Shown piece by piece: positions 1 to 64,000 of a DNA stretch of 64,000 nt. The notes beneath the pieces are model-generated. The model was not told where the DNA came from. It did no database searches and saw only the letters and a list, made by a program, of their open reading frames with translations. Source of the DNA: an uncultured bacterium (GTDB lineage Bacteria > Patescibacteriota > Minisyncoccia > Moranbacterales > UBA2206); the NCBI GenBank assembly GCA_903937035.1, contig CAIZXS010000005.1, positions 62,746 through 126,745 on the forward strand, given 5' to 3'. The position numbers were made by a program, and so were the translations under genes. Each line of letters starts with the position of its first letter. The stretch's first letter is position 1.

Positions 1-2277
1 TGAGAAATCTTTTTCCTTGCACTCATCCTTTGGAGCGCTGTCAGTGGAGTAGCCCTGGTCTTTGAGCCAATTTTTTATACCATCCTCCCAATTTTCAAAC
101 TGAGGATCATCTTTGGGGTTTTTAAGGGGATCTCCTCGAACATCATTCTTATTAATGTAATAAAGAATGCTATGTGCATCGGAAAATTTCTTCTTTTTTG
201 TTTTACTCTCTGGGCAAGCGTCATTAGCTAGGCAATATTTGTCATTTTCGCCAGGAATTTCACAAACCTTTAATTCCTTTTTCATTTCCAATTTACCATC
301 AAGGATGTCTTTGTTGGTTTCCTCTGGTTCATATTTTGGAAAATCCTCTGAGTTGTAGTTTTTTAGGGTTTGATCCATAAAACTACGCCAAATTGGAGCG
401 GCAACGAGAATTCCATCAGCACCTTGTTTCATCGTAGAATGATCATTGTTTCCCGCCCAAACTCCCACAGCTAATGATGGCGTGTATCCCATTGTCCAAC
501 CATCACGCCACTCATTGGTGGTTCCGGTTTTTGCAGCCACAGGACGATCGCTGAAGCTGAGGGGATTTTTGTCACCAAAAACCGGAGCGCGAAGACTGTT
601 TGTGGATAATATATAATCAATCATGGCAATATATTTTTCTTCTATTACTTTCTCTCCCTGACCTGTTGTGTATTTTTCTAGTGTGTTTCCTTTGCTGTCT
701 TCAATGCGTAGTATGGCTGTTTTATTATGGCGAATGCCACCTGTTGCAAAGGTGGAAAAGGCATTAACATGGTCCAATAGTTTAACTTCTCCACCGCCAA
801 GCACGAGGGATAATCCGTAGCGGTCAGGCTCATTTAGTGTTGTGATGCCCATATTTTTAGCTGTGGATACGGAGTCTTTTGCACCAGCTAAGTAGAGCGT
901 TTTTACTGCTGGAACATTTAATGACCTCGCTAAGGCATCTTTCATTTGCATGAGACCACTATTTTTCCCGTCATAATTTTTTGGATTGTAAACTTTTCCA
1001 TCTTCTGTGCTAAAGTTAGTGTCCGTGTCCCATATATTGGTTTCCGGGGTAAAGCCTTTTATAAAAGCAGTTAAATAGACGTAGGGCTTAAAGGATGAGC
1101 CTGGCTGCAAAAGGGAGTTGGCTACATTAACGTTTGGCTCAAAAAGGCAACTTTTTCCTGGTGTGCAGCCCTTTGGTTCACTTGGAGCAAAATAATCCTT
1201 ACTGCCAACCATTGCAAGTATTTGCCCGGTTTTGGGATCCATTGCAACTAAACCTGCATTGGATGCGCCATACGTTTTTGTGTTTTTATCCGCGCCTTCC
1301 TTAACAGCTTTTTCTGCTATTTGTTGTTTTTCCCAGTCAAGTGTTGTGTAAACCTTGAAACCGCCTTGTTCAACAGCTGTATCACCATATTTTTGTTGTA
1401 AATAATCTTTGATATACATCACAAAATGAGGAGCGGCAATGATATTTTTTTGTATTTGTATTTTACTCAAAGTTGACTCTTCTATTGCTGCATTAGCCTG
1501 GTCTTCTGTTATATAACCTAATCTCGCCATGGTTTTTAGGGCAAAGTTTTTTCTCCCAATGAGGGCGTCTGTGTGTGAACCATATGGAGAATAGTAGGCA
1601 GTAGCCTGTGGTAGGGCGGAAATGAGCGCTGCTTCATCGAGAGTCAGGTCTTTAGCTGGTTTTCCAAAGAATGTTTGAGCGGCGGCTTCAATGCCGTAGG
1701 CGTTTGAGCCATAGGGGATTTCATTGAGGTACATCGCCAAGATTTCATCTTTTGAGAATTTTGTCTCTACTTCAAGTGAAAGAATAACTTCCTTGATTTT
1801 TCTCACAAGTGTTTTTTCGTTTGAAAGAAGGGAGTTTTTGACAAATTGTTGGGTTATAGTTGACCCTCCTTGGGCCTTACCAAAATTAATAATGTCCTTA
1901 AAAATCGAGCGAAGAATGGAGGTTAGTTTTATTCCATGATGATTGTAAAAATCTTGGTCCTCAAGGCTGATGGTGGCATATTTTAGGACATCAGGCATTT
2001 CATTGAAAGCAATTTGAGTTCTTTTTTCTTCACCATGAACCTCATATAGTAAGTGTTCTCCGGTGCGGTCATAAATCTTTGTTGATTCGGCAATGAAGCG
2101 ATTGTTAATTTTTCCCGGATCGGGGAGATCTTTTGAAAAATAGGCAAATATACCGATAGTTGCCAAGAGGCCAACACCAGCGAGGATGCCAAAAAGTTTA
2201 AGGAGGAGTTTCCATGGAATATGGAATTTTCTCTCTTTCAAATAGGTAGAGTTTTTGGGTGAAAAAATATTTTGCAT
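1..2277 (-). CDS. Class A penicillin-binding protein (PBP1A-like transglycosylase/transpeptidase), C-terminus off window
   Basis: Manual translation of the minus strand from ATG at 2277..2275 gives MQNIFSPKNSTYLKERKFHIPWKLLLKLFGILAGVGLLA (N-terminal TM anchor). Around 1740 the same frame reads LAMYLNEIPYGSNAYGIEAA, the glycosyltransferase family 51 signature. The frame stays open to position 1, so it is absent from the ORF track (no stop in window). Confidence 0.8.
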   Translation of the reverse strand, partial: MQNIFSPKNSTYLKERKFHIPWKLLLKLFGILAGVGLLATIGIFAYFSKDLPDPGKINNRFIAESTKIYDRTGEHLLYEVHGEEKRTQIAFNEMPDVLKYATISLEDQDFYNHHGIKLTSILRSIFKDIINFGKAQGGSTITQQFVKNSLLSNEKTLVRKIKEVILSLEVETKFSKDEILAMYLNEIPYGSNAYGIEAAAQTFFGKPAKDLTLDEAALISALPQATAYYSPYGSHTDALIGRKNFALKTMARLGYITEDQANAAIEESTLSKIQIQKNIIAAPHFVMYIKDYLQQKYGDTAVEQGGFKVYTTLDWEKQQIAEKAVKEGADKNTKTYGASNAGLVAMDPKTGQILAMVGSKDYFAPSEPKGCTPGKSCLFEPNVNVANSLLQPGSSFKPYVYLTAFIKGFTPETNIWDTDTNFSTEDGKVYNPKNYDGKNSGLMQMKDALARSLNVPAVKTLYLAGAKDSVSTAKNMGITTLNEPDRYGLSLVLGGGEVKLLDHVNAFSTFATGGIRHNKTAILRIEDSKGNTLEKYTTGQGEKVIEEKYIAMIDYILSTNSLRAPVFGDKNPLSFSDRPVAAKTGTTNEWRDGWTMGYTPSLAVGVWAGNNDHSTMKQGADGILVAAPIWRSFMDQTLKNYNSEDFPKYEPEETNKDILDGKLEMKKELKVCEIPGENDKYCLANDACPESKTKKKKFSDAHSILYYINKNDVRGDPLKNPKDDPQFENWEDGIKNWLKDQGYSTDSAPKDECKEKDFS

Positions 2278-2359
2278 ATAATAAAATTAAACCTTTTAGG
2301 TCGCTTATAGTTTAATCTAGATTTAGGGAAATATCAAGAAGAGGGGAGGTTGGTTTGAT

Positions 2360-3319
2360 TTAGGTTTCTGATAGTTTTTTCTTGAAAATATCAAGAAGTT
2401 CTTGGTACATTTCTAGCATATAGGGTTTTTCTTCTGGGGTAAAAAATAGTCCAGGCATAGAGTTTAATTCAACTATCCAGGGTTTTTTGTTTTCATCAAA
2501 CATAAAATCAATAGAATATATGCGAGGGCTGAATGTGGCGAAAACGGTATGGGCATAAGTAATAATTGGCTGTAATGATTTGGGCAATTTTTCTTTGGGC
2601 ACAATAATAAGTGAGCCGCCTTGTGCAAGATTAGCTAGGAAGCTTCCATCTTTTGGTTCTCTGATATAGGCATAGATTAATTTATTATTAACAAAAACCA
2701 ATCTAAGGTCATGCATTTTTTTTGATACGCCCGGCACGCCACAAGAAGAGTCAATAAACTCTTGCACAATATTTTCTTTTTCTATTTTCTTAATTTTGCT
2801 AGTATTTTTTTTGCCCATGATTTGAACATCTTTCCCACCACTCTCACTAATCGGCTTTAGGACAATCTTTGTGGAATGAATTTGTGGGAGAATGTTTTTT
2901 AGTTCGCCTAAATTTTTTATGACCCAGCTTTTTTTTGACCATTTATCAAAAATTAGGCTAGTGGTCAGTTTATCATCAATAAGATTGGTAAATCTCAAGT
3001 CATTAATAAAGGGATATCGCTCACCAATCAATTCTTTTTTATAGTAAACTTCTAGGCGCGATTTTGTTTTATCATAAATCAAATCTGGCTGGATGTTTTT
3101 AACCTTTTTCCAATTAGCGCCCTCACCTTCAAATACCCAGGCATATTTAAAAAGCTGTTTCTTGTAATCGTACCACTCATAAGAGGCGCGATACATCTGG
3201 ATGTTATTTTTTTTACAAAGAGAGTAAAAATATTCATAAGAATATTGATAATCTTTATTGCTAAAGGGCTTGGCTTTTTTCCAATCGCTCTTACCAAAAA
3301 GGATCATTACTTTTTTCAT
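2360..3319 (-). CDS. ATP-grasp ligase, RimK-like (fourth of four tandem ATP-grasp genes)
   Basis: 319 aa. C-terminal motif IDFMFDENKKPWIVELNSMPGL matches the ATP-grasp E-x-N...PG signature. Overlaps the upstream gene by 4 nt (3316..3319). Confidence 0.6.
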   Translation of the reverse strand: MKKVMILFGKSDWKKAKPFSNKDYQYSYEYFYSLCKKNNIQMYRASYEWYDYKKQLFKYAWVFEGEGANWKKVKNIQPDLIYDKTKSRLEVYYKKELIGERYPFINDLRFTNLIDDKLTTSLIFDKWSKKSWVIKNLGELKNILPQIHSTKIVLKPISESGGKDVQIMGKKNTSKIKKIEKENIVQEFIDSSCGVPGVSKKMHDLRLVFVNNKLIYAYIREPKDGSFLANLAQGGSLIIVPKEKLPKSLQPIITYAHTVFATFSPRIYSIDFMFDENKKPWIVELNSMPGLFFTPEEKPYMLEMYQELLDIFKKKLSET

Positions 3320-4233
3320 ATATTTAAGGAAATTAGTTGAATTATTTTTTCAGCCACATTTATTTTTGGGTACACCGATTGGAATCCATCGAGTCCGAAA
3401 AATAAATTAACCTCAATTATTAAAAATCCATTGCTTGTTGATAGGATGTCCAGCCCAGCCAGCTCGAGACCCATTTTTTTGCACACGCCAACAGCAAAGC
3501 GGCTCATTTTTGAATTGCTATATTTTTCCACATGCCCTCCGAGAGAGTAGTTGTTTTTCCATTGTCCATTTTGAGCGCTCCTTTTCATTATGCCTAAACA
3601 TTTTCCGCCAACAACTAGCGCTCTGTAATCAGCTTCGTTTTTGACGTAGGGTTGAAAAATCGTATTGGTATTTCTTCGGTTTTCAATAAAGGCAGCTAGT
3701 TCTTTTTCATTTTTTAATTTCCACACACTACTTCCGCCGCCGCCATAGCTTTCTTTAGCAACAAGGGGGAAATGAAAGCCTTGGTTTTTTAAAAAATAAA
3801 AAACGCGTTCTTTTTTATTATCGCAAAAATGGATAGTTGGAATAGCTGGGATTTTTCGCGAAGCAAATATGTGCATCTGAGAAAACTTATTATAGAACGG
3901 ATATTGTTGAAAAAACTTAGAATTCGGAGTATAGATATTTTTATCTTTCAGTATGTCGAGCAAAACACTATATTCATTTTCCAGATTAAAGGGAATTTCT
4001 ACTCCGCTAGTTTTTTTTATGATTGGGAAGCGAAAGATGTCGAAAATAACGGAATTTATTTTTCTTAGGTTTAATTTATTTTTTCCAATATATACATCTT
4101 TTTTAAAAAAAGAAAGCTCGGACCATTTTGCGTATATATGGGGAATATTTGTTTTGTTCAAGGTAGGTATTATTTGCTGTTTTGAGCTAGATTCCTCACC
4201 AATACCTATTAACAGAATTTTTTTCATAGACAA
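3316..4233 (-). CDS. ATP-grasp ligase, RimK-like
   Basis: 305 aa. Glycine-rich loop ESYGGGGSSVWKL. C-terminal AGLDILSTSNGFLIIEVNLFFGLDG resembles RimK AGVDIL...MEVNASPGLEG. Confidence 0.65.
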   Translation of the reverse strand: MSMKKILLIGIGEESSSKQQIIPTLNKTNIPHIYAKWSELSFFKKDVYIGKNKLNLRKINSVIFDIFRFPIIKKTSGVEIPFNLENEYSVLLDILKDKNIYTPNSKFFQQYPFYNKFSQMHIFASRKIPAIPTIHFCDNKKERVFYFLKNQGFHFPLVAKESYGGGGSSVWKLKNEKELAAFIENRRNTNTIFQPYVKNEADYRALVVGGKCLGIMKRSAQNGQWKNNYSLGGHVEKYSNSKMSRFAVGVCKKMGLELAGLDILSTSNGFLIIEVNLFFGLDGFQSVYPKINVAEKIIQLISLNI

Positions 4234-4278
4234 GTCATATCTAATAAGGCCTTATTATTGTGTCCCAAGCTTTGGTCT

Positions 4279-5256
4279 TTATTTTTCAGATAGGTTACTT
4301 TTTTGTGTTGTACTGAGCTTTAAAATAAAATTGATAATATCCCTGATCACGTTTCTAGATTTTCCAGAAGTTGGATTATAATGGATGTAGATGTCGGGTT
4401 TTCCATTTATTTCTAGAATCCCAAATGTTTGATTAGCTGGGTCGGCGGAAATATCCTCGCAAATTATATCAATGCCGGCGAGATAATCGCCAATGGCGTC
4501 AGCAGCCTTGGAACAGATGGAGATAATTTTTGCATTAACTATATCCGTCACATCTCGAGTTTCTCCTCCTTCAGCTAGAGAGGAGCTTTTTTTAATTGAA
4601 GCGATTTCTCCTGCAGCCAGGATGTGATTAAGGGAAAATCCCTGCTCGCTTAATATTTTTTTCAAAGTTCTGTCTATGGGCGTCTTTCTGTGAGTGCTTT
4701 TTTGTTTTTCCTCAATGAGTTTTTCAATGGTAGAAAGGCCATCACCAAAAACTCTTGGCGGAATCATCTCTAATGCTCCAATAACCTTTTCATCTAACAT
4801 AAGAACGCGATATTCTTTGCCAAAAATCATCTCCTGGGCGATAAGAGTTCTGAAATTAGAAATCTCACTCGTTAATATGGAGATTGCTTCTTCTGAGTTT
4901 TTAATGTAAGGAAAAATTCCCTGGCTATTGGAGCCAGAGGAGTCTTTGATGATGATGGGAAATTTGAGGCCAGAAAGCTTGCTGGCAATATCTTTTTTTT
5001 GAAAGTTTTTTCTGAAAAAGAAAACCGTTTCTGGTGTTGGAAGGGAGCGTCTTCGCAGTAGTGTATAGGTTAAGTCTTTGTGTGTTGTTGCTCCTGCTAT
5101 GCTAATGAAGTTTTTGGCAATTCTGAATTTTCTTGTAATTAAAAAAGCCTTCCCTCGGACATGGATATAGTAGCAGCCTCGCTCAGGAATGACCTCCTCA
5201 AATGTTCCTCCCATTTCCTCGACAACTTTTCTGATCAGTGGTGGATTTTTTATCAT
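4279..5256 (-). CDS. ATP-grasp ligase, RimK/cyanophycin-synthetase-like
   Basis: 325 aa. LAGIDIICED...FGILEINGKPDI ATP-grasp signature. Directly abuts the upstream gene (5257). Confidence 0.6.
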   Translation of the reverse strand: MIKNPPLIRKVVEEMGGTFEEVIPERGCYYIHVRGKAFLITRKFRIAKNFISIAGATTHKDLTYTLLRRRSLPTPETVFFFRKNFQKKDIASKLSGLKFPIIIKDSSGSNSQGIFPYIKNSEEAISILTSEISNFRTLIAQEMIFGKEYRVLMLDEKVIGALEMIPPRVFGDGLSTIEKLIEEKQKSTHRKTPIDRTLKKILSEQGFSLNHILAAGEIASIKKSSSLAEGGETRDVTDIVNAKIISICSKAADAIGDYLAGIDIICEDISADPANQTFGILEINGKPDIYIHYNPTSGKSRNVIRDIINFILKLSTTQKSNLSEK

Positions 5257-6663
5257 TTACTTACTTGTATCAATTAAAAACTTTTTCAAATTAACCTTGC
5301 CAATAATCATTGGATATTGCATGTGGGATCGATCAACTATAGTCATCTTTGTGGAAGTAGTGATATTGTCCATGACAAATTCAATATTTATCATTGGGCG
5401 GTATGTATAGCCATGAGAGGATTTGACGGGAATAGCGGAAATGATATCGGGAATTTTTTCATATAATTTTCGACGCTCATCTCTGTTGGTATTTTTCAAA
5501 TCATCATAGGAAATGTTTAATTTTTCAAACTCCTCTAGCGCGCTGCCATAGCCCAGTTGTTGAGCCAATGCGTTGTCTATTGATGACCAATCAGCGCCTG
5601 TGTCAATCTTGGCTTCTATTTCGATTTCTTTTCCGTCCTTGCCAATAAGCCTTACTTTTTCTATTGCGCCGATTACTTTTTTTCCCGAAATTTCTTCCAG
5701 TTCTTCTTCGATTTCTCCTCCAAAGAGATCCATGCCAACGCGAATACCTTTTTTGACAGTTTTGATTTTGATACCAGCCGCTTTTTTCAATCGTCCCTTT
5801 AGTCCATCAAGATTAGCAACTTGAATGGCAAGGCCAGGGCGTGCATTTAATTCCAAAATTACTGGTCCTCGCTCTTTGTCTATTGCTACGTCAACCCCAA
5901 GAAAACCTAGGTTGGAAATTTCTTGTGAGCGAACAGCAATATTTAAGATGTCCATCCAATAGGGGATTTTGATTCCCGAAAGTAAGAGTCTTGTGCCAGG
6001 AACGTATTCAATAATTTTTTGTTTTCCAAGGACCGCTGTCGTTGTTACGCCAGAAGCAAGGTCGATGCCGACACCAATTGCACCTTGCGCCAGGTTAGCT
6101 TTTCCATGTGATTCTTTGGTGGGGAGGCGCAACATTGCCATGATGGGCATTTTATTGAAAACAATAATGCGAATATCTGGGATGCCTTTATATGCGTAGG
6201 GCTTAAAGAGTTTTAAAAGTTTTAAGCGTTCTTCGAAAAAGGCAATATCAGGAATCCCAGAAAGTGAATACGAGCCGTCTAGAATATTCCGTGTATGGTT
6301 TTTGAGGTCATTAATCGTAATAATTGAGCCATCGGCCTTCACCCAAGCATCATCTCTGCGCTTTTTTCGTCCATAAACAACGACAATGCCTTCACCGCCA
6401 AATCCGCGATTAGGTTTTAAAACAAAGCTATCGGGTAATTTTTGCCAATCAAAACCATCCAAATCTTCTAGAGATTTGATTTGAGAGATAAGGGCGGGAA
6501 CAGCAATATCATTTTTCTTGAGTACCCTTTTGCTCAGAAGTTTGTTGTCAGCCAGTCTTTTGGCGCTAACACGGTTGAATGGACGAATGTATTCCAGATT
6601 TCTGGCATTCATTCCGAGAATTCCCCGGCTTTTTTTGATAAATTCAAACATATAGTTTATCAC
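5257..6663 (-). CDS. Fusion protein: alpha-L-glutamate-ligase-like ATP-grasp (ATPgrasp_ST type) + C-terminal retropepsin-like RimB-type putative zinc protease domain (PF05618-like)
   Basis: 468 aa. N-terminus ILGMNARNLEYIRPFN and VILELNARPGLAIQ (ATP-grasp). C-terminus EIEIEAKIDTGADWSSID (D-T-G-A aspartic-protease-like motif) and YRPMINIEFVMDNITTSTKMTIVDRSHMQYPMIIGKVNLKKFLIDTS, matching the RimK-associated protease family pattern. Confidence 0.55.
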   Translation of the reverse strand: MINYMFEFIKKSRGILGMNARNLEYIRPFNRVSAKRLADNKLLSKRVLKKNDIAVPALISQIKSLEDLDGFDWQKLPDSFVLKPNRGFGGEGIVVVYGRKKRRDDAWVKADGSIITINDLKNHTRNILDGSYSLSGIPDIAFFEERLKLLKLFKPYAYKGIPDIRIIVFNKMPIMAMLRLPTKESHGKANLAQGAIGVGIDLASGVTTTAVLGKQKIIEYVPGTRLLLSGIKIPYWMDILNIAVRSQEISNLGFLGVDVAIDKERGPVILELNARPGLAIQVANLDGLKGRLKKAAGIKIKTVKKGIRVGMDLFGGEIEEELEEISGKKVIGAIEKVRLIGKDGKEIEIEAKIDTGADWSSIDNALAQQLGYGSALEEFEKLNISYDDLKNTNRDERRKLYEKIPDIISAIPVKSSHGYTYRPMINIEFVMDNITTSTKMTIVDRSHMQYPMIIGKVNLKKFLIDTSK

Positions 6664-6789
6664 ACACTAACTTCGTGCTGGCACAAAGTGCCAAATAGCT
6701 TTTTATAATAGGTAAATAATTTTTTTCCAACATTTTATTTAACCCCCCCAGTGGTTGCTGATAAAAGCATGGAGTTAGTGTGGGACCGG

Positions 6790-7455
6790 TTAGCTTCTCT
6801 TAATAATCTCCCCAAAGCGCAAATATTCACTGAGGCGCAGCCCTGTCCACTTACCAATGATAACGTTAAGCGGAATTGTGAGAAGAATAACCCATGGGTA
6901 AAAAGCGATAAAATGAATCAAGACTTCCCAGCTAGCAATATAAAAGCCGAGGATGGAAATTAGCAGTGTTTCTGTTGCCAGGAGAATGGCGGCGCGGTCG
7001 CCTTTTTCAATTTGAACGGCAATAAACTTTTCCACCAAAGTAATCATGATAAGAATAGGAAAAATCGAGACAGAGGCGAGTCCAGTTCTTTTTAAGCTTC
7101 CGCCAATCGCGAGCATCAAAAGAATGGAAAGAGCAACAATTGTAAGCATGATGGCCACTCGGGGAAGATAGAGAAGGCGAAAAGATTTAAGGGCAATTCG
7201 CATAAGCATCCCAATGAGAATGATCATTACAAAAATTAAAATCCCATATCTGAGCCCATCCGTCGCTAGAAAGGCGAAAGTGACCAAAAGCGGAGTGTAG
7301 ATTCCAAAAGCCTTAATCCCAATCACTTGGCGCAAAAAAGCGATAAGAGTGGCAATAATCGGTAGCATGAGGATTAGCTTGATTGTTTCAAAGGGCACGC
7401 CCTCATTTAAAAAGAACGTCAAAATAGGGCTAACACTGAAATTGATTTCATTCAT
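6790..7455 (-). CDS. Polytopic membrane protein, ~7 TM helices (possibly 7TM_transglut-like, no transglutaminase domain)
   Basis: 221 aa with seven hydrophobic segments. Start overlaps the ruvC stop by 4 nt (ATGA at 7452..7455), suggesting translational coupling. Lies immediately upstream of the ATP-grasp genes. Confidence 0.4.
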   Translation of the reverse strand: MNEINFSVSPILTFFLNEGVPFETIKLILMLPIIATLIAFLRQVIGIKAFGIYTPLLVTFAFLATDGLRYGILIFVMIILIGMLMRIALKSFRLLYLPRVAIMLTIVALSILLMLAIGGSLKRTGLASVSIFPILIMITLVEKFIAVQIEKGDRAAILLATETLLISILGFYIASWEVLIHFIAFYPWVILLTIPLNVIIGKWTGLRLSEYLRFGEIIKRS

Positions 7456-7946
7456 GATGCATTTTTTAAACTAATTATAGCTCGACTATTGGCGTGACAC
7501 ACAGCAATCGCCAGTGCGTCAGCCACATCATCAGGCTTAGGAATTGCGTTTAGGTGTAATACGCTTTTGATCATTTGTTGCATTTGCTTTTTTTCCGCCC
7601 GGCCATAGCCCGTGAGGGCTTGCTTGACTTGAAGCGGTGTGTAACCAAACACTCTAACACTATTTTGGCGTAAAGTCAAGAGAATTGCCCCGCGGGATTG
7701 CGCGACTTGAATGACGGTTTTTTGGTTCTTGAAAAAAAAGAGCGTTTCAATAGCGGCTTCTGTTGGTTGGTGCTCTCTGATTATTCCCGCTAAATCATCA
7801 GAAACCTCGAGAATTCGCTCATCATCACTGTCATTCTTTGAGGTGCTGATGTGCCCATAGGCCAAAGGCAAGAGTTTATCACCCCTAATTTCAATAATTG
7901 CCCATCCAGTAGTGGCTGTGCCGGGGTCAATTCCGAGAATTTTCAT
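7452..7946 (-). CDS. ruvC: Crossover junction endodeoxyribonuclease RuvC
   Basis: 164 aa. MKILGIDPGTATTGWAIIE...AIPKPDDVADALAIAVCHA, a typical RuvC resolvase fold signature. Confidence 0.9.
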   Translation of the reverse strand: MKILGIDPGTATTGWAIIEIRGDKLLPLAYGHISTSKNDSDDERILEVSDDLAGIIREHQPTEAAIETLFFFKNQKTVIQVAQSRGAILLTLRQNSVRVFGYTPLQVKQALTGYGRAEKKQMQQMIKSVLHLNAIPKPDDVADALAIAVCHANSRAIISLKNAS

Positions 7947-7951
7947 TGTTT

Positions 7952-8668
7952 TTAGCCTAAATTGCTATAAATTTCACTCACATCATCATGGTCATCCAGA
8001 AGTTCCATGAGATTTTCGTAGGTTTCACGCATTTTTGCGTCAACCGTTATGGTAGTTTTGGGTAGATAAATTAGACCCGAGTCAATTATTTTAAGGTTTT
8101 CCTCAGCAAGGCTTTCTCGCACTTTGGCAAAATCTTTCTGATCGGTGATTATATTCAATACGCCTTCTTCCAAAATCGTGTCTTTGGCGCCAGCTTCAAT
8201 GGCGAGCATTTCCAGCTCGTCCGCTTCTTTTCCCTCAAGATCAATGCTGATGTTGCCAACTTGTTCAAAGTTCCACATCGCCGAGCCTTTTTCGCCTAAC
8301 TTGGAATTGTTTTTAGTGAGAATTGTTTTAACTTCCGATACAGTACGGTTTTTATTGTCTGTTGTACAGGAAATGAGGAGCATGAGCTCTCCTGGTCCAA
8401 CCGCTTCATAGAGAATTGCTTCAATCATCGCCCCCTTGATTTCGCCCGTTCCACGCTTAATGGCTCTTTCAATATTTTCTTTGGGCATATTCATCTCTCG
8501 TGCGCGATCAACCGCCATTCTAAGCTGAAAGTTTGATTCGAGCTTCCCTCCACCGTCTCTTGCCGCAATTGTGACTAACTTTCCGTATTTAGTGAAAATT
8601 TTGCCACGCTTAGCGTCGTTTATGCCTTTTCGTTGTTTTATTCCCGCCCAGTGTGAATGTCCTGACAT
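7952..8668 (-). CDS. yebC: YebC/PmpR family DNA-binding transcriptional regulator
   Basis: MSGHSHWAGIKQRKG...KNRTVSEVK family hallmark. The ORF track extends to 8704, but the conserved family N-terminus MSGHSHW begins at 8668. Confidence 0.85.
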   Translation of the reverse strand: MSGHSHWAGIKQRKGINDAKRGKIFTKYGKLVTIAARDGGGKLESNFQLRMAVDRAREMNMPKENIERAIKRGTGEIKGAMIEAILYEAVGPGELMLLISCTTDNKNRTVSEVKTILTKNNSKLGEKGSAMWNFEQVGNISIDLEGKEADELEMLAIEAGAKDTILEEGVLNIITDQKDFAKVRESLAEENLKIIDSGLIYLPKTTITVDAKMRETYENLMELLDDHDDVSEIYSNLG

Positions 8669-9090
8669 AAGCTCATGAAGCATAAAACATATAGCATGTA
8701 ACAAAATACAAATTGCTAGGCGTTTTGCGCTTTTTCGTTAACTATTTTATAGTTCTAGCTTAGCACTTTAATATGAAAAATTCAAGCAAAAATGATTGAC
8801 AAGAATGGTTTTATGTGCTCGAATAAATAGTCTAAGTTGGTTTTTTAAGGCTTAGAACAAGGCTAGCTCAGTTAGTTGATAAAAAGGAGCTAGAGTTTTT
8901 TGGCAAGAATGCTTTTTTAGTTCAAGGCTTATAGCACAAAAACTAAACCTATTTCCCTTTTATTATTTTTAAGGGCAAAAATATTAAAATATTTTAAAAA
9001 AGTTTTCCGCTGTGGGCGGATTTTTTTGTGGGAACTTATCTTGGTTTGATTTGTGAGAATGAGAATTGATTTCTGTGATTAAAAAATTTA

Positions 9091-9123
9091 GAAATAAAAA
9101 AAGCCAGGGTTGTCATGCCTGGC
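9091..9123 (-). terminator. Rho-independent terminator downstream of 9177..9476 gene
   Basis: Hairpin gccaggg-tgtcat-gcctggc (9103..9123), preceded on the plus strand by an A run (a T run on the minus strand). Confidence 0.5.
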
Positions 9124-9176
9124 GTAGCTTCTTTGGGCTAATCACGATTTGCAGTTAAGAATAATAAATCTAAAGA

Positions 9177-9476
9177 TTATGCCCTAGAATAGATTTTAAT
9201 TTCCCATTTCTTCTCTGCGCATTCAGTGCAAAAATATTGACCATCAAATTTTTTCACCAGGATTTTTTTTATGGCGGCTCCAATTCTTGATCTGGTACTC
9301 ACAAGCTCCATCAAGGCCATATTTACGAGCTCCTTGATGGTGATGAAGGTTTGCCTGCCATCACCTCCGCAGTTGGCGCAGTTATGAAAAACTGATTTTT
9401 GCTCAAGCAAAACATCTGCCTCAAAGCAACTATTGTCGCAGGTGATACTAATCCTGTTTTTTATTTTTGGCATCAT
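9177..9476 (-). CDS. Small zinc-ribbon protein (CxxxC/CxxC x3), function unknown
   Basis: 99 aa with Cys pairs CDNSC, CANC and CTEC. Own terminator downstream. Confidence 0.45.
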   Translation of the reverse strand: MMPKIKNRISITCDNSCFEADVLLEQKSVFHNCANCGGDGRQTFITIKELVNMALMELVSTRSRIGAAIKKILVKKFDGQYFCTECAEKKWEIKIYSRA

Positions 9477-9585
9477 TGCTCCCTTATATTTCTAGCGTTG
9501 TAGGGGTATATGTTAAATAGCAATTCAATTTGATTCTAATAAGGTACTATAGTTTAATATTTAGTAGAAGTCAATAGTGAAAGGT

Positions 9586-11625
9586 TTAAAATATTAAAAT
9601 AATTTCATTCAACTTCGCATTTATTTTTTTCCAAAATTGGTTTGGTGATTTTGCGCTTGTCGTTTTTTGAGAAATATTTTTAGTGGTTGCGGCTCCCAAA
9701 ACTAGACCTTGATTCGGCAATAACTTTTTAGATGGAGAAATATTTGATCCGGCGAAAAGCAAGGCGATTTGTTTTTCTCGTTTTGCACTCCAGCTTGGGT
9801 TTTCACTATATTTTCCTAAATCAGATAGAGCGAAGTCGGCCTTTTCTTGTTCTAGCTCTGGTGTGCTGTTTGCATTGCCCTCTGAATTATTTAATTCTGT
9901 TTCCTGACCAATAGCTGCCACTTCTGTATTATTTTGTGAGATAATTTTAGTATTAGGTAATGTCTCTGTTTCTGCATTATTTTGATCATTTGTCCATTGC
10001 CAATCATTGCCGTCTTTTCGGTAGAGCTCATCTTCTAAGATCGAATCATCTTTGCGGTCATATTTGAGTTTGTCAGCCACCTTGCCATTAGGATATCGCA
10101 GTTCAATCTTGGCTTGCTTGTTGCCGAGGGAGAATGCACAGAAATCACGTGTCAGTTTTTTTATTTCTCCAGCTTTTAGAATAAATTTCTTGTTGATTGG
10201 ATGGTTGTAGAGATTTTTCCAGCCAGTGGCAATGCTCCAACCCTTGAGATTAACTTTTTTCTTGGTGTCGTTCCGAACTTCTAGCCACTCATATTTTGAA
10301 TCTTTTCCCTTGGGATTTGGCGAAAGAGAAATGATACGAACCTTGGCTTTGCCAAATTTTTCCACTACAACTTTAAAATTAAGCACATTATCTTCGCCAT
10401 CACCAGTGATTTTTAGTGAGGCCGCATAAGCACCTGCTTTTTCATATTTATGGCGGGTTTTTTGGAGATAGCTTTTGTGTCCATCACCGAAATCCCAAGT
10501 GAAATGTTTTGCTTTCTCATTAGCCTTTGCCTCAAAGTTGGCATAAATTCCAACATAGATCGTTTTATCTTTTTCAATTTGGGAGGATAAGAGCTCATCA
10601 AATTGATTTTCTACTCCTTTTGTGTCTTTGCTCGTCCATTGCCAAGCGGAGCCGTTCCAGGCATAGGCGTAGTCGTATTTTGGTTTCACATAACTTACGG
10701 AATCGATAGAATTTTCTTTTGTGCCATCTTTGGGCACAAGAAAAGCTGTGTCTGGCGAGGTGTTATTAAATTCGAAAGTTCCTTCCAGATAAACTAGCTC
10801 TTTTGGCGCAATTAGTTTTTCAGGAAAAGTAACTTTATGATTTTTTTCATCTTCAATCCACATCCCCGAAAGAGAAATAGTTTCATCTGAAATATTAACT
10901 ATCTCCACAAATTCTTTTTCAGCGTTTTTTGTTTTTGGTGCTGGAAAAATCTCGTTGATTTTGAGCTTGCCAGTGTAGGTATCTTTTTTTTCTTTGGTTG
11001 TATCATCTTTTGGCCCATCTGATTTTCCAGAATTTTTTCCCACTAAATTAGTGGGGGATGGATTGTTTTGTGACGAAAAATCCTTAATGTTATCACCCGT
11101 ATCTTGAAAGTTTTTTCTTTCAATACTTTCTCCCTCAGCAGGATTTATGGCTGGATTATTTTCATAATCCTTAGCTGTTCCAAATCCAACCTTATCAACT
11201 AGAACTGCGCTGGCATCATATAGGAGAATGGTGTTGTTGCTGGAAATTGAATAAGAAGATCCTGAATAAGGCAGATCAGCGGAAACAGTATCCCTATAGT
11301 CAGAATGAGCGATTAAGAAATATTTACGAGAAGATAGGATCCCTGAAAATTTGGATGAAGAAATTAGATTGCTTTCTGTTCCTGTTGAGGTTTTCTTAGT
11401 TAATTTGTAGCCGGAAAGATTAATTTCTAAATCAGTTGGGTTGTATAGCTCTATAAATTCTTCCGTTGATTTTCCTGTCCCGCCGCCAGTTTGAATTTCA
11501 CTAATGATCAGATGTGAAACAACTTCTTCAGCCAAACAGTTTTTCCCAAAACAAAAAATCGCCACCGCTAAAAAAGGTAAAAATATAAACAAACTTATTT
11601 TTGTTTTTATATTTTTATTTTTCAC
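9586..11625 (-). CDS. Secreted protein with three lamin-tail domains (LTD) and one PKD domain
   Basis: 679 aa. Signal peptide KISLFIFLPFLAVAIFCF. LTD motifs ISEIQTGGG..EFIELYNPTDLEINLSGYKL, KINEIFPAP..EFVEIVNISDETISLSGMWI and VRIISLSPNPKG..EWLEVRNDTKKKVNLKGWSI. PKD motif HFTWDFGDGH...YEKAGAYAASLKITGDGED. Confidence 0.7.
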   Translation of the reverse strand: MKNKNIKTKISLFIFLPFLAVAIFCFGKNCLAEEVVSHLIISEIQTGGGTGKSTEEFIELYNPTDLEINLSGYKLTKKTSTGTESNLISSSKFSGILSSRKYFLIAHSDYRDTVSADLPYSGSSYSISSNNTILLYDASAVLVDKVGFGTAKDYENNPAINPAEGESIERKNFQDTGDNIKDFSSQNNPSPTNLVGKNSGKSDGPKDDTTKEKKDTYTGKLKINEIFPAPKTKNAEKEFVEIVNISDETISLSGMWIEDEKNHKVTFPEKLIAPKELVYLEGTFEFNNTSPDTAFLVPKDGTKENSIDSVSYVKPKYDYAYAWNGSAWQWTSKDTKGVENQFDELLSSQIEKDKTIYVGIYANFEAKANEKAKHFTWDFGDGHKSYLQKTRHKYEKAGAYAASLKITGDGEDNVLNFKVVVEKFGKAKVRIISLSPNPKGKDSKYEWLEVRNDTKKKVNLKGWSIATGWKNLYNHPINKKFILKAGEIKKLTRDFCAFSLGNKQAKIELRYPNGKVADKLKYDRKDDSILEDELYRKDGNDWQWTNDQNNAETETLPNTKIISQNNTEVAAIGQETELNNSEGNANSTPELEQEKADFALSDLGKYSENPSWSAKREKQIALLFAGSNISPSKKLLPNQGLVLGAATTKNISQKTTSAKSPNQFWKKINAKLNEIILIF

Positions 11626-11659
11626 CCTCCTTACTCCTTAAAACTAAAAAGTCAAAAAG

Positions 11660-12247
11660 CTAACGCAATTCATCATGAATTTCCCTGCGGATTACCGCGC
11701 CAAGCTCATGAGCCTCCTTTTTCTCATAGGTCTTTTGCAGATTCATTATAAGATCTTTAATTGCATAGGGGTCGGGGACATTGTGGAAGACGAAGCGTTC
11801 TTTTTCTGCGGCAGTCTGAATGTATAGGTCGCCATAATTGAGAAAGGTGGGAATGATTCCAAGAACTTCTACTGTGATATCTTGGATATTTTCCAGTTCA
11901 AGTTCGCTCACGCCACGAGAAAAGAGGCCCCGTTGTTCGATATTTACGATTCGTTCGTTAGTAACAATCCAAACGTCGAAATAATAATCAATCCAAATCA
12001 CAAAAAAGAGCATCCAAGTGAAAGTCAGGAATGAATTTTGAATAAAATATAGCAGATTGGCACCGAGAATTTCATTGAATGATGGTAAGAAAAGAGGAAC
12101 GAAGGTGAAACTTCCAAAAAAAAGAAGCAGCATCGCAAAGATTATGACAAACTGGCTCAGAATATCAAACCAATGGCGGTGTACTACCATAAGAATCCCT
12201 TCATTTGGTTTTTGCCCTTTGAAATGGAACTGGTTAAAATTTTGCAT
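11660..12247 (-). CDS. YdbS/YdbT-like membrane protein with bacterial PH (bPH_2) domain
   Basis: 195 aa, two N-terminal TM helices followed by VWIVTNERIVNIEQRGLFSR.. (bPH_2-like). Confidence 0.5.
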   Translation of the reverse strand: MQNFNQFHFKGQKPNEGILMVVHRHWFDILSQFVIIFAMLLLFFGSFTFVPLFLPSFNEILGANLLYFIQNSFLTFTWMLFFVIWIDYYFDVWIVTNERIVNIEQRGLFSRGVSELELENIQDITVEVLGIIPTFLNYGDLYIQTAAEKERFVFHNVPDPYAIKDLIMNLQKTYEKKEAHELGAVIRREIHDELR

Positions 12248-12249
12248 AG

Positions 12250-12489
12250 TTAAAAAGTGTTGAAATTATTGGAAAATATTTGGGAGATGATGTTATTCCA
12301 GTCAACAGAAGAAAAGAGCACTACGTTTGAAATTAGTAGGAAAAATGAAATAACTGAAAAAACAGTTACAATAACATGGCTGAAATGAGGATTGATAGCG
12401 TATTTAATTAGATGATAGGCGATAAAAAAAGAAATTAAAAAAAAGCTCAAAAGAAAGACGGCATACAGGCAAAAAATAATAATAAGCAT
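12250..12489 (-). CDS. Small hydrophobic protein (2 TM), hypothetical
   Basis: 79 aa ORF filling the gap between ruvB and the bPH_2 gene. Purely hydrophobic. Confidence 0.3.
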   Translation of the reverse strand: MLIIIFCLYAVFLLSFFLISFFIAYHLIKYAINPHFSHVIVTVFSVISFFLLISNVVLFSSVDWNNIISQIFSNNFNTF

Positions 12490-12505
12490 GGTAAGGCTAA
12501 AAAAA

Positions 12506-13522
12506 TTAAACTATTTTTGTGGGAAATTTAATTCCAAGGTGATTATAGGCTGCTTCAGTGGCAATTCTTCCCCGTGGTGTGCGGTTAAGAAAGCCTATTT
12601 GTAAGAGGTATGGCTCATAAACATCTTCAATCGTTTTGATTTCTTCTGATGTAGCTGCGGCAACGGTTGACAGGCCAACTGGACCGCCGGAAAATTTCTC
12701 AATAATGGTGCGAAGGATGTGTTTGTCGGCTGGCTCAAGACCCAACTCATCAACATCAATCATTTCTAGTGCTTCTCTGGCTCGTACGCTGTCTATGGTG
12801 GGATAATTTTTGATTTGAGAGAAATCTCTTACGCGCTTCAATAGGCGGTTCGCTACGCGAGGTGTACAACGGGCACATTTGGCGATTTCTGAGAGCCCGG
12901 TATCTTCCATTGGAACATCGAGAATTTTTCCAGAACGCCTGAGGATTCGTTCAATTTCTCCTTTTTCATAAAATTCCAAGCGATGAATGGCGCCAAAGCG
13001 GTTGCGCAGGGGATTGGAAAGCGAGCCAAGTTTTGTTGTTGCGCCGATCAGGGTAAATTTTGGCAAATCAAGTTGAATTGTGCGAGCAGATGGGCCCTTG
13101 CCAATCACAATGTCCAACTTAAAATCTTCCATTGCTGGGTAGAGCACTTCCTCGATAGATTTGTTGAGCCTGTGAATTTCATCAATAAAAAGAATGTCAC
13201 CATCTTGCAAATTGGTTAGAATAGAACCAAAATCGCCCACGCGTTCAATGGCTGGGCCGGAAGTGGTCTTAATGCTCACTCCGAGTTCTTTTGCGATAAT
13301 GTTGGCGAGCGTTGTTTTACCAAGTCCAGCTGGTCCATATAAAAGAACATGCTCAATCTGCTCTTTTCTCTTTTTGGCTGCTTGAATGAGGATGTCGAGG
13401 TTTTTTTTGACTTTTTCCTGCCCAACATACTCAGAAAAGCTTTGTGGACGCAAAGTATTATCCAAATTCAGATCTTCAATTTGTTCGTGGGAGTTTGTGA
13501 TCATAATAAGGCTATTATACAC
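12506..13522 (-). CDS. ruvB: Holliday junction branch migration helicase RuvB
   Basis: 338 aa. Walker [18 protein letters not shown], sensor/arginine-finger regions, C-terminal winged helix. Confidence 0.92.
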
Positions 13523-13774
13523 CTATTTGACAAAAGTCCAAAGGTGTGCTAGATTAGGAAGTCAGTGATTTTATATTTTTAATATATTGGCATTGGCAAG
13601 CAGTAAATTGCAGGCAATTGGTGGCTTCTATCTTTTGTCATCAATATGGGGAACTTTTTTCAAGACATGGGTAAAATGGTTGGCTTACTCCTTGAGCATA
13701 CTGACTGCGTTATTCCTCGATTTTGTTTCTTTTCTTGGGCTCCTAGTTCGAGATTTTTGCCTGCAGATTAGTGA

Positions 13775-13804
13775 TAATAAAAAGTGGCTATAGCCACTTT
13801 TTAT
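13775..13804 (-). terminator. Bidirectional rho-independent terminator after the tandem GspE gene
   Basis: Perfect palindrome agtggctatagccact, flanked by an A run upstream and a T run downstream. Confidence 0.55.
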
Positions 13805-13827
13805 GTTGTCTTGAATTTTTAGATTTT

Positions 13828-16800
13828 CTATATCTCTGTTACTCTTTCCACTTCCTCCAAAGTAGTCTCACCCTCTAAAACTTTCAAAATTCCATCTTGT
13901 GGCATTGTGATCATGCCTTCTTCCATGGCTTTTTGATTGAGTTCAGATGTGACTGCTCCTCGCATGACAGCTTCTTGGATTTCGCGGGAGAATGTAAATA
14001 TTTCACTGATGGTTGTGCGGCCCTTATAGCCAATGTGATTGCATTTATCGCAGCCATTGGGTTTGTGAATCTCTGATATTTCCGGGATTTCTACGCCTGC
14101 TTTTAGACTGATCGTTTTTAGGACTTTTTCCATCTTCTGTTTCTTTTCTTCAGTCGGAGCGATTTTTATTTTGCACTCACAGAGTGTGCGGACCAAGCGT
14201 TGAGCGATAAAAGCGTTGACTCCAGAGACAATATCCTCCGGTGCAACGCCCATATTGAGCATTCTAGCTACTGCTCCGGCAGCATTGTTGGTGTGGAGGG
14301 TGGAAAGTACGAGATGCCCCGTGAGAGCGGCTTGAACGGCAATGCTCGCGGTTTCATTGTCGCGGATTTCACCAATCATCATTATGTCGGGATTTTGGCG
14401 AAGCAGGGCGCGCAGGGCTGTGGAGAAAGTATAACCATCTTTTTCGCTGACGGGAGTTTGCAAGATACCTTCCATCTGATATTCGATTGGATCTTCCACG
14501 GTGATGATTTTGATTTCAGGATTTTTAATTAAATTCAAAATAGCATAGAGTGTAGTGGTTTTCCCGCTGCCAGTCGGTCCAGTATTCAAGACGACGCCAT
14601 TTGGTTTTGATACTTCAATTTTTATTTTTTCCAAATTTTGCTTTCTGATTCCTAGCTTATCCAAGTTCAGCTCCACAGATGATTTACTGAGAAGTCGCAT
14701 TACAACTGTTTCTCCAAACCCACCCAAAATTATAGACACACGGATGTCAACAGTCTTTTCTTTTAATTCTGTTAACTCTTCATCAAAACTGATACTAAAG
14801 CGACTATCGATTACACCTTGCCTCGCTTCAGTTTTCACGCCACTGAGCAGCTTGATCTGGCCCAAAAAGGTCGTGTATTCAGTAAGAGGAAGAGAGGCGA
14901 TTGTTTGGAGGATGCCATCAATGCGGAAGCGGATTTTGACGCTTTCCTTTTCTGGTTCAATGTGAATGTCTCCTACACTCAAAATTTGAGCAGCGGAAAA
15001 AATGATCTTAATGGTGTCTGTGATTTTTGTTCCAACAAGGAGCGTTTGCATTTTTTCAAAATCATTAACATTGTCCTTGGTTTTGTCAAAAAACTCCTTT
15101 TTAATCGGCAAGGTACTGCCTAGGATTTGTGACATTAATTTTTCATAAATACTTTCCAAAAAGTCCCCTTGTCCAGTGACTTTTTTCACCTCGTCAATGG
15201 AGGTGACACCACTTACGGCTTTTAGGATTCCATCTTGGAGCATTGTTACCATGCCTTCTTCAAGAACGGCCATCGTTATTTCTGTTTCACCAGCCAAATC
15301 AAGAATCAGTTTTTCTGTTTCCGGACTAATTGTGAGAACTTCAAAAATACCCATTCGTCCTTTATAACCAGTATTACCACATTTAAGGCAACCTTTTGGG
15401 CGATAGAGTTGATCAATGCTTTTGGGAATTTCCACTTTCGCTCGTGGAGAAATGATGGATAAAATTCTTTTGATTGAATCAATTGTTTCTTTGGCGGGAA
15501 CATAGGATTCTTTGCAGCTACAAAGCTTGCGAACTAGTCGTTGCCCGATAACGGCGTTTACTGCTGGGGCGATGAAAGAAGGCTTGACGCCCATTTCAAC
15601 GAGACGGGGAATGGAGGCAATTGCACTATTGGTATGAAAAGTGGAAAGCACGAGATGTCCAGTGAGGGCAGAGTTGATGGCGATGTCAGCTGTTTCATCA
15701 TCGCGGATTTCACCAACTAGAATAATATCTGGATCTTGACGCACGATTGCGCGAAGACCGGTGGCAAAAGTGTAGCCACGAGCTTTTTCGATCTGAGTTT
15801 GGGAGACTCCTTTGACTTGGTACTCGATTGGATCTTCGATGGTGATAATCTTTTTATCTGGAGTGTTTAGCTTGCTGATAATGGCATAAAGAGTGGTAGT
15901 TTTTCCGCTGCCAGTTGGCCCTGTAGTGAGGATCATGCCATTTGGGGCTTCGATTTGCTTTTGAACTGTTTCATAGGCTAATCCCTGCAATCCGAGCTGC
16001 TCAATGTTGACATTGATCGAATCTGGATCAAGGAGTCGCATTACGATGGACTCTCCAAAGCTGCCAGGAATCGATGAAGCGCGGATAGCAATTTTTTTAT
16101 TTGATAGATTGACCTCAAAAGTTCCGTCTTGCGCCATATCAGAAAGATTGAGTTTCATGCCAGACATCATCTTGATTCTTGTCGCGATTCTTTTGTGGAT
16201 ATTGAGTGGAAAAAAAGCCACATCCTGGAGTACTCCGTCGATTCGATAGCGCAAGCGAAAATCTTTTTCTTCTGGCTCAATGTGAACATCGGATGCTCCT
16301 AGTGAATATGCTCCGGCCATGATGGTGTTCATGACGTCGGTTATAGGCATTTCCTTGATTCTGTCTTTTAGGACAATCAGGTTTTTTAGGGCTGTTTCAA
16401 ATTCACCAAGTTCGCTGTCATCAATTGTTAGACTTAACTGATCAAGGATTTCAGCGAAAACAATTTTTTTGTATTTTTCCAAAACTCGATCAAAGTTGTA
16501 ACTTGAAATAACAAAGAGTTTTGTTTGTATCCCGAGTTTTTCGGAAAAAGCTTTAAGGAATTCTCTCGTGTCTTCTCTCGTGGGGTCGGTGGTTACGATT
16601 GTGGCAAGCTTGCTTTTTCGTTGGATGGCGGCAATGCCGAATTTTCTGGCAGCACTTTCTTCAATCAATTTCAAGCTATCAATGGAAACGGGAACAATGT
16701 TGGTGTCAATATAGGGGAGTTCAAGTTGGGCAGCAAATTGCGCTGTCTTTTCCTCTTCTGATTGATGCTGCAGCTTGGAAACTAATTTGCTTGAAGTGGC

Positions 16801-16848
16801 TTTTTTTTCTTCTTCTGCCCCAACTGTTTTTTTTGTTATTTTTATCAT
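13828..16848 (-). CDS. Type II/IV secretion system ATPase (GspE/PilB family) with two complete tandem ATPase cores in one polypeptide
   Basis: 1006 aa. N-terminal T2SE_Nter-like region. Two Walker A boxes (TGPTGSGKTTTLYAI twice), two Asp boxes, two His boxes (LVLSTFHTN / LVLSTLHTN) and two tetracysteine motifs (CSCK..CLKCGNTGYKGR and CECK..CDKCNHIGYKGR). Confidence 0.85.
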   Translation of the reverse strand: MIKITKKTVGAEEEKKATSSKLVSKLQHQSEEEKTAQFAAQLELPYIDTNIVPVSIDSLKLIEESAARKFGIAAIQRKSKLATIVTTDPTREDTREFLKAFSEKLGIQTKLFVISSYNFDRVLEKYKKIVFAEILDQLSLTIDDSELGEFETALKNLIVLKDRIKEMPITDVMNTIMAGAYSLGASDVHIEPEEKDFRLRYRIDGVLQDVAFFPLNIHKRIATRIKMMSGMKLNLSDMAQDGTFEVNLSNKKIAIRASSIPGSFGESIVMRLLDPDSINVNIEQLGLQGLAYETVQKQIEAPNGMILTTGPTGSGKTTTLYAIISKLNTPDKKIITIEDPIEYQVKGVSQTQIEKARGYTFATGLRAIVRQDPDIILVGEIRDDETADIAINSALTGHLVLSTFHTNSAIASIPRLVEMGVKPSFIAPAVNAVIGQRLVRKLCSCKESYVPAKETIDSIKRILSIISPRAKVEIPKSIDQLYRPKGCLKCGNTGYKGRMGIFEVLTISPETEKLILDLAGETEITMAVLEEGMVTMLQDGILKAVSGVTSIDEVKKVTGQGDFLESIYEKLMSQILGSTLPIKKEFFDKTKDNVNDFEKMQTLLVGTKITDTIKIIFSAAQILSVGDIHIEPEKESVKIRFRIDGILQTIASLPLTEYTTFLGQIKLLSGVKTEARQGVIDSRFSISFDEELTELKEKTVDIRVSIILGGFGETVVMRLLSKSSVELNLDKLGIRKQNLEKIKIEVSKPNGVVLNTGPTGSGKTTTLYAILNLIKNPEIKIITVEDPIEYQMEGILQTPVSEKDGYTFSTALRALLRQNPDIMMIGEIRDNETASIAVQAALTGHLVLSTLHTNNAAGAVARMLNMGVAPEDIVSGVNAFIAQRLVRTLCECKIKIAPTEEKKQKMEKVLKTISLKAGVEIPEISEIHKPNGCDKCNHIGYKGRTTISEIFTFSREIQEAVMRGAVTSELNQKAMEEGMITMPQDGILKVLEGETTLEEVERVTEI

Positions 16849-16912
16849 ATTTTTACCATTAAACCCGAAAAAATTATTTTTTTATAGCTCTATTCTAGCA
16901 TGAAAAGAGAAA

Positions 16913-16949
16913 ACAAAAAAACAGCCTCAGACATTCGGGGCTGTTTTTT
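16913..16949 (-). terminator. Bidirectional terminator downstream of the DHH gene
   Basis: A run, then hairpin cagcctcagacattcggggctg, then T run. Confidence 0.5.
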
Positions 16950-16973
16950 CTGGAACGGTTTTTTGATACTAAA

Positions 16974-18116
16974 TTAAGTATTTATGAGTTGGGTACTTTC
17001 AATTTTGTCTCGAATGATTCTCGCGGTTAACATTAAATCGCTCTCGGTAGATTTAATTTCTAGCGCCTCATTGATTATGGGTTGTCCAAAAAGCAAGGAG
17101 ATTTTTCGAAGCAGCTCGTTGGTTGCTGCTTTGATAATAGCGATTGAGCTATTTGGGGCATTGCTATATATAATCATGAAAATTTGACCGTCGCTATAGT
17201 TCTCTTGTAGTTTTTCCAAAATTATCGGTAGGCTTTCTGGGCTGGTTCGGCTTTGAACAAAATCATCCAGAGAGAGGCTGGCCCAAGCTAGTTTGGTTTT
17301 TTCTTCCCAATTTAGCTTGCTCATGACTCTCCCGAGTAGTTTTAGGATTGATAGTGGCTGAGTTTTGTAGAGCCAGCGAATGATGCCTTGCTGATCGGCG
17401 CCTCGATCCATGAGATCGGCGGCGGCGAGTAGGGCTTTTGGCGTGGTGTTTTTCTTTTGGAAATTTCCAGTGGCACCAATGATTCCCGTCATGAGGCAAG
17501 TTGCTACATTTTTGTCAAAACTAGAAGGATCTACGCTTTCTAGTATTGGCTTTAAAATTTCTGCGCAAGATGAGGCTGTAATATCAACTAAATTGATTTG
17601 TCCAAAATTTTCATTGTTACTTCTGTGATCGATATTTATAATAGGAACCTCGAAGAATAGATCTGAGTTGTTGATGTAAACTGTTCCTAGGCTTTCTAAG
17701 TCTGGGCTATCTAAAATAACAATGAGGTCATATTTGAATTTGGCTAGGATGAAAGAAAAGTCTCTTGGATCAATTGAGCCTTTTTCAGGCGTAAGATAGA
17801 CGTTAAAAGAATCGCCAATTGTTTCTTGGCGCAGTCCCATGATTTTATTGCGACTAGTATCGAACGACAGGACGAATTCGCGCGCACCTGATATTTCTGA
17901 AATGATATTTTTCGGACCTGGGAGGAAGTCAATCTTTGCTTCAGAGGGTTTTTTATTTGAAACGATTGTGGCGGAAATGTTCTTGTTTTCCAAAAAAAAA
18001 TTCAATGCCCAGGCGCTTCCAATTGCGTCAAAGCTGGGATTTTCAGGAATGAAAATGAGCACATCCTTGGCGCCAGTGATGAATTTATAAAATTGTTCTT
18101 GTGGATCTAGGCTCAT
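16974..18116 (-). CDS. DHH-family phosphoesterase-like protein (NrnA-like architecture, motifs partly degenerate)
   Basis: 380 aa. VLIFIPENPSFDAIGSAWAL (motif I region) and NIDHRSN (DHH-like motif III reading DHR). C-terminal DHHA1-like region without a clean GGGH. Confidence 0.5.
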   Translation of the reverse strand: MSLDPQEQFYKFITGAKDVLIFIPENPSFDAIGSAWALNFFLENKNISATIVSNKKPSEAKIDFLPGPKNIISEISGAREFVLSFDTSRNKIMGLRQETIGDSFNVYLTPEKGSIDPRDFSFILAKFKYDLIVILDSPDLESLGTVYINNSDLFFEVPIINIDHRSNNENFGQINLVDITASSCAEILKPILESVDPSSFDKNVATCLMTGIIGATGNFQKKNTTPKALLAAADLMDRGADQQGIIRWLYKTQPLSILKLLGRVMSKLNWEEKTKLAWASLSLDDFVQSRTSPESLPIILEKLQENYSDGQIFMIIYSNAPNSSIAIIKAATNELLRKISLLFGQPIINEALEIKSTESDLMLTARIIRDKIESTQLINT

Positions 18117-18212
18117 AGAAAAAATAGGGGTTAGGTTTTTAGGTAGTATTTCAAGGTAGCAGGGATTTTTGTGAGTGTCAAATGGGAGTGTTTTGTGGAT
18201 ATTTTTCCGAAC

Positions 18213-18240
18213 AAAAAAGAGCCCTAATCAATAAGGGCTC
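18213..18240 (-). terminator. Rho-independent terminator after ispG
   Basis: Minus-strand hairpin gagcccttattgattagggctc followed by a T run. Confidence 0.55.
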
Positions 18241-18259
18241 CTAAAGGAGGGCTAATAAA

Positions 18260-19312
18260 TTATAATTTCTCGATTTCTTCCAAGAGTGTCTTGAGAATAT
18301 CCTTTTCCTGAACTGATTTAATTACCTTGCCTTTGGCAAATATCGCACCCATGCCTTTTCCGCCAGCCACGCCAATGTCGGCTTCACGCGCTTCACCAGG
18401 GCCGTTGACCACACAGCCCATAACAGCGATATGGATATCTTTGTCAATATTTTTCACCGCTGCTTCAACTTTTTCAGCCAAGTCGATGAGAGCAATTTGG
18501 GTTCGTCCACAAGTTGGGCAGCTGGTAACGGTTACACCTTTTTTTCTCAGTTTTAGTGATTTTAAAATCTCCCATGCCACTTTCATTTCTTCAACAGGAC
18601 TTGCCGTGAGTGAAACACGCAGAGTGGCGCCGATGCCTTCATAGAGGAGAATTCCAAGACCAATCGACGACATAATTGTTCCACGGAAAATTGTACCGGC
18701 TTCGGTGATACCAATGTGCATTGGGTAGTCAACTTTTTTGGACAAAAGGCGATAGGCTTCAACCGTTCTTTCAATGTCCGAGGCTTTCATGGAAATTAAG
18801 ATGTCTTTAAATTTATATTTTTCCAAAATTCGAATATGGCGCATGGCTGATTCAACCATCCCTGCTGCCGTGACCTTGTCTTTGTATTTTTTTAGTATGT
18901 CTTTTTCCAAAGAGCCGCCGTTAATGCCAATCCGAATTGGAATTTTGTTTTTCTTGCAAGCCATTACCACTGCCCTTATTTTGTCTTCTGTTCCTATATT
19001 TCCCGGATTGATGCGAACTTTGTCAATACCTTGCGCAATAACTTCGAGTGCTAATTTGTGATCAAAATGAATGTCGGCCACAAGTGGAATGTGAATTAGT
19101 TTTTTGATTTTCCCCACAGCTTTTGCTGCTTCCATGTCCAAAATGGCTACGCGCACAATCTCGCAGCCAGCTTTTTCTAGCTCCAAAATTTGTTTCACGG
19201 TTGCCTTGATATCTCGCGTATCGGTGTTGCACATTGATTGTACGCGCACAGGATTTCCACCGCCCAGCTTGTATGGTCCAACTTTGACGACGCGGGATTT
19301 GTATTTTTTCAT
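18260..19312 (-). CDS. ispG: 4-hydroxy-3-methylbut-2-en-1-yl diphosphate synthase IspG/GcpE
   Basis: 350 aa. MKKYKSRVVKVGPYKLGGGNPVRVQSMCNTDT.., C-terminal Fe-S cysteines CPTCGR. Confidence 0.9.
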   Translation of the reverse strand: MKKYKSRVVKVGPYKLGGGNPVRVQSMCNTDTRDIKATVKQILELEKAGCEIVRVAILDMEAAKAVGKIKKLIHIPLVADIHFDHKLALEVIAQGIDKVRINPGNIGTEDKIRAVVMACKKNKIPIRIGINGGSLEKDILKKYKDKVTAAGMVESAMRHIRILEKYKFKDILISMKASDIERTVEAYRLLSKKVDYPMHIGITEAGTIFRGTIMSSIGLGILLYEGIGATLRVSLTASPVEEMKVAWEILKSLKLRKKGVTVTSCPTCGRTQIALIDLAEKVEAAVKNIDKDIHIAVMGCVVNGPGEAREADIGVAGGKGMGAIFAKGKVIKSVQEKDILKTLLEEIEKL

Positions 19313-19334
19313 GTAATTAGGATGTTTTAAAAAT

Positions 19335-20204
19335 TTAGGCTATTTCTATAAAAAACTGTGGGTAATATTTTTGGAGAATCTCTCTTGCTCTGAGCACATC
19401 CCTCTTTGTTTCAAAAATTCCGAAGACCGTTGGTCCCTTGCCAGTAAGGGATACTCCAATTGCGCCAAAAGAAATGAGTGCTTTTTCTAGTGTTTCTGAA
19501 ATTGGGTATTTTTTCTTAGCTACGATTGAGAAGTCATTATACAGGCATCGGCTCATTTCATTCAGGTTGGAGCTATTTTTCACAAATTTAGCAGAAAGAT
19601 TTTTTCTTTTTGGGTTGTTCATAAAAAGCAAATCTTTGTCGAGCTCGGAGTATGCCCAGGGGGTGGAAATTTCTCCAGCAGGATTGATGACTAGAATATT
19701 AAGTTTTGGAAAACTTTTGATTTCTTTGATTTTCTCTCCCATGCCACAAATGAGGGCAGCGCGAGAATTTGAGATAAAAAAAGGGATATCTTTTCCGACT
19801 TCTGCGGCTATATCGATGAGCTCTCTTTGGGATAAAATATTTTTAAAATGAGTATTGAGGGTTAAGATAACCGCTGCGCCGTTGGAACTTCCCCCGGCCA
19901 TTCCAGCCGATAGTGGAATGTTTTTCTCGATGAATATCCTTAGCCCGACGGATTTTCCTGTTTTTTTAAAAAAACGTTCAGCAATTTTCCAGCAAATATT
20001 CTTTTCGTCAATCGGGACAGCAGGGATATTGCAAATGATTTCAATACCATTTTTATTTTCATCAAAAATAAGCTCAATTTTATCGAAAAGATTCTCTGTT
20101 TTTAGCATCACTGAGCGAAGTTCATGAAAACCACTAGGTAGTTTTTTTGTCACCTCCAGAGTCAAGTTTAGTTTAGCGGGTGATTTCACTTTAATTTTTT
20201 TCAT
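19335..20204 (-). CDS. ispE: 4-diphosphocytidyl-2-C-methyl-D-erythritol kinase IspE
   Basis: 289 aa. KVKSPAKLNLTLEV, GHMP kinase motif PLSAGMAGGSSNGAA. Confidence 0.85.
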   Translation of the reverse strand: MKKIKVKSPAKLNLTLEVTKKLPSGFHELRSVMLKTENLFDKIELIFDENKNGIEIICNIPAVPIDEKNICWKIAERFFKKTGKSVGLRIFIEKNIPLSAGMAGGSSNGAAVILTLNTHFKNILSQRELIDIAAEVGKDIPFFISNSRAALICGMGEKIKEIKSFPKLNILVINPAGEISTPWAYSELDKDLLFMNNPKRKNLSAKFVKNSSNLNEMSRCLYNDFSIVAKKKYPISETLEKALISFGAIGVSLTGKGPTVFGIFETKRDVLRAREILQKYYPQFFIEIA

Positions 20205-20679
20205 CCTTGACCAGACTAATAATTACAAAAACCTGGATTCCTTCACCTTTTCCGAAAGCGGTCAGTTTTTCTCCCGAAGTAGCATTGATTCCAATTTGAG
20301 ACTTTTCAATTTCTAGGAGCTTGGTTAAACTTTCCTTCATTTTTTCTTCTAGTGGGATTATTTTTGGTCTTTGGCATTCCAAAGAAATCCCAATATTATT
20401 AATCACATATCCTCTTTCTTTTATATGGCGCATGGCTACTTTTAAATATTCACGGCTATCATTAATTCCCGCTTGATTCATTTTATCCGCATAGATAGAA
20501 AAAGACTCTCCTCCAATTGCCTGTTCTAACGCGCGACAAATCGCGTGAATTACAGCATCGCCATCAGAATTTCCCTCAAGGCTGGGCTCATTTTCAATTT
20601 CAATTCCACCTAAAATTAATTTTTTGTCCGGATTCCCTGAAAATTTATGAGAATCTTGTCCTAGTCCAACTCGAAACAT
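20191..20679 (-). CDS. ispF: 2-C-methyl-D-erythritol 2,4-cyclodiphosphate synthase IspF
   Basis: 162 aa. MFRVGLGQDSHKF.. and GNSDGDAVIHA. Confidence 0.9.
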   Translation of the reverse strand: MFRVGLGQDSHKFSGNPDKKLILGGIEIENEPSLEGNSDGDAVIHAICRALEQAIGGESFSIYADKMNQAGINDSREYLKVAMRHIKERGYVINNIGISLECQRPKIIPLEEKMKESLTKLLEIEKSQIGINATSGEKLTAFGKGEGIQVFVIISLVKDEKN

Positions 20680-20683
20680 ATTT

Positions 20684-21385
20684 TTAATAGTTTTTTAGGA
20701 TTAATTTTGCCAATTCCAAATCTAGTGGCGTTGTTAATTTAAAGTTATTTTTTGAGGCTTCAATTATTTTCACTTTTTTCCCAAATCTTTCAACAAGGCT
20801 TACATCGTCAGTGCCCAGAAAATTATCAGAGTTGGCTTTTTGAAAAGCTTTTTTTGCCAGGGTAAATTGAATTGCTTGTGGAGTTTGCATGTTCCAAAGT
20901 TTTGATCTGTCGAGAACTTGGATGGAAAGGCCATATTTATTGACTTCTCGAATAGTATCCTTTGTTCTGTGGGCAACGGCGCAAGCGCCACGCTTTCTTG
21001 CTTCCATGACACAAGAATGCAACTCCAAATTAGTTACAAAAGGGTTCGCTCCATTGTGGAAAATCAATATTAGCCCTTGTTTGCCTTTGTTGTCAAACGA
21101 AGTGTCAATAAAGTCAATCCCGGCATAACTCGAATCTTGTCTCTCTTTTCCGCCAGGAATTATTCCCAGTATTTTTTTAAATTTATATTTTTTAACGATT
21201 TTCTCGAAAGTGTTTCGGTCTTTTTCTTGAGCTACCAAAACAATGCCGTCGATATCTTTCGATTTTTCGAATGCTTCTAATACATAAAAAATAATCGGTT
21301 TTCCTCCGAGAGTAATAAGCGTTTTATTTTTCCCCGCGCCCATTCTTTTTCCAATTCCAGAAGCGAGGATGATTCCAATATTCAT
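20684..21385 (-). CDS. ispD: 2-C-methyl-D-erythritol 4-phosphate cytidylyltransferase IspD
   Basis: 233 aa. MNIGIILASGIGKRMG N-terminal nucleotidyltransferase motif. Confidence 0.85.
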   Translation of the reverse strand: MNIGIILASGIGKRMGAGKNKTLITLGGKPIIFYVLEAFEKSKDIDGIVLVAQEKDRNTFEKIVKKYKFKKILGIIPGGKERQDSSYAGIDFIDTSFDNKGKQGLILIFHNGANPFVTNLELHSCVMEARKRGACAVAHRTKDTIREVNKYGLSIQVLDRSKLWNMQTPQAIQFTLAKKAFQKANSDNFLGTDDVSLVERFGKKVKIIEASKNNFKLTTPLDLELAKLILKNY

Positions 21386-21392
21386 AGGCGTG

Positions 21393-22535
21393 TTATTTTG
21401 AAAACTCTAAAAATTCTTTTGCCATTTCTCTTGCGTCAGTTATTGCTTTCTCAATATCAGTCAATTCTGGGCTAAAAACTGGATTATGTGCATCCATAAC
21501 TTTTTTAATTACAGTCTGGATGTCGAGGAACCGACACTCATGTTTTAGGAATTTTTCAACCATATAATCATTGGCTGCGTTCATGGCTGCCGGCAATGTC
21601 CCCCCAATTCTAGCAGCTTTGAGTGCAAATCCCAAGCAGGGAAATCTTTCGAGATCCGGTTCTTTGAAGGTTAGGCTCTTGGAAAAATCCCAACGCTTAA
21701 TGGGAGCATCCCAGCGTTCAGGATAGGAAAGTGCGTATTGGATTGGCAAGCGCATATCTGGATCAGAGAGTTGAGCAATAACGCTTGCATCAGAATATTC
21801 CACCATGGAGTGTATGATGCTTTCTGGATGGATAACTACTTTTATTTTTTCGATCGGCATGTTATAGAGCCACATTGCCTCAATCACTTCAAATCCTTTA
21901 TTCATCAGTGTGGCAGAGTCGATAGTAATTTTTTTGCCCATGCTCCATGTCTTATGTCCCAGCGCTTCTTCTACGGTCACGGACGGCATTTCTTCTTTAG
22001 TCTTGTCGCGCAGGGCGCCTCCTGAACATGTGATAATTAGCTGGTGAACTGTTTTTGGATTTTCTCCATTCAAACATTGAAAGAGGGCTGAATGCTCAGA
22101 ATCAATCGGCATCAGTTTGATGTTATTTTTTTTCACTTCTCGCATCACAAGCTCTCCTGCTGCGACCAGTGTTTCTTTATTGGCAAGAGCAATGTCCTTT
22201 TTGTGTTTGATAGCTTCCAATGTGGCTTTTATTCCTGAAAGGCTGACAAGGGAATTGATGAGCGTATCATATTCGGAAAGCGCGGCAATTTTAATTGAAG
22301 CATCCTCTCCTGAAAAAACAGGAATGTTTATCTGTTTTTCCAGTTCCTTGGCTTTTTTCTCATTAGCCACTCCAGCAAAAAGCGGATGATATTTTTCTAT
22401 TTGAGTCTTTAGTAGGGTAATATTATTATTGGCACTAAGCGCAATAATCTTGAATTTGTCAGGATATTGGTCCACCACGTCAAGCACTTGTGTTCCGACA
22501 TTTCCCGTACTACCAAGAATAGCGAGTTTTTTCAT
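21393..22535 (-). CDS. dxr: 1-deoxy-D-xylulose 5-phosphate reductoisomerase Dxr
   Basis: 380 aa. MKKLAILGSTGNVGTQVLDVV NADPH-binding N-terminus and conserved C-terminal domain. Confidence 0.9.
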   Translation of the reverse strand: MKKLAILGSTGNVGTQVLDVVDQYPDKFKIIALSANNNITLLKTQIEKYHPLFAGVANEKKAKELEKQINIPVFSGEDASIKIAALSEYDTLINSLVSLSGIKATLEAIKHKKDIALANKETLVAAGELVMREVKKNNIKLMPIDSEHSALFQCLNGENPKTVHQLIITCSGGALRDKTKEEMPSVTVEEALGHKTWSMGKKITIDSATLMNKGFEVIEAMWLYNMPIEKIKVVIHPESIIHSMVEYSDASVIAQLSDPDMRLPIQYALSYPERWDAPIKRWDFSKSLTFKEPDLERFPCLGFALKAARIGGTLPAAMNAANDYMVEKFLKHECRFLDIQTVIKKVMDAHNPVFSPELTDIEKAITDAREMAKEFLEFSK

Positions 22536-22661
22536 ATATTTTTGAAAAGTTTATATAGGCAGTTCAATTAGCTCCATTATAGCCGAACGGTTTCTTTTGT
22601 AAACTTGCTCAAAGAAAGGCGGGACGCTTTTCTTTTTTTCAAAATCCGCTAAACTTGAAAT

Positions 22662-23156
22662 ATGAAAACTGAATTTGTCACACAAAATTTTAAAGAAACA
22701 AGAGAACTGGGAAAACTCTTAGCAAATGAGCTTAAAGGCGGGGAAGTGATCTGTCTTTTTGGTGAGTTGGGAGCCGGCAAAACTACTTTTACCCAAGGGC
22801 TATTAGAAGGTTTGGGGGCGGAAAAACCCTACACTAGTCCAACATTTGTTGTTATGAAGGAATATAAGACAGAAGTCAGGAGACAGAAGTCAGTGAACAG
22901 TAGAATTGGCAATGTGTATCATTTTGATGCGTATCGGGTCGAAGCTGAAGATATTTTAAACCTGGGTTGGGAGGAAATAATCACGGAGGAGAGCAATGTT
23001 TGCATTGTTGAGTGGGCGGATAAGCTGGAAAAAATCGTTCCGGAGCGGGCGATTTGGATTGGCTTTGAGTGGCTGGATGACAAGAGACGAAAGCTATTGA
23101 TCGGGAAAAAGACCAAAAACTTGCTAAAATCCCAAAAGCATGCTAAAAATACTTAA
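22662..23156 (+). CDS. tsaE: tRNA threonylcarbamoyladenosine biosynthesis protein TsaE (YjeE ATPase)
   Basis: 164 aa. P-loop FGELGAGKTTFTQGLLEGLG and VYHFDAYRVE motif. Confidence 0.8.
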   Translation: MKTEFVTQNFKETRELGKLLANELKGGEVICLFGELGAGKTTFTQGLLEGLGAEKPYTSPTFVVMKEYKTEVRRQKSVNSRIGNVYHFDAYRVEAEDILNLGWEEIITEESNVCIVEWADKLEKIVPERAIWIGFEWLDDKRRKLLIGKKTKNLLKSQKHAKNT

Positions 23157-23196
23157 GTGTGAAGGAACTTAATTTATAAATAATCTAGAGAAAACT

Positions 23197-23469
23197 ATGC
23201 CAATTAAGAAATCAGCTAAGAAATATATGCGGGTGACTGAGCGGAAGACCGAGAAAAACCGCAAAATTAAAGGTGCTTTCAAGAGCGCAGTGAAATATAC
23301 CAAGGAAGCTCTTGCCAAAGCTGATGGCGCAAAAGCGACAGAATACCTTAAAAAATCCATCAAAGCGATTGATAAGGCCGTAGAAAAGAATGTAATGCAT
23401 AAAAATACTGCTGCCAGAAAAAAATCACGACTAAATAAGGCCGTGAAAGCCTTAGTGCTAAAGAAATAA
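23197..23469 (+). CDS. rpsT: 30S ribosomal protein S20
   Basis: 90 aa. MPIKKSAKKYMRVTERKTEKNRKIKGAFKSAVK.., lysine/alanine-rich S20 pattern. Confidence 0.9.
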   Translation: MPIKKSAKKYMRVTERKTEKNRKIKGAFKSAVKYTKEALAKADGAKATEYLKKSIKAIDKAVEKNVMHKNTAARKKSRLNKAVKALVLKK

Positions 23470-23493
23470 GTTTTTTTTACTTTGAAATAAAAA

Positions 23494-23523
23494 AACCATC
23501 CCAGGATTAGGGATGGTTTTTTG
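23494..23523 (+). terminator. Rho-independent terminator after rpsT
   Basis: aaccatccc-aggattag-ggatggtt hairpin followed by a T run. Confidence 0.6.
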
Positions 23524-23530
23524 TGTTTTA

Positions 23531-23679
23531 TGTCATCCTGAGCGTAGCGTAGTGGAGTCGAAGGATCTACCTTGCGCCATCTAGAGCCTGATTTATATTT
23601 GCAAAGCTTAGGGTGGTGACTAGCAGATCCTTCGACTGCATAAATTTCCTGGTGAAAATTTATTCCGCTCAGGATGACA
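23531..23679. repeat. Repeat family A, copy 1 (inverted-repeat element, ~149 bp)
   Basis: Starts tgtcatcctgagcgtagcgtagtggagtcgaaggatct and ends agatccttcgactgc...cgctcaggatgaca. The 14-bp termini are perfect reverse complements, and inner arms gtcgaaggatct/agatccttcgac are also complementary. Confidence 0.7.
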
Positions 23680-23699
23680 ATATTTTTTTTAGGATTGAT

Positions 23700-24674
23700 T
23701 TACAACTCCACAATAAACTTATCCAGCGATAACTTTATATCCGCTTGGCCAGTTTTTATTTTCGTATCAAGCGTACCTAGCTTTTTATAAATAGAGGTTA
23801 GCTTATTTTCACCAAAATTCTTAGCTTGCATGTAGCTCTTTTTCACTACAAAGGGATGAAGCTTGGTAATTTTGGCAATTTCAAACTCACTAAAAATGCC
23901 ATCTTCCTGAAGTGACGCGATGCGCAGGAGATTTCTGAATTGATAGACAAACATTGAAAAAAGATAGAAGGGATCGTCGCCATTATCGAGATGACGATGA
24001 AATAATTCTAGCGCCTTTTTCTTTCTATTGGCACTAAGCGCTTCAATTGTTTCGAAGATATTATTATCCAAATCAGCCTTAGTTAGGAGATCGATTGCCT
24101 CGGCGCTAATCATGGAAGACCCGGAGAAGCTGATTAATTTCTCCAGTTCTTGAGTGAGTAGTGCTGTGTCATTTCCGACGAAGGTAATTAATTTTTCTAG
24201 GGCGTCTTTGGCGATGGACGCTTCAGGGGAGGAGATTTTGATGCTATCTACAATCCATTGATTTAGCTTTGTGCCAGAGAGTTTCTCGAAATTTTGCTTT
24301 CTTGATTGCACTAAGAGAAATTTAAATAGAGCATTGTTTTTTCGAGGAATCCCTTCTTCCCAAAAAAGTACGACCAAATCGGGGTCAACTTTTATTTTTT
24401 CAGCGTGTTCTTTTAGGAATTTTAGTATCTTTGCTTGCTCGTCAGTTGGCGATTCTATGATGATTCTTTTGGCGATAAATAATTTTTTTGAAGAAAAGAG
24501 TCCTGAGGCAGAAAGGGTGGCTTTCATTTTCTCGTATGCACTATCCTTTGAATCTTTGGCATCAAACAAAGACAAACCCGCGCGGGATTTGTCATTGAGA
24601 GAAAACTTATTTTTTATTTCTAGTACTTTCTCATAGGATCTGAAAGTATCTTCACCGTAGAAAAAAATAATCAT
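23700..24674 (-). CDS. holA: DNA polymerase III delta subunit HolA
   Basis: 324 aa. MIIFFYGEDTF..SYEKVLEIK start and overall delta-subunit pattern. Identity from family-level resemblance only. Confidence 0.65.
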   Translation of the reverse strand: MIIFFYGEDTFRSYEKVLEIKNKFSLNDKSRAGLSLFDAKDSKDSAYEKMKATLSASGLFSSKKLFIAKRIIIESPTDEQAKILKFLKEHAEKIKVDPDLVVLFWEEGIPRKNNALFKFLLVQSRKQNFEKLSGTKLNQWIVDSIKISSPEASIAKDALEKLITFVGNDTALLTQELEKLISFSGSSMISAEAIDLLTKADLDNNIFETIEALSANRKKKALELFHRHLDNGDDPFYLFSMFVYQFRNLLRIASLQEDGIFSEFEIAKITKLHPFVVKKSYMQAKNFGENKLTSIYKKLGTLDTKIKTGQADIKLSLDKFIVEL

Positions 24675-24708
24675 TTGGTTTTTTTAGATTGGAGCGCTCT
24701 AGTGGGAA

Positions 24709-25806
24709 CTAGGCGGCTGGAACCCATTTTAGGGCTTGTCCTGGTTCTAGGATTTCAACCCAGATTTGTCCAGGAACGAATTGTACCTCTTGACCGCTTG
24801 CGTCATAGAAGAAAAGTTTATTTTTGGCGTCAGATTTATCCTTTTTCCATGTTCCGGTTTCTTGTTTGCCGTTCATGTAGTAGAAAGCTTCACCTGAATC
24901 TGAGGTATCAAACCATGGATCGCCAAGTTGTACATTGTTGTATTGCTCACCATCAATTAGTTGATCAGATTTTGCCATCAAGACAACAACATTTTTTGGT
25001 GCAAGTCTTTTGTTGTTATTTCTGTCCGTGTCGGCTACATCAGCCCATGTTCTTAGCCAGGAATTTGTTCCTTTGTCGTAATCATATTCAACATCATAGG
25101 GCTTGGCAAAGGCAACACGCAGGTGGCCTCCAGTTGGTCTTTGGTCAAGTGGCGCTTCTTCTTTATGCGCATAGCCAACAAATTTATTTTCCATATTAAA
25201 TCCGAAATTTTTTGCTCCTTCTAGTAATTTGGCAAATTTAGCATAGCCAGTATCTACGCCCCTTGCCATCCCGGTTTTTCTGTAACAATATTGTTCAGCT
25301 GATCTTCCTGCATCGTTGTTGCAGTTCATATCGTCATAAATCTTGCTATTTAAGACTTCCTTGAACTTTTCAATGTCTGAGCGTCCCCAATGCACGAAGA
25401 TCGCATCAAGTCCTTCTGCGAGATTAAGAAAATCGTGACGTGCGCTACGCATTGAACCGACATCCTCCGGGTCTCCGCAAACGTAAACTCCCATAAGGCG
25501 GGTAATTGAGGCGGTGATAACTGGCATTTCGAAAACCATATCTGCATCAGAGAAGCCTGATGCCGGGCGGGCAGAGACGTCTGCTGGTTGCATGACGGCT
25601 ACGGCTCGACGTTTACGATTTTCACAGGGTAGTCCAGAAAGGTAACTGACTTCCTCGGAGTTTTTCGGCGTGGTTGTGTCGATTTTTTGGTTAATATTGA
25701 TTTGCTTCTTTTCTGGCTGTTTTTTGTTTTTGATAAGCAAAAATGCACCAGCTGCAATAATGATTATTGCGATAATAGCAATAATGATTTTTGACTTTTT
25801 TTCCAT
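24709..25806 (-). CDS. DUF3048 (YerB-like) secreted/membrane-anchored protein
   Basis: 365 aa. N-terminal TM anchor, then RRAVAVMQPADVSARPASGFSDADMVFEMPV matching the DUF3048 N-terminal signature. Confidence 0.5.
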   Translation of the reverse strand: MEKKSKIIIAIIAIIIIAAGAFLLIKNKKQPEKKQININQKIDTTTPKNSEEVSYLSGLPCENRKRRAVAVMQPADVSARPASGFSDADMVFEMPVITASITRLMGVYVCGDPEDVGSMRSARHDFLNLAEGLDAIFVHWGRSDIEKFKEVLNSKIYDDMNCNNDAGRSAEQYCYRKTGMARGVDTGYAKFAKLLEGAKNFGFNMENKFVGYAHKEEAPLDQRPTGGHLRVAFAKPYDVEYDYDKGTNSWLRTWADVADTDRNNNKRLAPKNVVVLMAKSDQLIDGEQYNNVQLGDPWFDTSDSGEAFYYMNGKQETGTWKKDKSDAKNKLFFYDASGQEVQFVPGQIWVEILEPGQALKWVPAA

Positions 25807-25897
25807 GGGTATTTAGATTTAAAAATTACCTCACTATTATACAGTAAAATTTGAAAATAAGGAAAGGGTGGCATTTAAGGGGAATTTTATGTGCTTA

Positions 25898-25926
25898 TTG
25901 ACAATATTTAAGCATTTGCTATATTT
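25898..25926 (+). promoter_or_regulatory. Candidate sigma70-type promoter for the Cys-rich small-protein operon
   Basis: TTGACA (25898..25903), 16-17 nt spacer, TATATT. Lies ~240 nt upstream of the first ORF. Confidence 0.35.
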
Positions 25927-26160
25927 AGCGCATGCATAGTTTGATTTTTCAAACAACCAAGCGAGTCAATAATATGACCGGGATTACCCCAGGTCGGCTT
26001 TGGTTTTTGAAAAATGAAATGTAGCGCATAAAAAAGAATCTCATTTTTGAAAAATCTAAGCCGGTTCCCAGGGACTCGGTTTTTTGTTTTTTAACAACAA
26101 AAAATAGTGTAAATATTTGGTATATATTGCTTCAACCTTAAATGAAGAGGGGGATGGGCT

Positions 26161-26502
26161 ATGAATTGCACAACGTGCAAAAATTACAGTGGGACTTGCG
26201 GAAACTTTCCTCCATTATCGGAATGGAAAGGAGATGGCTTCGGGTGTTGGGATCCTCGTGATTGGGATGCTCCAGTGAGAAGGCTGTCAAAAAGCAAACC
26301 AATCGTGAGCTCAACTAGGCTCGCGTCTTTGTTTAATGCTGTGGACGCAACTAACGGCGACAACGTGGTAATGCCAGAAGCAATTTGTTCAAACATTGTT
26401 TGCTCAAAAAGAAGTTGGTGCTGTGAAGAAATCGCCGAAAGATGCAAAAAGTTTTCGCCAATGGTCGAAGTGAGAAAGATTTCATGTCAAAGAGAGGGTT
26501 GA
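26161..26502 (+). CDS. Small cysteine-rich protein (N-terminal CxxC), paralog 1 of 3
   Basis: 113 aa. MNCTTCKNYSGTCGNF...GFGCWDP with 11 Cys in total. SD-like sequence upstream. Confidence 0.45.
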   Translation: MNCTTCKNYSGTCGNFPPLSEWKGDGFGCWDPRDWDAPVRRLSKSKPIVSSTRLASLFNAVDATNGDNVVMPEAICSNIVCSKRSWCCEEIAERCKKFSPMVEVRKISCQREG

Positions 26503-26517
26503 GAAAAGGGGGTGAAC

Positions 26518-26700
26518 ATGATTAAGAGTTGCGCTGAATGCGAAATGGCAAATCCAGGCCATCCAAGAGGACTCTGGTGTCCCTTCTATGATCTGGTTGT
26601 AAAAAACCCTGACGAGTTATTTAAAACATGCAGCCTGAAAGACTGTTTGTTTCCAAGAAAGGAGGCAGCAAATGATGCTCTGCGGGAATTGTCGGTGTAG
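26518..26700 (+). CDS. Small cysteine-rich protein (N-terminal CxxC), paralog 2 of 3
   Basis: 61 aa from MIKSCAECEMANPGHPRGLWCPFYD. aagggggtgaac SD upstream. The ORF-track start at 26512 is 2 codons earlier. Confidence 0.45.
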   Translation: MIKSCAECEMANPGHPRGLWCPFYDLVVKNPDELFKTCSLKDCLFPRKEAANDALRELSV

Positions 26701-26881
26701 TAAGTTTGTGTGGTATATGTCAAAAAATATTTGTCGGGCTAATAGAAAAGAAAGAATTATCGAAAACCCAAAAAAAATGGCAGAAGAATGTGGTTATTTT
26801 GTTCCAAGGGATGATGAGGAGGATGGTTGCGGTGACCGCAGTCATTCTCCTCAAGTGAAAAGAGGTGGCCCATGGAACTAG
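26672..26881 (+). CDS. Small cysteine-rich protein (N-terminal CxxC), paralog 3 of 3
   Basis: 69 aa. MMLCGNCRCSKF... aggagg SD upstream. Overlaps the previous ORF by 29 nt. Confidence 0.45.
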   Translation: MMLCGNCRCSKFVWYMSKNICRANRKERIIENPKKMAEECGYFVPRDDEEDGCGDRSHSPQVKRGGPWN

Positions 26882-26896
26882 ACACCTTTCTAGTGA

Positions 26897-26939
26897 GGCG
26901 GGAATTCTGAATTGAGAATTCCCGCCGTTTATTTTTTTC
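26897..26939 (+). terminator. Rho-independent terminator after the Cys-rich operon
   Basis: ggcgggaattc-tgaattga-gaattcccgcc perfect 11-bp stem followed by gtttattttttt. Confidence 0.7.
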
Positions 26940-26979
26940 AAAGACTTTTCGTGCTAGAATAGGGCTATAAAAAATTAAA

Positions 26980-28785
26980 ATGAACTATATGAAAAAAATT
27001 GCTCTCGGTTTGATTTTAATGGCTTCTGTTTTTTTATCAAATAACGTTGAGGCGCGGACAAATGTCATGGACTGGTACCTTAAAAATTTTGAGTCAGAAA
27101 TTAAGGTCAATAAGGATTCAACACTTCTCGTTACGGAAAAAATCACCGCTGATTGTGGCAATGCCTCTGGTAAGCATGGAATTTTTCGGACCTTGCCGAC
27201 AGTTTTTCGAACGACAGATAAAACAATCGCAATGCCGATTGAGCTTCTCGGTATCACAGATTTTAATGGCAATAGTTTGCACTATTCCACGCAAACTGAT
27301 TATTCAAATAAAACAGTAACTTGGAAAATTGGTGATCCTAACCGAACGGTGACGGGTGAGAATAATTATCTCATAACGTATAAAGTTAAAAATGCCGTTC
27401 TTTTTGATAAATCCGATTTTGATGAATTATATTGGAATTTGAATGGTAATTTTTGGGATCTGGAAACCGACAGTTTCACTGGCAAAATAGTCCTTCCATC
27501 AGAAATCACAAAAAGCAACACTCAAGTTGATTATTATACTGGCAGCTTGAATAGTAAGGGAAAGGATGGGGCTAGCTATTCTTGGCTTACTAATAATATT
27601 TTACAGTTTAAATCCAATAAGACTTTGTTGGTTGGCGAAGGCATCACAGCCTCTATTGCGTTCCCCAAAAATATTATTATGCCGTATGTGCCAACTTTTT
27701 GGGAAAAGTATGCGTTATATTTATGGTTAATTATCCCGCTTGTAGCGTTTGCTATTTGTTTTAGTGTTTGGGATAGATATGGAAAAGATCCGGAAGGTAA
27801 AAAAACAATTATCGCTGAGTTTGATATTCCTGAGAAGCTTTCTCCTTTGGAGCTCGGAACACTTTTCACTAATGGAAAACTGAAGACGGAGTTTATATCT
27901 GCCTCTATCATTAACTTGGCAGTTAAAAAAGTAATTCAAATTGAACAGACGGAAGGACTAGATTCTCTCAATGTTGGTTTGGCGAAAGAGGGAATTTCGA
28001 AACTTTCCGATGGGCAAAAATCTTTTGCAGATAAAGCTTTGAATTTCTTTCATATTGGGGAAGATTTTCGCTTGAAAATTATCAATAGAGATTTGATTTC
28101 AGAACTGGCAAGTCCTGAAAAAAAGTTAATACAGGAAATGTTTGGTGCAAAGGATGAAATCATGCTTTCCGGACTCAAAAATGAATTTTACAAAAGCCTT
28201 CCTGAGATTAAAAAGGTGACGTTGGATAGTCTAGAAAAAAAGCAGTTGATTGAAAAAACCGGCCTGACTTTTCAGATGATTTTTCTGGTTGCCGGATTTA
28301 TTTTAGCCTTTTCAACCTTTATTTTTACATCCATCTCTCTTTCAATTTTGCCTGCCATGATTTTGACTACGATTATGGTTTTTATTTTTTCCTTTTTAAT
28401 GCCCAAGAGAACGCCTGCTGGAGCTGAGGTGTATTGGAAAACTAAGGGTTTTAAGCTTTATATGGAAACAGCCGAAAAATATCGCGAGCAGTTTAATGAA
28501 AGGGAAAATATTTTTGAAAAACTTTTGCCCTATGCCATTATGTTTGGCATGACGAAATTGTGGATCAAAAAAATGAAGGAAATTTATGGCGAAGACTATT
28601 TCAATGCCTATCACCCGATGTGGTTCGTAGGCGGCAGCATGGCAAACTTTGATGCCGACAGTTTTGCTTCGCGTGTGGACAGTCTTTCTTCGGCTATGGC
28701 TTCTAATGTTTCTTCTGGCTCAGGTGCTGGCGGCGGCGGAGGATCAGGTGGAGGCGGAGGCGGGGGAGGCGGGGGAGGATGGTAG
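26980..28785 (+). CDS. DUF2207-family membrane protein with C-terminal poly-glycine tail
   Basis: 601 aa. Signal peptide, large extracellular N-domain, TM helices near residues 240 and 440-480, C-terminus SGSGAGGGGGSGGGGGGGGGGGW, typical of DUF2207. Confidence 0.6.
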   Translation: MNYMKKIALGLILMASVFLSNNVEARTNVMDWYLKNFESEIKVNKDSTLLVTEKITADCGNASGKHGIFRTLPTVFRTTDKTIAMPIELLGITDFNGNSLHYSTQTDYSNKTVTWKIGDPNRTVTGENNYLITYKVKNAVLFDKSDFDELYWNLNGNFWDLETDSFTGKIVLPSEITKSNTQVDYYTGSLNSKGKDGASYSWLTNNILQFKSNKTLLVGEGITASIAFPKNIIMPYVPTFWEKYALYLWLIIPLVAFAICFSVWDRYGKDPEGKKTIIAEFDIPEKLSPLELGTLFTNGKLKTEFISASIINLAVKKVIQIEQTEGLDSLNVGLAKEGISKLSDGQKSFADKALNFFHIGEDFRLKIINRDLISELASPEKKLIQEMFGAKDEIMLSGLKNEFYKSLPEIKKVTLDSLEKKQLIEKTGLTFQMIFLVAGFILAFSTFIFTSISLSILPAMILTTIMVFIFSFLMPKRTPAGAEVYWKTKGFKLYMETAEKYREQFNERENIFEKLLPYAIMFGMTKLWIKKMKEIYGEDYFNAYHPMWFVGGSMANFDADSFASRVDSLSSAMASNVSSGSGAGGGGGSGGGGGGGGGGGW

Positions 28786-28791
28786 GAATTG

Positions 28792-28926
28792 TGTCATTCT
28801 GAGCGTAGCACAGCGGAGTCGAAGAATCTGCTTGCTATAATCCCAATTTTTACTATAAATCACTAAGTCAGTAATAATGGTCAGTAGGTCCTTCGGCTAC
28901 GTCTGAGTACAGATTTCGCTCAGGAT
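28792..28926. repeat. Repeat family A, copy 2 (3-prime end degenerate)
   Basis: tgtcattctgagcgtagcacagcggagtcgaagaatctg ... tcgctcaggat. It lacks the terminal gaca. Lies between the DUF2207 stop and the DUF1653 start. Confidence 0.6.
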
Positions 28927-28934
28927 AAAAAATT

Positions 28935-29153
28935 ATGCAACTCGGAAAATATCAACATTACAAAGGAAAATATTATGAAGTGTTAGGCGTGGCACATCAT
29001 AGCGAAACATTGGAGGAATTGGTTGTTTATCGTGCGCTCTATGTCAGCCCTGAATTTGGAGAAAATGCATTATGGGTTCGACCGAAGAAAATGTTTTTGG
29101 AAGAGGTTATTATTGAAGGCAAAAGAGTTCCGCGGTTTGAATTTATAAAATAG
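28935..29153 (+). CDS. DUF1653-family small protein
   Basis: 72 aa. MQLGKYQHYKGKYYEVLGVAHHSETLEELVVYRALY...WVRPKKMF matches my recollection of the DUF1653 pattern. Confidence 0.5.
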   Translation: MQLGKYQHYKGKYYEVLGVAHHSETLEELVVYRALYVSPEFGENALWVRPKKMFLEEVIIEGKRVPRFEFIK

Positions 29154-29162
29154 AATCACCAT

Positions 29163-29190
29163 AAAGACGTCCCACTGGGATGTCTTTTGT
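29163..29190 (+). terminator. Rho-independent terminator after DUF1653 gene
   Basis: aagacgtccca-ctg-ggatgtctt hairpin (one G-U pair) followed by ttgtt. Confidence 0.5.
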
Positions 29191-29213
29191 TATAAAACAG
29201 ACAGCCCGCCAAA

Positions 29214-29385
29214 ATCCACCTCACCCTTTTACCTTCAAGCCGTTGAAGGTAAAATCTCCTTAGCAAGGAGAGGGGACGGAACGCAGAGATGTTGGGTGTA
29301 TTTATGGTGATTTTAGAATGGAAAGATGCTGAAGTAGGCCTTCTCCTTATCAAGGAGAAGGTGGTCGAAGACCGGATGAGGTGAG
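29214..29385. repeat. Repeat family B, copy 1 (extended, opposite orientation to copies 2 and 3)
   Basis: atccacctcaccc ... ctccttagcaaggagagg ... ggccttctccttatcaaggagaaggtggtcgaagaccggatgaggtg, the reverse complement of the B3 consensus plus extra hairpin accttcaagccgttgaaggt. Confidence 0.65.
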
Positions 29386-29386
29386 T

Positions 29387-30325
29387 TTACTTCTGACACC
29401 CCGCGCAGTAAAATACACTCCTTTGCGCCATCTTTTTACGCAAAACTAATCCACCGCATTTGGCAGGACAAGGCAATTTATCTCGACGATAAACTTTAAG
29501 CATTTCTTGAAAATGTCCCGGTGCGCCGTCTGAATCGCGATAATCACTGTCCGATGTTCCGCGCATTTTGATGGCGAGCTTTAGAATTTTTTTTGTTGCA
29601 AGAAAGATTTTTTTTCGTTCAACTTTTTCGAGACTTTCATTTTTGCGCTCCGGCAGAACGCCAGCAGTAAAAAGAATTTCACTGCGATAGATGTTGCCGA
29701 TGCCCGAGACGATGCTTTGGTCGAGAAGAAAAATGCCAATGAGCATTTTTGGTTTTGCATCCAATAGTGCGTTAAATTTAGCGAGAGTGAAATCGGTGCT
29801 CATAGCATCAATCCCAATCTTTTTTTCCGCTAAATATTTTTCGAGCGCTTTGGTTTCCAAGAGTCGCATCGTGGCAAATTTCCGCAAATCAGAAAATTCC
29901 AGAGTCCTATTCTTATTCAAATACCAAATGTGATGAATATATTGATTAACTTTGTCGTCGAAGAAACTCACCTCATCCGCCCTACAGGCACCTTCTCCTT
30001 GGTAAGGAGAGGGGCTTTTTGTATTTTGTTCCCTCTTCTTACTGAGGAGATGGTTAGGGTGAGGTGGATTTGACTTCACGAGCAAATGCCCAGTCATCCT
30101 CAGATGAATATGCAAAGACTTTCCGCCAGAAAGATTGAGAAATATATTTTTTCCCACTCGCTCAGCCAAAAGAATTTTTTTGTTTTTCATCTCACGCTTA
30201 AATTTTTCCAAAACCGTACCTTTAATGGCAGATGGAAAATCAGACCAGAATTTTGTAATGGTAGCGCCTTTAATTTTCTTATTCAAATCCGCCACAACTG
30301 TTTCAACCTCAGGTAGTTCGGGCAT
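29387..30325 (-). CDS. mutM: Formamidopyrimidine-DNA glycosylase (Fpg/MutM) carrying an in-frame ~34-aa insertion derived from repeat family B
   Basis: 312 aa. MPELPEVETV N-terminus (catalytic Pro2, Glu3), H2TH region and C-terminal zinc finger CPAKCGG...CAGCQK. Residues ~83-116 (VKSNPPHPNHLLSKKREQNTKSPSPYQGEGACRA) are encoded by the repeat B copy. Confidence 0.8.
   Translation of the reverse strand: MPELPEVETVVADLNKKIKGATITKFWSDFPSAIKGTVLEKFKREMKNKKILLAERVGKNIFLNLSGGKSLHIHLRMTGHLLVKSNPPHPNHLLSKKREQNTKSPSPYQGEGACRADEVSFFDDKVNQYIHHIWYLNKNRTLEFSDLRKFATMRLLETKALEKYLAEKKIGIDAMSTDFTLAKFNALLDAKPKMLIGIFLLDQSIVSGIGNIYRSEILFTAGVLPERKNESLEKVERKKIFLATKKILKLAIKMRGTSDSDYRDSDGAPGHFQEMLKVYRRDKLPCPAKCGGLVLRKKMAQRSVFYCAGCQK
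29968..30068. repeat. Repeat family B, copy 2 (inside the fpg coding sequence, in frame)
   Basis: cacctcatccgccctacaggcaccttctccttggtaaggagaggggc...ccctcttcttactgaggagatggttagggtgaggtgga, with terminal inverted repeats cacctca/tgaggtgg and two internal palindromes. Confidence 0.7.
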
Positions 30326-30329
30326 AAAT

Positions 30330-31094
30330 TTAGCTTAATTGATTATTCAACTCTGGCGATTTGCTTGGAATCATATGCCACATCGTCCTGTGGATGCTCA
30401 AAAGGCTTTCATAAATCTTCTGGCTTTCGATAATTAGTCCAAACTGTTCTTCGAAAGACATGATGCCAACTTTATTATATCCATAAAGATTGATGCTGAC
30501 TGTAATTTTGAAAAATTCTGAATTGACCGCCTTGAACCGGCGGAATTGTACAGTATTCTTTTTGGCAATTTCTTTGAATTTTTCGGTGTCTGGATGGAGA
30601 CTATTGACCCAGACCTTATTCTTTATTCGAATAGGGATGTAAATATCATCAACCCATTTGGCATCAAAATTTGAGAGCCATGTTTCTGAATACCAAGAGT
30701 ATGTCTCTTTGACCGAGCTATTGGCGATAGCCCTAAATACCTCCTTGATTCCTTCTTCCCCTTCAAAAAAGCGAATGATTGGCTTTTTATCAATCAAGTT
30801 GGTGATGGAAAGCAGTTGTGGCATTAGTTTATCGACTGCTTCCATTTTTTCTACCAGCGTATGTTTAATTTTCTTAGGATTTTCGGCGTAGTATATTGAC
30901 TTCCCTTTCTTTTTATAGTGGCTAACCAGCCCCTTCTTGCCCAGTGAGGTCAAAACTAAATAGACCGTGGTTCTTTTGACTCCTGATTTTCTCGATAAGC
31001 GTTCGACGCTGGTCTCTCCTAGTTCCAAAGCGGCCAAATAGACTTTGGCCTCGTTGGCGCTGAGATCTAGCTTTTCTAGTTCATTAAAAAGCAT
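30330..31094 (-). CDS. TrmB-family transcriptional regulator (paralog 1 of 3)
   Basis: 254 aa. N-terminal wHTH LDLSANEAKVYLAALELGETSVERLSRKSGVKRTTVYLVL typical of TrmB. C-terminal effector domain. Confidence 0.6.
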   Translation of the reverse strand: MLFNELEKLDLSANEAKVYLAALELGETSVERLSRKSGVKRTTVYLVLTSLGKKGLVSHYKKKGKSIYYAENPKKIKHTLVEKMEAVDKLMPQLLSITNLIDKKPIIRFFEGEEGIKEVFRAIANSSVKETYSWYSETWLSNFDAKWVDDIYIPIRIKNKVWVNSLHPDTEKFKEIAKKNTVQFRRFKAVNSEFFKITVSINLYGYNKVGIMSFEEQFGLIIESQKIYESLLSIHRTMWHMIPSKSPELNNQLS

Positions 31095-31308
31095 AATTTG
31101 ATTTTATTGTTTATTTTGTCATCAAAAATGACAACAAATATAGTCTAGCATAGAGGCTTAATTGAAGCAAGTATAGTGCTATAGGAAAAGAGTATATCCA
31201 TAATCTATGGACAATTTAACAATTTTCTAGTATACTACGCTGTTAGGATAAATTGTCCAAAGGATCCAGATAAAATCTTAGCCAAAATAATTATTAAGCC
31301 AAAAACCT

Positions 31309-31509
31309 ATGCAAATGATCTTGAACAGCGGAATGCGGATTGATGATCCTCCGGATATGTCGGAAAAAACCAGAAAATATCTTAATCAGTTCTGGCACTT
31401 TCCTTCCAAGGAGGATGTGATAAAAGAAAAAGATAAGCACTATAACTTTGAATGCAAGAGAGAATGGCAAAGAAGAGATGATCAGACTGAAAATGAAATT
31501 AATCCGTAG
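31309..31509 (+). CDS. Conserved small protein (MSEKTRKYLNQFWHFPSKED family), paralog 1
   Basis: 66 aa. 52 of 66 residues align with ORF 33704..33907, including identical MSEKTRKYLNQFW.FPSKE. Conserved upstream context taagcNaaaaaccNatg. Confidence 0.5.
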   Translation: MQMILNSGMRIDDPPDMSEKTRKYLNQFWHFPSKEDVIKEKDKHYNFECKREWQRRDDQTENEINP

Positions 31510-31958
31510 ATTCTAGTGGAAGATAGAAAGCACTTCTGTCTTCCCTAGAGTTTATCTGGGTCTAGATGGCTCGCAGTTACTTAAAAACAGAATAATTCGA
31601 CCAAGGCTCGGATTTGCATAGTGCGGATTCATTTGGGAGTTATTTTGGCTGAGAAAACATTATCGCCTGTATCGGTGGGATAGAAATGGAGCAGGGGGAA
31701 AATGGGAAACAGAGAGGATGTGAGTAGGATGAATAGTCCAGAGTATTCAGCTTACTGTAGTTATTGGGTTAATTCTAATAACTCTTATTCAAAGAAAAGT
31801 AATAATAAGGACGAAGAGCCATGGCACCTGAGGGGCTATGATAGGGATGACCCCTATACGCGTCACCTCAAGGGGGAGGATTAATAACAGGCTTGAGGCA
31901 ATCAAGTGAGAATCATCACAATTTATTCGTTCCATTTAATTAATATAAGGAGGTGGTC

Positions 31959-32477
31959 ATGAAAAAAATGAAAATTCTTATTGTTGATGACAAGAAAGAG
32001 AATATTACCGCCGCAAAAGTTGCTGCGGAAAAGTTTGGTCTTTGCGATGTTACGTATGCCTCTAGTGCCAAAGAAGTGATGGAGATTATCGTGACAGTGT
32101 ATGAAACCGAAAAAACTTTTTTTGATCTCGTGATTAGCGATCTTGAGATGGAGGAAGAAGAAAGTGGGATGATGGTTATGATTAAAAGCGCTGAATATCT
32201 TGCGCTGGCCATTATTGTTACTGGACGGGAAAAGGGAGGGCACGGTCACGGACCAAGCACGAAAATTCAACCGACGGGAAGGGTGGTTGATGGTAGAAAA
32301 GATGATTGTTGTGTTTGGGAAAAGGTTTTTCATGAAATCGAGAAAACCTGCACAGAAGAGCCCTATAAGCAAATTCTTGAATCGCTACAAAGCTACAAGA
32401 AATTCGTCACCAGGCCGTCTAGCGAAATTGGCAAGCTGGTGTTGACCGATTATGGCGTATACTTCAAGCGCTATTAG
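31959..32477 (+). CDS. Orphan response regulator receiver domain protein with uncharacterised C-terminal extension
   Basis: MKKMKILIVDDKKEN...FDLVISDLEM (REC domain acidic pocket and phospho-acceptor Asp). SD taaggagg 5 nt upstream of ATG 31959. Confidence 0.55.
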   Translation: MKKMKILIVDDKKENITAAKVAAEKFGLCDVTYASSAKEVMEIIVTVYETEKTFFDLVISDLEMEEEESGMMVMIKSAEYLALAIIVTGREKGGHGHGPSTKIQPTGRVVDGRKDDCCVWEKVFHEIEKTCTEEPYKQILESLQSYKKFVTRPSSEIGKLVLTDYGVYFKRY

Positions 32478-32549
32478 AATCTACGAAGAATACGATTTTT
32501 AAAAGGGAACCGTCCATCACGACCGTTCCCTTTTTTCTATGTTCAAAAT

Positions 32550-33296
32550 CTATTTTTTTGCCATCTTCCAAAGTAAATCAAAATAGGATAGATAGGATTT
32601 GCGAAAATCTTCGTTTTTTATTTCAATGCAAAACATATCTTCACCACTGCCTGTGCCATAGGAATTGAGGGTGATGGAATCGTGCCAGATGTCAAAAGAT
32701 GTCGGTGAGGAATAGCCTTCCGGCAAAAAGCGATATTCCGAATTGGCGCGTTTCACGAGCTTCGCTTCTTCGGAGCCGATATTGCCAAAAATCAGCCTTG
32801 TTTTAATATTTTTTTTCGTGCGGATGCGATTGCTTCTTTCAAATACGCCGGATTTCTGCATCAATTCTTTGAACCGCATTGCTGCGCCAGTGACAACCAG
32901 ATATTCAGAATTGATTGGCATTAAATCATCTTTTCGCATAATCAATTCGCGATAAGCTTTTGCGCCTTCATAGATCCTGATTTCTTGGCCTTTCTTCTGG
33001 CCGACCAATTTTGCATTGATTTCTTCCATCAAATTCTTAGCCACAACTTCTTGTTGCCTAATGTTATCCAAAATATTTTGCGGATTGGCGATGCGAAAAA
33101 CCAAGCGGTTATTTTTGGTGGTTTTTAGCACCATTTTTTTATTCTCGAGTCCATCCAGCGCGTCATAGGCAACTTGTCGATGCATTCCTAGTTTTTTGAT
33201 TAAGGGGCCAACCGTATTTTCGCCCAATTCTAAAAGCGCATTATAGATTTTAATCTCATTGGGTGTGAGTCCAAGTTGTTTTAGTTCGTTTTCCAT
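32550..33296 (-). CDS. TrmB-family transcriptional regulator (paralog 2 of 3)
   Basis: 248 aa. LGLTPNEIKIYNALLELGENTVGPLIKKLGMHRQVAYDAL wHTH. C-terminus ends ..YFDLLWKMAKK like paralog 3. Confidence 0.6.
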   Translation of the reverse strand: MENELKQLGLTPNEIKIYNALLELGENTVGPLIKKLGMHRQVAYDALDGLENKKMVLKTTKNNRLVFRIANPQNILDNIRQQEVVAKNLMEEINAKLVGQKKGQEIRIYEGAKAYRELIMRKDDLMPINSEYLVVTGAAMRFKELMQKSGVFERSNRIRTKKNIKTRLIFGNIGSEEAKLVKRANSEYRFLPEGYSSPTSFDIWHDSITLNSYGTGSGEDMFCIEIKNEDFRKSYLSYFDLLWKMAKK

Positions 33297-33310
33297 AGAT
33301 TTTAATTAAA

Positions 33311-33414
33311 TCCACCTCATCCGGCCTACGGCCACCTTCTCCTTGGTAAGGAGAAGGGCTCTTTTTGCATTCGTTTCCTCTCCTTACTAAGGAGAGGGCT
33401 AGGGTGAGGTGGAT
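33311..33414. repeat. Repeat family B, copy 3 (intergenic)
   Basis: tccacctcatccggcctacggccaccttctccttggtaaggagaagggc...cctctccttactaaggagagggctagggtgaggtgga. Terminal inverted repeats plus two internal perfect palindromes (ccttctcctt-ggt-aaggagaagg and cctctcctta-ct-aaggagagg). Confidence 0.7.
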
Positions 33415-33703
33415 TCTAAAAAAGTCTTATTTAATTATCATCACCCCAAAACTGACCATATTTCAAAAATCCCTTATTCTGGCTTAATTATACATCAGTT
33501 TAAAACTTATGTCAACATCGTCGCAATAATACTGTTGACAATAATCGATTTATCTGGTAAGCTTTTGAGTCAAGTTGAGAGAGGGCTCTCGAGGAGACAG
33601 GGTAATTTAACCTTATTGTTGAGTCAAGATATTCAAAATAAGCCTTAAAAAGGGCATATGTGAATAGAGAAGCTTTACAATGCTAATCTTTAAGCTAAAA
33701 ACC

Positions 33704-33907
33704 ATGAAAATGCTCTTAAATAATGGAAGTGTAATCAATAATGCTCCAATTATGTCAGAAAAGACCAGAAAATATCTTAATCAGTTTTGGCGCTTTCCTT
33801 CCAAAGAAGAAACTGAAAAAGAGAAGGAGAAATATTATATCGTTGAATGTAGTAAAAAGTCGCAAACAACAGATGAATTTGTAGTTGAGCATGATATCTG
33901 CATATAG
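33704..33907 (+). CDS. Conserved small protein (MSEKTRKYLNQFWRFPSKEE family), paralog 2
   Basis: Aligned start MKMLLNNG matches MQMILNSG of paralog 1. The ORF track starts 8 codons earlier at 33680. Confidence 0.5.
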   Translation: MKMLLNNGSVINNAPIMSEKTRKYLNQFWRFPSKEETEKEKEKYYIVECSKKSQTTDEFVVEHDICI

Positions 33908-34008
33908 GTTCCAGTCGAAGACAGAAAAAGCTTCTGTCTTCCCTGGAGTTTATCTAAATTCTTAGGTAGCTCGTAGTTTTTGAACATTTAAAATTGGAGG
34001 AATGAAGA

Positions 34009-34572
34009 ATGCAGATTAAATCAGTAGGTTTCTTCGGCGGCACGAACCTGCAGGATGGTTCGGTGGGGTATCTAATCCTTGAAGACTTGGGGAAGCAGCT
34101 GGCGCTTATCGGAATTGAAGTAATAACTGGCGCGCTCAGTGGCGCCATGGAAGCGCCGGCAAAAGGTGCAACTTCTGTTGAAAACGGAAAGGCCAGAGGG
34201 TATACCTTTCTGGGACTGGGTTGCAACAAGTATATTAATGAGCCGGTTGATTGTTCCACTTTCTGCGGGGAGGCCCTGGTAATGGAGTTGCAGTACGGAG
34301 TTCGCTTAGGGTACCTACTCTCCTCTGATGCATTTGTTGTCACAGAGGGAAACGCGGGGACATTGGTTGAGGTCATGGCCATCATGAACTTTAACTCTCG
34401 GGGCTGGAAGCCCCAAAAAAAAGTGGCCTTCATTGACCCTAGTGGGAATTGGACTAAAACACTTAACATGCTCAAGGAGAATGGTTTTATCTCTGAGAGC
34501 GCGTTGTTGCCCGTTAAAATTTTTGAAAGTTCTAAGATTCAGGAGATTATCAACTGGATTTGCGAGAAGTAA
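34009..34572 (+). CDS. LOG/TIGR00730-like Rossmann-fold protein (lysine-decarboxylase-like family), noticeably GC-richer than flanks
   Basis: 187 aa. ITGALSGAMEAPAKGA (GGG-x-G-x-M-like loop) and VVTEGNAGTLVEVMAI (PGG-x-GT-x-EE-like motif). aggaatgaagaatg SD-like sequence upstream. Confidence 0.45.
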   Translation: MQIKSVGFFGGTNLQDGSVGYLILEDLGKQLALIGIEVITGALSGAMEAPAKGATSVENGKARGYTFLGLGCNKYINEPVDCSTFCGEALVMELQYGVRLGYLLSSDAFVVTEGNAGTLVEVMAIMNFNSRGWKPQKKVAFIDPSGNWTKTLNMLKENGFISESALLPVKIFESSKIQEIINWICEK

Positions 34573-34701
34573 ATAATTGTTCTTTTTGAAAGGAGGTGAT
34601 CGTAGAGTTGAAGTCTTTGATTGAACTAATCAAAGACTTCCTCACACTAGAGCTTGAAAAAATCGAGCTTTGATATGAGTTAATAATAAATTTAAATAAT
34701 T

Positions 34702-36108
34702 ATGAAAAAATTACACAGAAAGTCACCAAATAGCCATCTTTTCACTGAAGAGGATTTCCACTTGTGCGAGCTGACACAAACGTTTAGCGTCAGTAATATT
34801 TGGCTGGAAAAAGGCATGCAAAATCAGATTGCAACTTATGATTTAATGATTCGCGATATGCCGAAAAATAGGAGTTTTTTTGTGGCAAGCGGACTGGAAG
34901 AATTGGTCAGTCATGTTTTGAAAAATCGCTATTCCAAGGAGGATATTCGATACCTGCAAAAATTGAAAGTGATCACGCCAAAATTTGCCGCGTACCTGAA
35001 AAAGTTTAAATTTAGCGGAGACATTTGGGCGATGCCGGAAGGAACTATTTTTTTCCCCGGCGAACCGATTGTGCGCATTACCGGACCAATCATTGAGGGG
35101 AATATTATGACCATTCTTCTCATCAATTCGATTGTCAGTAATACTATTTTTACTTCTAAGGTAATCCGACCGCTTATTGCAGCTCAAGGTCGATTAGTGA
35201 TTGGCCCGGGGATGCTGCGAGCACAAAGTTTTGAGTCTGGCATGAAAGCCAGTCGCGCGTCATATATCTGTGGACTAGCACAAAATCTTATGGCACTTCA
35301 CAGGAAATATAATCTTAGGCAGTCTGCGCCAATGGCCTATTCCTATCATGCGTTCATGAAATCTTTTGATGGTGAAATTGAAGCCATGCGAGCAATGACC
35401 AACATCTTCCCAGCTGCCTATTTCATGGTGGATACTTATGATTTTGATGAGGGACTCAAAAATGCAATTAAGGTTGCCAAGGAATTGGAAATGCGTGGTA
35501 AACGACTAGCGGGGATAACGATTGATAGCGGAGATTTGGTTGCGCTTTCCAAAAAAGTCCGTCGCGAGCTTAATCGACATGGCTTGCAGTATGTCAAAAT
35601 TTCGGTGGCCAGCAATTTGGATGAGTATAAAATTGCCAAAATGATGAAGCAGGGAATTGCAGCCGATAGTTTTCTTTGTCAGACGGAAATGATTACCGTA
35701 ACAGATGAACCAAAATTGGAAGCTATTTTCAAGCTGGCCGAAATTCGTGATGGCAAAACAATTAAGCATATGGCCAAATTGACCCCAGGGAAATTATCAC
35801 TTCCCGGTCGAAAGCAAGTTTATCGGATCTATGACAAAAAAGGCAAATTTAAAAAAGATATCATCGGATTAGAAAATGAAAAAAATGGTGGCGTTCCGCT
35901 ACTATTGCCAATAATTCAAAAAGGCAAAGTAGCCTATAAATTCCCAACATTAGATGAAATCGCCCTGCACGTCAAAAACCAGATTCAGAAACTTCCTGAA
36001 AACTTGTTGGATGTGACGAAGACGAATCCGTATGAAGTGGGAATTAGTAGGAATGTTTTGAAAATATTGGATGATCTGAGAAAAAAACATCAAAGTCATA
36101 ATGGATAG
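34702..36108 (+). CDS. pncB: Nicotinate phosphoribosyltransferase
   Basis: 468 aa. FMVDTYDFDEG and GITIDSGDLVALS motifs of the NAPRTase family. Confidence 0.75.
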   Translation: MKKLHRKSPNSHLFTEEDFHLCELTQTFSVSNIWLEKGMQNQIATYDLMIRDMPKNRSFFVASGLEELVSHVLKNRYSKEDIRYLQKLKVITPKFAAYLKKFKFSGDIWAMPEGTIFFPGEPIVRITGPIIEGNIMTILLINSIVSNTIFTSKVIRPLIAAQGRLVIGPGMLRAQSFESGMKASRASYICGLAQNLMALHRKYNLRQSAPMAYSYHAFMKSFDGEIEAMRAMTNIFPAAYFMVDTYDFDEGLKNAIKVAKELEMRGKRLAGITIDSGDLVALSKKVRRELNRHGLQYVKISVASNLDEYKIAKMMKQGIAADSFLCQTEMITVTDEPKLEAIFKLAEIRDGKTIKHMAKLTPGKLSLPGRKQVYRIYDKKGKFKKDIIGLENEKNGGVPLLLPIIQKGKVAYKFPTLDEIALHVKNQIQKLPENLLDVTKTNPYEVGISRNVLKILDDLRKKHQSHNG

Positions 36109-36164
36109 TTGCTGTTTGTTGATAGGATAATAAAAACCCAGTACTTTAAAAAAAGGAGAGCAAT

Positions 36165-36482
36165 ATGTATAAAAAAGTTATTATTATGGCGGCTTTGGTA
36201 CTACTGTTGGTATTTGTCACGCAGTCTCAATTGCATGCGGAATCTAAGACATACGAAATTACTGGAATATTGCAAGACGTAATATTCAATTTTGATGGGC
36301 CATCATTCACTGCCTTTTGCCTTAAGGGTGGCAAGACTAGAATGATCGTAATTGCCGATGTTCCAAGGGAGATTGCTCTCGAAAGGGGAAAAATGTGTGT
36401 TGTGCGATATGCTGAGGGCGATGATGGATTCTATCATTTTTTAAGCATCGAATATAAAAGCGATGTGACAAAAGCACCATAA
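36165..36482 (+). CDS. Small secreted protein, hypothetical
   Basis: 105 aa. Signal peptide MYKKVIIMAALVLLLVFVTQSQLHA. aggagagcaat SD-like sequence upstream. Confidence 0.45.
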   Translation: MYKKVIIMAALVLLLVFVTQSQLHAESKTYEITGILQDVIFNFDGPSFTAFCLKGGKTRMIVIADVPREIALERGKMCVVRYAEGDDGFYHFLSIEYKSDVTKAP

Positions 36483-36498
36483 AAATTTAGGAGTAAAT

Positions 36499-37242
36499 AT
36501 GCCAAATAGACAAGACAGTATGTTTGCGGATACTGCCGCAATGTATGATGCTAAGGCTAATGAATATGCCGAGGCAGCAAGGCGAGAGTTGCGAGAGCTC
36601 ACGCTTCAACCAGCGTTGATCAAGCACCTGGGCAATCTGAGCGGAAAGAGGGTATTGGATATCGGTTGTGCAACCGGAAATTCGAGTCGCCTGGCTCTTT
36701 CGTGCGGAGCGCAGGAAGTGGTCGGTATAGATTTCTCAGAAAAAGAAATTGTTACCGCGAGAGAAATTGATAAGGGCAGGTCGATCAAGTATTTTGTTCG
36801 AAATGCTGCGGATGATTTGAGCGATTTGGGAAAATTTGATTTCGTAACAGCCATCTTGTCTGTGCATTACTGCACTGAACGAGCGATGCTGGAAAAAATG
36901 TTTCGTAATGTGCAAAAAGTGCGCAAGCCCAATGGAAAATTTCTGGCAGTCGTGGTCCCGTTCTCTTCTTATGATGGTTATGGAGTGAAAATCTCATCAC
37001 CAACCGGCCAAGAAGGCGAGCCTTCGAATGTTTCTCTTTCAGATTTTCAGGGCAAGAAGTTTTTGGACTTCGATGATATTTATTGGAGCGAGAAAACATA
37101 CCAGGAAGTCCTGAAAAAAATCGGTTTTTCTGTCGAGTGGCTTCCGTGCATTGTGTCGGGAGAGGGAATCCAAAAATACGGCGAAGGCTTTTGGCAGAAG
37201 TTTCTGGATGACCCAATCTATAAAATATTTTTGGCAAAATAA
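36499..37242 (+). CDS. Class I SAM-dependent methyltransferase
   Basis: 247 aa. Motif I VLDIGCATGNSS and post-I acidic residue IDFSE. Confidence 0.7.
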   Translation: MPNRQDSMFADTAAMYDAKANEYAEAARRELRELTLQPALIKHLGNLSGKRVLDIGCATGNSSRLALSCGAQEVVGIDFSEKEIVTAREIDKGRSIKYFVRNAADDLSDLGKFDFVTAILSVHYCTERAMLEKMFRNVQKVRKPNGKFLAVVVPFSSYDGYGVKISSPTGQEGEPSNVSLSDFQGKKFLDFDDIYWSEKTYQEVLKKIGFSVEWLPCIVSGEGIQKYGEGFWQKFLDDPIYKIFLAK

Positions 37243-37270
37243 GAAAGGAGAAAAAGATTTCTTTTGCAGG

Positions 37271-37312
37271 GAAAATTAAAAGGAGTTGCATGGCGTTGCG
37301 ACTCCTTTTTTC
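37271..37312. terminator. Bidirectional terminator between the convergent methyltransferase and polA genes
   Basis: A run, then ggagttgcatggcgttgcgactcc hairpin, then T run. Confidence 0.55.
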
Positions 37313-37340
37313 TTTGCTTTTTTTCTGGCGGAAGTGTGAG

Positions 37341-40067
37341 TTATAGTTCTCCCCAATTATCTCCAATTTCAACATTGGCGACTAGTGGAACGCGGAGTGT
37401 GTAGGCTTTTTCTAGAATCGTTTTGATTTTTTGTGCCACTTCCTCGGCCAGCTCTTCCTTTACTTCCAAAATAATTTCATCGTGCACTTGGAGAAGCATT
37501 GCGACATCAGAATTATTTTCAAATTCTTTCGCCACATGGAGCATGGCGATTTTCATAATATCAGACGCGAGGCCTTGAATAGGCATATTGATCGCCATGC
37601 GTTCGGCGGCACTTTGGACTTGAAAGTTGGATGAATTAATTTCGGGGATATAGCGACGCCGGCCGATTTCTGTTTCGACGTAGCCGAATTTTTTGGCAAA
37701 TTCTTTGGTTTCGCGCATGTAATTGGCGACACCTTGGAATTTTTCAAAATAGGCGTCGATAAATCGTTTAGCATCATCACGCGAGATGCCGGCGCGAGCG
37801 GAAAAACCAAATGAGCCCATGCCATAAATAACACCGAAATTTAATTCTTTGGCAGTGCGACGAATCTTGTCCGTTACTTGTGAAGGTGTCAAATTATTGA
37901 TTTCAGCCGCGGTGGCGCGGTGGATGTCTTCGCCATTGTGGAATAGCTCAATCATTTTTTTATCTCCACTTACATGTGCCACAACGCGCAAATCAATTTG
38001 TGAATAATCGGCGCTGACTAATTTGTAACCATCTTCGGCGACAAAAGCGGTGCGAAGAAGTTGTCCGAGATCGGTGCGTGTGGGAATATTTTGCAAATTT
38101 GGATCGGATGAGGAGAGACGACCAGTCGCTGTGACGGCTTGATTGAAAGTGGAATGCAAGCGTGAATTTTTGTCGACCATCAGTGGTAATGTGTCGAGAT
38201 AGGTATTTTTTAGTTTGGTGATTTCCCGGAATTCTTCAATTTTTTCAATAATTTTATGCTCACCGCGCAGTTTGTCTAGTTCTGCGGAAGCGGTGGAGAT
38301 GACGCCGGATTTCCCCTTTTTGATGTTACCGACAGGCAGCTGCATTTTTTCAAACAAAACTTCTGAGAGTTGTTTTGGCGAAGCAATATTAAACGTCGTG
38401 CCAGACATTAAATAAATATTTTCTTCCAGTTTTGCAATGCGTTTGGTGATCGTCTGCGAAATGCCGGAAAAAATCAGCGTGTTTAATTTGATACCCTTTA
38501 TTTCCATTTGTGCTAAAACCTTAGCAAGGGGGATTTCTAATTTAGCATAGACTTCACTGAGTGTATTTTTTACCGCATTATTATTTTCAACCTGTTCAGC
38601 ACTGATTTTTTCGATTGCCTCTTTATGGATTTTTTTTAGTTTGAAAATGTAGTCTGCGATAGCACAATTTTTCTGAACTATTTCTTGGGCACTTTCAATT
38701 TCAAGCCCGAGTTGTCCCTTTTTTAAATCCTCTTTCATTTCTTCTTGCAAAAATTCCGCCACAAGATCGGAAAGAGTTATTTTTCTGCCCGGACTGAGGA
38801 CATAGCTGCTAAGTAAGATATCAAAATAGTTTCCAGCTAAGTTGATCCCAGCCTTTTGCAAAATCTCAAAATCACTCTTAAGGTCAAAGCAAATTTTCTC
38901 CGACTGAGGATTTTCCAAGAGTTTTTTTATCTCGGAAAATATTTCTGTATTTTCTAGATCAAAATAAATTGCCCGGCCAGTTTTATAGCCAATGGCAATG
39001 CCGGAGAGGGTACTGGTATGGGCGGTCGCCCCGTTAGTTTTTAGTTTTATAGCTAATTCTTCTTGGTCCATCAAGCTTTTCATTAGTTCTCGGAAGTTGC
39101 TTTGGTTGGCTAGCTCAAATTTAAAGTCTTTTACGCCATCAGTTTTTTTCAAGGCGGGATTGCTATCGTTCGTTTTTGTTTCGGGGATATTGCCGAGCAA
39201 GCGTTTTTTGAGACTATGAAAATTCAGCTCAGTAAAAAGTGCCACTAATTTTTCTTTATCAAAATCTTTTGTTATGGACTTTTCCAGATCAAGCGTGACT
39301 GGAACCTCTCGGGAAATCGTGGCGAGACCCTTGCTTTGAATGGCAATCAAGCGATCTTTTTCTAATTTTTCGCGCACTGGTTTTTTGATCTCTTCCAAAT
39401 GGGCATAAACATTTTCCAATGTGCCATAGGTTTTTAAAAGATCAATAGCGGTTTTCTCGCCAATCCCTTTTACGCCAGGAATATTATCCGATGGATCACC
39501 GCGCAGACCCTTGTAGTCAATCAATTGTTCCGGCGCAAGTGAAAAGCGTTCAAAAATTTCTGCCTTGCCATAGAGCACGGAATCAGTCAGGCCTCGGCGC
39601 ATTGTGTAAACTTTTGTAACATCATCAACGAGTTGCAAAGTATCCATGTCACCAGTGACAATAATCGTTTGTAATTCTTTGCTGTTTTCTTTGGCTTGTT
39701 TTGCTAGCGTGCCAATCACATCATCAGCCTCAAAACCGCTGACAGCATAGATTGGAATGCCAAACGCCTCGGTCACTTCTTTGACACGGGGGATCTGGGC
39801 ATATAGTGCATCATCCGCCTTCACGCGCGTTGCCTTATACTCCGCATATTCGATGTGGCGAAAAGTTGGTCCGGCCAAATCAAAGGTGGCAATGATATAT
39901 TTCGGCTCGAATTTAGCAATAATGGAAAGCAACGTCGAAGCAAAGCCATAAACCGCATTCACTAGCTCGCCATTTTTCGTTGTGAAGGGGGGGAGAGCGT
40001 GATATGACCGATGAATGATGGCATTGCCATCAATGAGGATGAGTTTTTCGGGTTTGATTTCAGGCAT
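37341..40067 (-). CDS. polA: DNA polymerase I
   Basis: 908 aa. 5-3 exonuclease N-terminus LILIDGNAIIHRSYHA.., polymerase motifs RRTAKELNFGVIYGMG (motif B) and LLQVHDEIILE (motif C). Confidence 0.92.
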   Translation of the reverse strand: MPEIKPEKLILIDGNAIIHRSYHALPPFTTKNGELVNAVYGFASTLLSIIAKFEPKYIIATFDLAGPTFRHIEYAEYKATRVKADDALYAQIPRVKEVTEAFGIPIYAVSGFEADDVIGTLAKQAKENSKELQTIIVTGDMDTLQLVDDVTKVYTMRRGLTDSVLYGKAEIFERFSLAPEQLIDYKGLRGDPSDNIPGVKGIGEKTAIDLLKTYGTLENVYAHLEEIKKPVREKLEKDRLIAIQSKGLATISREVPVTLDLEKSITKDFDKEKLVALFTELNFHSLKKRLLGNIPETKTNDSNPALKKTDGVKDFKFELANQSNFRELMKSLMDQEELAIKLKTNGATAHTSTLSGIAIGYKTGRAIYFDLENTEIFSEIKKLLENPQSEKICFDLKSDFEILQKAGINLAGNYFDILLSSYVLSPGRKITLSDLVAEFLQEEMKEDLKKGQLGLEIESAQEIVQKNCAIADYIFKLKKIHKEAIEKISAEQVENNNAVKNTLSEVYAKLEIPLAKVLAQMEIKGIKLNTLIFSGISQTITKRIAKLEENIYLMSGTTFNIASPKQLSEVLFEKMQLPVGNIKKGKSGVISTASAELDKLRGEHKIIEKIEEFREITKLKNTYLDTLPLMVDKNSRLHSTFNQAVTATGRLSSSDPNLQNIPTRTDLGQLLRTAFVAEDGYKLVSADYSQIDLRVVAHVSGDKKMIELFHNGEDIHRATAAEINNLTPSQVTDKIRRTAKELNFGVIYGMGSFGFSARAGISRDDAKRFIDAYFEKFQGVANYMRETKEFAKKFGYVETEIGRRRYIPEINSSNFQVQSAAERMAINMPIQGLASDIMKIAMLHVAKEFENNSDVAMLLQVHDEIILEVKEELAEEVAQKIKTILEKAYTLRVPLVANVEIGDNWGEL

Positions 40068-40144
40068 AGTGGTTAAATAAAAAAGCCATTAAAATTTAAT
40101 GGCTTAATTATAGCAATTGAAACGAAAAAATGCACTATTGATTG

Positions 40145-40345
40145 CTATTCGCGTTCTTCAATAAATTCTTCTCCTGTCTCCGGGTCGACTCTGTCCAGAT
40201 ATTCTTGCTCTCTTTGTTGTTCTAGGGTAAATCCCTGAGCTTGTTTTTCGCGTAGTTGCGCTAAATCTTCCTCAGTTTTCTTTCTAGCTTTTTCTTCTAG
40301 TTGTTTTCTGACTTCGTCAGCTGAGGGCATTGATAATTCTCCCAT
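40145..40345 (-). CDS. Small acidic coiled-coil protein, hypothetical
   Basis: 66 aa (or 61 aa from the second Met, which has a ggaga SD 8 nt upstream). Same strand as, and immediately downstream of, TrmB paralog 3. Confidence 0.3.
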   Translation of the reverse strand: MGELSMPSADEVRKQLEEKARKKTEEDLAQLREKQAQGFTLEQQREQEYLDRVDPETGEEFIEERE

Positions 40346-40469
40346 ATGTTTTGTTGCTATTAATTATTTAAGACTAACTCTTAGCAATTTAAGTATAGCA
40401 GATTTTTACTCCCGAAGGAATGAGTTACGCTTCCTAGTTAAGGTGGAATAATTATAAAACGAAAGTCAA

Positions 40470-41279
40470 CTATGTAGGTGCCATCTTCCACAACGCTTCA
40501 AACCAAGCACGGTTCATCCCATAGATATTTTTGTCTTCGATGAGGATGGAGATGGTATTGCTTTTGTCAAAAATCTGGTAGGAAATTTTGCCGTCATAAA
40601 TTTGGATGTTGGATTTGAACGGATCAATAAGATCATTGAGATAGCGGATTTCTGTGATCGCGTCATATTTATCATCCGACGTGCCAAAGGTAATTTCCGG
40701 TTTTTTCCCCGCGCGTAGAATGCGTTTTTTGAGGCCTTTATATTTTCTTTTTCTTTTATACTCATCATTGATTGCCTTAAACTTTTCTTCCGTTTGCATG
40801 GCGTTGGTGTTTATGAAAAGCAAAATTTCTGTTTTGGAGGTGAGGGTATCGTCGAGAATTTTTTGCATCCCTTCTTCACCTTCATAGAATTTCACCCCAG
40901 GTTTATTGAGCGTAATGTTATAGCTGGAAATGAGACTGGGCAGAGTATCTTCAAAAGTTTTTTTATCTTGATTGAGTTCAGCTTCTTTGTTCTCCAGAAT
41001 TTTCTCCAAATTACGCGGATGAGTCGCGCGCCACTTCGCCACTTCTTTTTCCTTTTCGATTTTTTCCACCAGATTTAGCGCAAGCAGTTCTTCCAGGGCT
41101 TTATAGGCCACTCCGCGTGGATGGTTAGCAATCTTTGCCACATCGCTGGCCTTCGTTTCGCCATGCTCAAACAAGCAATCCAGCACAGCGGATTGGGTTT
41201 TGGTGAGGCCGAATTTTTGGAGTTGGTCGTTAAACATTAGGTTGTTCGCTTCATGAACCCCGCCTTCTAGCGGGGACAT
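40470..41279 (-). CDS. TrmB-family transcriptional regulator (paralog 3 of 3)
   Basis: 269 aa. FGLTKTQSAVLDCLFEHGETKASDVAKIANHPRGVAYKAL wHTH. C-terminus ..WFEALWKMAPT. Confidence 0.55.
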   Translation of the reverse strand: MSPLEGGVHEANNLMFNDQLQKFGLTKTQSAVLDCLFEHGETKASDVAKIANHPRGVAYKALEELLALNLVEKIEKEKEVAKWRATHPRNLEKILENKEAELNQDKKTFEDTLPSLISSYNITLNKPGVKFYEGEEGMQKILDDTLTSKTEILLFINTNAMQTEEKFKAINDEYKRKRKYKGLKKRILRAGKKPEITFGTSDDKYDAITEIRYLNDLIDPFKSNIQIYDGKISYQIFDKSNTISILIEDKNIYGMNRAWFEALWKMAPT

Positions 41280-41302
41280 ACGAATTAGTATTCGCCATGG
41301 AC

Positions 41303-41340
41303 AGGAGCTGAGCTTCTGGAGCTCCAGAAGCTCAGCTCCT
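41303..41340. promoter_or_regulatory. Perfect 19+19 bp palindrome immediately upstream of TrmB paralog 3 (candidate operator)
   Basis: aggagctgagcttctggagc|gctccagaagctcagctcct. No T run on either side, so it is unlikely to be an intrinsic terminator. Confidence 0.4.
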
Positions 41341-41386
41341 GTTTCGCTAGCTATTATTTAAGGTGCCAAATTGGAACCTTAGAAAT

Positions 41387-42088
41387 TTAATCCTTTTCTA
41401 TAGTATTGTCATAAAATCCAATTCTCTTTTTTGGCTCAGTATCTTCTTTCATCAGCCGCGCAATCATTTGAAAAACAACCTTGAAACTCTTGTCATATTT
41501 ATTTTCCATCAGCTCAACTTTTTCACGCAGTTGCTTGTGAGTGGACAAAATCTCTCGCAGTTTTACAAAAGTCCGCACAATTTGGATACTAACCGCCACC
41601 GCGCGCTTGCTTTTGAGAACGGCAGAAAGCATCGCGACGCCTTGCTCGGTGAAAACATAGGGAGCATATTTCAGATGTTGTCCACGACCTTTCTTCAAGG
41701 TCACAAATTGTGACCTTGAAGATTTGTTATTGTTTAAGATTCCATTTTGGAATCTTAAAGATTTTTTGTCACTTGAGGTCACAAATTGTGACTGCAAGTT
41801 TTCATCGTTCAAGGTGCCATTTTGGTACCTTGAAAATGCGGTAGCCTCTTTTTCACTTAATTGAAACATGAAATCTTTTGGAAATCGGTCAATATTTCTT
41901 TTAACAGCTTTATTTAAATTTCCTGTGATTACGCCATAAAGTTCAGCTAAATCTCGGTCAAACATCACCTTTTCCCCGCGAATAAAGTAAATTTGGCTCA
42001 TTATGCGTTCATCGGGGACTGCACTTGAGGTTCCATTTTGGAAGCTCAAGTTTTCTTTCTTGGCCATATTTTTTGATTTTTTAGACAT
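41387..42088 (-). CDS. ORF6N-domain protein (phage anti-repressor/Rha-like family) with internal in-frame duplication
   Basis: 233 aa. IYFIRGEKVMFDRDLAELYGVITGNLNKAVKRNIDRFPKDFMFQLSEKE is the ORF6N N-domain. C-terminal region has YAPYVFTEQGVAMLSAVLKSKRAV. There is an extra ~38-aa insert with FQNG/SQFVT repeats. Confidence 0.6.
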   Translation of the reverse strand: MSKKSKNMAKKENLSFQNGTSSAVPDERIMSQIYFIRGEKVMFDRDLAELYGVITGNLNKAVKRNIDRFPKDFMFQLSEKEATAFSRYQNGTLNDENLQSQFVTSSDKKSLRFQNGILNNNKSSRSQFVTLKKGRGQHLKYAPYVFTEQGVAMLSAVLKSKRAVAVSIQIVRTFVKLREILSTHKQLREKVELMENKYDKSFKVVFQMIARLMKEDTEPKKRIGFYDNTIEKD

Positions 42089-43336
42089 TTTATACTCTAA
42101 TTCTAGCAGGTTTTTGCATCTTTGTCAACATTGAAAATGACAATATGCAAGTTAAGATAAGCCAAAATAGTCTTTTATGTTAGGGGGAATGGTGACAAAA
42201 GTCTAAAAATGCCATAGTTTCTATGGACAAAATGGTGAAATTCTGATATACTACGCAGTCAAGATGAATCACCGAAAAGAGAAGGTGGTCGAAGAAGAGA
42301 GAATCTTCACTTGATAAACAAGAGTACCTTAAATCAAATAATGTATCCCAATTGTCCTGGAATCTCCCAATCTTCGAAAGAAGAAAAGGAATCCAAGACG
42401 AAACGGATCATTGAATGGCACAACGAAACAGCCGGCATACCAAAGTCCTATGCAATCCTAAAAGGATAAAGAAGAGAGAAAAGATAGTTCCATAAATCAA
42501 TATCATTGATTTGTAGAATTTCTTTAGGACACGGCCAACAAGGTTGTTTCACATTTCGCGAGCCATCGCGAGATGGAAAGTGGTCTCCGGTTCTAATTTT
42601 TTTTTGGAATCGGAAGCAGGCTTTCCAAAAAAAGCCTAAAGTACATTTGATTTACAAATAGTAAAGAAGAAGAGAGCTAAAGATGAATTTTTTTTCAAAA
42701 AAAATACCAATTCGTCTTTAGAAAAATGTCAGTGATAGTTCATTTTGATTTTTCGTCAAAATCTCTCTTCTTCGAAAATCAAAAGAGCTTGTCTCACAAA
42801 TGGTTTTCATCGCGAAAGTTTCCATTTTTGAGCGAAAATTGTGAAAGACGAGGAGGAATATTGAACATATTCCGACGAATCTTGAACAATTTGCAGCCAA
42901 AAATGGGAGCTTGTAGTAGGAAAGCATTTGCGAGACAGGCTCTATATCACTGGCATTTTTGTGAATTGAAGGAGAGAGCAATTCATAAAAAAAGAAATGT
43001 TCTTTAACAATTGAATAGAAATTAGATTGATTTTTCCCCGCAAGGTTCTTTTTCGAAAAGAATCTGACGGGGGAAATGTCAATTAAAAAAAACTCTTTTT
43101 TCGAAAGTAAAGTTGCGATAAATCCTTGAGTAATGGGACGCGACGAAGGCAATGGAGTTTTGTCGGAGTAATTGTTTAATAAAAGTCCACCAAAAAAAGG
43201 ACATAATAAAAGCGAGAAAGACGAGACAGAGGAGCCACGGGAAAAGGAAAAAAATTGGACTTTCAGTGAAGTGCTTAGTCAGCACTGAGAAAGTCCCGGC
43301 CACATAGCGGCCGTAATTCTTCGAAAGGAGGATGCT

Positions 43337-43921
43337 ATGAATACAATGAGAACAGTATTATTGAGATCCCACTGGACAGAGTTAGTCATTGGGGTTTGTA
43401 ACCTCAATGACCGCCCCGACCCCCTTTGGGCTACCGCCTCTGGTTGCGGTGGCTGGGAAACTGGTTTGGACGGGGGTGGAAATGTCCACTCCCCGTCAGA
43501 ATGGGGAGTTATTTTTTCTCGGGCCCACTGGGACCGGGAAGGGGTGGAGGACCTCTGGGTTCTCCGAGTTCATGAAAAATTTTCCCAGGAGCATAATGAC
43601 CACTCTTGGGAGGCGGTGTACCGGCACCGCAACCCAGCCAAGCTGGGAAAAAATCCTCCCAATTGGGAGGATGATGGCTTCTGGGAAGAAGCCGTCATGA
43701 ACAAAGAACTCTGGGAGCGGGTCGAAAACCCACCCCTGGATGTTCTGGGGGTGCTACAAAGGGCACTCGCTTTGTCCCGCCGGTCGTGGGGGCAAGGGAA
43801 TTTTGATAGACTCTTTGGCGAGGAGGAGTCACCTGCTTCGGCGGGTGATGTTGTTGAAGGAATAATCGTCGTACCTCGGGCAAAGTCCCGATACGACGAG
43901 GAGTATGAAAGCGAAGTTTAG
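43337..43921 (+). CDS. Hypothetical Trp-rich protein encoded in a GC-rich island
   Basis: 194 aa. Strong SD gaaaggagg 6 nt upstream. Composition visibly GC-richer than the surrounding genome. W/G/R/E-rich product with no recognisable motif. Confidence 0.4.
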   Translation: MNTMRTVLLRSHWTELVIGVCNLNDRPDPLWATASGCGGWETGLDGGGNVHSPSEWGVIFSRAHWDREGVEDLWVLRVHEKFSQEHNDHSWEAVYRHRNPAKLGKNPPNWEDDGFWEEAVMNKELWERVENPPLDVLGVLQRALALSRRSWGQGNFDRLFGEEESPASAGDVVEGIIVVPRAKSRYDEEYESEV

Positions 43922-44321
43922 CTTTCATGATCCCGACACTGACAAGTCGCTAAACTGTCACGAGAGAGCCACTTGTTAAAACTTCTTTGAACCGTCTTCA
44001 TAAAATTGTCCAGCGTTGAGTTATCCATACTCAAAGCACCATGGGACCCACGCCACCGATTCAGTCGGTCGGCAAGAAGGCGGCAAGGTAATTTCTTTTG
44101 TCTAGTTCTTTCCCAAAAAGAAACTAGACGCCCAATCCGAGTCGGGCAAAAGACTGGGATAGCTGGCTCCGGCGATCGGATGGGCAAAACCACAAATAGC
44201 GGAAAGGATGTCCACCATGACACTTTTCCGCTTTTTTATTGGGGAAAATTTAGAAATTTTGATAAATTGCGCTATTATAATAAAATTAGCTTGCAACAGT
44301 TTAATATTTAAAATAAAAAAT

Positions 44322-45524
44322 ATGTTTTCAAGAAAATTAGAATCCATTTCGCCGGAAGAGAGAAAAGAAATAAAAGAAAAAATAAAAAAAGAAACAGATG
44401 ATATGTTGGCAGGATTAAATGAACATGGTGCTATTATTGATATTAAGCTGGCAATGTCAAAACAGGCGATAAAAGATTCCAGAAAACGGGCCGATATTCA
44501 GAGAAAGATAAAAGAAATGGAAAATATTGGTCAACCAAATGAAAACGAACTGGAAGAAGCCATGGGAAAAGCAGAAGTTCTAGTCAGAAAAGAGGAACGG
44601 CTTAATTTTATTTTTCAAAAATATGAAGAATTGATTAGTTTGGCAAATAGAGGTGATCAGGCGCTAAGAAGAACTATCTTGAAAGATGGGCAAAAGAGCG
44701 TTCCTGCTCGTTTATCAGTGGTTGTTTTGGAAAAAATAAAAAAAGATTTTCAGTTTTTTCTTCCCTTCAAACAGGAGAACTTTTTTTTGAAAAAAGTGAA
44801 AAAGTTTTTTTCTGAAGCTAAGCTAGAAAACTCGAAAGAATTCAGCGAGCAGGAATTGGATGAATTGATTAAACAAATAAAGAAAAAAGAAACAGAGATA
44901 GAGCTTATTTCCGCCTTGCTCACCGCGACCAAAAAAGCCGGGGCGGAGCAGAATGTTTCGGGGATAAAAGGCGTGGAGTTGGAAGTTGTTGATGGAAAAA
45001 AATTGGCAGAAAATGAGCCGTTAGCGGAAAAATTAACAGTGATGTATCGTGCGAATAATTCGCATAAATCAGAAAAAGATCTGGAAAGATTGCTGGGTGA
45101 TTTTGAAAAACATAAGCAATATGAGCCAAAATTTAATTTAATTTATTTTGACAGGGAAAATAAAACTAATCCAAAAAAGTCTTTGGAAAATTTAGTCGGT
45201 TTTATGCGTTCATCCGGCTGCATTACAAAATTTGAAGAGCAGCCGCTCGTTGAATTGCCGGAAGGCGAGCGCTATCTCGGCGCGATGAATATTGACCCGA
45301 TTTTGCAAAAATTCTATTTCGGGGAAAACTTTTTGCGTGAGATTATGGAAAAAGAATTTTCCAGCGGTACGAAAAAACTGATCGCGCATGTGCCGGAAAA
45401 TGGACCGTCACATAAAATTGTTAAACTGCTGGGTTTTGAGACTGTGGCCGAAGAAGGGGATTATCGGGATGATGCCGGCGATATTATCGCGAAGAGATTG
45501 CGGGTGGAGTTGGCGAGAGACTGA
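44322..45524 (+). CDS. Hypothetical K/E-rich coiled-coil protein
   Basis: About 400 aa from MFSRKLESISPEERKEIKEK. The ORF-track start at 44208 lies inside an AT-rich promoter-like stretch, so ATG 44322 is the more plausible start. Confidence 0.45.
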   Translation: MFSRKLESISPEERKEIKEKIKKETDDMLAGLNEHGAIIDIKLAMSKQAIKDSRKRADIQRKIKEMENIGQPNENELEEAMGKAEVLVRKEERLNFIFQKYEELISLANRGDQALRRTILKDGQKSVPARLSVVVLEKIKKDFQFFLPFKQENFFLKKVKKFFSEAKLENSKEFSEQELDELIKQIKKKETEIELISALLTATKKAGAEQNVSGIKGVELEVVDGKKLAENEPLAEKLTVMYRANNSHKSEKDLERLLGDFEKHKQYEPKFNLIYFDRENKTNPKKSLENLVGFMRSSGCITKFEEQPLVELPEGERYLGAMNIDPILQKFYFGENFLREIMEKEFSSGTKKLIAHVPENGPSHKIVKLLGFETVAEEGDYRDDAGDIIAKRLRVELARD

Positions 45525-45677
45525 AATCAGTTTTATTTTATGTGAAATTCCTTTACTGGCCCTTTGTGCGTCCCCTCTCAGGGATGGAGGCTGATATGCA
45601 TGGAAATTATTAAGCCAGGGTATTTGCGTGCAATTTTTCTTTGTCTCATATATAATGCAAAATATGAAGCTAAAAAT

Positions 45678-46259
45678 ATGATTGGAAAAATCAGAGGAAA
45701 AATTGAATCAATCAAAGAAAGTTATGTCATTATTGATGTGCATGATATTGGCTATAAGGTTCAGATGAATAGCTATTCTTTGGCGAAAATTGCTGGCACT
45801 GAAGTGGTGGAGCTTTTCATCTACACGCATGTGCGTGAAGACGTGCTGGCGCTTTATGGCTTTATTACCGAAGAGGAGCAAGAGATGTTTGAGCTTTTGA
45901 TTTCGATTTCTGGTATCGGCCCAAAGGCGGCTTCGAGCATCTTGGCGATCGCCAGTCCAAAAACGATCAAAGCTGCTATTGTTAATGAGGATCCGTCAAT
46001 TTTGACTAAAGTTTCCGGTATCGGCAAGAAAACGGCTGGTCGGGTGATTTTGGAATTGAAAAATAAAGTGGGAACGATTTCGCAGGATGATCAAGATGAA
46101 ACGACGGGTGATTCTAATGCAATTGAGGCTTTGATGGCAATGGGGTATAGTGCCTATGAAGCGCGCGAAGCTTTGAAAGTTGTTCCGGCGGATGTTCAGG
46201 ATATTGGAAAGCGAGTGGGCATGGCACTAAAAAACATTGGTAAGAATAGAAAAAATTAA
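45678..46259 (+). CDS. ruvA: Holliday junction DNA helicase RuvA
   Basis: MIGKIRGKIESIKESYVIIDVHDIGYKV.. OB-fold N-terminus, HhH motifs ISGIGPKAA / VSGIGKKTA, C-terminal domain III. The ORF track starts 38 codons earlier. Confidence 0.85.
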   Translation: MIGKIRGKIESIKESYVIIDVHDIGYKVQMNSYSLAKIAGTEVVELFIYTHVREDVLALYGFITEEEQEMFELLISISGIGPKAASSILAIASPKTIKAAIVNEDPSILTKVSGIGKKTAGRVILELKNKVGTISQDDQDETTGDSNAIEALMAMGYSAYEAREALKVVPADVQDIGKRVGMALKNIGKNRKN

Positions 46260-46277
46260 TTTGTTAATATTAATAAA

Positions 46278-46817
46278 ATGAACAAGCAAAAAATTGCTAT
46301 TGGCGCGGTAACTTTTATTGCAATGCTGGTAATTTCTGGTTGCGGACCAGATTTGGGGAAAACAATCATAGAAAAAACGATTGAATCGCAAACAGGCGGA
46401 AAGGTGAGTATTGACTCTGATAAGGGTGAGGTAAATATTAAGTCAGATCAGGGAGATTTGAGTGTGTCTGGAAATGGAACAGCTTCATTGAACAAGGATT
46501 TTCCCAAAGATATCTATATTGCTCCAGATGCTAAAGTAATAATGTCGCTTGCAAATGGCGAGAATAAAAGCTATTCAGTTGTCTATACTACAGCTATGAA
46601 ATCAGATGAAATTTATGTGAAGTATAAAGAAGAACTAATGGCAAAAGGCTGGACAACTGATCCGCAAACAGAGATTGTTTTCCAGGATTCTAAGACAATG
46701 CAATATAAAAATGGAGCAAAGAGGTTGACTCTAATCATGGGGCTTAGCCAGGAGTCACAATTTGAAGGCAGGACGCATGTGCAGGTGATTGGTGCGGAAG
46801 ATCAGTCGGGAAATTAG
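46278..46817 (+). CDS. Lipoprotein, hypothetical
   Basis: 179 aa. Signal peptide with lipobox MLVISGC. Confidence 0.5.
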   Translation: MNKQKIAIGAVTFIAMLVISGCGPDLGKTIIEKTIESQTGGKVSIDSDKGEVNIKSDQGDLSVSGNGTASLNKDFPKDIYIAPDAKVIMSLANGENKSYSVVYTTAMKSDEIYVKYKEELMAKGWTTDPQTEIVFQDSKTMQYKNGAKRLTLIMGLSQESQFEGRTHVQVIGAEDQSGN

Positions 46818-46835
46818 TTTTTAGTTTTTTGTAGT

Positions 46836-47816
46836 ATGGAAGAGGAAAAAAAGGCAAAATCAGTGCAAGAAAATTCTCCCTCAGGAGAATTTTTGCAGTC
46901 GAACGAATGGCTGATGTTTCAGGAAAGTGTTGGGCGAAAAACTTTCAATCTTGCTGGCAAGAATTTTTCGGCGAACATCATTGAGCACAGGCTTCCAATA
47001 GCTGGAAAGTATCTATATATTCCTAAAGGGCCAATCTTTTCATGTAACATGCAGCATATAACATGTAGCATTGATGAATTAATAAAGCTTGCAAAAGAAA
47101 ATAAGGCGGGGTGGATTCGGATTGAGCTGGAGACAGAAGAAATTTTGGAAATAGTTAGGAAAAATATAGACTATAAAATTGTCAAAGCCCCGCATGATGT
47201 GCAGCCGAAAGAAATTTTTGTCATAGATATTTCTAAGAGCGAAGATGAATTATTGGCTGAAATGAAGCCCAAAACACGATATAATGTGAAGTTGGCGGAG
47301 AAGAGGGGTGTGATAGTGAGCAGTGGCCAGCGAACAGTGACCAGCAAAAATGTTGATGAATTTTTGAGACTTACGCAAGTAATGGCGAAGAGACAGGGGA
47401 TTGTTGCGCATCCGGCAGAGTATTATCGCAAAATGATTGAAAATATTTCTGGTGACATCTTGAAACTATATGTTGCGGAATATGAAGGAAGAGTTATTGC
47501 GGCTAATCTCGTTGTGTTTTTTGGTGAAGCTTGTGTTTATCTTCACGGTGCGTCGGATGATGATTATAGGAACGTCATGGCGCCCTACCTTTTGCAGTGG
47601 CAGCAAATTCAAGACGCGAAAGAGGCGGGTTGTGTGAGATATGATTTCGGGGGAGTTTCCGCGATCAATTGGCAGGGGATTACTAAATTTAAACTTGGCT
47701 TTTCGCCAAAAACAATGCCAACTATTTTCCCTGGTAGTTACGATATCGTTATTAGTATGACAAAATATCGATTATATCGAAGTATCCAGAGATTAAGGCG
47801 TCTGCGCAGGGACTGA
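46836..47816 (+). CDS. FemAB-family aminoacyltransferase (peptidoglycan interpeptide bridge formation)
   Basis: 326 aa. KTRYNVKLAEKRGV and YLHGASDDDYRNVMAPYLLQWQQIQDAKEAGCVRYDFGGV resemble FemX/FemAB acyltransferase-fold signatures. Confidence 0.6.
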   Translation: MEEEKKAKSVQENSPSGEFLQSNEWLMFQESVGRKTFNLAGKNFSANIIEHRLPIAGKYLYIPKGPIFSCNMQHITCSIDELIKLAKENKAGWIRIELETEEILEIVRKNIDYKIVKAPHDVQPKEIFVIDISKSEDELLAEMKPKTRYNVKLAEKRGVIVSSGQRTVTSKNVDEFLRLTQVMAKRQGIVAHPAEYYRKMIENISGDILKLYVAEYEGRVIAANLVVFFGEACVYLHGASDDDYRNVMAPYLLQWQQIQDAKEAGCVRYDFGGVSAINWQGITKFKLGFSPKTMPTIFPGSYDIVISMTKYRLYRSIQRLRRLRRD

Positions 47817-47872
47817 TATTTTCAGGCGTGTTGCCTTTTTGTCTAAGAGCAGAACTTTCTTGTTAGCTGGTG

Positions 47873-47900
47873 CTTTACAATTTTCATAAATACTATACAA
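47873..47900 (+). promoter_or_regulatory. Candidate promoter for the surface-protein cluster
   Basis: TTACAA, 16 nt spacer, TACAAT, located ~65 nt upstream of 47966. Confidence 0.3.
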
Positions 47901-47965
47901 TTTATATAGTAGTAGGTTTAGTGAAGACTTTGGTCTATTTAAAAAAAGTTTAAAATAAAAAAAAT

Positions 47966-48610
47966 ATGAAAAAGACGATTAAGATGACGTTGGCGAGTAG
48001 TGTGGTGCTAATGCTACTTTTTGTTATTCTTGAGCCACAACTAACAAAAGCCGTTAGTGATTCCGTTACTGTTTCTCAATCAGTTACCGCCGAGATCACC
48101 ATTTCTTCTCCGTCTGACGTGACAATGTCAAGTATTGCTGGTATCACTGGCGGAACCGGAACAGGGTCGGCCATTTGGAACGTCAAGACTAATAATTCCA
48201 CAGGATTTAATATGGCATTGAAGGCTGGCGCGGCCCCAGCACTTGCTAGCGGTGGAAATAATTTTGCTGATTACGGGGAGGCCACTCCCGATACACCTGA
48301 TTATACTTGGTCGATTGCAGCCACTGATTCAGAATTTGGTTATACGGTTGAACCAGCAACAGCTGGTGACGCTACAGTGATGTTCCGGGATAATGGGACA
48401 ACGACTTGTGGAACAGGAGCTAATCAGACTGCTGACAAATGTTGGATCAAGTTTAAGACAACTGATGTAATTGGGATTAACCGGTCTAGCGTAACAACTG
48501 CAGCTGGAGAAGACGAGGTGGTGAAATTCCAAGCTCAATCTGGCGCATCGCACTTTCAACCACAAGGAACATATACAGCTACCATTACCGCGACTGCCTT
48601 GGTTAACTAA
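47966..48610 (+). CDS. Secreted beta-rich surface subunit, SCPU/DUF4402-like (type 1 domain)
   Basis: 214 aa. Signal peptide. C-terminal strand GTYTATITATALVN resembles the G-x-Y-x-G-x-F-T-V-T-V-x-Y-N end of DUF4402/spore-coat-U-like fimbrial proteins. Paralogous to the C-half of 52762..53514. Confidence 0.45.
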   Translation: MKKTIKMTLASSVVLMLLFVILEPQLTKAVSDSVTVSQSVTAEITISSPSDVTMSSIAGITGGTGTGSAIWNVKTNNSTGFNMALKAGAAPALASGGNNFADYGEATPDTPDYTWSIAATDSEFGYTVEPATAGDATVMFRDNGTTTCGTGANQTADKCWIKFKTTDVIGINRSSVTTAAGEDEVVKFQAQSGASHFQPQGTYTATITATALVN

Positions 48611-48647
48611 GTAGATTTCAGATGCAGGGGGTCGGTCTAATATATCT

Positions 48648-49622
48648 ATGAAAAAACTATTACTTTTCTTTTTTGCGATTTGTCTTTTTAGCAAAATTGG
48701 GGCTGCCCCAGTTTTTGCTTATAAAATAGAAGCTTTGGACGACTCTGAGACTAAGGGTGATTTTGTTTTGGGACCAGGTAAGACGGAGCTTTTTATGAAT
48801 CCGGGAGAGACCTATACAAAGGAGCTGATGATAACCAATCGTCTAGGTCGTACGATGGAGTTTGGTGTAATCGTTGAGGATTTTAAGGGTTCGAAAAATC
48901 CAGAAGAGAGTGTAAATCTTTTGGGTGATGAGCGAGGACCATTTTCTTTGCGCGACTATATTAAACCGGAAATTACCAAATTCACATTGAAAAATAATGA
49001 AAGGATTCTTTTGCCGACAGTCATTGCGATTCCGGCTGGTTCTGAACCGGGTGGTCTCTACGCATCTGTTTTAGTGGTCACCAATCCATCGGAAGAGGAA
49101 TTGAAAAAAGAGGATGAGAATAAAGGAAAAACAAAACTTATTTCTCGCTTGGGCACGCTATTTTTTGTGCGCGTAAAGGGTACTGCTAAGGAAGAGGGAG
49201 TTCTCAAGAGTTTTAATGTTAAAGATAATAAGCTTTTTTTTGAAAAAGCACCAGTATCCTTGGAAGTTCTTTTTGAAAATACTGGCAGTGTTCATTTGAT
49301 GCCTTATGGCTCGATTGAGATCAAAAATATTTTGGGTCAAAAAATTGATGAGATTAATGTTGATCCATGGTTTATTATGCCCGGGTCAATGCGGTCACGA
49401 GTGATTGAGTGGAGCGGGAAGAAACTATTATTTGGTAGATATACAGCTGAATTGGTTGAAAATAGAGGGTATGGGGATATTTTAGATAAAAAATCAATTA
49501 GCTTTTGGATTATTCCTTGGAAAGTTGTTTTAGCTATACTTTTCTTTTTATTCCTACTTAGCTGGTTTTTTCGCTGGGTGGGACGTCAATTTCATTTTGA
49601 AGTCAAGAGAAAGAAAAAATAA
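48648..49622 (+). CDS. DUF916/DUF3324-like cell-surface protein with C-terminal TM anchor (CscA-like), paralog 1
   Basis: 324 aa. Signal peptide, EPGGLYASVLVVTNP and FENTGSVHLMPYGSIEIKN beta-sandwich motifs, C-terminal TM VVLAILFFLFLLSWFF followed by basic tail RKKK. Confidence 0.45.
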   Translation: MKKLLLFFFAICLFSKIGAAPVFAYKIEALDDSETKGDFVLGPGKTELFMNPGETYTKELMITNRLGRTMEFGVIVEDFKGSKNPEESVNLLGDERGPFSLRDYIKPEITKFTLKNNERILLPTVIAIPAGSEPGGLYASVLVVTNPSEEELKKEDENKGKTKLISRLGTLFFVRVKGTAKEEGVLKSFNVKDNKLFFEKAPVSLEVLFENTGSVHLMPYGSIEIKNILGQKIDEINVDPWFIMPGSMRSRVIEWSGKKLLFGRYTAELVENRGYGDILDKKSISFWIIPWKVVLAILFFLFLLSWFFRWVGRQFHFEVKRKKK

Positions 49623-49639
49623 ATAAAAAAACCTATTCA

Positions 49640-50344
49640 ATGAAGTATTATATTGCCGTTTTCTTTTTAGTGTTATTTGCTTTTGGCGCTCCCTGTTTTT
49701 CATTGGCTGGAATGAGCAGTCAAAATTTTTCCATCCAAGCTGATGCGATTGATGTTGGAGGTACGCGTTCTTCATCTGGGGGAGTTTCTTTGAATGATTC
49801 GCTCGATGAGCTGGCAACGGGAGAATCAAGGAGTCTTTCTTTTATGGCGGATATCGGTTTTTGGCCAATGGTGGGCAATGATGAGGTTATCTCTTTCACC
49901 GTGACAGACGCGATAGCTAGCTTGGGAACACTTAGTCATTCGGCAGTGAGATATGACACAGCTACTTTCCGCGCTGCAACAACAGCCAAGGGCGGTTATT
50001 CTATCCAGTTTTTTGGGGTACCATTAACTTCTGGGGGTAATTTGATTAGTGCGCTGAGCACACCAACGCCTTCTGCGACTGACACGGAACAGTTTGGGTT
50101 TAACTTAGTGGCCAATAATTCCCCAGCGGTGGGCGTTGACCCTGTGGGTGGATCAGGTCAAGCTGCAGTTGGCTATAATACGCCAGATAGCTTCAAGTTT
50201 GTCTCTGGTGAAACAATTGCTCAAGCAGCTTTGCCCTCTAACTTTACCAACTACACAATGTCAATCATCAGTAACATTACAGGAATAACTGACGCGGGAA
50301 ATTATGCCACAAACCTAACCGTTGTTGTGACAGGAAGGTATTAG
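49640..50344 (+). CDS. Secreted beta-rich surface subunit with N-module MSSQNFSIQAD.. (type 2 domain)
   Basis: 234 aa. Signal peptide. The N-module is shared with 52762..53514. C-terminal strand GNYATNLTVVVTGRY. Confidence 0.45.
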   Translation: MKYYIAVFFLVLFAFGAPCFSLAGMSSQNFSIQADAIDVGGTRSSSGGVSLNDSLDELATGESRSLSFMADIGFWPMVGNDEVISFTVTDAIASLGTLSHSAVRYDTATFRAATTAKGGYSIQFFGVPLTSGGNLISALSTPTPSATDTEQFGFNLVANNSPAVGVDPVGGSGQAAVGYNTPDSFKFVSGETIAQAALPSNFTNYTMSIISNITGITDAGNYATNLTVVVTGRY

Positions 50345-50436
50345 TTGATTTTGAAAAAAATAGCTTTACTCTTTTATTATTTTTGGTATAATAAAATAGA
50401 TGGAGAAAATATAAATAATATATTAGTAAAAACAAA

Positions 50437-51522
50437 ATGCAACAAAAAAAAGGATTCATTGTTGGCTTGGGGGTTATGGTGCTTATTACGCTTGGAGTGT
50501 TTATTCTGAAAGCTCAAGCCGCATCACTTACAACAGCAAGAGTTTATCTTAATCGAAATGCAGAAAATCTCACCACAGGCGTGGCACACGAAATCCAATT
50601 TACCCCAGCGACAGCTGTCTCTGGTGGGGCGGGAGTGAATAAAGTAATTTTGGTTTTTCCAGATGCTGATGATGGTAAGTGGTGTGCCACTGCGGGAGCA
50701 CTTGTTGTCACGACTACAGGACTAAAAGATACAGCTACTGCGCTTCCTGGCACTCCGACAGCTGCTTGCGTAAAAGGAGTGGGCGCTGCCAGCTACGACA
50801 CTATCACAATCAGCGCCGTTGATGATTTATCCGCTGCAACACTTTATGGTGTAAAACTGACAGATACTGGAGTGGGAAAACTCGGTACGCCGGCTAATAC
50901 AACATCAGGCATCATCACGATGAAAACCAATAACAATACGATTGACATTGATAGTACTAATTTTGTTATTGACATTCTTGCTAGCGATCAAATTTCTATC
51001 TCAGGTGTGGTTGACCCAACTTTGACTTTTTCTATTTCAGATAGCTCAATTGGTTTTGGAACAATTACTTCAGCTGCTGTGAGATATGTCACAGCAGATT
51101 TGCTGGGTAGCGCGACTGAAGCGACCAACGGGTTGCCATCGACAGTAACTGTTTCAACTAATGGTACTGGTGGTGTTGTAGTAGAAATCAAGGATACTAA
51201 TGCTAATTCAGCTTCTGGTCTCTATAGCAATGCTGGATCAGGAAAGACGATCGCTTCTGCTGCTAGTACTGCTGTTACCTTAGGGAATGAAGGTTTCGGA
51301 GTATATGGAAAAAATTCCAGCAACATTACGCTCAGCGAAGCGTTTGACAATGACAGCACCGCTGATCTGGCAATTAGCACAACTTTTCAAACTATTGCTT
51401 CAACAGCTGGTCCTGTTAGTTCCGGCTCATTTGATATCTCAGCCAAGGCTGGCGTGTCCGGTTCGACTCCTGCTGGTAGCTATGCCGATACGCTGACAGT
51501 TGTTGCAACAGGAAAATTCTAA
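50437..51522 (+). CDS. Secreted/anchored beta-rich surface subunit (type 2-like domain, larger)
   Basis: 361 aa. N-terminal TM/signal. Region TFSISDSSIGFGTITSAAVRYVTADL parallels ISFTVTDAIASLGTLSHSAVRYDTATF of the preceding gene. C-terminal GSYADTLTVVATGKF. Confidence 0.45.
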   Translation: MQQKKGFIVGLGVMVLITLGVFILKAQAASLTTARVYLNRNAENLTTGVAHEIQFTPATAVSGGAGVNKVILVFPDADDGKWCATAGALVVTTTGLKDTATALPGTPTAACVKGVGAASYDTITISAVDDLSAATLYGVKLTDTGVGKLGTPANTTSGIITMKTNNNTIDIDSTNFVIDILASDQISISGVVDPTLTFSISDSSIGFGTITSAAVRYVTADLLGSATEATNGLPSTVTVSTNGTGGVVVEIKDTNANSASGLYSNAGSGKTIASAASTAVTLGNEGFGVYGKNSSNITLSEAFDNDSTADLAISTTFQTIASTAGPVSSGSFDISAKAGVSGSTPAGSYADTLTVVATGKF

Positions 51523-51545
51523 ATTAATCCTTACTCTTAAATCAA

Positions 51546-52535
51546 ATGACTGCGAAAAATAAATTTCTTGCTTTTCTTAGAATCGGTGCATTTCTTTACT
51601 TTATTTTTCTGGGAAAAGGAGCATTTGCTCTCACAATTTCTCCTCCAGTGAGGGAGATGACAGGGGACCCAGGAACAAAAATCAGTGGGATTATAAAGCT
51701 TTACAATGAAACCAATAAGGACCTTTCCGTTACTCCTTCGCAGTCAGACTTTGGCGCCAAGGAAACTGGTGACGGCGAGCCAGAATTTTTTGAGTTGAGC
51801 GGAGAAAAATCAAAAGATTTAGCCAGTTGGATTAAGGTTCCCGCTGGTCCTTTTGCAGTTAGATCGCTTGATTGGCAAAATATTATTTTTGAAATTGATA
51901 TCCCAAAAGATGCTGAGCCCGGAGGTCACTATGCTGCAGTTTTCTTCAGTCCGCAGCAATCAGAGAAAGACAATAATGGATCAGTTAGTGTTGACTATAG
52001 AACTGGGACATTGATTCTTCTCACGGTTTCGGGAAAAATGAATGAAAGTGGAAATTTGAAAAGTTTCTCTCTGAAAGATGGCAAAAAATTCTATGATCAC
52101 ATTCCGGTTAATTTTGAATTGAATGTTGAAAACAAGGGCAATGTTCATTTTAAACCAGCGGGAAATATCATTGTTAAAAGTATGTTTGGCGGAAATATCG
52201 CTGAGCTGCCAGTCTTGAAGGTTGATTCTGGTGGAAATGTTTTGCCCAGAAGCAGCCGTCGATTTGAGATTGTTTGGGGTGATTCGGATGAAAAGAAAAT
52301 GCCTAAAACTTTTTGGGAAAAGGCTAGATATGAATGGGCTAATTTTTATGTCGGAAGATATAGTGCGCTTGCGAGTGTGACGCTTCCTGGAAGCGGTCAG
52401 GTGACTTCCAATGTTTCATTCTGGGTTTTTCCTTGGCAGTTGCTTATTGTGCTGGCCATTGGACTGGTTGTGTTATTGTTTGCGTTTAGAACGTATAACC
52501 GTTGGATTATCAAAAAAGCCAGAGAGAAAAAATAA
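51546..52535 (+). CDS. DUF916/DUF3324-like cell-surface protein with C-terminal TM anchor, paralog 2
   Basis: 329 aa. EPGGHYAAVFFSP, FELNVENKGNVHFKPAGNIIVKS, C-terminal TM LLIVLAIGLVVLLFAF plus basic tail. Collinear with 48648..49622. Confidence 0.45.
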   Translation: MTAKNKFLAFLRIGAFLYFIFLGKGAFALTISPPVREMTGDPGTKISGIIKLYNETNKDLSVTPSQSDFGAKETGDGEPEFFELSGEKSKDLASWIKVPAGPFAVRSLDWQNIIFEIDIPKDAEPGGHYAAVFFSPQQSEKDNNGSVSVDYRTGTLILLTVSGKMNESGNLKSFSLKDGKKFYDHIPVNFELNVENKGNVHFKPAGNIIVKSMFGGNIAELPVLKVDSGGNVLPRSSRRFEIVWGDSDEKKMPKTFWEKARYEWANFYVGRYSALASVTLPGSGQVTSNVSFWVFPWQLLIVLAIGLVVLLFAFRTYNRWIIKKAREKK

Positions 52536-52581
52536 AAAAGTATTAAGGATTTCTATTTATATAAAAAATAACCCCCCCTAT

Positions 52582-52720
52582 TGTCATTCTGAGCGTAGCG
52601 CAGCGAAGTCGAAGAATCTGCTATGAGTTATTCTAATCCTTGCTATATTATAGAAAGCTTATGGTAGTGGATGGCAGATCCTTCGACTGCGTCCGAGTAC
52701 GGACTTCGCTCAGGATGACA
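52582..52720. repeat. Repeat family A, copy 3
   Basis: tgtcattctgagcgtagcgcagcgaagtcgaagaatctg ... gcagatccttcgactgcgtccgagtacggacttcgctcaggatgaca. Preceded by a C7 homopolymer. Confidence 0.7.
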
Positions 52721-52761
52721 TTTTTATTTAAATGCGCAAGTCCTTTTTTCAAAAGTTCGCT

Positions 52762-53514
52762 ATGAAAATTTATTTTGCTCTATTTATTCTTTTCTTTGGT
52801 CTTGGGACTGCCTCGGTTTTTGCTGCAATGAGCAGTCCAAATTTTTCTATTCAAAGTGATGATGTTTCCGTGGCCGGTTCTCGTTCTGAATCGTCCAATT
52901 TTCGTGCTGAGGATACTTTGGGCGAGTTAGCTACCGGAGATTCATCTAGCGCTTCCTATCGCTTGCGATCGGGCTATCAAAGTATGCAAGAGGTGTATCT
53001 TGCACTAAGCGCTCCATCGGATGTGACGATGACCCCAACTATTCCTGGTGTGAGTGGTGGCTCTGGCAATGGTTCTGTTTTTTGGACTGTGACAACAGAT
53101 AATCTAGCAGGCTATTCTTTTTATGTTAGAGCAGGAGCAGCCCCAGCTCTCACTAAATTAGGTAACCCTGGCGTATTTTTTGATGACTATACTCCTGGCG
53201 CAGCTCCTGATTATGCCTGGCAAGTTGATTCGACAAAAGCCGAATTTGGCTTCACCCCGGAAGGGTCTGATATTGTGCAAAAATTTCGTGATAATGGATC
53301 ATCTTGCAACACAGGAACATTTGATACGCCAGATGCTTGTTGGTATAATTTTGTTGCATCTAACCCGGGCGAGCTGATTGCTCACTCAGCCGGTTCCAAT
53401 CATCCAACTGGCATTGCCACCACCGTCAAGGTGGAGGCTCAATCGAATTCTTCTCATTTGCAAGAGGCTGGGACCTATCAAGTAACAATCACCGTGACAG
53501 CATTGGCAAATTAA
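52762..53514 (+). CDS. Secreted mosaic surface subunit: N-module of the 49640 type + C-terminal domain of the 47966 type
   Basis: Start taken at MKIYFALFILFF (signal peptide). The ORF track starts 10 codons earlier at 52732. AAMSSPNFSIQSDD...GELATGDSSSAS parallels 49640. LALSAPSDVTMTP...GTYQVTITVTALAN parallels 47966. Confidence 0.45.
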   Translation: MKIYFALFILFFGLGTASVFAAMSSPNFSIQSDDVSVAGSRSESSNFRAEDTLGELATGDSSSASYRLRSGYQSMQEVYLALSAPSDVTMTPTIPGVSGGSGNGSVFWTVTTDNLAGYSFYVRAGAAPALTKLGNPGVFFDDYTPGAAPDYAWQVDSTKAEFGFTPEGSDIVQKFRDNGSSCNTGTFDTPDACWYNFVASNPGELIAHSAGSNHPTGIATTVKVEAQSNSSHLQEAGTYQVTITVTALAN

Positions 53515-53538
53515 AAAAATATTAAATTAAAATTTGAT

Positions 53539-54777
53539 ATGGATAAATTGAAATTATTCATTAGGCAAAAATCAGCAATCAGAAAATTAATGAGCTTAAC
53601 CTTTCTTTTAACCTTTCTTTGGATGGATTTTTTTGTTTTCGGTGTGATAATTGGAAAACCCCTAACCTTTGCTCAGGCAGAGAGCACGATTCGCGTTGGG
53701 CTAAGAGTTCTTCCTTCGAATCCTATTGAAAATACTGAAAAAATAATTCCAAATAATGAGAAGCATGAATCATTGTCAGACTTAAGATCTTCCAGTTTTC
53801 GCTTGATTTCTTCTGTTGAAAATACAGATAAGAGTCTTCAGCTAAATGAAACCTCTCAGCCTGGTGAAAAATCTGATCAAGTCATGGAGTCAGATGGAGT
53901 TGTTTTGGGGAAATCAATTGTGGATTTTCAGGGCAAGGCGATTTATCCAAATTCAAATGTGCTCCTAGAGATTAGATCTTCTCCATTTTTAACTTCAGTA
54001 ATCAGTGATAGTCAGGGAAATTGGACTTGGACTAACTGGTGTCATCCTCTTGAAGATGGAGAGCATTGGCTGGAAGCGAGCAATGTTTCCCCCTTTGACT
54101 TATCAGGAAAAAGAGATATTTTCATACAAAGGTTTAAATTTTTTGTCAAAAACCAAGTAGATAGTAAACTAACTGACCAATTAGCACTTGAGAAATTAAT
54201 ATCCACAGCGGGTACTGATGGTGTAGCCGATATATTGGGCAAGGGGAATGTGAAAGATTTGTATTTGTTTAATATTGCCCTCCTAAACAAGAAAGAATAT
54301 AATCCACAAGATGAAATGTTTTTGCAATTGCTATTTAATCCTCTTGGACAAATTTCCGATAAAGAAGCCTTGATAAAATATGAAATTTATGGCGTAGACG
54401 AAAATGGCAGTATCGACCAGCCTCTTTTGGAGCTAAATGACAAAATAGAGCTTGCCGAAAATAAGGCTTTTCTAAAAAAAATTAAGTTACAAAAAGAGAT
54501 CACTGGTAACGAGTATTTTATTAAGGTAATGGCCTATATTGGTGGCAATGAATACGTTCAATCAGCTAAATTTGGAATAGCTCCCAAGATATTGCTTCAG
54601 GTGGGTGAAGTGAAGATAGATCAAGATAAATTTAGTAAGATCATTGTCTGGAATTCTTTGGTGGTTGTGGGTTTTGCAATCATAGTCCTTCTGTTGATGA
54701 TTTTTGAGTATCACCAGATGTCTCAATCTGATCTGATTAACGCTAAGATGTTAAAAAAACGACACTATTTTTCTTAG
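53539..54777 (+). CDS. Membrane-anchored protein with Ig-like domain, hypothetical
   Basis: 412 aa. N-terminal TM/signal, KSIVDFQGKAIYPNSNVLLEIRSSPFLTSVISDSQGNWTW (bacterial Ig-like pattern), C-terminal TM IIVWNSLVVVGFAIIVLLLMIF. Confidence 0.4.
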   Translation: MDKLKLFIRQKSAIRKLMSLTFLLTFLWMDFFVFGVIIGKPLTFAQAESTIRVGLRVLPSNPIENTEKIIPNNEKHESLSDLRSSSFRLISSVENTDKSLQLNETSQPGEKSDQVMESDGVVLGKSIVDFQGKAIYPNSNVLLEIRSSPFLTSVISDSQGNWTWTNWCHPLEDGEHWLEASNVSPFDLSGKRDIFIQRFKFFVKNQVDSKLTDQLALEKLISTAGTDGVADILGKGNVKDLYLFNIALLNKKEYNPQDEMFLQLLFNPLGQISDKEALIKYEIYGVDENGSIDQPLLELNDKIELAENKAFLKKIKLQKEITGNEYFIKVMAYIGGNEYVQSAKFGIAPKILLQVGEVKIDQDKFSKIIVWNSLVVVGFAIIVLLLMIFEYHQMSQSDLINAKMLKKRHYFS

Positions 54778-54807
54778 TGAGTGTATTAATTTTTAATAAA
54801 TAAAAAT

Positions 54808-55110
54808 ATGGAACACGTGGCTTGTCTTATCAATCTATGTAATGCCCTGTTTTTGATGGCAATCATACTTTTTACCGTGATTATTATAATAAAAACAGAA
54901 AAAGAGCTGAAAAAAGTTTTTGAATTATTTTTTGTTTCTTTTTCGATTTTATTTTTATCAAGTGTTTTCGGGCTAAATCGTTTCTTTGAAATCATTACAC
55001 CGGTTGAAGCGGAGTTGGCGCTAGTTATTTCTCGGTTAATTTCTCTAATTTTTGTTTTTTTTGCGTGTTTTTTAATGATGAAATTGGTAAAAAATATGCA
55101 ATCAAAGTGA
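54808..55110 (+). CDS. Small integral membrane protein, hypothetical
   Basis: 100 aa, three hydrophobic helices. Own terminator downstream. Confidence 0.35.
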   Translation: MEHVACLINLCNALFLMAIILFTVIIIIKTEKELKKVFELFFVSFSILFLSSVFGLNRFFEIITPVEAELALVISRLISLIFVFFACFLMMKLVKNMQSK

Positions 55111-55209
55111 AAGTGATTAGTGTGGTAGTTGAGATGGGCTACCAGGCTTAACTTTTGGCCTAAATCTGCTATAATTAAAGAGTTATAAGTGTCTTCAAGG
55201 GGGATGCGA

Positions 55210-55240
55210 AAGACGGGTGAGCCCGTCTTTTTGTTTGTTC
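55210..55240 (+). terminator. Rho-independent terminator ~20 nt upstream of the giant gene start
   Basis: aagacgggtgagcccgtctt hairpin followed by tttgtttgtt. Confidence 0.55.
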
Positions 55241-55261
55241 CTTGAAAATTTGCACTAAAAT

Positions 55262-58200
55262 ATGCCGCCGCTAAAACAAAAAAATCAAAACACAATATCT
55301 TTTCAAAAGACCTCCTTCGTGTTGATTTTCTTGGCAGTTGTTTTCCTCGTTGGCGTGAAAAATTCTCAGGCGGTAATTTCTGAGAAGATTAATTATCAAG
55401 GAAAATTGACTGATTCGAGTAACGTAACTGTAGCTGACGGAGCATATGACATTGTTTTCAATCTTTACACGACTGCTGGTGGTGGTTCTCCAATTTGGAC
55501 AGAGTCTTGGACAAACTCAGCCCTTTTCACAAATTCTGGAACAACTTTCACAAATAATGGTTGCGCGGCAGGAGTGGATCGCATGGCCTATACTGGAGAC
55601 ACTAACGAGGGAACACTTTCAGCGGGACAATATCTTTGGAATACAACCAAAAAGGAATCAGCCGTAATTGAGTCTGTGAGCACTTCCGGTTCTGGCGGGT
55701 ATATTTGTTTTTATGATCCCTATTCAACTTGGGCAAGTAGTGATGCTATTTCTAACCGCATCTATGTCCGCAGTGGAATTTTTTCCACTATGCTTGGAAG
55801 CGTGCAAAGTCTCAGTGCAATTGATTTCAATCAAACGCTCTATCTAGGAGTGACAATCGGAGGTGATCCAGAAATGCAACCAAGAAAAGTGATTGGTTCT
55901 GCTCCATCAGCTTTTACAGCCAAAACATTGAATAATAATGGCACTGCAACAATAGCCACCAATGCCGGGGCGACAATTAGCATTGGCAATACAACTGGAG
56001 CAGCTACTGTGCTTTCCGGCGGAGCATCTTCTTGGGCTAACACGAGTGGAAACCTGACTGTTTCTACGGTGACTTCCGGAACGCTCGCTGTGACATCAGC
56101 TGGAGCACTTAATTTGTCTGCCGCTGCCGCTTCGACTGCAACGCTCGCCAATGTTGCTGATGCATTTAATTTTGATAGCAACACTCTTTCTGTTGATGCT
56201 CTGAATAATCGAATCGGAATTGGGACGGCTGCTCCAACCGCATTTTTGGACATAGCAGCATCCACAACTGGCGCTGCTAGCTTGCGTTTGCAAACAGGAG
56301 TTGCTCCGACAACTCCGAATATCGGTGATATGTGGTTTAATGGGACTAATCTATATTTCAGAAAAGATGGTACAACATCGCAAGACTTGTTGGCTTCAAG
56401 TGGTAGCGGACCTTGGACTGACGGCACTGGCGTTACATATATAACTGACACAGCAGAGGACTTGGCAATCGGCGCAGCAACATTGGTTGCGCCTTTTTCC
56501 GTTGATGTTTCCCTGAATACTGCTCGCATCGGTACTGGAGCGACTAATAATGGAATTCTAAACATGTATGCCTCAGATGGTGATACTGGTTCGCTTGCTT
56601 ATACCACCGACGATGCTTGGACTTTCACGGGTGGTAATGTGGGAATTGGCACTACTCAACCATGGAGTGCTCTTCATGTCACTAGTAGTGTATTGTGGGG
56701 TTCAAATGTTTATCTCGAAGCCACCAATGCTGGTGCGGATTTTCCAGTTTGGACATTTAAGAAATCCAGAGCAGGCGCTTCGGTGAATGCTTGGGATTCA
56801 TTGGGGGAGATGAAATTTGCTGGAGTCAACAGCACGGGAAGTTCAGATTCTGATTTTGGAACTATTATTGGTATTGCGGAAGATCCAACTTCGGGTTCAG
56901 AAGATGGAAATTTTATGTTTTCTGTTGTCAGAGGTGGTGCAATGATTGAACAAGCAAGATTTAGTGGGCCGGAGGGAGTTAATTTTAATTACCAGAACTC
57001 TCCCAATGTTGATTTTACGGTTTCAGGAGACACAATCAGTCAACTCATATTCGCTGATGCCAGCACAGACACAATTGGGATTGGTGTTGCTGCGCCAAAA
57101 GCTTTTCTGTCACTAGCCGGTGCTACGGCTGGAAAATCTTCCCTGAATATTGCTACTGGCACTGCTCCAACCGGCGGTAATCTCTATGATGGTGATATGT
57201 GGTATGAAACTGGGCATCTCTATTTCCGCGATACGACAACGAAAGACCTCTTAGCTGGAGGAGGAATGGCAATTGGAGGAACAATCTCAAATAGTCCCAA
57301 TGATACGTCAATACTATTCGTGAACGGTTCAGTTCTCGCCCAAGATACCAATTTTACTTGGAACACAACTAATGATGAATTGGGAATTGGAGTGGCTCCG
57401 ACATATAGAGTTGATGTTGCAACGGCGGTGGCAAGTGATCGTGGAGTTAATATTTCCAATACTGCTGCAACAGGAACAAACTATGGTATCTTTTCTTCCG
57501 TCACCGGCGCAGCGACTGCTAATTATGGTGGAAATTTTGCATCCAGTGGCGCTGTTACCAATTATGGCGTGAATATTGCTGGCATGACAGGGTCGGCTAC
57601 AGCTTTGAATAACTATGGCGTATATGTGGGAACCATTACGAGCACCAGCTCAACCAATGCGGTTAATTATGGAATATATGTCAATGGAATAACTGGAGTT
57701 ACAGCCGAGGATAATGCTACAAACGTTGACTTATACCTAGGAAATATCACTGGCTCAACCACAACTTCAAGTAATATTGGACTCAAGATGGGAACCATCA
57801 CAAGCACCTCTGGAACCGGATCGAACTACGGAATTCAATTAGGTGCCATTTCTGGCGCAACAAATAATTCCTATGGCATTTCACTTAATACCTTGACCGG
57901 AGGCGTTCTGACCAACACTCAAATTGCGACTGGCCAGATCACTGTAACAGGCGCAGTGACTGGAAGCTATGCTCTTAATCTGGGTGGGTTGACGGGAACA
58001 GCTAACGCAGCGACTAACGCTGGAATCAATCTTGGTGCAATAAATTCCGCCGGAACAACGAGCACAAACTATGGAATTCGCTTGAGCACAATGACCGGAG
58101 GAACAACCGCAAATTATCAAATTGCGACTGGCGCGCTCACAAACACTGGTACGACCAACATTCAGCTCGATTTAGGCGGACTTTCTGGTTCTGTTGCATC

Positions 58201-61200
58201 TTCGAATAATTATGGAATTAGACTTGGCGCAATCAGCTCAGCCGGAACCACTTCGAATAATTATGGAATTAGTCTTGGAACATTGACTGGTGGCACGACT
58301 TCCAACACGCAAATTGCCACAGGCGCAATCACAATTACCTCTGTTTCTAACTACGGATTAAATATCGGCGGACTTTCTGGCTCTGTTGCTTCTTCTAATA
58401 ATTATGGCATCAATGTTGGCGCAATCAGTTCTGCTGGAGCAACTTCCAATAATTATGGAATGAATATCACATCAATCACTGGTGGTGTAACGGCTAACTA
58501 TGGTTTAAATGTCGGCGCAATCACAACCACTGGTGCGACCAATTCTTATGGTTTGAATGTGGCTGCAATGACTGGCACGGGAGCATCTAGTTATGGATTA
58601 AATGTGATGGCGGCGACTGCCACGGGAACAAACGTGTTTGGTATGCAAATTAATGGAGCGACTGGTGGCTCAGCTAATAGTTATGGCTTAAACGTGACGG
58701 TGCCGATCAATGCTACTGGGCACAAGGCAGGCATTGAAATTGGAGCAGCTTCCACAGCAAGTGGAAATTGGGCGCTTTATTCTGGTGATACAAACGGATC
58801 ATATCTAGCGGGAAATTTAGGCCTTGGAACAGCAGTGACCACAACTTCATTTCTCAGTCTGGGTGCCCATACCACTGCAAAATCAAGTCTAAATATTCCA
58901 TCTTCTGGTGGCGCTGTTCTTTCTGCTCCTGTTATTGGGGATATGTGGTTTAATGGAACCAGTCTATATTTTAGGAAAGATGGTTCAACTTCGAGCGACC
59001 TTCTTGCTGCTGGGGCTGGAATGTCGATTGGTGGAAGTATTAGTAGCTCAACTTCTGGTTCTATTCTCTATGCTAATAGTTCCAACCAAATGGCTCAGGA
59101 TAATGCTAACTTTTTTTGGGATGCAACGAACAAGCGCCTAGGAATTGGAACAACTGCTCCATCACAAGCGTTGACAGTTAATGGAAGCATCAGGTTGGCT
59201 GCTGGCGTGACAAATAGCTTAGTCTTTCAAGATGGAACGACAATGACGACGGCTGCTGCCACCTCCACTGGCTATACGAGTACAACTGATTTGAACTTTG
59301 CGGCGGACAGTGATACTAATGGTTCTGGTACGATGTTTTTTGCTACTAATGGCCTGGAAAGAATACGTGTCACAAATGCTGGACTAGTTGGTGTCGGCAC
59401 AGCATCAGGAACCGCGCAATTAGCAGTCAATACAACTGGTACAAACAATCTTTTGCAATTGCAAAAAGCTGGACTGGATAAGTTTGTAGTGGATAATAAG
59501 GGTGGCGTGACAGTCAACGGAACATCAGCAAATAACGTCAAGACAACTACTGGAACAACCAATGTGACAGATTTTTCCTTTACTGGCTCAACCTTTACTA
59601 ATGTCACTTCGCAAAATGATGAAGTTGATATTGATGCCGGATCGGTGGTAACAACTTTCTCATCAGCCGCGGCTAATACTGCAGTCAATGCTGGAGCGGG
59701 ATCACATAGTATCGTGCGTGATGATGGCAGAGTAATTGTTGTTCATGGCGGTGGCGCAGCGACTGGATCATCGTGGGACGGATCATCTGCGACGATGACT
59801 TCAGTCACCGTTGCTTCGGCTGCTTCAGTTGGAGCAGGCGCAATCTCTCTGAAGCGTCCTAACGGAAGGTATCTTCTGGTGCACGGTAATGGTTCGGCTG
59901 GACTTTCTTCTGTTTATGACCCTTGGAATATTACAGCAGCCGCTGCTGGCCCAGCAGTTTGTGGAGGTGGGGCAACAACAACGGGAACTAATGCTTTTAT
60001 GCGACCAGATGGAAAATATGTCATTATGTGCGGAGGTTTGACAGCTTGGGGTGTCTATGATCCTTCGGCTGCTGTCGCAGCTGGATACACTGCAGGCACA
60101 GTAGTCGCTTCAGCTTTTGGCGCTGGCGCTTTTGCGATCCAAAGAGATGATGGAACGTTTTTAGTTTTTCGCGGAGGCAGCACAACCACACATTGGATTT
60201 ATAATCCTTTTGCTGGTGCGACTGGAACCTGGACAATAAACCCAATCACAACTAATATGCCAACAATTTCTACTGGAGCTTTTGCTATCCGTAGGAATGA
60301 TGGAAAATATTTGATTGTGGGAGGAGCGATTAATACTTCAACTATCTATAACCCAACGACAACGACTTCTAATTCTGGTGCGGGAGCTTTTGAGCTCATT
60401 AATGGTGGTGTAGCAGCAGCCGGTTTCGGGCCAATCACCACTGCTCTTGCAGACGCTGCTCAAGTAGTGCGTCGACAAGATGGGAAATATCTGATGGTGC
60501 ATGGTGGCGCTTCAACGCTAACTGATATCATTGATCCATCTGTCACGACCAATCAAATGTTTTTAGCTGGAACAGCCCTTAATAATGCCATGGGTGCTGG
60601 CGGACATTTTGTTCCGAGGCCAGACGGAAAATATGCCATCATTCGCGGAGGCGCTGCAACCCCAGTCGATACTTATGATATGGGCTTTGTGATGGGAGGG
60701 AATGGATCAGGATCGCAACTTTCGAGTTATGAAACGGAATGTATGACAGCGACCTCACTTAATCAATCTTCCACACTCAACTGGACAGCTAATATGGAAG
60801 GAACGCTTATTTTTCAGGTAAAAACAGGAACAGGTTCTTGTTCTGGAGCTTATAAGAACATTCTAAATAGTGGGGATTTAATTCGTCCTGTGGCAGGAGA
60901 TAATCGCGTTCAAGTTAAGGTTTTTTTCAAGCGCCCATTTTTTATCGGTTACGACCAGGAGTGGTCTTTGTGGCGTGGTCTTAGCCAGCCACGTTATCGT
61001 GCGAAAGTGGCCGATCCAACACTATATGACATTAAGGTTGATAATTCCTCTCAGCTACATCGCTCCCTGTTTGACTTTGGTATTGGAACAAATAATGCCA
61101 CTACCGATCCATCTGGACCAGTATCTTCGAATTTGAATGTGACTATGGATGGTAAATTACAGTTAGCAGCTGGTGTCGGAATGCAAAATCTTGCCCCAAC

Positions 61201-64000
61201 TACTGTTCCCTCTCCTACTCTTGGACTTGCTTATGGTGGCGCCTATGCAACACAGTCAGCTCTCACGACCGGTGCCTTAGAGGGCACTATCGTGATGAGA
61301 CGTCCAGATGGAACCTTTTTGGTTATTGCGGGTAATGCAGCGACAGCTAATGCGCAAGTATATGATCAAAATACAGGTGTATTTACCGCTAATGCTAATG
61401 GGGTGTATGGTGCTACTTGTAGTGGTAATTGTGTACCAACAACATACGCCAAAAGAGGAGCTCTTGCTTTCAAGCGTCCTGATGGAAAATATTTAGTGGT
61501 ACTTGGTGGTGCTTCTACTACGACAAACATATATGATCCAGTCGCAAGCACATTCACTGCTGGGCCAGCAGTTACTGCTAATGTTGCTCGTGGATCGCAA
61601 GTAATTCCACTACCTAATGGTCGGGTGCTTATTATTCATGGAAACACAACTGCAACAACATCTATTTATGACCCAATTCAAAATATAATGCTTATTGGTC
61701 CATCGTCGCCAGTGAATGTTGGTCCAGGATCATTAGTGATTCCTAATGTTAATGGTACTTGGCTTCTTATTCCTGGTCTTCCGGATACTGGTACGGACAC
61801 AGCAATTACCTGTGGAACGCCCGTTACAACATCAACCATCTTTGATTCATATTCTATGCTATTTTCTCCAACAGCTTCAGCGCCAACGATTGTTACGGGA
61901 ACTGGTCCGGGAGCGCTTGCTTTACAGCGTTCTGATGGGTTATGGGTTATCACAAAAGGTGGTGCCGTAGTGACGACATGCGCTACCACGGTACTTACTA
62001 CTCATATATACAATCCAACCACTGGAAAGATTGTTGCTGGTCCAAGTGTAATAACCCAAGCTCCTGGGCAAGGTAGTCATGTAATACAGCGCCCCGATGG
62101 AAATAGAATAATTGTAAATGGTGGAGGAACAGCGACATCGCAGGTATATATAGAAAAAGATATTGCAGCAACACATGCTTTTGGTGAACAAATTGGTCTT
62201 TTCGTAGCCGGCGGACCAGCTCCTGCTGCCATTGGATCAGGATCAGTTTCTTTTCAGAGGGATGATGGAAAGCAAGTAACGATTTCTGGCGGAACAACCA
62301 CTACTGCCATATCTGTTGGTACTGTCAATACGGGCGTGCAAATGCTTGATTTGGGCTGGGCGGCGACAGGGGCATATCGGACAGAACAAATCAATGTTTC
62401 TGATCTCAGCACCGACTCAACACTTAACTGGAAAGCGACACCAAATATGAACAACATTTCAGCTGAAGTGCGCACAGCCACAAGTCAGCTTGGACTTCAA
62501 TTGGCCACTTCTCGCGATATCACAACATCCGGTGGTCTCATTAATCCTGGCGGATCAGAAACTTGGATTCAGATTCAATTTAATTTCAAGCGAATATTCC
62601 CAAATAATCCTGGAATTTGGAGTGATGTGTGGTGGAATGGTGGCTCGACAATGGCATTTAATTTGCGTACTATTACTAATCCGACTCTCAGTGAATTCAA
62701 GGTAAGTAAGGATGTCGATTTGGTTAACTTAAAATCAGACGGTTTGTCGATGTTTCGGGTTGGAACTAATGGTAGCATCTATACTTCTGCGACTGGAGTG
62801 ATTAATTCTGGTGGCGCCGACTTGGCTGAAAATTATACTTCAAATGATGCGTTGGAAAAAGGCGAAATTGTGGCGATTGATCCATCTGATAATCATAATG
62901 TTAAACGTTCTGCGTTGCCATATCAAAATGATCTTTTGGGAGTGGTTTCGACTGCTCCGGGTTTTGTGGCTGGCTCATATACCAAGGATTCTCATCCAAT
63001 TGCGCTGGTTGGACGCGTGCCGGTCAAGGTTTCTTCCGAAAATGGAATGATTCGCGAAGGTGATCGCATTACATCAGCTTCAATTCCTGGATTTGGTATG
63101 CGCGCGACATTCAGTGGGCGAGTAATTGGAACTGCGCTTGAATCAATGGATTCGGTTAATCTGGAAACTTGTCCAGCTGGTGGATATATCATGCCCAATG
63201 CAAAATGTGGTGAGATTATGGTTTTTGTTAATCTGGTGGATTATTCTGGAATGTCAGTGGACACATTGATGGCTGAGTCGAATGATGACACTGAGTCTGA
63301 AACAGAAACAGTTGATCAAAGTTCGCCTTTTGCTCAATTTGCAACGCAAGGAAAAATCCTAAATTTCTTGAAGAAAATGCGAGCAACTCAAACTAATTAC
63401 CGAGGTAGCGATATTTTGACCAGCAACGTGAGTGCAATTGGTCAAGTCGTTAGCCCGCTTATTGTGACAGACACTTTGATTGCCAAAAATATCAAAGCGG
63501 AAAATATTGAAGGGTTGCAATTTATCCAAACCGGAATCACTGACGCACAAAATGGCGTCTCAACCAACGCCACGGAAGTCAAAAACTTGGGACAACAATT
63601 GATTGACCTGCAAACTATGATGAAAGCGTTGACTGACAAATCCAATGGTGTAGATGCTGACGCGGTCAAAGAGATGGCAGTTAGCTATGGCTTGGTGGAG
63701 AGTGGACCGGCAGAATTCAAAGGACAGGCAATATTTAAGGCGATTGCAGAGTTTGTTGACAAGGTAATTTTCAGAAACAATGTTGAATTTGCTGGTCAAG
63801 TGATCTTTAATGAGGATTCAGCCGGATATGCCATTGTGAATAAAGGTGAGAATAGCGTGAAAGTAGAATTTGCCAAGGAATATGCCAATGTGCCAATCAT
63901 CAATGCCAGCCTTTCCGTGCAAGACATTAAAGATGAGGAATTGCGCAGTGCGACAGAAGATTTGATTTTGGCAACAGATGTTAAATATTTAATCACGAAT
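55262..64000 (+). CDS. Giant secreted/surface protein (>2900 aa, C-terminus off window) with NYGI-type beta-helix-like repeats, recurrent IGDMWFNGTxLYFRKDG modules and >=14 Kelch-like repeats
   Basis: Manual translation from ATG 55262 (in-frame TAA 6 nt upstream) stays open to the window end. N-terminal TM/signal ISFQKTSFVLIFLAVVFLVGVKNSQA. Repeats such as GAISSAGTTSNNYGIRLG. Kelch-like units of the form R-x-DGKYL-V-x-GG ... IYDP. Conserved (N/K)xLGIGTxAP..L.V motifs. Confidence 0.8.
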   Translation, partial: MPPLKQKNQNTISFQKTSFVLIFLAVVFLVGVKNSQAVISEKINYQGKLTDSSNVTVADGAYDIVFNLYTTAGGGSPIWTESWTNSALFTNSGTTFTNNGCAAGVDRMAYTGDTNEGTLSAGQYLWNTTKKESAVIESVSTSGSGGYICFYDPYSTWASSDAISNRIYVRSGIFSTMLGSVQSLSAIDFNQTLYLGVTIGGDPEMQPRKVIGSAPSAFTAKTLNNNGTATIATNAGATISIGNTTGAATVLSGGASSWANTSGNLTVSTVTSGTLAVTSAGALNLSAAAASTATLANVADAFNFDSNTLSVDALNNRIGIGTAAPTAFLDIAASTTGAASLRLQTGVAPTTPNIGDMWFNGTNLYFRKDGTTSQDLLASSGSGPWTDGTGVTYITDTAEDLAIGAATLVAPFSVDVSLNTARIGTGATNNGILNMYASDGDTGSLAYTTDDAWTFTGGNVGIGTTQPWSALHVTSSVLWGSNVYLEATNAGADFPVWTFKKSRAGASVNAWDSLGEMKFAGVNSTGSSDSDFGTIIGIAEDPTSGSEDGNFMFSVVRGGAMIEQARFSGPEGVNFNYQNSPNVDFTVSGDTISQLIFADASTDTIGIGVAAPKAFLSLAGATAGKSSLNIATGTAPTGGNLYDGDMWYETGHLYFRDTTTKDLLAGGGMAIGGTISNSPNDTSILFVNGSVLAQDTNFTWNTTNDELGIGVAPTYRVDVATAVASDRGVNISNTAATGTNYGIFSSVTGAATANYGGNFASSGAVTNYGVNIAGMTGSATALNNYGVYVGTITSTSSTNAVNYGIYVNGITGVTAEDNATNVDLYLGNITGSTTTSSNIGLKMGTITSTSGTGSNYGIQLGAISGATNNSYGISLNTLTGGVLTNTQIATGQITVTGAVTGSYALNLGGLTGTANAATNAGINLGAINSAGTTSTNYGIRLSTMTGGTTANYQIATGALTNTGTTNIQLDLGGLSGSVASSNNYGIRLGAISSAGTTSNNYGISLGTLTGGTTSNTQIATGAITITSVSNYGLNIGGLSGSVASSNNYGINVGAISSAGATSNNYGMNITSITGGVTANYGLNVGAITTTGATNSYGLNVAAMTGTGASSYGLNVMAATATGTNVFGMQINGATGGSANSYGLNVTVPINATGHKAGIEIGAASTASGNWALYSGDTNGSYLAGNLGLGTAVTTTSFLSLGAHTTAKSSLNIPSSGGAVLSAPVIGDMWFNGTSLYFRKDGSTSSDLLAAGAGMSIGGSISSSTSGSILYANSSNQMAQDNANFFWDATNKRLGIGTTAPSQALTVNGSIRLAAGVTNSLVFQDGTTMTTAAATSTGYTSTTDLNFAADSDTNGSGTMFFATNGLERIRVTNAGLVGVGTASGTAQLAVNTTGTNNLLQLQKAGLDKFVVDNKGGVTVNGTSANNVKTTTGTTNVTDFSFTGSTFTNVTSQNDEVDIDAGSVVTTFSSAAANTAVNAGAGSHSIVRDDGRVIVVHGGGAATGSSWDGSSATMTSVTVASAASVGAGAISLKRPNGRYLLVHGNGSAGLSSVYDPWNITAAAAGPAVCGGGATTTGTNAFMRPDGKYVIMCGGLTAWGVYDPSAAVAAGYTAGTVVASAFGAGAFAIQRDDGTFLVFRGGSTTTHWIYNPFAGATGTWTINPITTNMPTISTGAFAIRRNDGKYLIVGGAINTSTIYNPTTTTSNSGAGAFELINGGVAAAGFGPITTALADAAQVVRRQDGKYLMVHGGASTLTDIIDPSVTTNQMFLAGTALNNAMGAGGHFVPRPDGKYAIIRGGAATPVDTYDMGFVMGGNGSGSQLSSYETECMTATSLNQSSTLNWTANMEGTLIFQVKTGTGSCSGAYKNILNSGDLIRPVAGDNRVQVKVFFKRPFFIGYDQEWSLWRGLSQPRYRAKVADPTLYDIKVDNSSQLHRSLFDFGIGTNNATTDPSGPVSSNLNVTMDGKLQLAAGVGMQNLAPTTVPSPTLGLAYGGAYATQSALTTGALEGTIVMRRPDGTFLVIAGNAATANAQVYDQNTGVFTANANGVYGATCSGNCVPTTYAKRGALAFKRPDGKYLVVLGGASTTTNIYDPVASTFTAGPAVTANVARGSQVIPLPNGRVLIIHGNTTATTSIYDPIQNIMLIGPSSPVNVGPGSLVIPNVNGTWLLIPGLPDTGTDTAITCGTPVTTSTIFDSYSMLFSPTASAPTIVTGTGPGALALQRSDGLWVITKGGAVVTTCATTVLTTHIYNPTTGKIVAGPSVITQAPGQGSHVIQRPDGNRIIVNGGGTATSQVYIEKDIAATHAFGEQIGLFVAGGPAPAAIGSGSVSFQRDDGKQVTISGGTTTTAISVGTVNTGVQMLDLGWAATGAYRTEQINVSDLSTDSTLNWKATPNMNNISAEVRTATSQLGLQLATSRDITTSGGLINPGGSETWIQIQFNFKRIFPNNPGIWSDVWWNGGSTMAFNLRTITNPTLSEFKVSKDVDLVNLKSDGLSMFRVGTNGSIYTSATGVINSGGADLAENYTSNDALEKGEIVAIDPSDNHNVKRSALPYQNDLLGVVSTAPGFVAGSYTKDSHPIALVGRVPVKVSSENGMIREGDRITSASIPGFGMRATFSGRVIGTALESMDSVNLETCPAGGYIMPNAKCGEIMVFVNLVDYSGMSVDTLMAESNDDTESETETVDQSSPFAQFATQGKILNFLKKMRATQTNYRGSDILTSNVSAIGQVVSPLIVTDTLIAKNIKAENIEGLQFIQTGITDAQNGVSTNATEVKNLGQQLIDLQTMMKALTDKSNGVDADAVKEMAVSYGLVESGPAEFKGQAIFKAIAEFVDKVIFRNNVEFAGQVIFNEDSAGYAIVNKGENSVKVEFAKEYANVPIINASLSVQDIKDEELRSATEDLILATDVKYLITN

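What the first reader, a model, noticed from the sequence alone, without database searches (positions are those of the whole stretch)
55262..64000. Giant (>2900 aa) surface protein with NYGI repeats, recurring IGDMWFNGTxLYFRKDG modules and >=14 Kelch-like units, missed by the ORF track
A single open frame runs from ATG 55262 to the window edge with no stop. Features are an N-terminal TM/signal, more than 15 copies of an ~18-aa unit (GAISSAGTTSNNYGI(R/S/N)LG, beta-helix/beta-roll-like), and three copies of a ~30-aa module IGDMWFNGT(N/S)LYFRKDG(T/S)TSxDLLA, each followed by GIGTxAP..L.V.G motifs reminiscent of phage tail-fibre-type repeats. A long series of ~45-aa repeats of the form (V/F/L)-x-R-(x)-DGKYL(V/I)V-x-GG ... 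T-x-IYDP matches the Kelch beta-propeller consensus (two or more propellers). The C-terminal conserved block is ADLAENYTS...IALVGRVPVKVSSENGMIREGDRITSASIPGFGMRA. Such giant repeat proteins in small-genome bacteria are candidate host-attachment/adhesin structures. Its position at the end of the surface-subunit cluster suggests they form one functional system.
Basis: seen in the sequence. Interest (0 to 1): 0.7.

Follow-up and report, generated by a model that had tools for sequence, protein, structure and literature searches.

The report
Giant tail-fibre-like adhesin beside pilus operon
A real 3024-residue secreted protein of a small-genome (Patescibacteria) bacterium joins a phage-type self-cleaving folding module to two Kelch propellers and a lectin domain, and it always lies next to a newly described pilus operon, so it is a strong candidate host-attachment fibre.

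Summary
Frame +1 from ATG 55262 has no stop for 2913 codons; an independent contig shows the full protein is 3024 aa.

Anatomy:
- Sec-type signal peptide.
- β-barrel N-terminal domain that defines a very large family (>31,000 clusters), mainly in Patescibacteria, with no curated model.
- Tail-fibre-like GIGT/GDMW modules.
- 19 NYG repeats.
- Two copies of a unit made of a seven-bladed Kelch propeller plus a β-sandwich. The unit resembles galactose oxidase but lacks the copper ligands.
- The "ADLAENY" block, which is a distant relative of the phage phi29 gp12 autochaperone (Peptidase_G2). Its conserved D-x-A-E sits exactly at the known cleavage boundary.
- A coiled/β region, an H-type lectin domain cut by the window end, and a Pro/Glu/Val-rich tail.

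No C-terminal membrane anchor or LPXTG motif is present.

In 8 of 8 homologous loci, homologues of the upstream genes precede the giant gene. Those genes resemble the recently described CPR "Pam" pilus operon, whose authors noted a co-localised, uncharacterised "tail fibre-like protein".

Best reading: a secreted, probably trimeric, glycan-binding fibre that works with that pilus system. Trimerisation, cleavage and host binding are inferred, not shown.

The parts
55208..55231 (+). Terminator-like hairpin (10-bp stem, then a T-run) between the upstream cluster and the giant gene
   Evidence: This is a consensus match only. It may lower read-through into the giant gene.
55262..55372 (+). Start codon and Sec-type signal peptide (residues 1-37, K-rich n-region, 15-residue h-region, S-Q-A|V)
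   Evidence: It is the only hydrophobic 19-mer of the whole protein. Cleavage is inferred from the (-3,-1) rule.
55373..55957 (+). Conserved N-terminal beta-barrel domain (residues 38-232), the hallmark of a very large family found mainly in Patescibacteria
55958..57436 (+). Fibre block A (residues 233-725): four GIG[TV] motifs and two GDMW[FY] modules
   Evidence: Weak PHROG matches: phrog_1417 and phrog_5906, both of unknown function.
57437..58741 (+). NYG repeat array (residues 726-1160): 19 strict anchors, period mostly 13-18 aa, with a 64-aa super-repeat present three times
   Evidence: The structure was not predicted.
58742..59653 (+). Fibre block B (residues 1161-1464): third GDMWF module and three G[ILV]GT motifs
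   Evidence: PHROG 'tail fiber protein' families phrog_9942 and phrog_18345 match at E about 5e-5.
59654..60697 (+). Kelch-type beta-propeller 1, seven blades (residues 1465-1812)
60698..61096 (+). Beta-sandwich 1 following propeller 1 (residues 1813-1945)
   Evidence: AF2 model. The layout matches galactose/glyoxal oxidase, i.e. propeller plus C-terminal sandwich.
61247..62347 (+). Kelch-type beta-propeller 2, seven blades (residues 1996-2362)
   Evidence: Internal duplicate of the propeller 1 + sandwich 1 unit: 28% identity, E = 4e-34. Sub-threshold Kelch_6 hit. Blades listed.
62348..62707 (+). Beta-sandwich 2 (residues 2363-2482)
   Evidence: Aligns with sandwich 1 inside the duplicated unit.
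62708..63286 (+). Peptidase_G2-type intramolecular chaperone module (residues 2483-2675). D-L-A-E lies at 62819-62830, and the predicted self-cleavage site is Ala2519|Asp2520
   Evidence: Profile A1 against PDB: phi29 gp12 at E = 1.3e-4, with 3GQH starting at DFAEYF. PF11962 matches 13 of 32 family members, best E = 6.8e-9. Jumbo-phage virion proteins match at 35% identity, E = 3e-10. D-x-A-E is kept in 77 of 85 homologues.
63287..63856 (+). Acidic linker plus a helical/beta-repeat region (residues 2676-2865)
   Evidence: Read from the sequence. Conserved in 48 of 120 homologues. Structure was not tested.
63857..64000 (+). Start of an H-type lectin domain (residues 2866-2931). It is cut by the window end and is followed off-window by a Pro/Glu/Val-rich tail to residue 3024
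   Evidence: PF09458 scores 29.3 bits against a gathering score of 24 on the complete sequence from P0001. Tail composition.
47966..54777 (+). Upstream surface cluster, a probable divergent pam (CPR pilus) operon. It has pilin-like secreted proteins u1, u3, u4 and u6, two signal + C-terminal-TM proteins u2 and u5 (PamC/D-like, WxLIP-like), and u7 with a C-terminal TM

Best explanation
The gene encodes a 3024-aa Sec-secreted surface fibre of a Patescibacteria (Moranbacteria-like) cell. It is built like a phage tail fibre but belongs to the cell.

Proposed mechanism:
1. The signal peptide directs export.
2. The C-terminal Peptidase_G2-type intramolecular chaperone, helped by the following coiled region and H-type lectin domain, nucleates a homotrimer. 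It templates folding of the long GIGT/GDMW and NYG fibre.
3. The chaperone then probably self-cleaves at Ala2519|Asp2520, at the conserved D-x-A-E.
4. Two non-catalytic Kelch propeller + beta-sandwich units per chain, plus the lectin domain, act as glycan or ligand binders for the host-cell surface.
5. The family-defining N-terminal beta-barrel domain is the constant end. It couples the fibre to the surface apparatus encoded directly upstream, a divergent Pam-type donor-strand-exchange pilus operon.

Shown: the ORF, the domain identities, the internal duplication, the conserved motif and the conserved gene neighbourhood.

Inferred: trimerisation, cleavage, glycan binding, coupling to the pilus and the role in host attachment.
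For: The ORF is real and complete elsewhere.

There is one N-terminal hydrophobic segment and no C-terminal anchor in any of 120 homologues.

G2 chaperone homology: PDB profile E = 1.3e-4 to phi29 gp12. The cleaved fragment 3GQH starts exactly at the aligned D of DFAE, and the 772-aa 3SUC chain reads DFAQ at that position. Pfam PF11962 matches 13 of 32 members. The module sits at the C-terminus of a virion protein encoded beside tail-fibre genes in phage PA5oct. D-x-A-E is conserved in 77 of 85 homologues.

Kelch/galactose-oxidase-like unit.

No invariant or nearly invariant His or Cys occurs in the unit alignment, and the only conserved Tyr is Y135, apparently the YDP blade Tyr.

The H_lectin domain passes its gathering score.

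The architecture is modular. The ends are constant (N-terminal domain in 50 of 120 homologues, chaperone in 96 of 120) and the middle is variable (propellers in 8 of 120).

Upstream-cluster homologues precede the giant gene on the same strand in 8 of 8 loci, including members with a different middle or an S74 chaperone.

u6 matches NCBIfam PamT and Pam pilin C models, below their cut-offs. The Pam preprint reports a tail fibre-like protein consistently co-localised with the pam operon.
Against: On this protein alone the G2 match is below Pfam's threshold (14.6 bits against 25). The PDB alignment covers only the first ~70 residues of the module.

Unlike phage chaperones, the module is not terminal. 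About 350 residues follow it here, and the median is 259 across homologues. Cleavage would therefore detach the lectin domain.

From my recollection of the phi29 gp12 literature, release of the gp12 chaperone needs ATP, which is absent outside the cell.

No oligomer prediction could be run.

The N-terminal domain shows no detectable relation to the upstream proteins (hhalign probability 0.1%). No interaction was tested.

A terminator-like hairpin separates the cluster from the gene.

The NCBIfam Pam matches of u6 are far below their curated cut-offs.

The propeller model is of moderate quality (pLDDT 70.8). Other seven-bladed propellers score only slightly worse than galactose oxidase.
Confidence: 0.55

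Rival explanations
1. The protein is a monomeric beads-on-a-string adhesin. The G2-like block is a degenerate structural domain that neither trimerises nor cleaves, and the protein acts independently of the neighbouring pilus genes.
For: The G2 match is weak on this sequence. The module is internal, with a long extension after it. The propeller and N-terminal domains fold confidently as single chains. A terminator-like hairpin lies upstream.
Against: D-x-A-E is conserved in 77 of 85 modules, and other residues are invariant (G85, R86, G101, D102). This argues for retained chemistry. From established knowledge, all three C-terminal modules belong to classes known to form trimers. Synteny holds in 8 of 8 loci.
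Confidence: 0.2
2. The protein is a secreted enzyme rather than a binder. It would be either a copper-radical oxidase of the galactose/glyoxal oxidase type or a tailspike-like depolymerase that attacks the host envelope.
For: The top structural matches are galactose oxidase, glyoxal oxidase and other galactose-oxidase-type copper oxidases, including the propeller + sandwich layout. Distant homologues carry Glyoxal_oxid_N. Phage proteins with this chaperone are often enzymes (established knowledge).
Against: No invariant or nearly invariant His or Cys occurs among 11 aligned units. In the alignment to the oxidase 6RYW, the G-Y-Q position is G-T-N here; I recall that position as the redox Tyr, and this rests on memory. 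No hydrolase, lyase or oxidase family matched any segment.
Confidence: 0.08
3. The protein is a structural cell-envelope component, for example an S-layer-like or cell-cell spacing fibre, and is not directed at a host cell.
For: No direct evidence of host binding exists. The N-terminal-domain family is very large and varies in length. Cell-wall genes lie nearby: FemAB upstream and a beta-lactamase-like gene downstream.
Against: The variable ligand-binding middle between constant ends is the pattern of receptor-binding proteins. Lectin and Kelch modules suggest glycan recognition. The Pam pili next door are described as important for host interaction.
Confidence: 0.1
4. The gene is a prophage or phage tail-fibre gene, or an assembly artefact.
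For: The C-terminal module is shared with phage virion proteins. PHROG tail-fibre hits occur. An ORF6N/Rha-type regulator lies 13 kb upstream.
Against: The flanks are housekeeping and surface genes: PolA, RuvA, RuvB, FemAB, Dxr and IspG. No phage structural genes are present. The protein has a Sec signal peptide. The N-terminal domain has no phage match by tblastn, IMG/VR patterns or BFVD folds. The same chromosomal neighbourhood recurs in 8 loci. The frame is stop-free with P about 1e-75, and an independent contig is identical. DNA repeats are diverged.
Confidence: 0.03

Closest known systems
Phage phi29 gp12 pre-neck appendage (tailspike) C-terminal autochaperone, Peptidase_G2 / PF11962
   Same: The module is homologous at the profile level. 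The D-x-A-E motif aligns to the first residues of the released gp12 chaperone. The invariant G-R-V-P-V-K-V and G-D segments resemble the family consensus.
   Different: Here the module lies in a 3024-aa Sec-secreted cellular protein. About 350 residues follow it, comprising a coil, an H-lectin domain and a tail. It scores below Pfam's cut-off on this sequence. Cleavage and any ATP requirement are untested.
Cellular 'tail fiber domain-containing' proteins with a Peptidase_S74 chaperone (endosialidase type) and eukaryotic MyRF
   Same: The design principle is shared: a phage intramolecular chaperone reused in a cellular protein to trimerise and then cut. Sister members of this same family carry S74 instead of G2, for example P0025.
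   Different: This protein uses the G2 type. MyRF cleavage frees a transcription factor, whereas here the two products would both be extracellular.
Galactose oxidase / glyoxal oxidase (AA5 copper-radical oxidases)
   Same: Both have a seven-bladed Kelch propeller followed by a beta-sandwich. These enzymes are the best fold matches and the only PDB sequence-profile matches.
   Different: The unit is duplicated in tandem inside a fibre. No conserved His, Cys or Tyr ligand set is present. The unit is probably a binding module.
H-type lectins (Helix pomatia agglutinin family, PF09458)
   Same: The C-terminal domain passes the curated threshold. From established knowledge, the family forms trimers and binds GalNAc/GlcNAc-type sugars.
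   Different: The domain lies downstream of a predicted self-cleavage site. Its sugar-binding residues were not examined.
CPR Pam pilus operon with its co-localised 'tail fibre-like protein' (Troman et al., bioRxiv 10.64898/2026.03.03.709456)
   Same: Upstream there are Sec-signal pilin-like proteins and two chaperone-like proteins with a C-terminal TM helix. u6 matches PamT and Pam pilin models weakly. A tail-fibre-like gene lies adjacent.
   Different: The lineage is Moranbacteria-like rather than Saccharimonadia or Microgenomatia. Matches are far below the curated cut-offs. The preprint mentions the tail-fibre-like protein in a single sentence and does not describe it. Its identity with this family is inferred.
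Gram-positive WxL clusters (small WxL, large WxL host-binding protein, WxLIP = DUF916/DUF3324 + TM; PMC10599100)
   Same: The gene-cluster logic is the same: small secreted proteins, a membrane-anchored Ig-like protein and a large host-binding protein. Homologues of u5 pass the WxLIP_PGBD threshold.
   Different: No WxL domain was detected in the small proteins or the giant protein. The constant domain of the giant protein is N-terminal and unrelated to the small proteins.

Membership tests
Kelch-repeat beta-propeller | Tandem ~44-56-aa units with a GG doublet and conserved hydrophobic/aromatic positions | tested here: met
   There are 14 units spaced 44-61 aa with the consensus R-x-DG-h-h-h-x-GG...(Y/I)(D/N)P.
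Kelch-repeat beta-propeller | Match to a curated Kelch HMM at its gathering score | tested here: not met
   The only hit is Kelch_6 at 20.7 bits against a cut-off of 25.3, on one blade of propeller 2. Propeller 1 has none.
Kelch-repeat beta-propeller | Profile-level homology to recognised Kelch proteins | tested here: met
   Profile A2 hits only 'Kelch domain-containing protein' 6RYW (E = 7e-8) and 'Kelch protein' 9TSN (E = 3e-6) among PDB sequences. Relatives at E = 5e-17 and 2e-16 carry Kelch_1/2/3/4/6 and Glyoxal_oxid_N.
Kelch-repeat beta-propeller | Closed six- or seven-bladed propeller fold | tested here: met
   The AF2 model (pLDDT 70.8, pTM 0.66) gives Foldseek matches to seven-bladed propellers at E down to 2e-9.
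Galactose/glyoxal oxidase (copper-radical oxidase) | Seven-bladed propeller followed by a C-terminal beta-sandwich domain | tested here: met
   The top 19 PDB matches are galactose-oxidase-type copper oxidases (galactose oxidase, glyoxal oxidase, GlxA, Colletotrichum copper oxidase). Alignments span about 540 columns at TMq about 0.48, with high rmsd.
Galactose/glyoxal oxidase (copper-radical oxidase) | Conserved copper ligands (2 Tyr, 2 His) and the Cys of the Tyr-Cys cofactor | tested here: not met
   Invariant or nearly invariant columns of A2 include no His or Cys. The only conserved Tyr is Y135, apparently the YDP blade Tyr.
Peptidase_G2 intramolecular chaperone (phi29 gp12 type) | D-x-A-E motif at the cleavage boundary | tested here: met
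   DLAE at residues 2520-2523 aligns to DFAE, which is residue 1 of the released fragment 3GQH. The motif is kept in 77 of 85 homologues.
Peptidase_G2 intramolecular chaperone (phi29 gp12 type) | Match to PF11962 at its gathering score | tested here: inconclusive
   This protein scores 14.6 bits against 25. However, 13 of 32 aligned family members match, best E = 6.8e-9. The family profile matches gp12 at E = 1.3e-4.
Peptidase_G2 intramolecular chaperone (phi29 gp12 type) | Position at the extreme C-terminus of a trimeric fibre or spike | tested here: not met
   About 350 residues follow the module here, and the median across homologues is 259. In phage PA5oct gp359 the module is terminal.
Peptidase_G2 intramolecular chaperone (phi29 gp12 type) | Trimer-dependent autoproteolysis | not testable with these tools
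   This needs expression and mass spectrometry, or multimer modelling.
H-type lectin (PF09458) | Match at the curated gathering score | tested here: met
   Scores are 25.7-29.3 bits against 24, at residues 2866-2931 of the complete protein.
CPR Pam pilus system (as an accessory 'tail fibre-like protein') | Adjacent operon with Pam pilins and membrane-anchored PamC/D-type chaperones | tested here: inconclusive
   u6 matches PamT at E = 5.9e-10 (39 bits against a cut-off of 240) and Pam_pilin_C at 22.3 bits against 55. u2 and u5 have a signal peptide and a C-terminal TM helix.
CPR Pam pilus system (as an accessory 'tail fibre-like protein') | Conserved co-localisation of the fibre gene with the operon | tested here: met
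   Found in 8 of 8 loci. This is consistent with the preprint's network analysis.
WxL surface cluster | WxL domain in the small and large proteins, plus a WxLIP protein | tested here: not met
   WxLIP_PGBD passes its threshold only in the L002 and L006 homologues. No WxL domain was found in any small protein or in the giant protein.
Trimeric autotransporter adhesin | C-terminal membrane-anchor beta-barrel and YadA-type head or stalk repeats | tested here: not met
   No Pfam match was found for any segment. A monoderm-type cell envelope is my inference. Only one homologue (P0097) carries a source-assigned head-domain label.

The most novel reading that the evidence does not exclude
The giant protein is the distal adhesin, or cargo, of the CPR Pam pilus. 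In this reading a phage-derived trimeric tail fibre is mounted on a donor-strand-exchange pilus through its N-terminal domain, which is found mainly in Patescibacteria. Its G2 chaperone folds and cuts it outside the cell without ATP. The result would be a hybrid pilus-plus-tail-fibre host-capture organelle with swappable receptor-binding cassettes, widespread in Patescibacteria.
Probability: 0.2. Interest if true: 0.8.

Novelty: new variant of a known kind. Interest (0 to 1): 0.6.

Why it matters
How ultrasmall Patescibacteria recognise and hold their host cells is largely unknown beyond type IV pili and the newly described Pam pili.

This gene gives a concrete anatomy for the "tail fibre-like protein" that travels with the pam operon. 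It has constant ends: an N-terminal domain with more than 31,000 sequence clusters and no curated model, and a phage-type self-cleaving chaperone. Between them lies an exchangeable ligand-binding middle, here two Kelch units, with an H-type lectin domain after the chaperone.

This is the architecture of a receptor-binding protein. It suggests that host range in these bacteria may be set by cassette swapping, as in phages.

It also yields directly testable predictions:
- cleavage at Ala2519|Asp2520;
- a trimeric state;
- glycan binding;
- docking of the N-terminal domain to pilus components.

Tried and rejected
Scans that gave nothing:
- Whole-protein Pfam, NCBIfam and PDB sequence scans. Only segment-wise and profile searches were informative.
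- NCBIfam on all segments of the giant protein.
- TRF found no tandem arrays at the DNA level.

Hypotheses tested and rejected:
- The N-terminal domain is the same domain as the small upstream proteins, as the WxL analogy would predict. hhalign probability is 0.1%.
- Copper-oxidase activity, rejected on ligand conservation.
- Prophage origin, rejected on context.

The single-sequence scan of genome contigs returned two relatives, one unnamed MAG and one Uhrbacteria. The viral scan returned none.

Literature:
- The 'giant genes' preprint (Omnitrophota) does not cover this family.
- The Saccharibacteria Tn-seq paper lists other adhesin types.
- The phi29 gp12 structure paper was not available in the library. 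Details of gp12 cleavage beyond what the PDB sequences show rest on my own knowledge.
Full report
**1. Observation**

Translating 55262-64000 on the + strand gives 2913 codons without a stop. The other five frames of the same stretch contain 90-224 stops. At this base composition the chance of a stop-free frame of this length is about 1e-75. ATG 55262 is the first possible start, because an in-frame stop ends at 55258. The mechanical ORF list omits the gene only because it does not list ORFs that run off the window.

A 100%-identical protein, P0001, lies on an independent JGI metagenome contig (L001). That contig differs from the window by 1 mismatch in 8735 nt. It completes the protein: 3024 aa in total, of which the window lacks the last 111. 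The contig starts 4 nt after the ATG, which explains why its gene call begins at residue 20.

At the DNA level the repeats are diverged. The best pair is 80% identical over 124 nt, and Tandem Repeats Finder reports nothing. Assembly collapse is therefore unlikely.

**2. Anatomy of the protein** (residue numbers)

- **Residues 1-37.** The only hydrophobic segment of the protein, with an S-Q-A|V site. This is a Sec-type signal peptide, inferred from the (-3,-1) rule.
- **Residues 38-232.** A conserved N-terminal domain.
- **Residues 233-725 and 1161-1464.** Fibre blocks with eight G[ILV]G[TV] motifs and three GDMW[FY] modules. The modules lie at 355, 644 (a variant) and 1226.
- **Residues 726-1160.** The NYG array has 19 strict anchors, spaced mostly 13-18 aa. 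By eye about 27 units are present if degenerate ones are counted. There is also a 64-aa super-repeat present three times.
- **Residues 1465-1945 and 1996-2482.** Two copies of a unit made of seven R-x-DG...GG...YDP blades followed by a ~130-aa non-repeat block. The two units align to each other at 28% identity, E = 4e-34.
- **Residues 2483-2675.** The "ADLAENY" module.
- **Residues 2676-2865.** An acidic linker and a helical/beta-repeat region.
- **Residues 2866-2931.** A domain that the window cuts in half.
- **Residues 2946-3024.** A Val/Glu/Ala/Pro-rich tail.
- No LPXTG motif or C-terminal hydrophobic segment is present. Among 120 homologues, none has a C-terminal hydrophobic anchor.

**3. 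What the modules are**

*Whole protein.* No Pfam, NCBIfam or PDB sequence match reaches significance on the whole protein.

*Blades.* On segments, one blade gives Kelch_6 at 20.7 bits, below the 25.3 cut-off. A profile of the propeller + sandwich unit (A2, 11 sequences) hits only Kelch proteins among all PDB sequences. These are the Colletotrichum copper oxidase 6RYW (E = 7e-8), which Foldseek ranks among the galactose-oxidase-type oxidases, and a "Kelch protein" 9TSN (E = 3e-6).

In the large protein collection, the profile's distant relatives (E = 5e-17, 2e-16 and 5e-6) carry curated Kelch_1/2/3/4/6 and Glyoxal_oxid_N domains.

The AF2 model has mean pLDDT 70.8 and pTM 0.66. It matches galactose oxidase, glyoxal oxidase and related copper oxidases best (E about 2e-9, TMq about 0.48). 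Those enzymes share the layout of a seven-bladed propeller followed by a beta-sandwich. PLL lectins, Vgb lyase and NHL propellers follow closely.

The alignment has no invariant or nearly invariant His or Cys, and the only conserved Tyr is Y135, apparently the YDP blade Tyr. The copper-radical site is therefore not conserved. I read the units as binding modules, not oxidases.

*ADLAE module.* A profile of the module (A1, 32 sequences) matches the phage phi29 pre-neck appendage protein gp12 (6QZ9, E = 1.3e-4). The released C-terminal fragment 3GQH begins exactly at the aligned D of DFAEYF. The 772-aa 3SUC chain reads DFAQYF at that position and spans the junction.

Pfam Peptidase_G2 ("IMC autoproteolytic cleavage domain") matches 13 of 32 family members (best E = 6.8e-9). 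This protein itself scores only 14.6 bits.

By tblastn the module matches the extreme C-terminus of a mass-spectrometry-confirmed virion protein. That protein is encoded next to tail-fibre genes in jumbo phage PA5oct and its relatives (35% identity, E = 3e-10).

D-x-A-E is kept in 77 of 85 homologous modules. Further residues are invariant: G85, R86, G101 and D102 of the alignment.

*Last domain.* It is an H-type lectin (PF09458, 29.3 bits against a gathering score of 24) when the complete sequence is scanned.

*GIGT blocks.* They match PHROG families weakly, including two annotated as tail fibre protein.

*NYG array.* It has no match. Its fold was not predicted, so the beta-helix/beta-roll idea stays open.

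**4. N-terminal domain and the family**

An exhaustive HMMER search finds 31,436 50%-identity clusters at E <= 1e-3 and 14,829 at E <= 1e-10. The domain nearly always starts 15-90 residues from the N-terminus, in proteins of up to more than 6000 aa.

Named members are Patescibacteria: Moranbacteria closest at 67%, then Levy-, Vogel-, Nomura-, Kaiser-, Pacebacteria and Parcubacteria. One Omnitrophica protein also appears.

Among the 120 best homologues of the whole protein, the N-terminal domain occurs in 50 and the chaperone module in 96. The double propeller occurs in only 8. Some relatives carry a Peptidase_S74 chaperone instead of the G2 type. The family therefore has constant ends and an exchangeable middle, the pattern typical of receptor-binding proteins.

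**5. Genomic context**

The window is chromosomal. It carries PolA, RuvA, RuvB, FemAB, Dxr, IspG, Fpg and NAPRTase.

Directly upstream (47966-54777, same strand) lie seven secreted or membrane proteins without Pfam matches. Two of them, u2 and u5, have a signal peptide and a C-terminal TM helix. Four are smaller paralogous secreted proteins (u1, u3, u4, u6). A terminator-like hairpin at 55208-55231 separates the cluster from the giant gene.

In all 8 independent loci of family members that I fetched (L002/3, L004, L005, L006, L007, L010, L011, L012), homologues of these genes precede the giant gene on the same strand. This includes members with other middle modules or an S74 chaperone. Pfam recognises the u5 homologues in L002 and L006 as WxLIP_PGBD (43 bits against 27.3).

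NCBIfam matches u6 to "CPR-type pilus protein PamT" (E = 5.9e-10) and to the "Pam pilus system pilin subunit" C-domain. Both matches are far below the curated cut-offs.

The corresponding preprint (bioRxiv 10.64898/2026.03.03.709456) describes Pam pili of Ca. Mycosynbacter amalyticus. They are built from Ig-like pilins assembled by donor-strand exchange. The operon also encodes membrane-anchored PapD-like chaperones with a C-terminal TM helix, a tip pilin PamT and a membrane-anchored terminator PamR.

The preprint reports that "a tail fibre-like protein" consistently co-localises with the pam operon across CPR lineages. It says nothing further about that protein.

I conclude that the upstream cluster is probably a divergent pam operon and that the giant gene is this co-localised fibre. 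The first point is not established at curated thresholds.

A beta-lactamase-2-like gene follows the giant gene immediately in L001, L002/3, L005 and L007, and after one intervening gene in L006.

**6. Mechanism (inference)**

Export occurs through Sec. Folding is nucleated from the C-terminus by the G2-type intramolecular chaperone. From established knowledge of gp12-type chaperones, coiled coils and H-type lectins, the chaperone, the following coiled region and the H-lectin domain all belong to classes that form trimers.

Self-cleavage at Ala2519|Asp2520 is likely, given the conserved motif.

The six propeller units and three lectin domains of a trimer would give multivalent glycan or ligand binding. 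The constant N-terminal domain would connect the fibre to the Pam-type apparatus.

Points against:
- The module is internal, so cleavage would detach the lectin domain.
- As I recall from the phi29 gp12 literature, release of the gp12 chaperone depends on ATP, which is absent outside the cell.
- No interaction or oligomer was tested.
- The N-terminal domain is unrelated to the small upstream proteins.

**7. Rivals considered**

These were a monomeric non-cleaving adhesin, a secreted oxidase or depolymerase, a structural envelope fibre, and a prophage gene or artefact. Evidence for and against each is given in the Rival explanations section.

**8. Novelty**

Every individual module class is known, and cellular proteins with phage chaperones are known. 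New here are:
- the G2-type chaperone in an internal position of a giant secreted Patescibacteria protein;
- the tandem galactose-oxidase-like but ligand-less Kelch units;
- the H-lectin after the cleavage site;
- the very large unmodelled N-terminal family;
- the strict linkage to a Pam-like operon.

The only prior mention I found is one sentence in the 2026 preprint. I rate it a new variant of a known kind, with moderate to high interest.

Noticed in passing
window 47966-54777 (+): Seven-gene surface cluster. u2 (48648-49622) and u5 (51546-52535) have a signal peptide plus a C-terminal TM helix and are WxLIP/PamC-D-like. u1, u6, u3 and u4 are paralogous secreted proteins that end in a G-x-Y-x-x-T-[IL]-T-V/A motif. 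u7 (53539-54777) has N- and C-terminal TM segments. This is probably a divergent CPR pam pilus operon in a lineage other than the Saccharimonadia and Microgenomatia where the preprint reports Pam pilins to be most prevalent.
   Followed up: partly
L001 9273-9656; L002 23276-24250; L005 12020-12976; L007 9828-10790: A Beta-lactamase2-family gene (PF13354) immediately follows the giant gene in several loci, at 52-72% identity to the L001 fragment. Its role is unexplained.
   Followed up: partly
window 55373-55957 (residues 38-232 of the giant protein): This N-terminal beta-barrel domain defines a family of 31,436 50%-identity clusters, mainly in Patescibacteria. No Pfam or NCBIfam model covers it. 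It would merit a domain definition of its own.
   Followed up: yes
window 13828-16848 (-): A 1006-aa protein with two T2SSE (PilB-type ATPase) stretches (749.8 bits) plus an MshEN domain. It appears to be a fused or duplicated type IV pilus assembly ATPase.
   Followed up: no
window 9586-11625 (-): A 679-aa protein with three Lamin Tail Domain stretches and a PKD domain. It is another likely surface protein.
   Followed up: no
window 41387-42088 (-) and 40470-41279 (-): An ORF6N/Rha-type phage regulatory protein lies next to a TrmB-family regulator. This is the only phage-flavoured gene seen near the locus, and no phage structural genes accompany it.
   Followed up: no
window 55208-55231 (+) and 54808-55110 (+): A strong terminator-like hairpin lies 30 nt before the giant gene's ATG. 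It follows a small hydrophobic 100-aa ORF. It might set a low giant-protein to pilin ratio.
   Followed up: no
L006 22374-24683: In one homologous locus a 769-aa Peptidase_S74 / K1-lyase_C protein sits directly after the giant gene. This is a second, smaller tail-fibre-like gene in the same neighbourhood.
   Followed up: no
window 2360-3319 (-), 5257-6663 (-): Two ATP-grasp (RimK / sugar-transfer-associated) proteins. One is fused to a putative zinc-protease domain.
   Followed up: no
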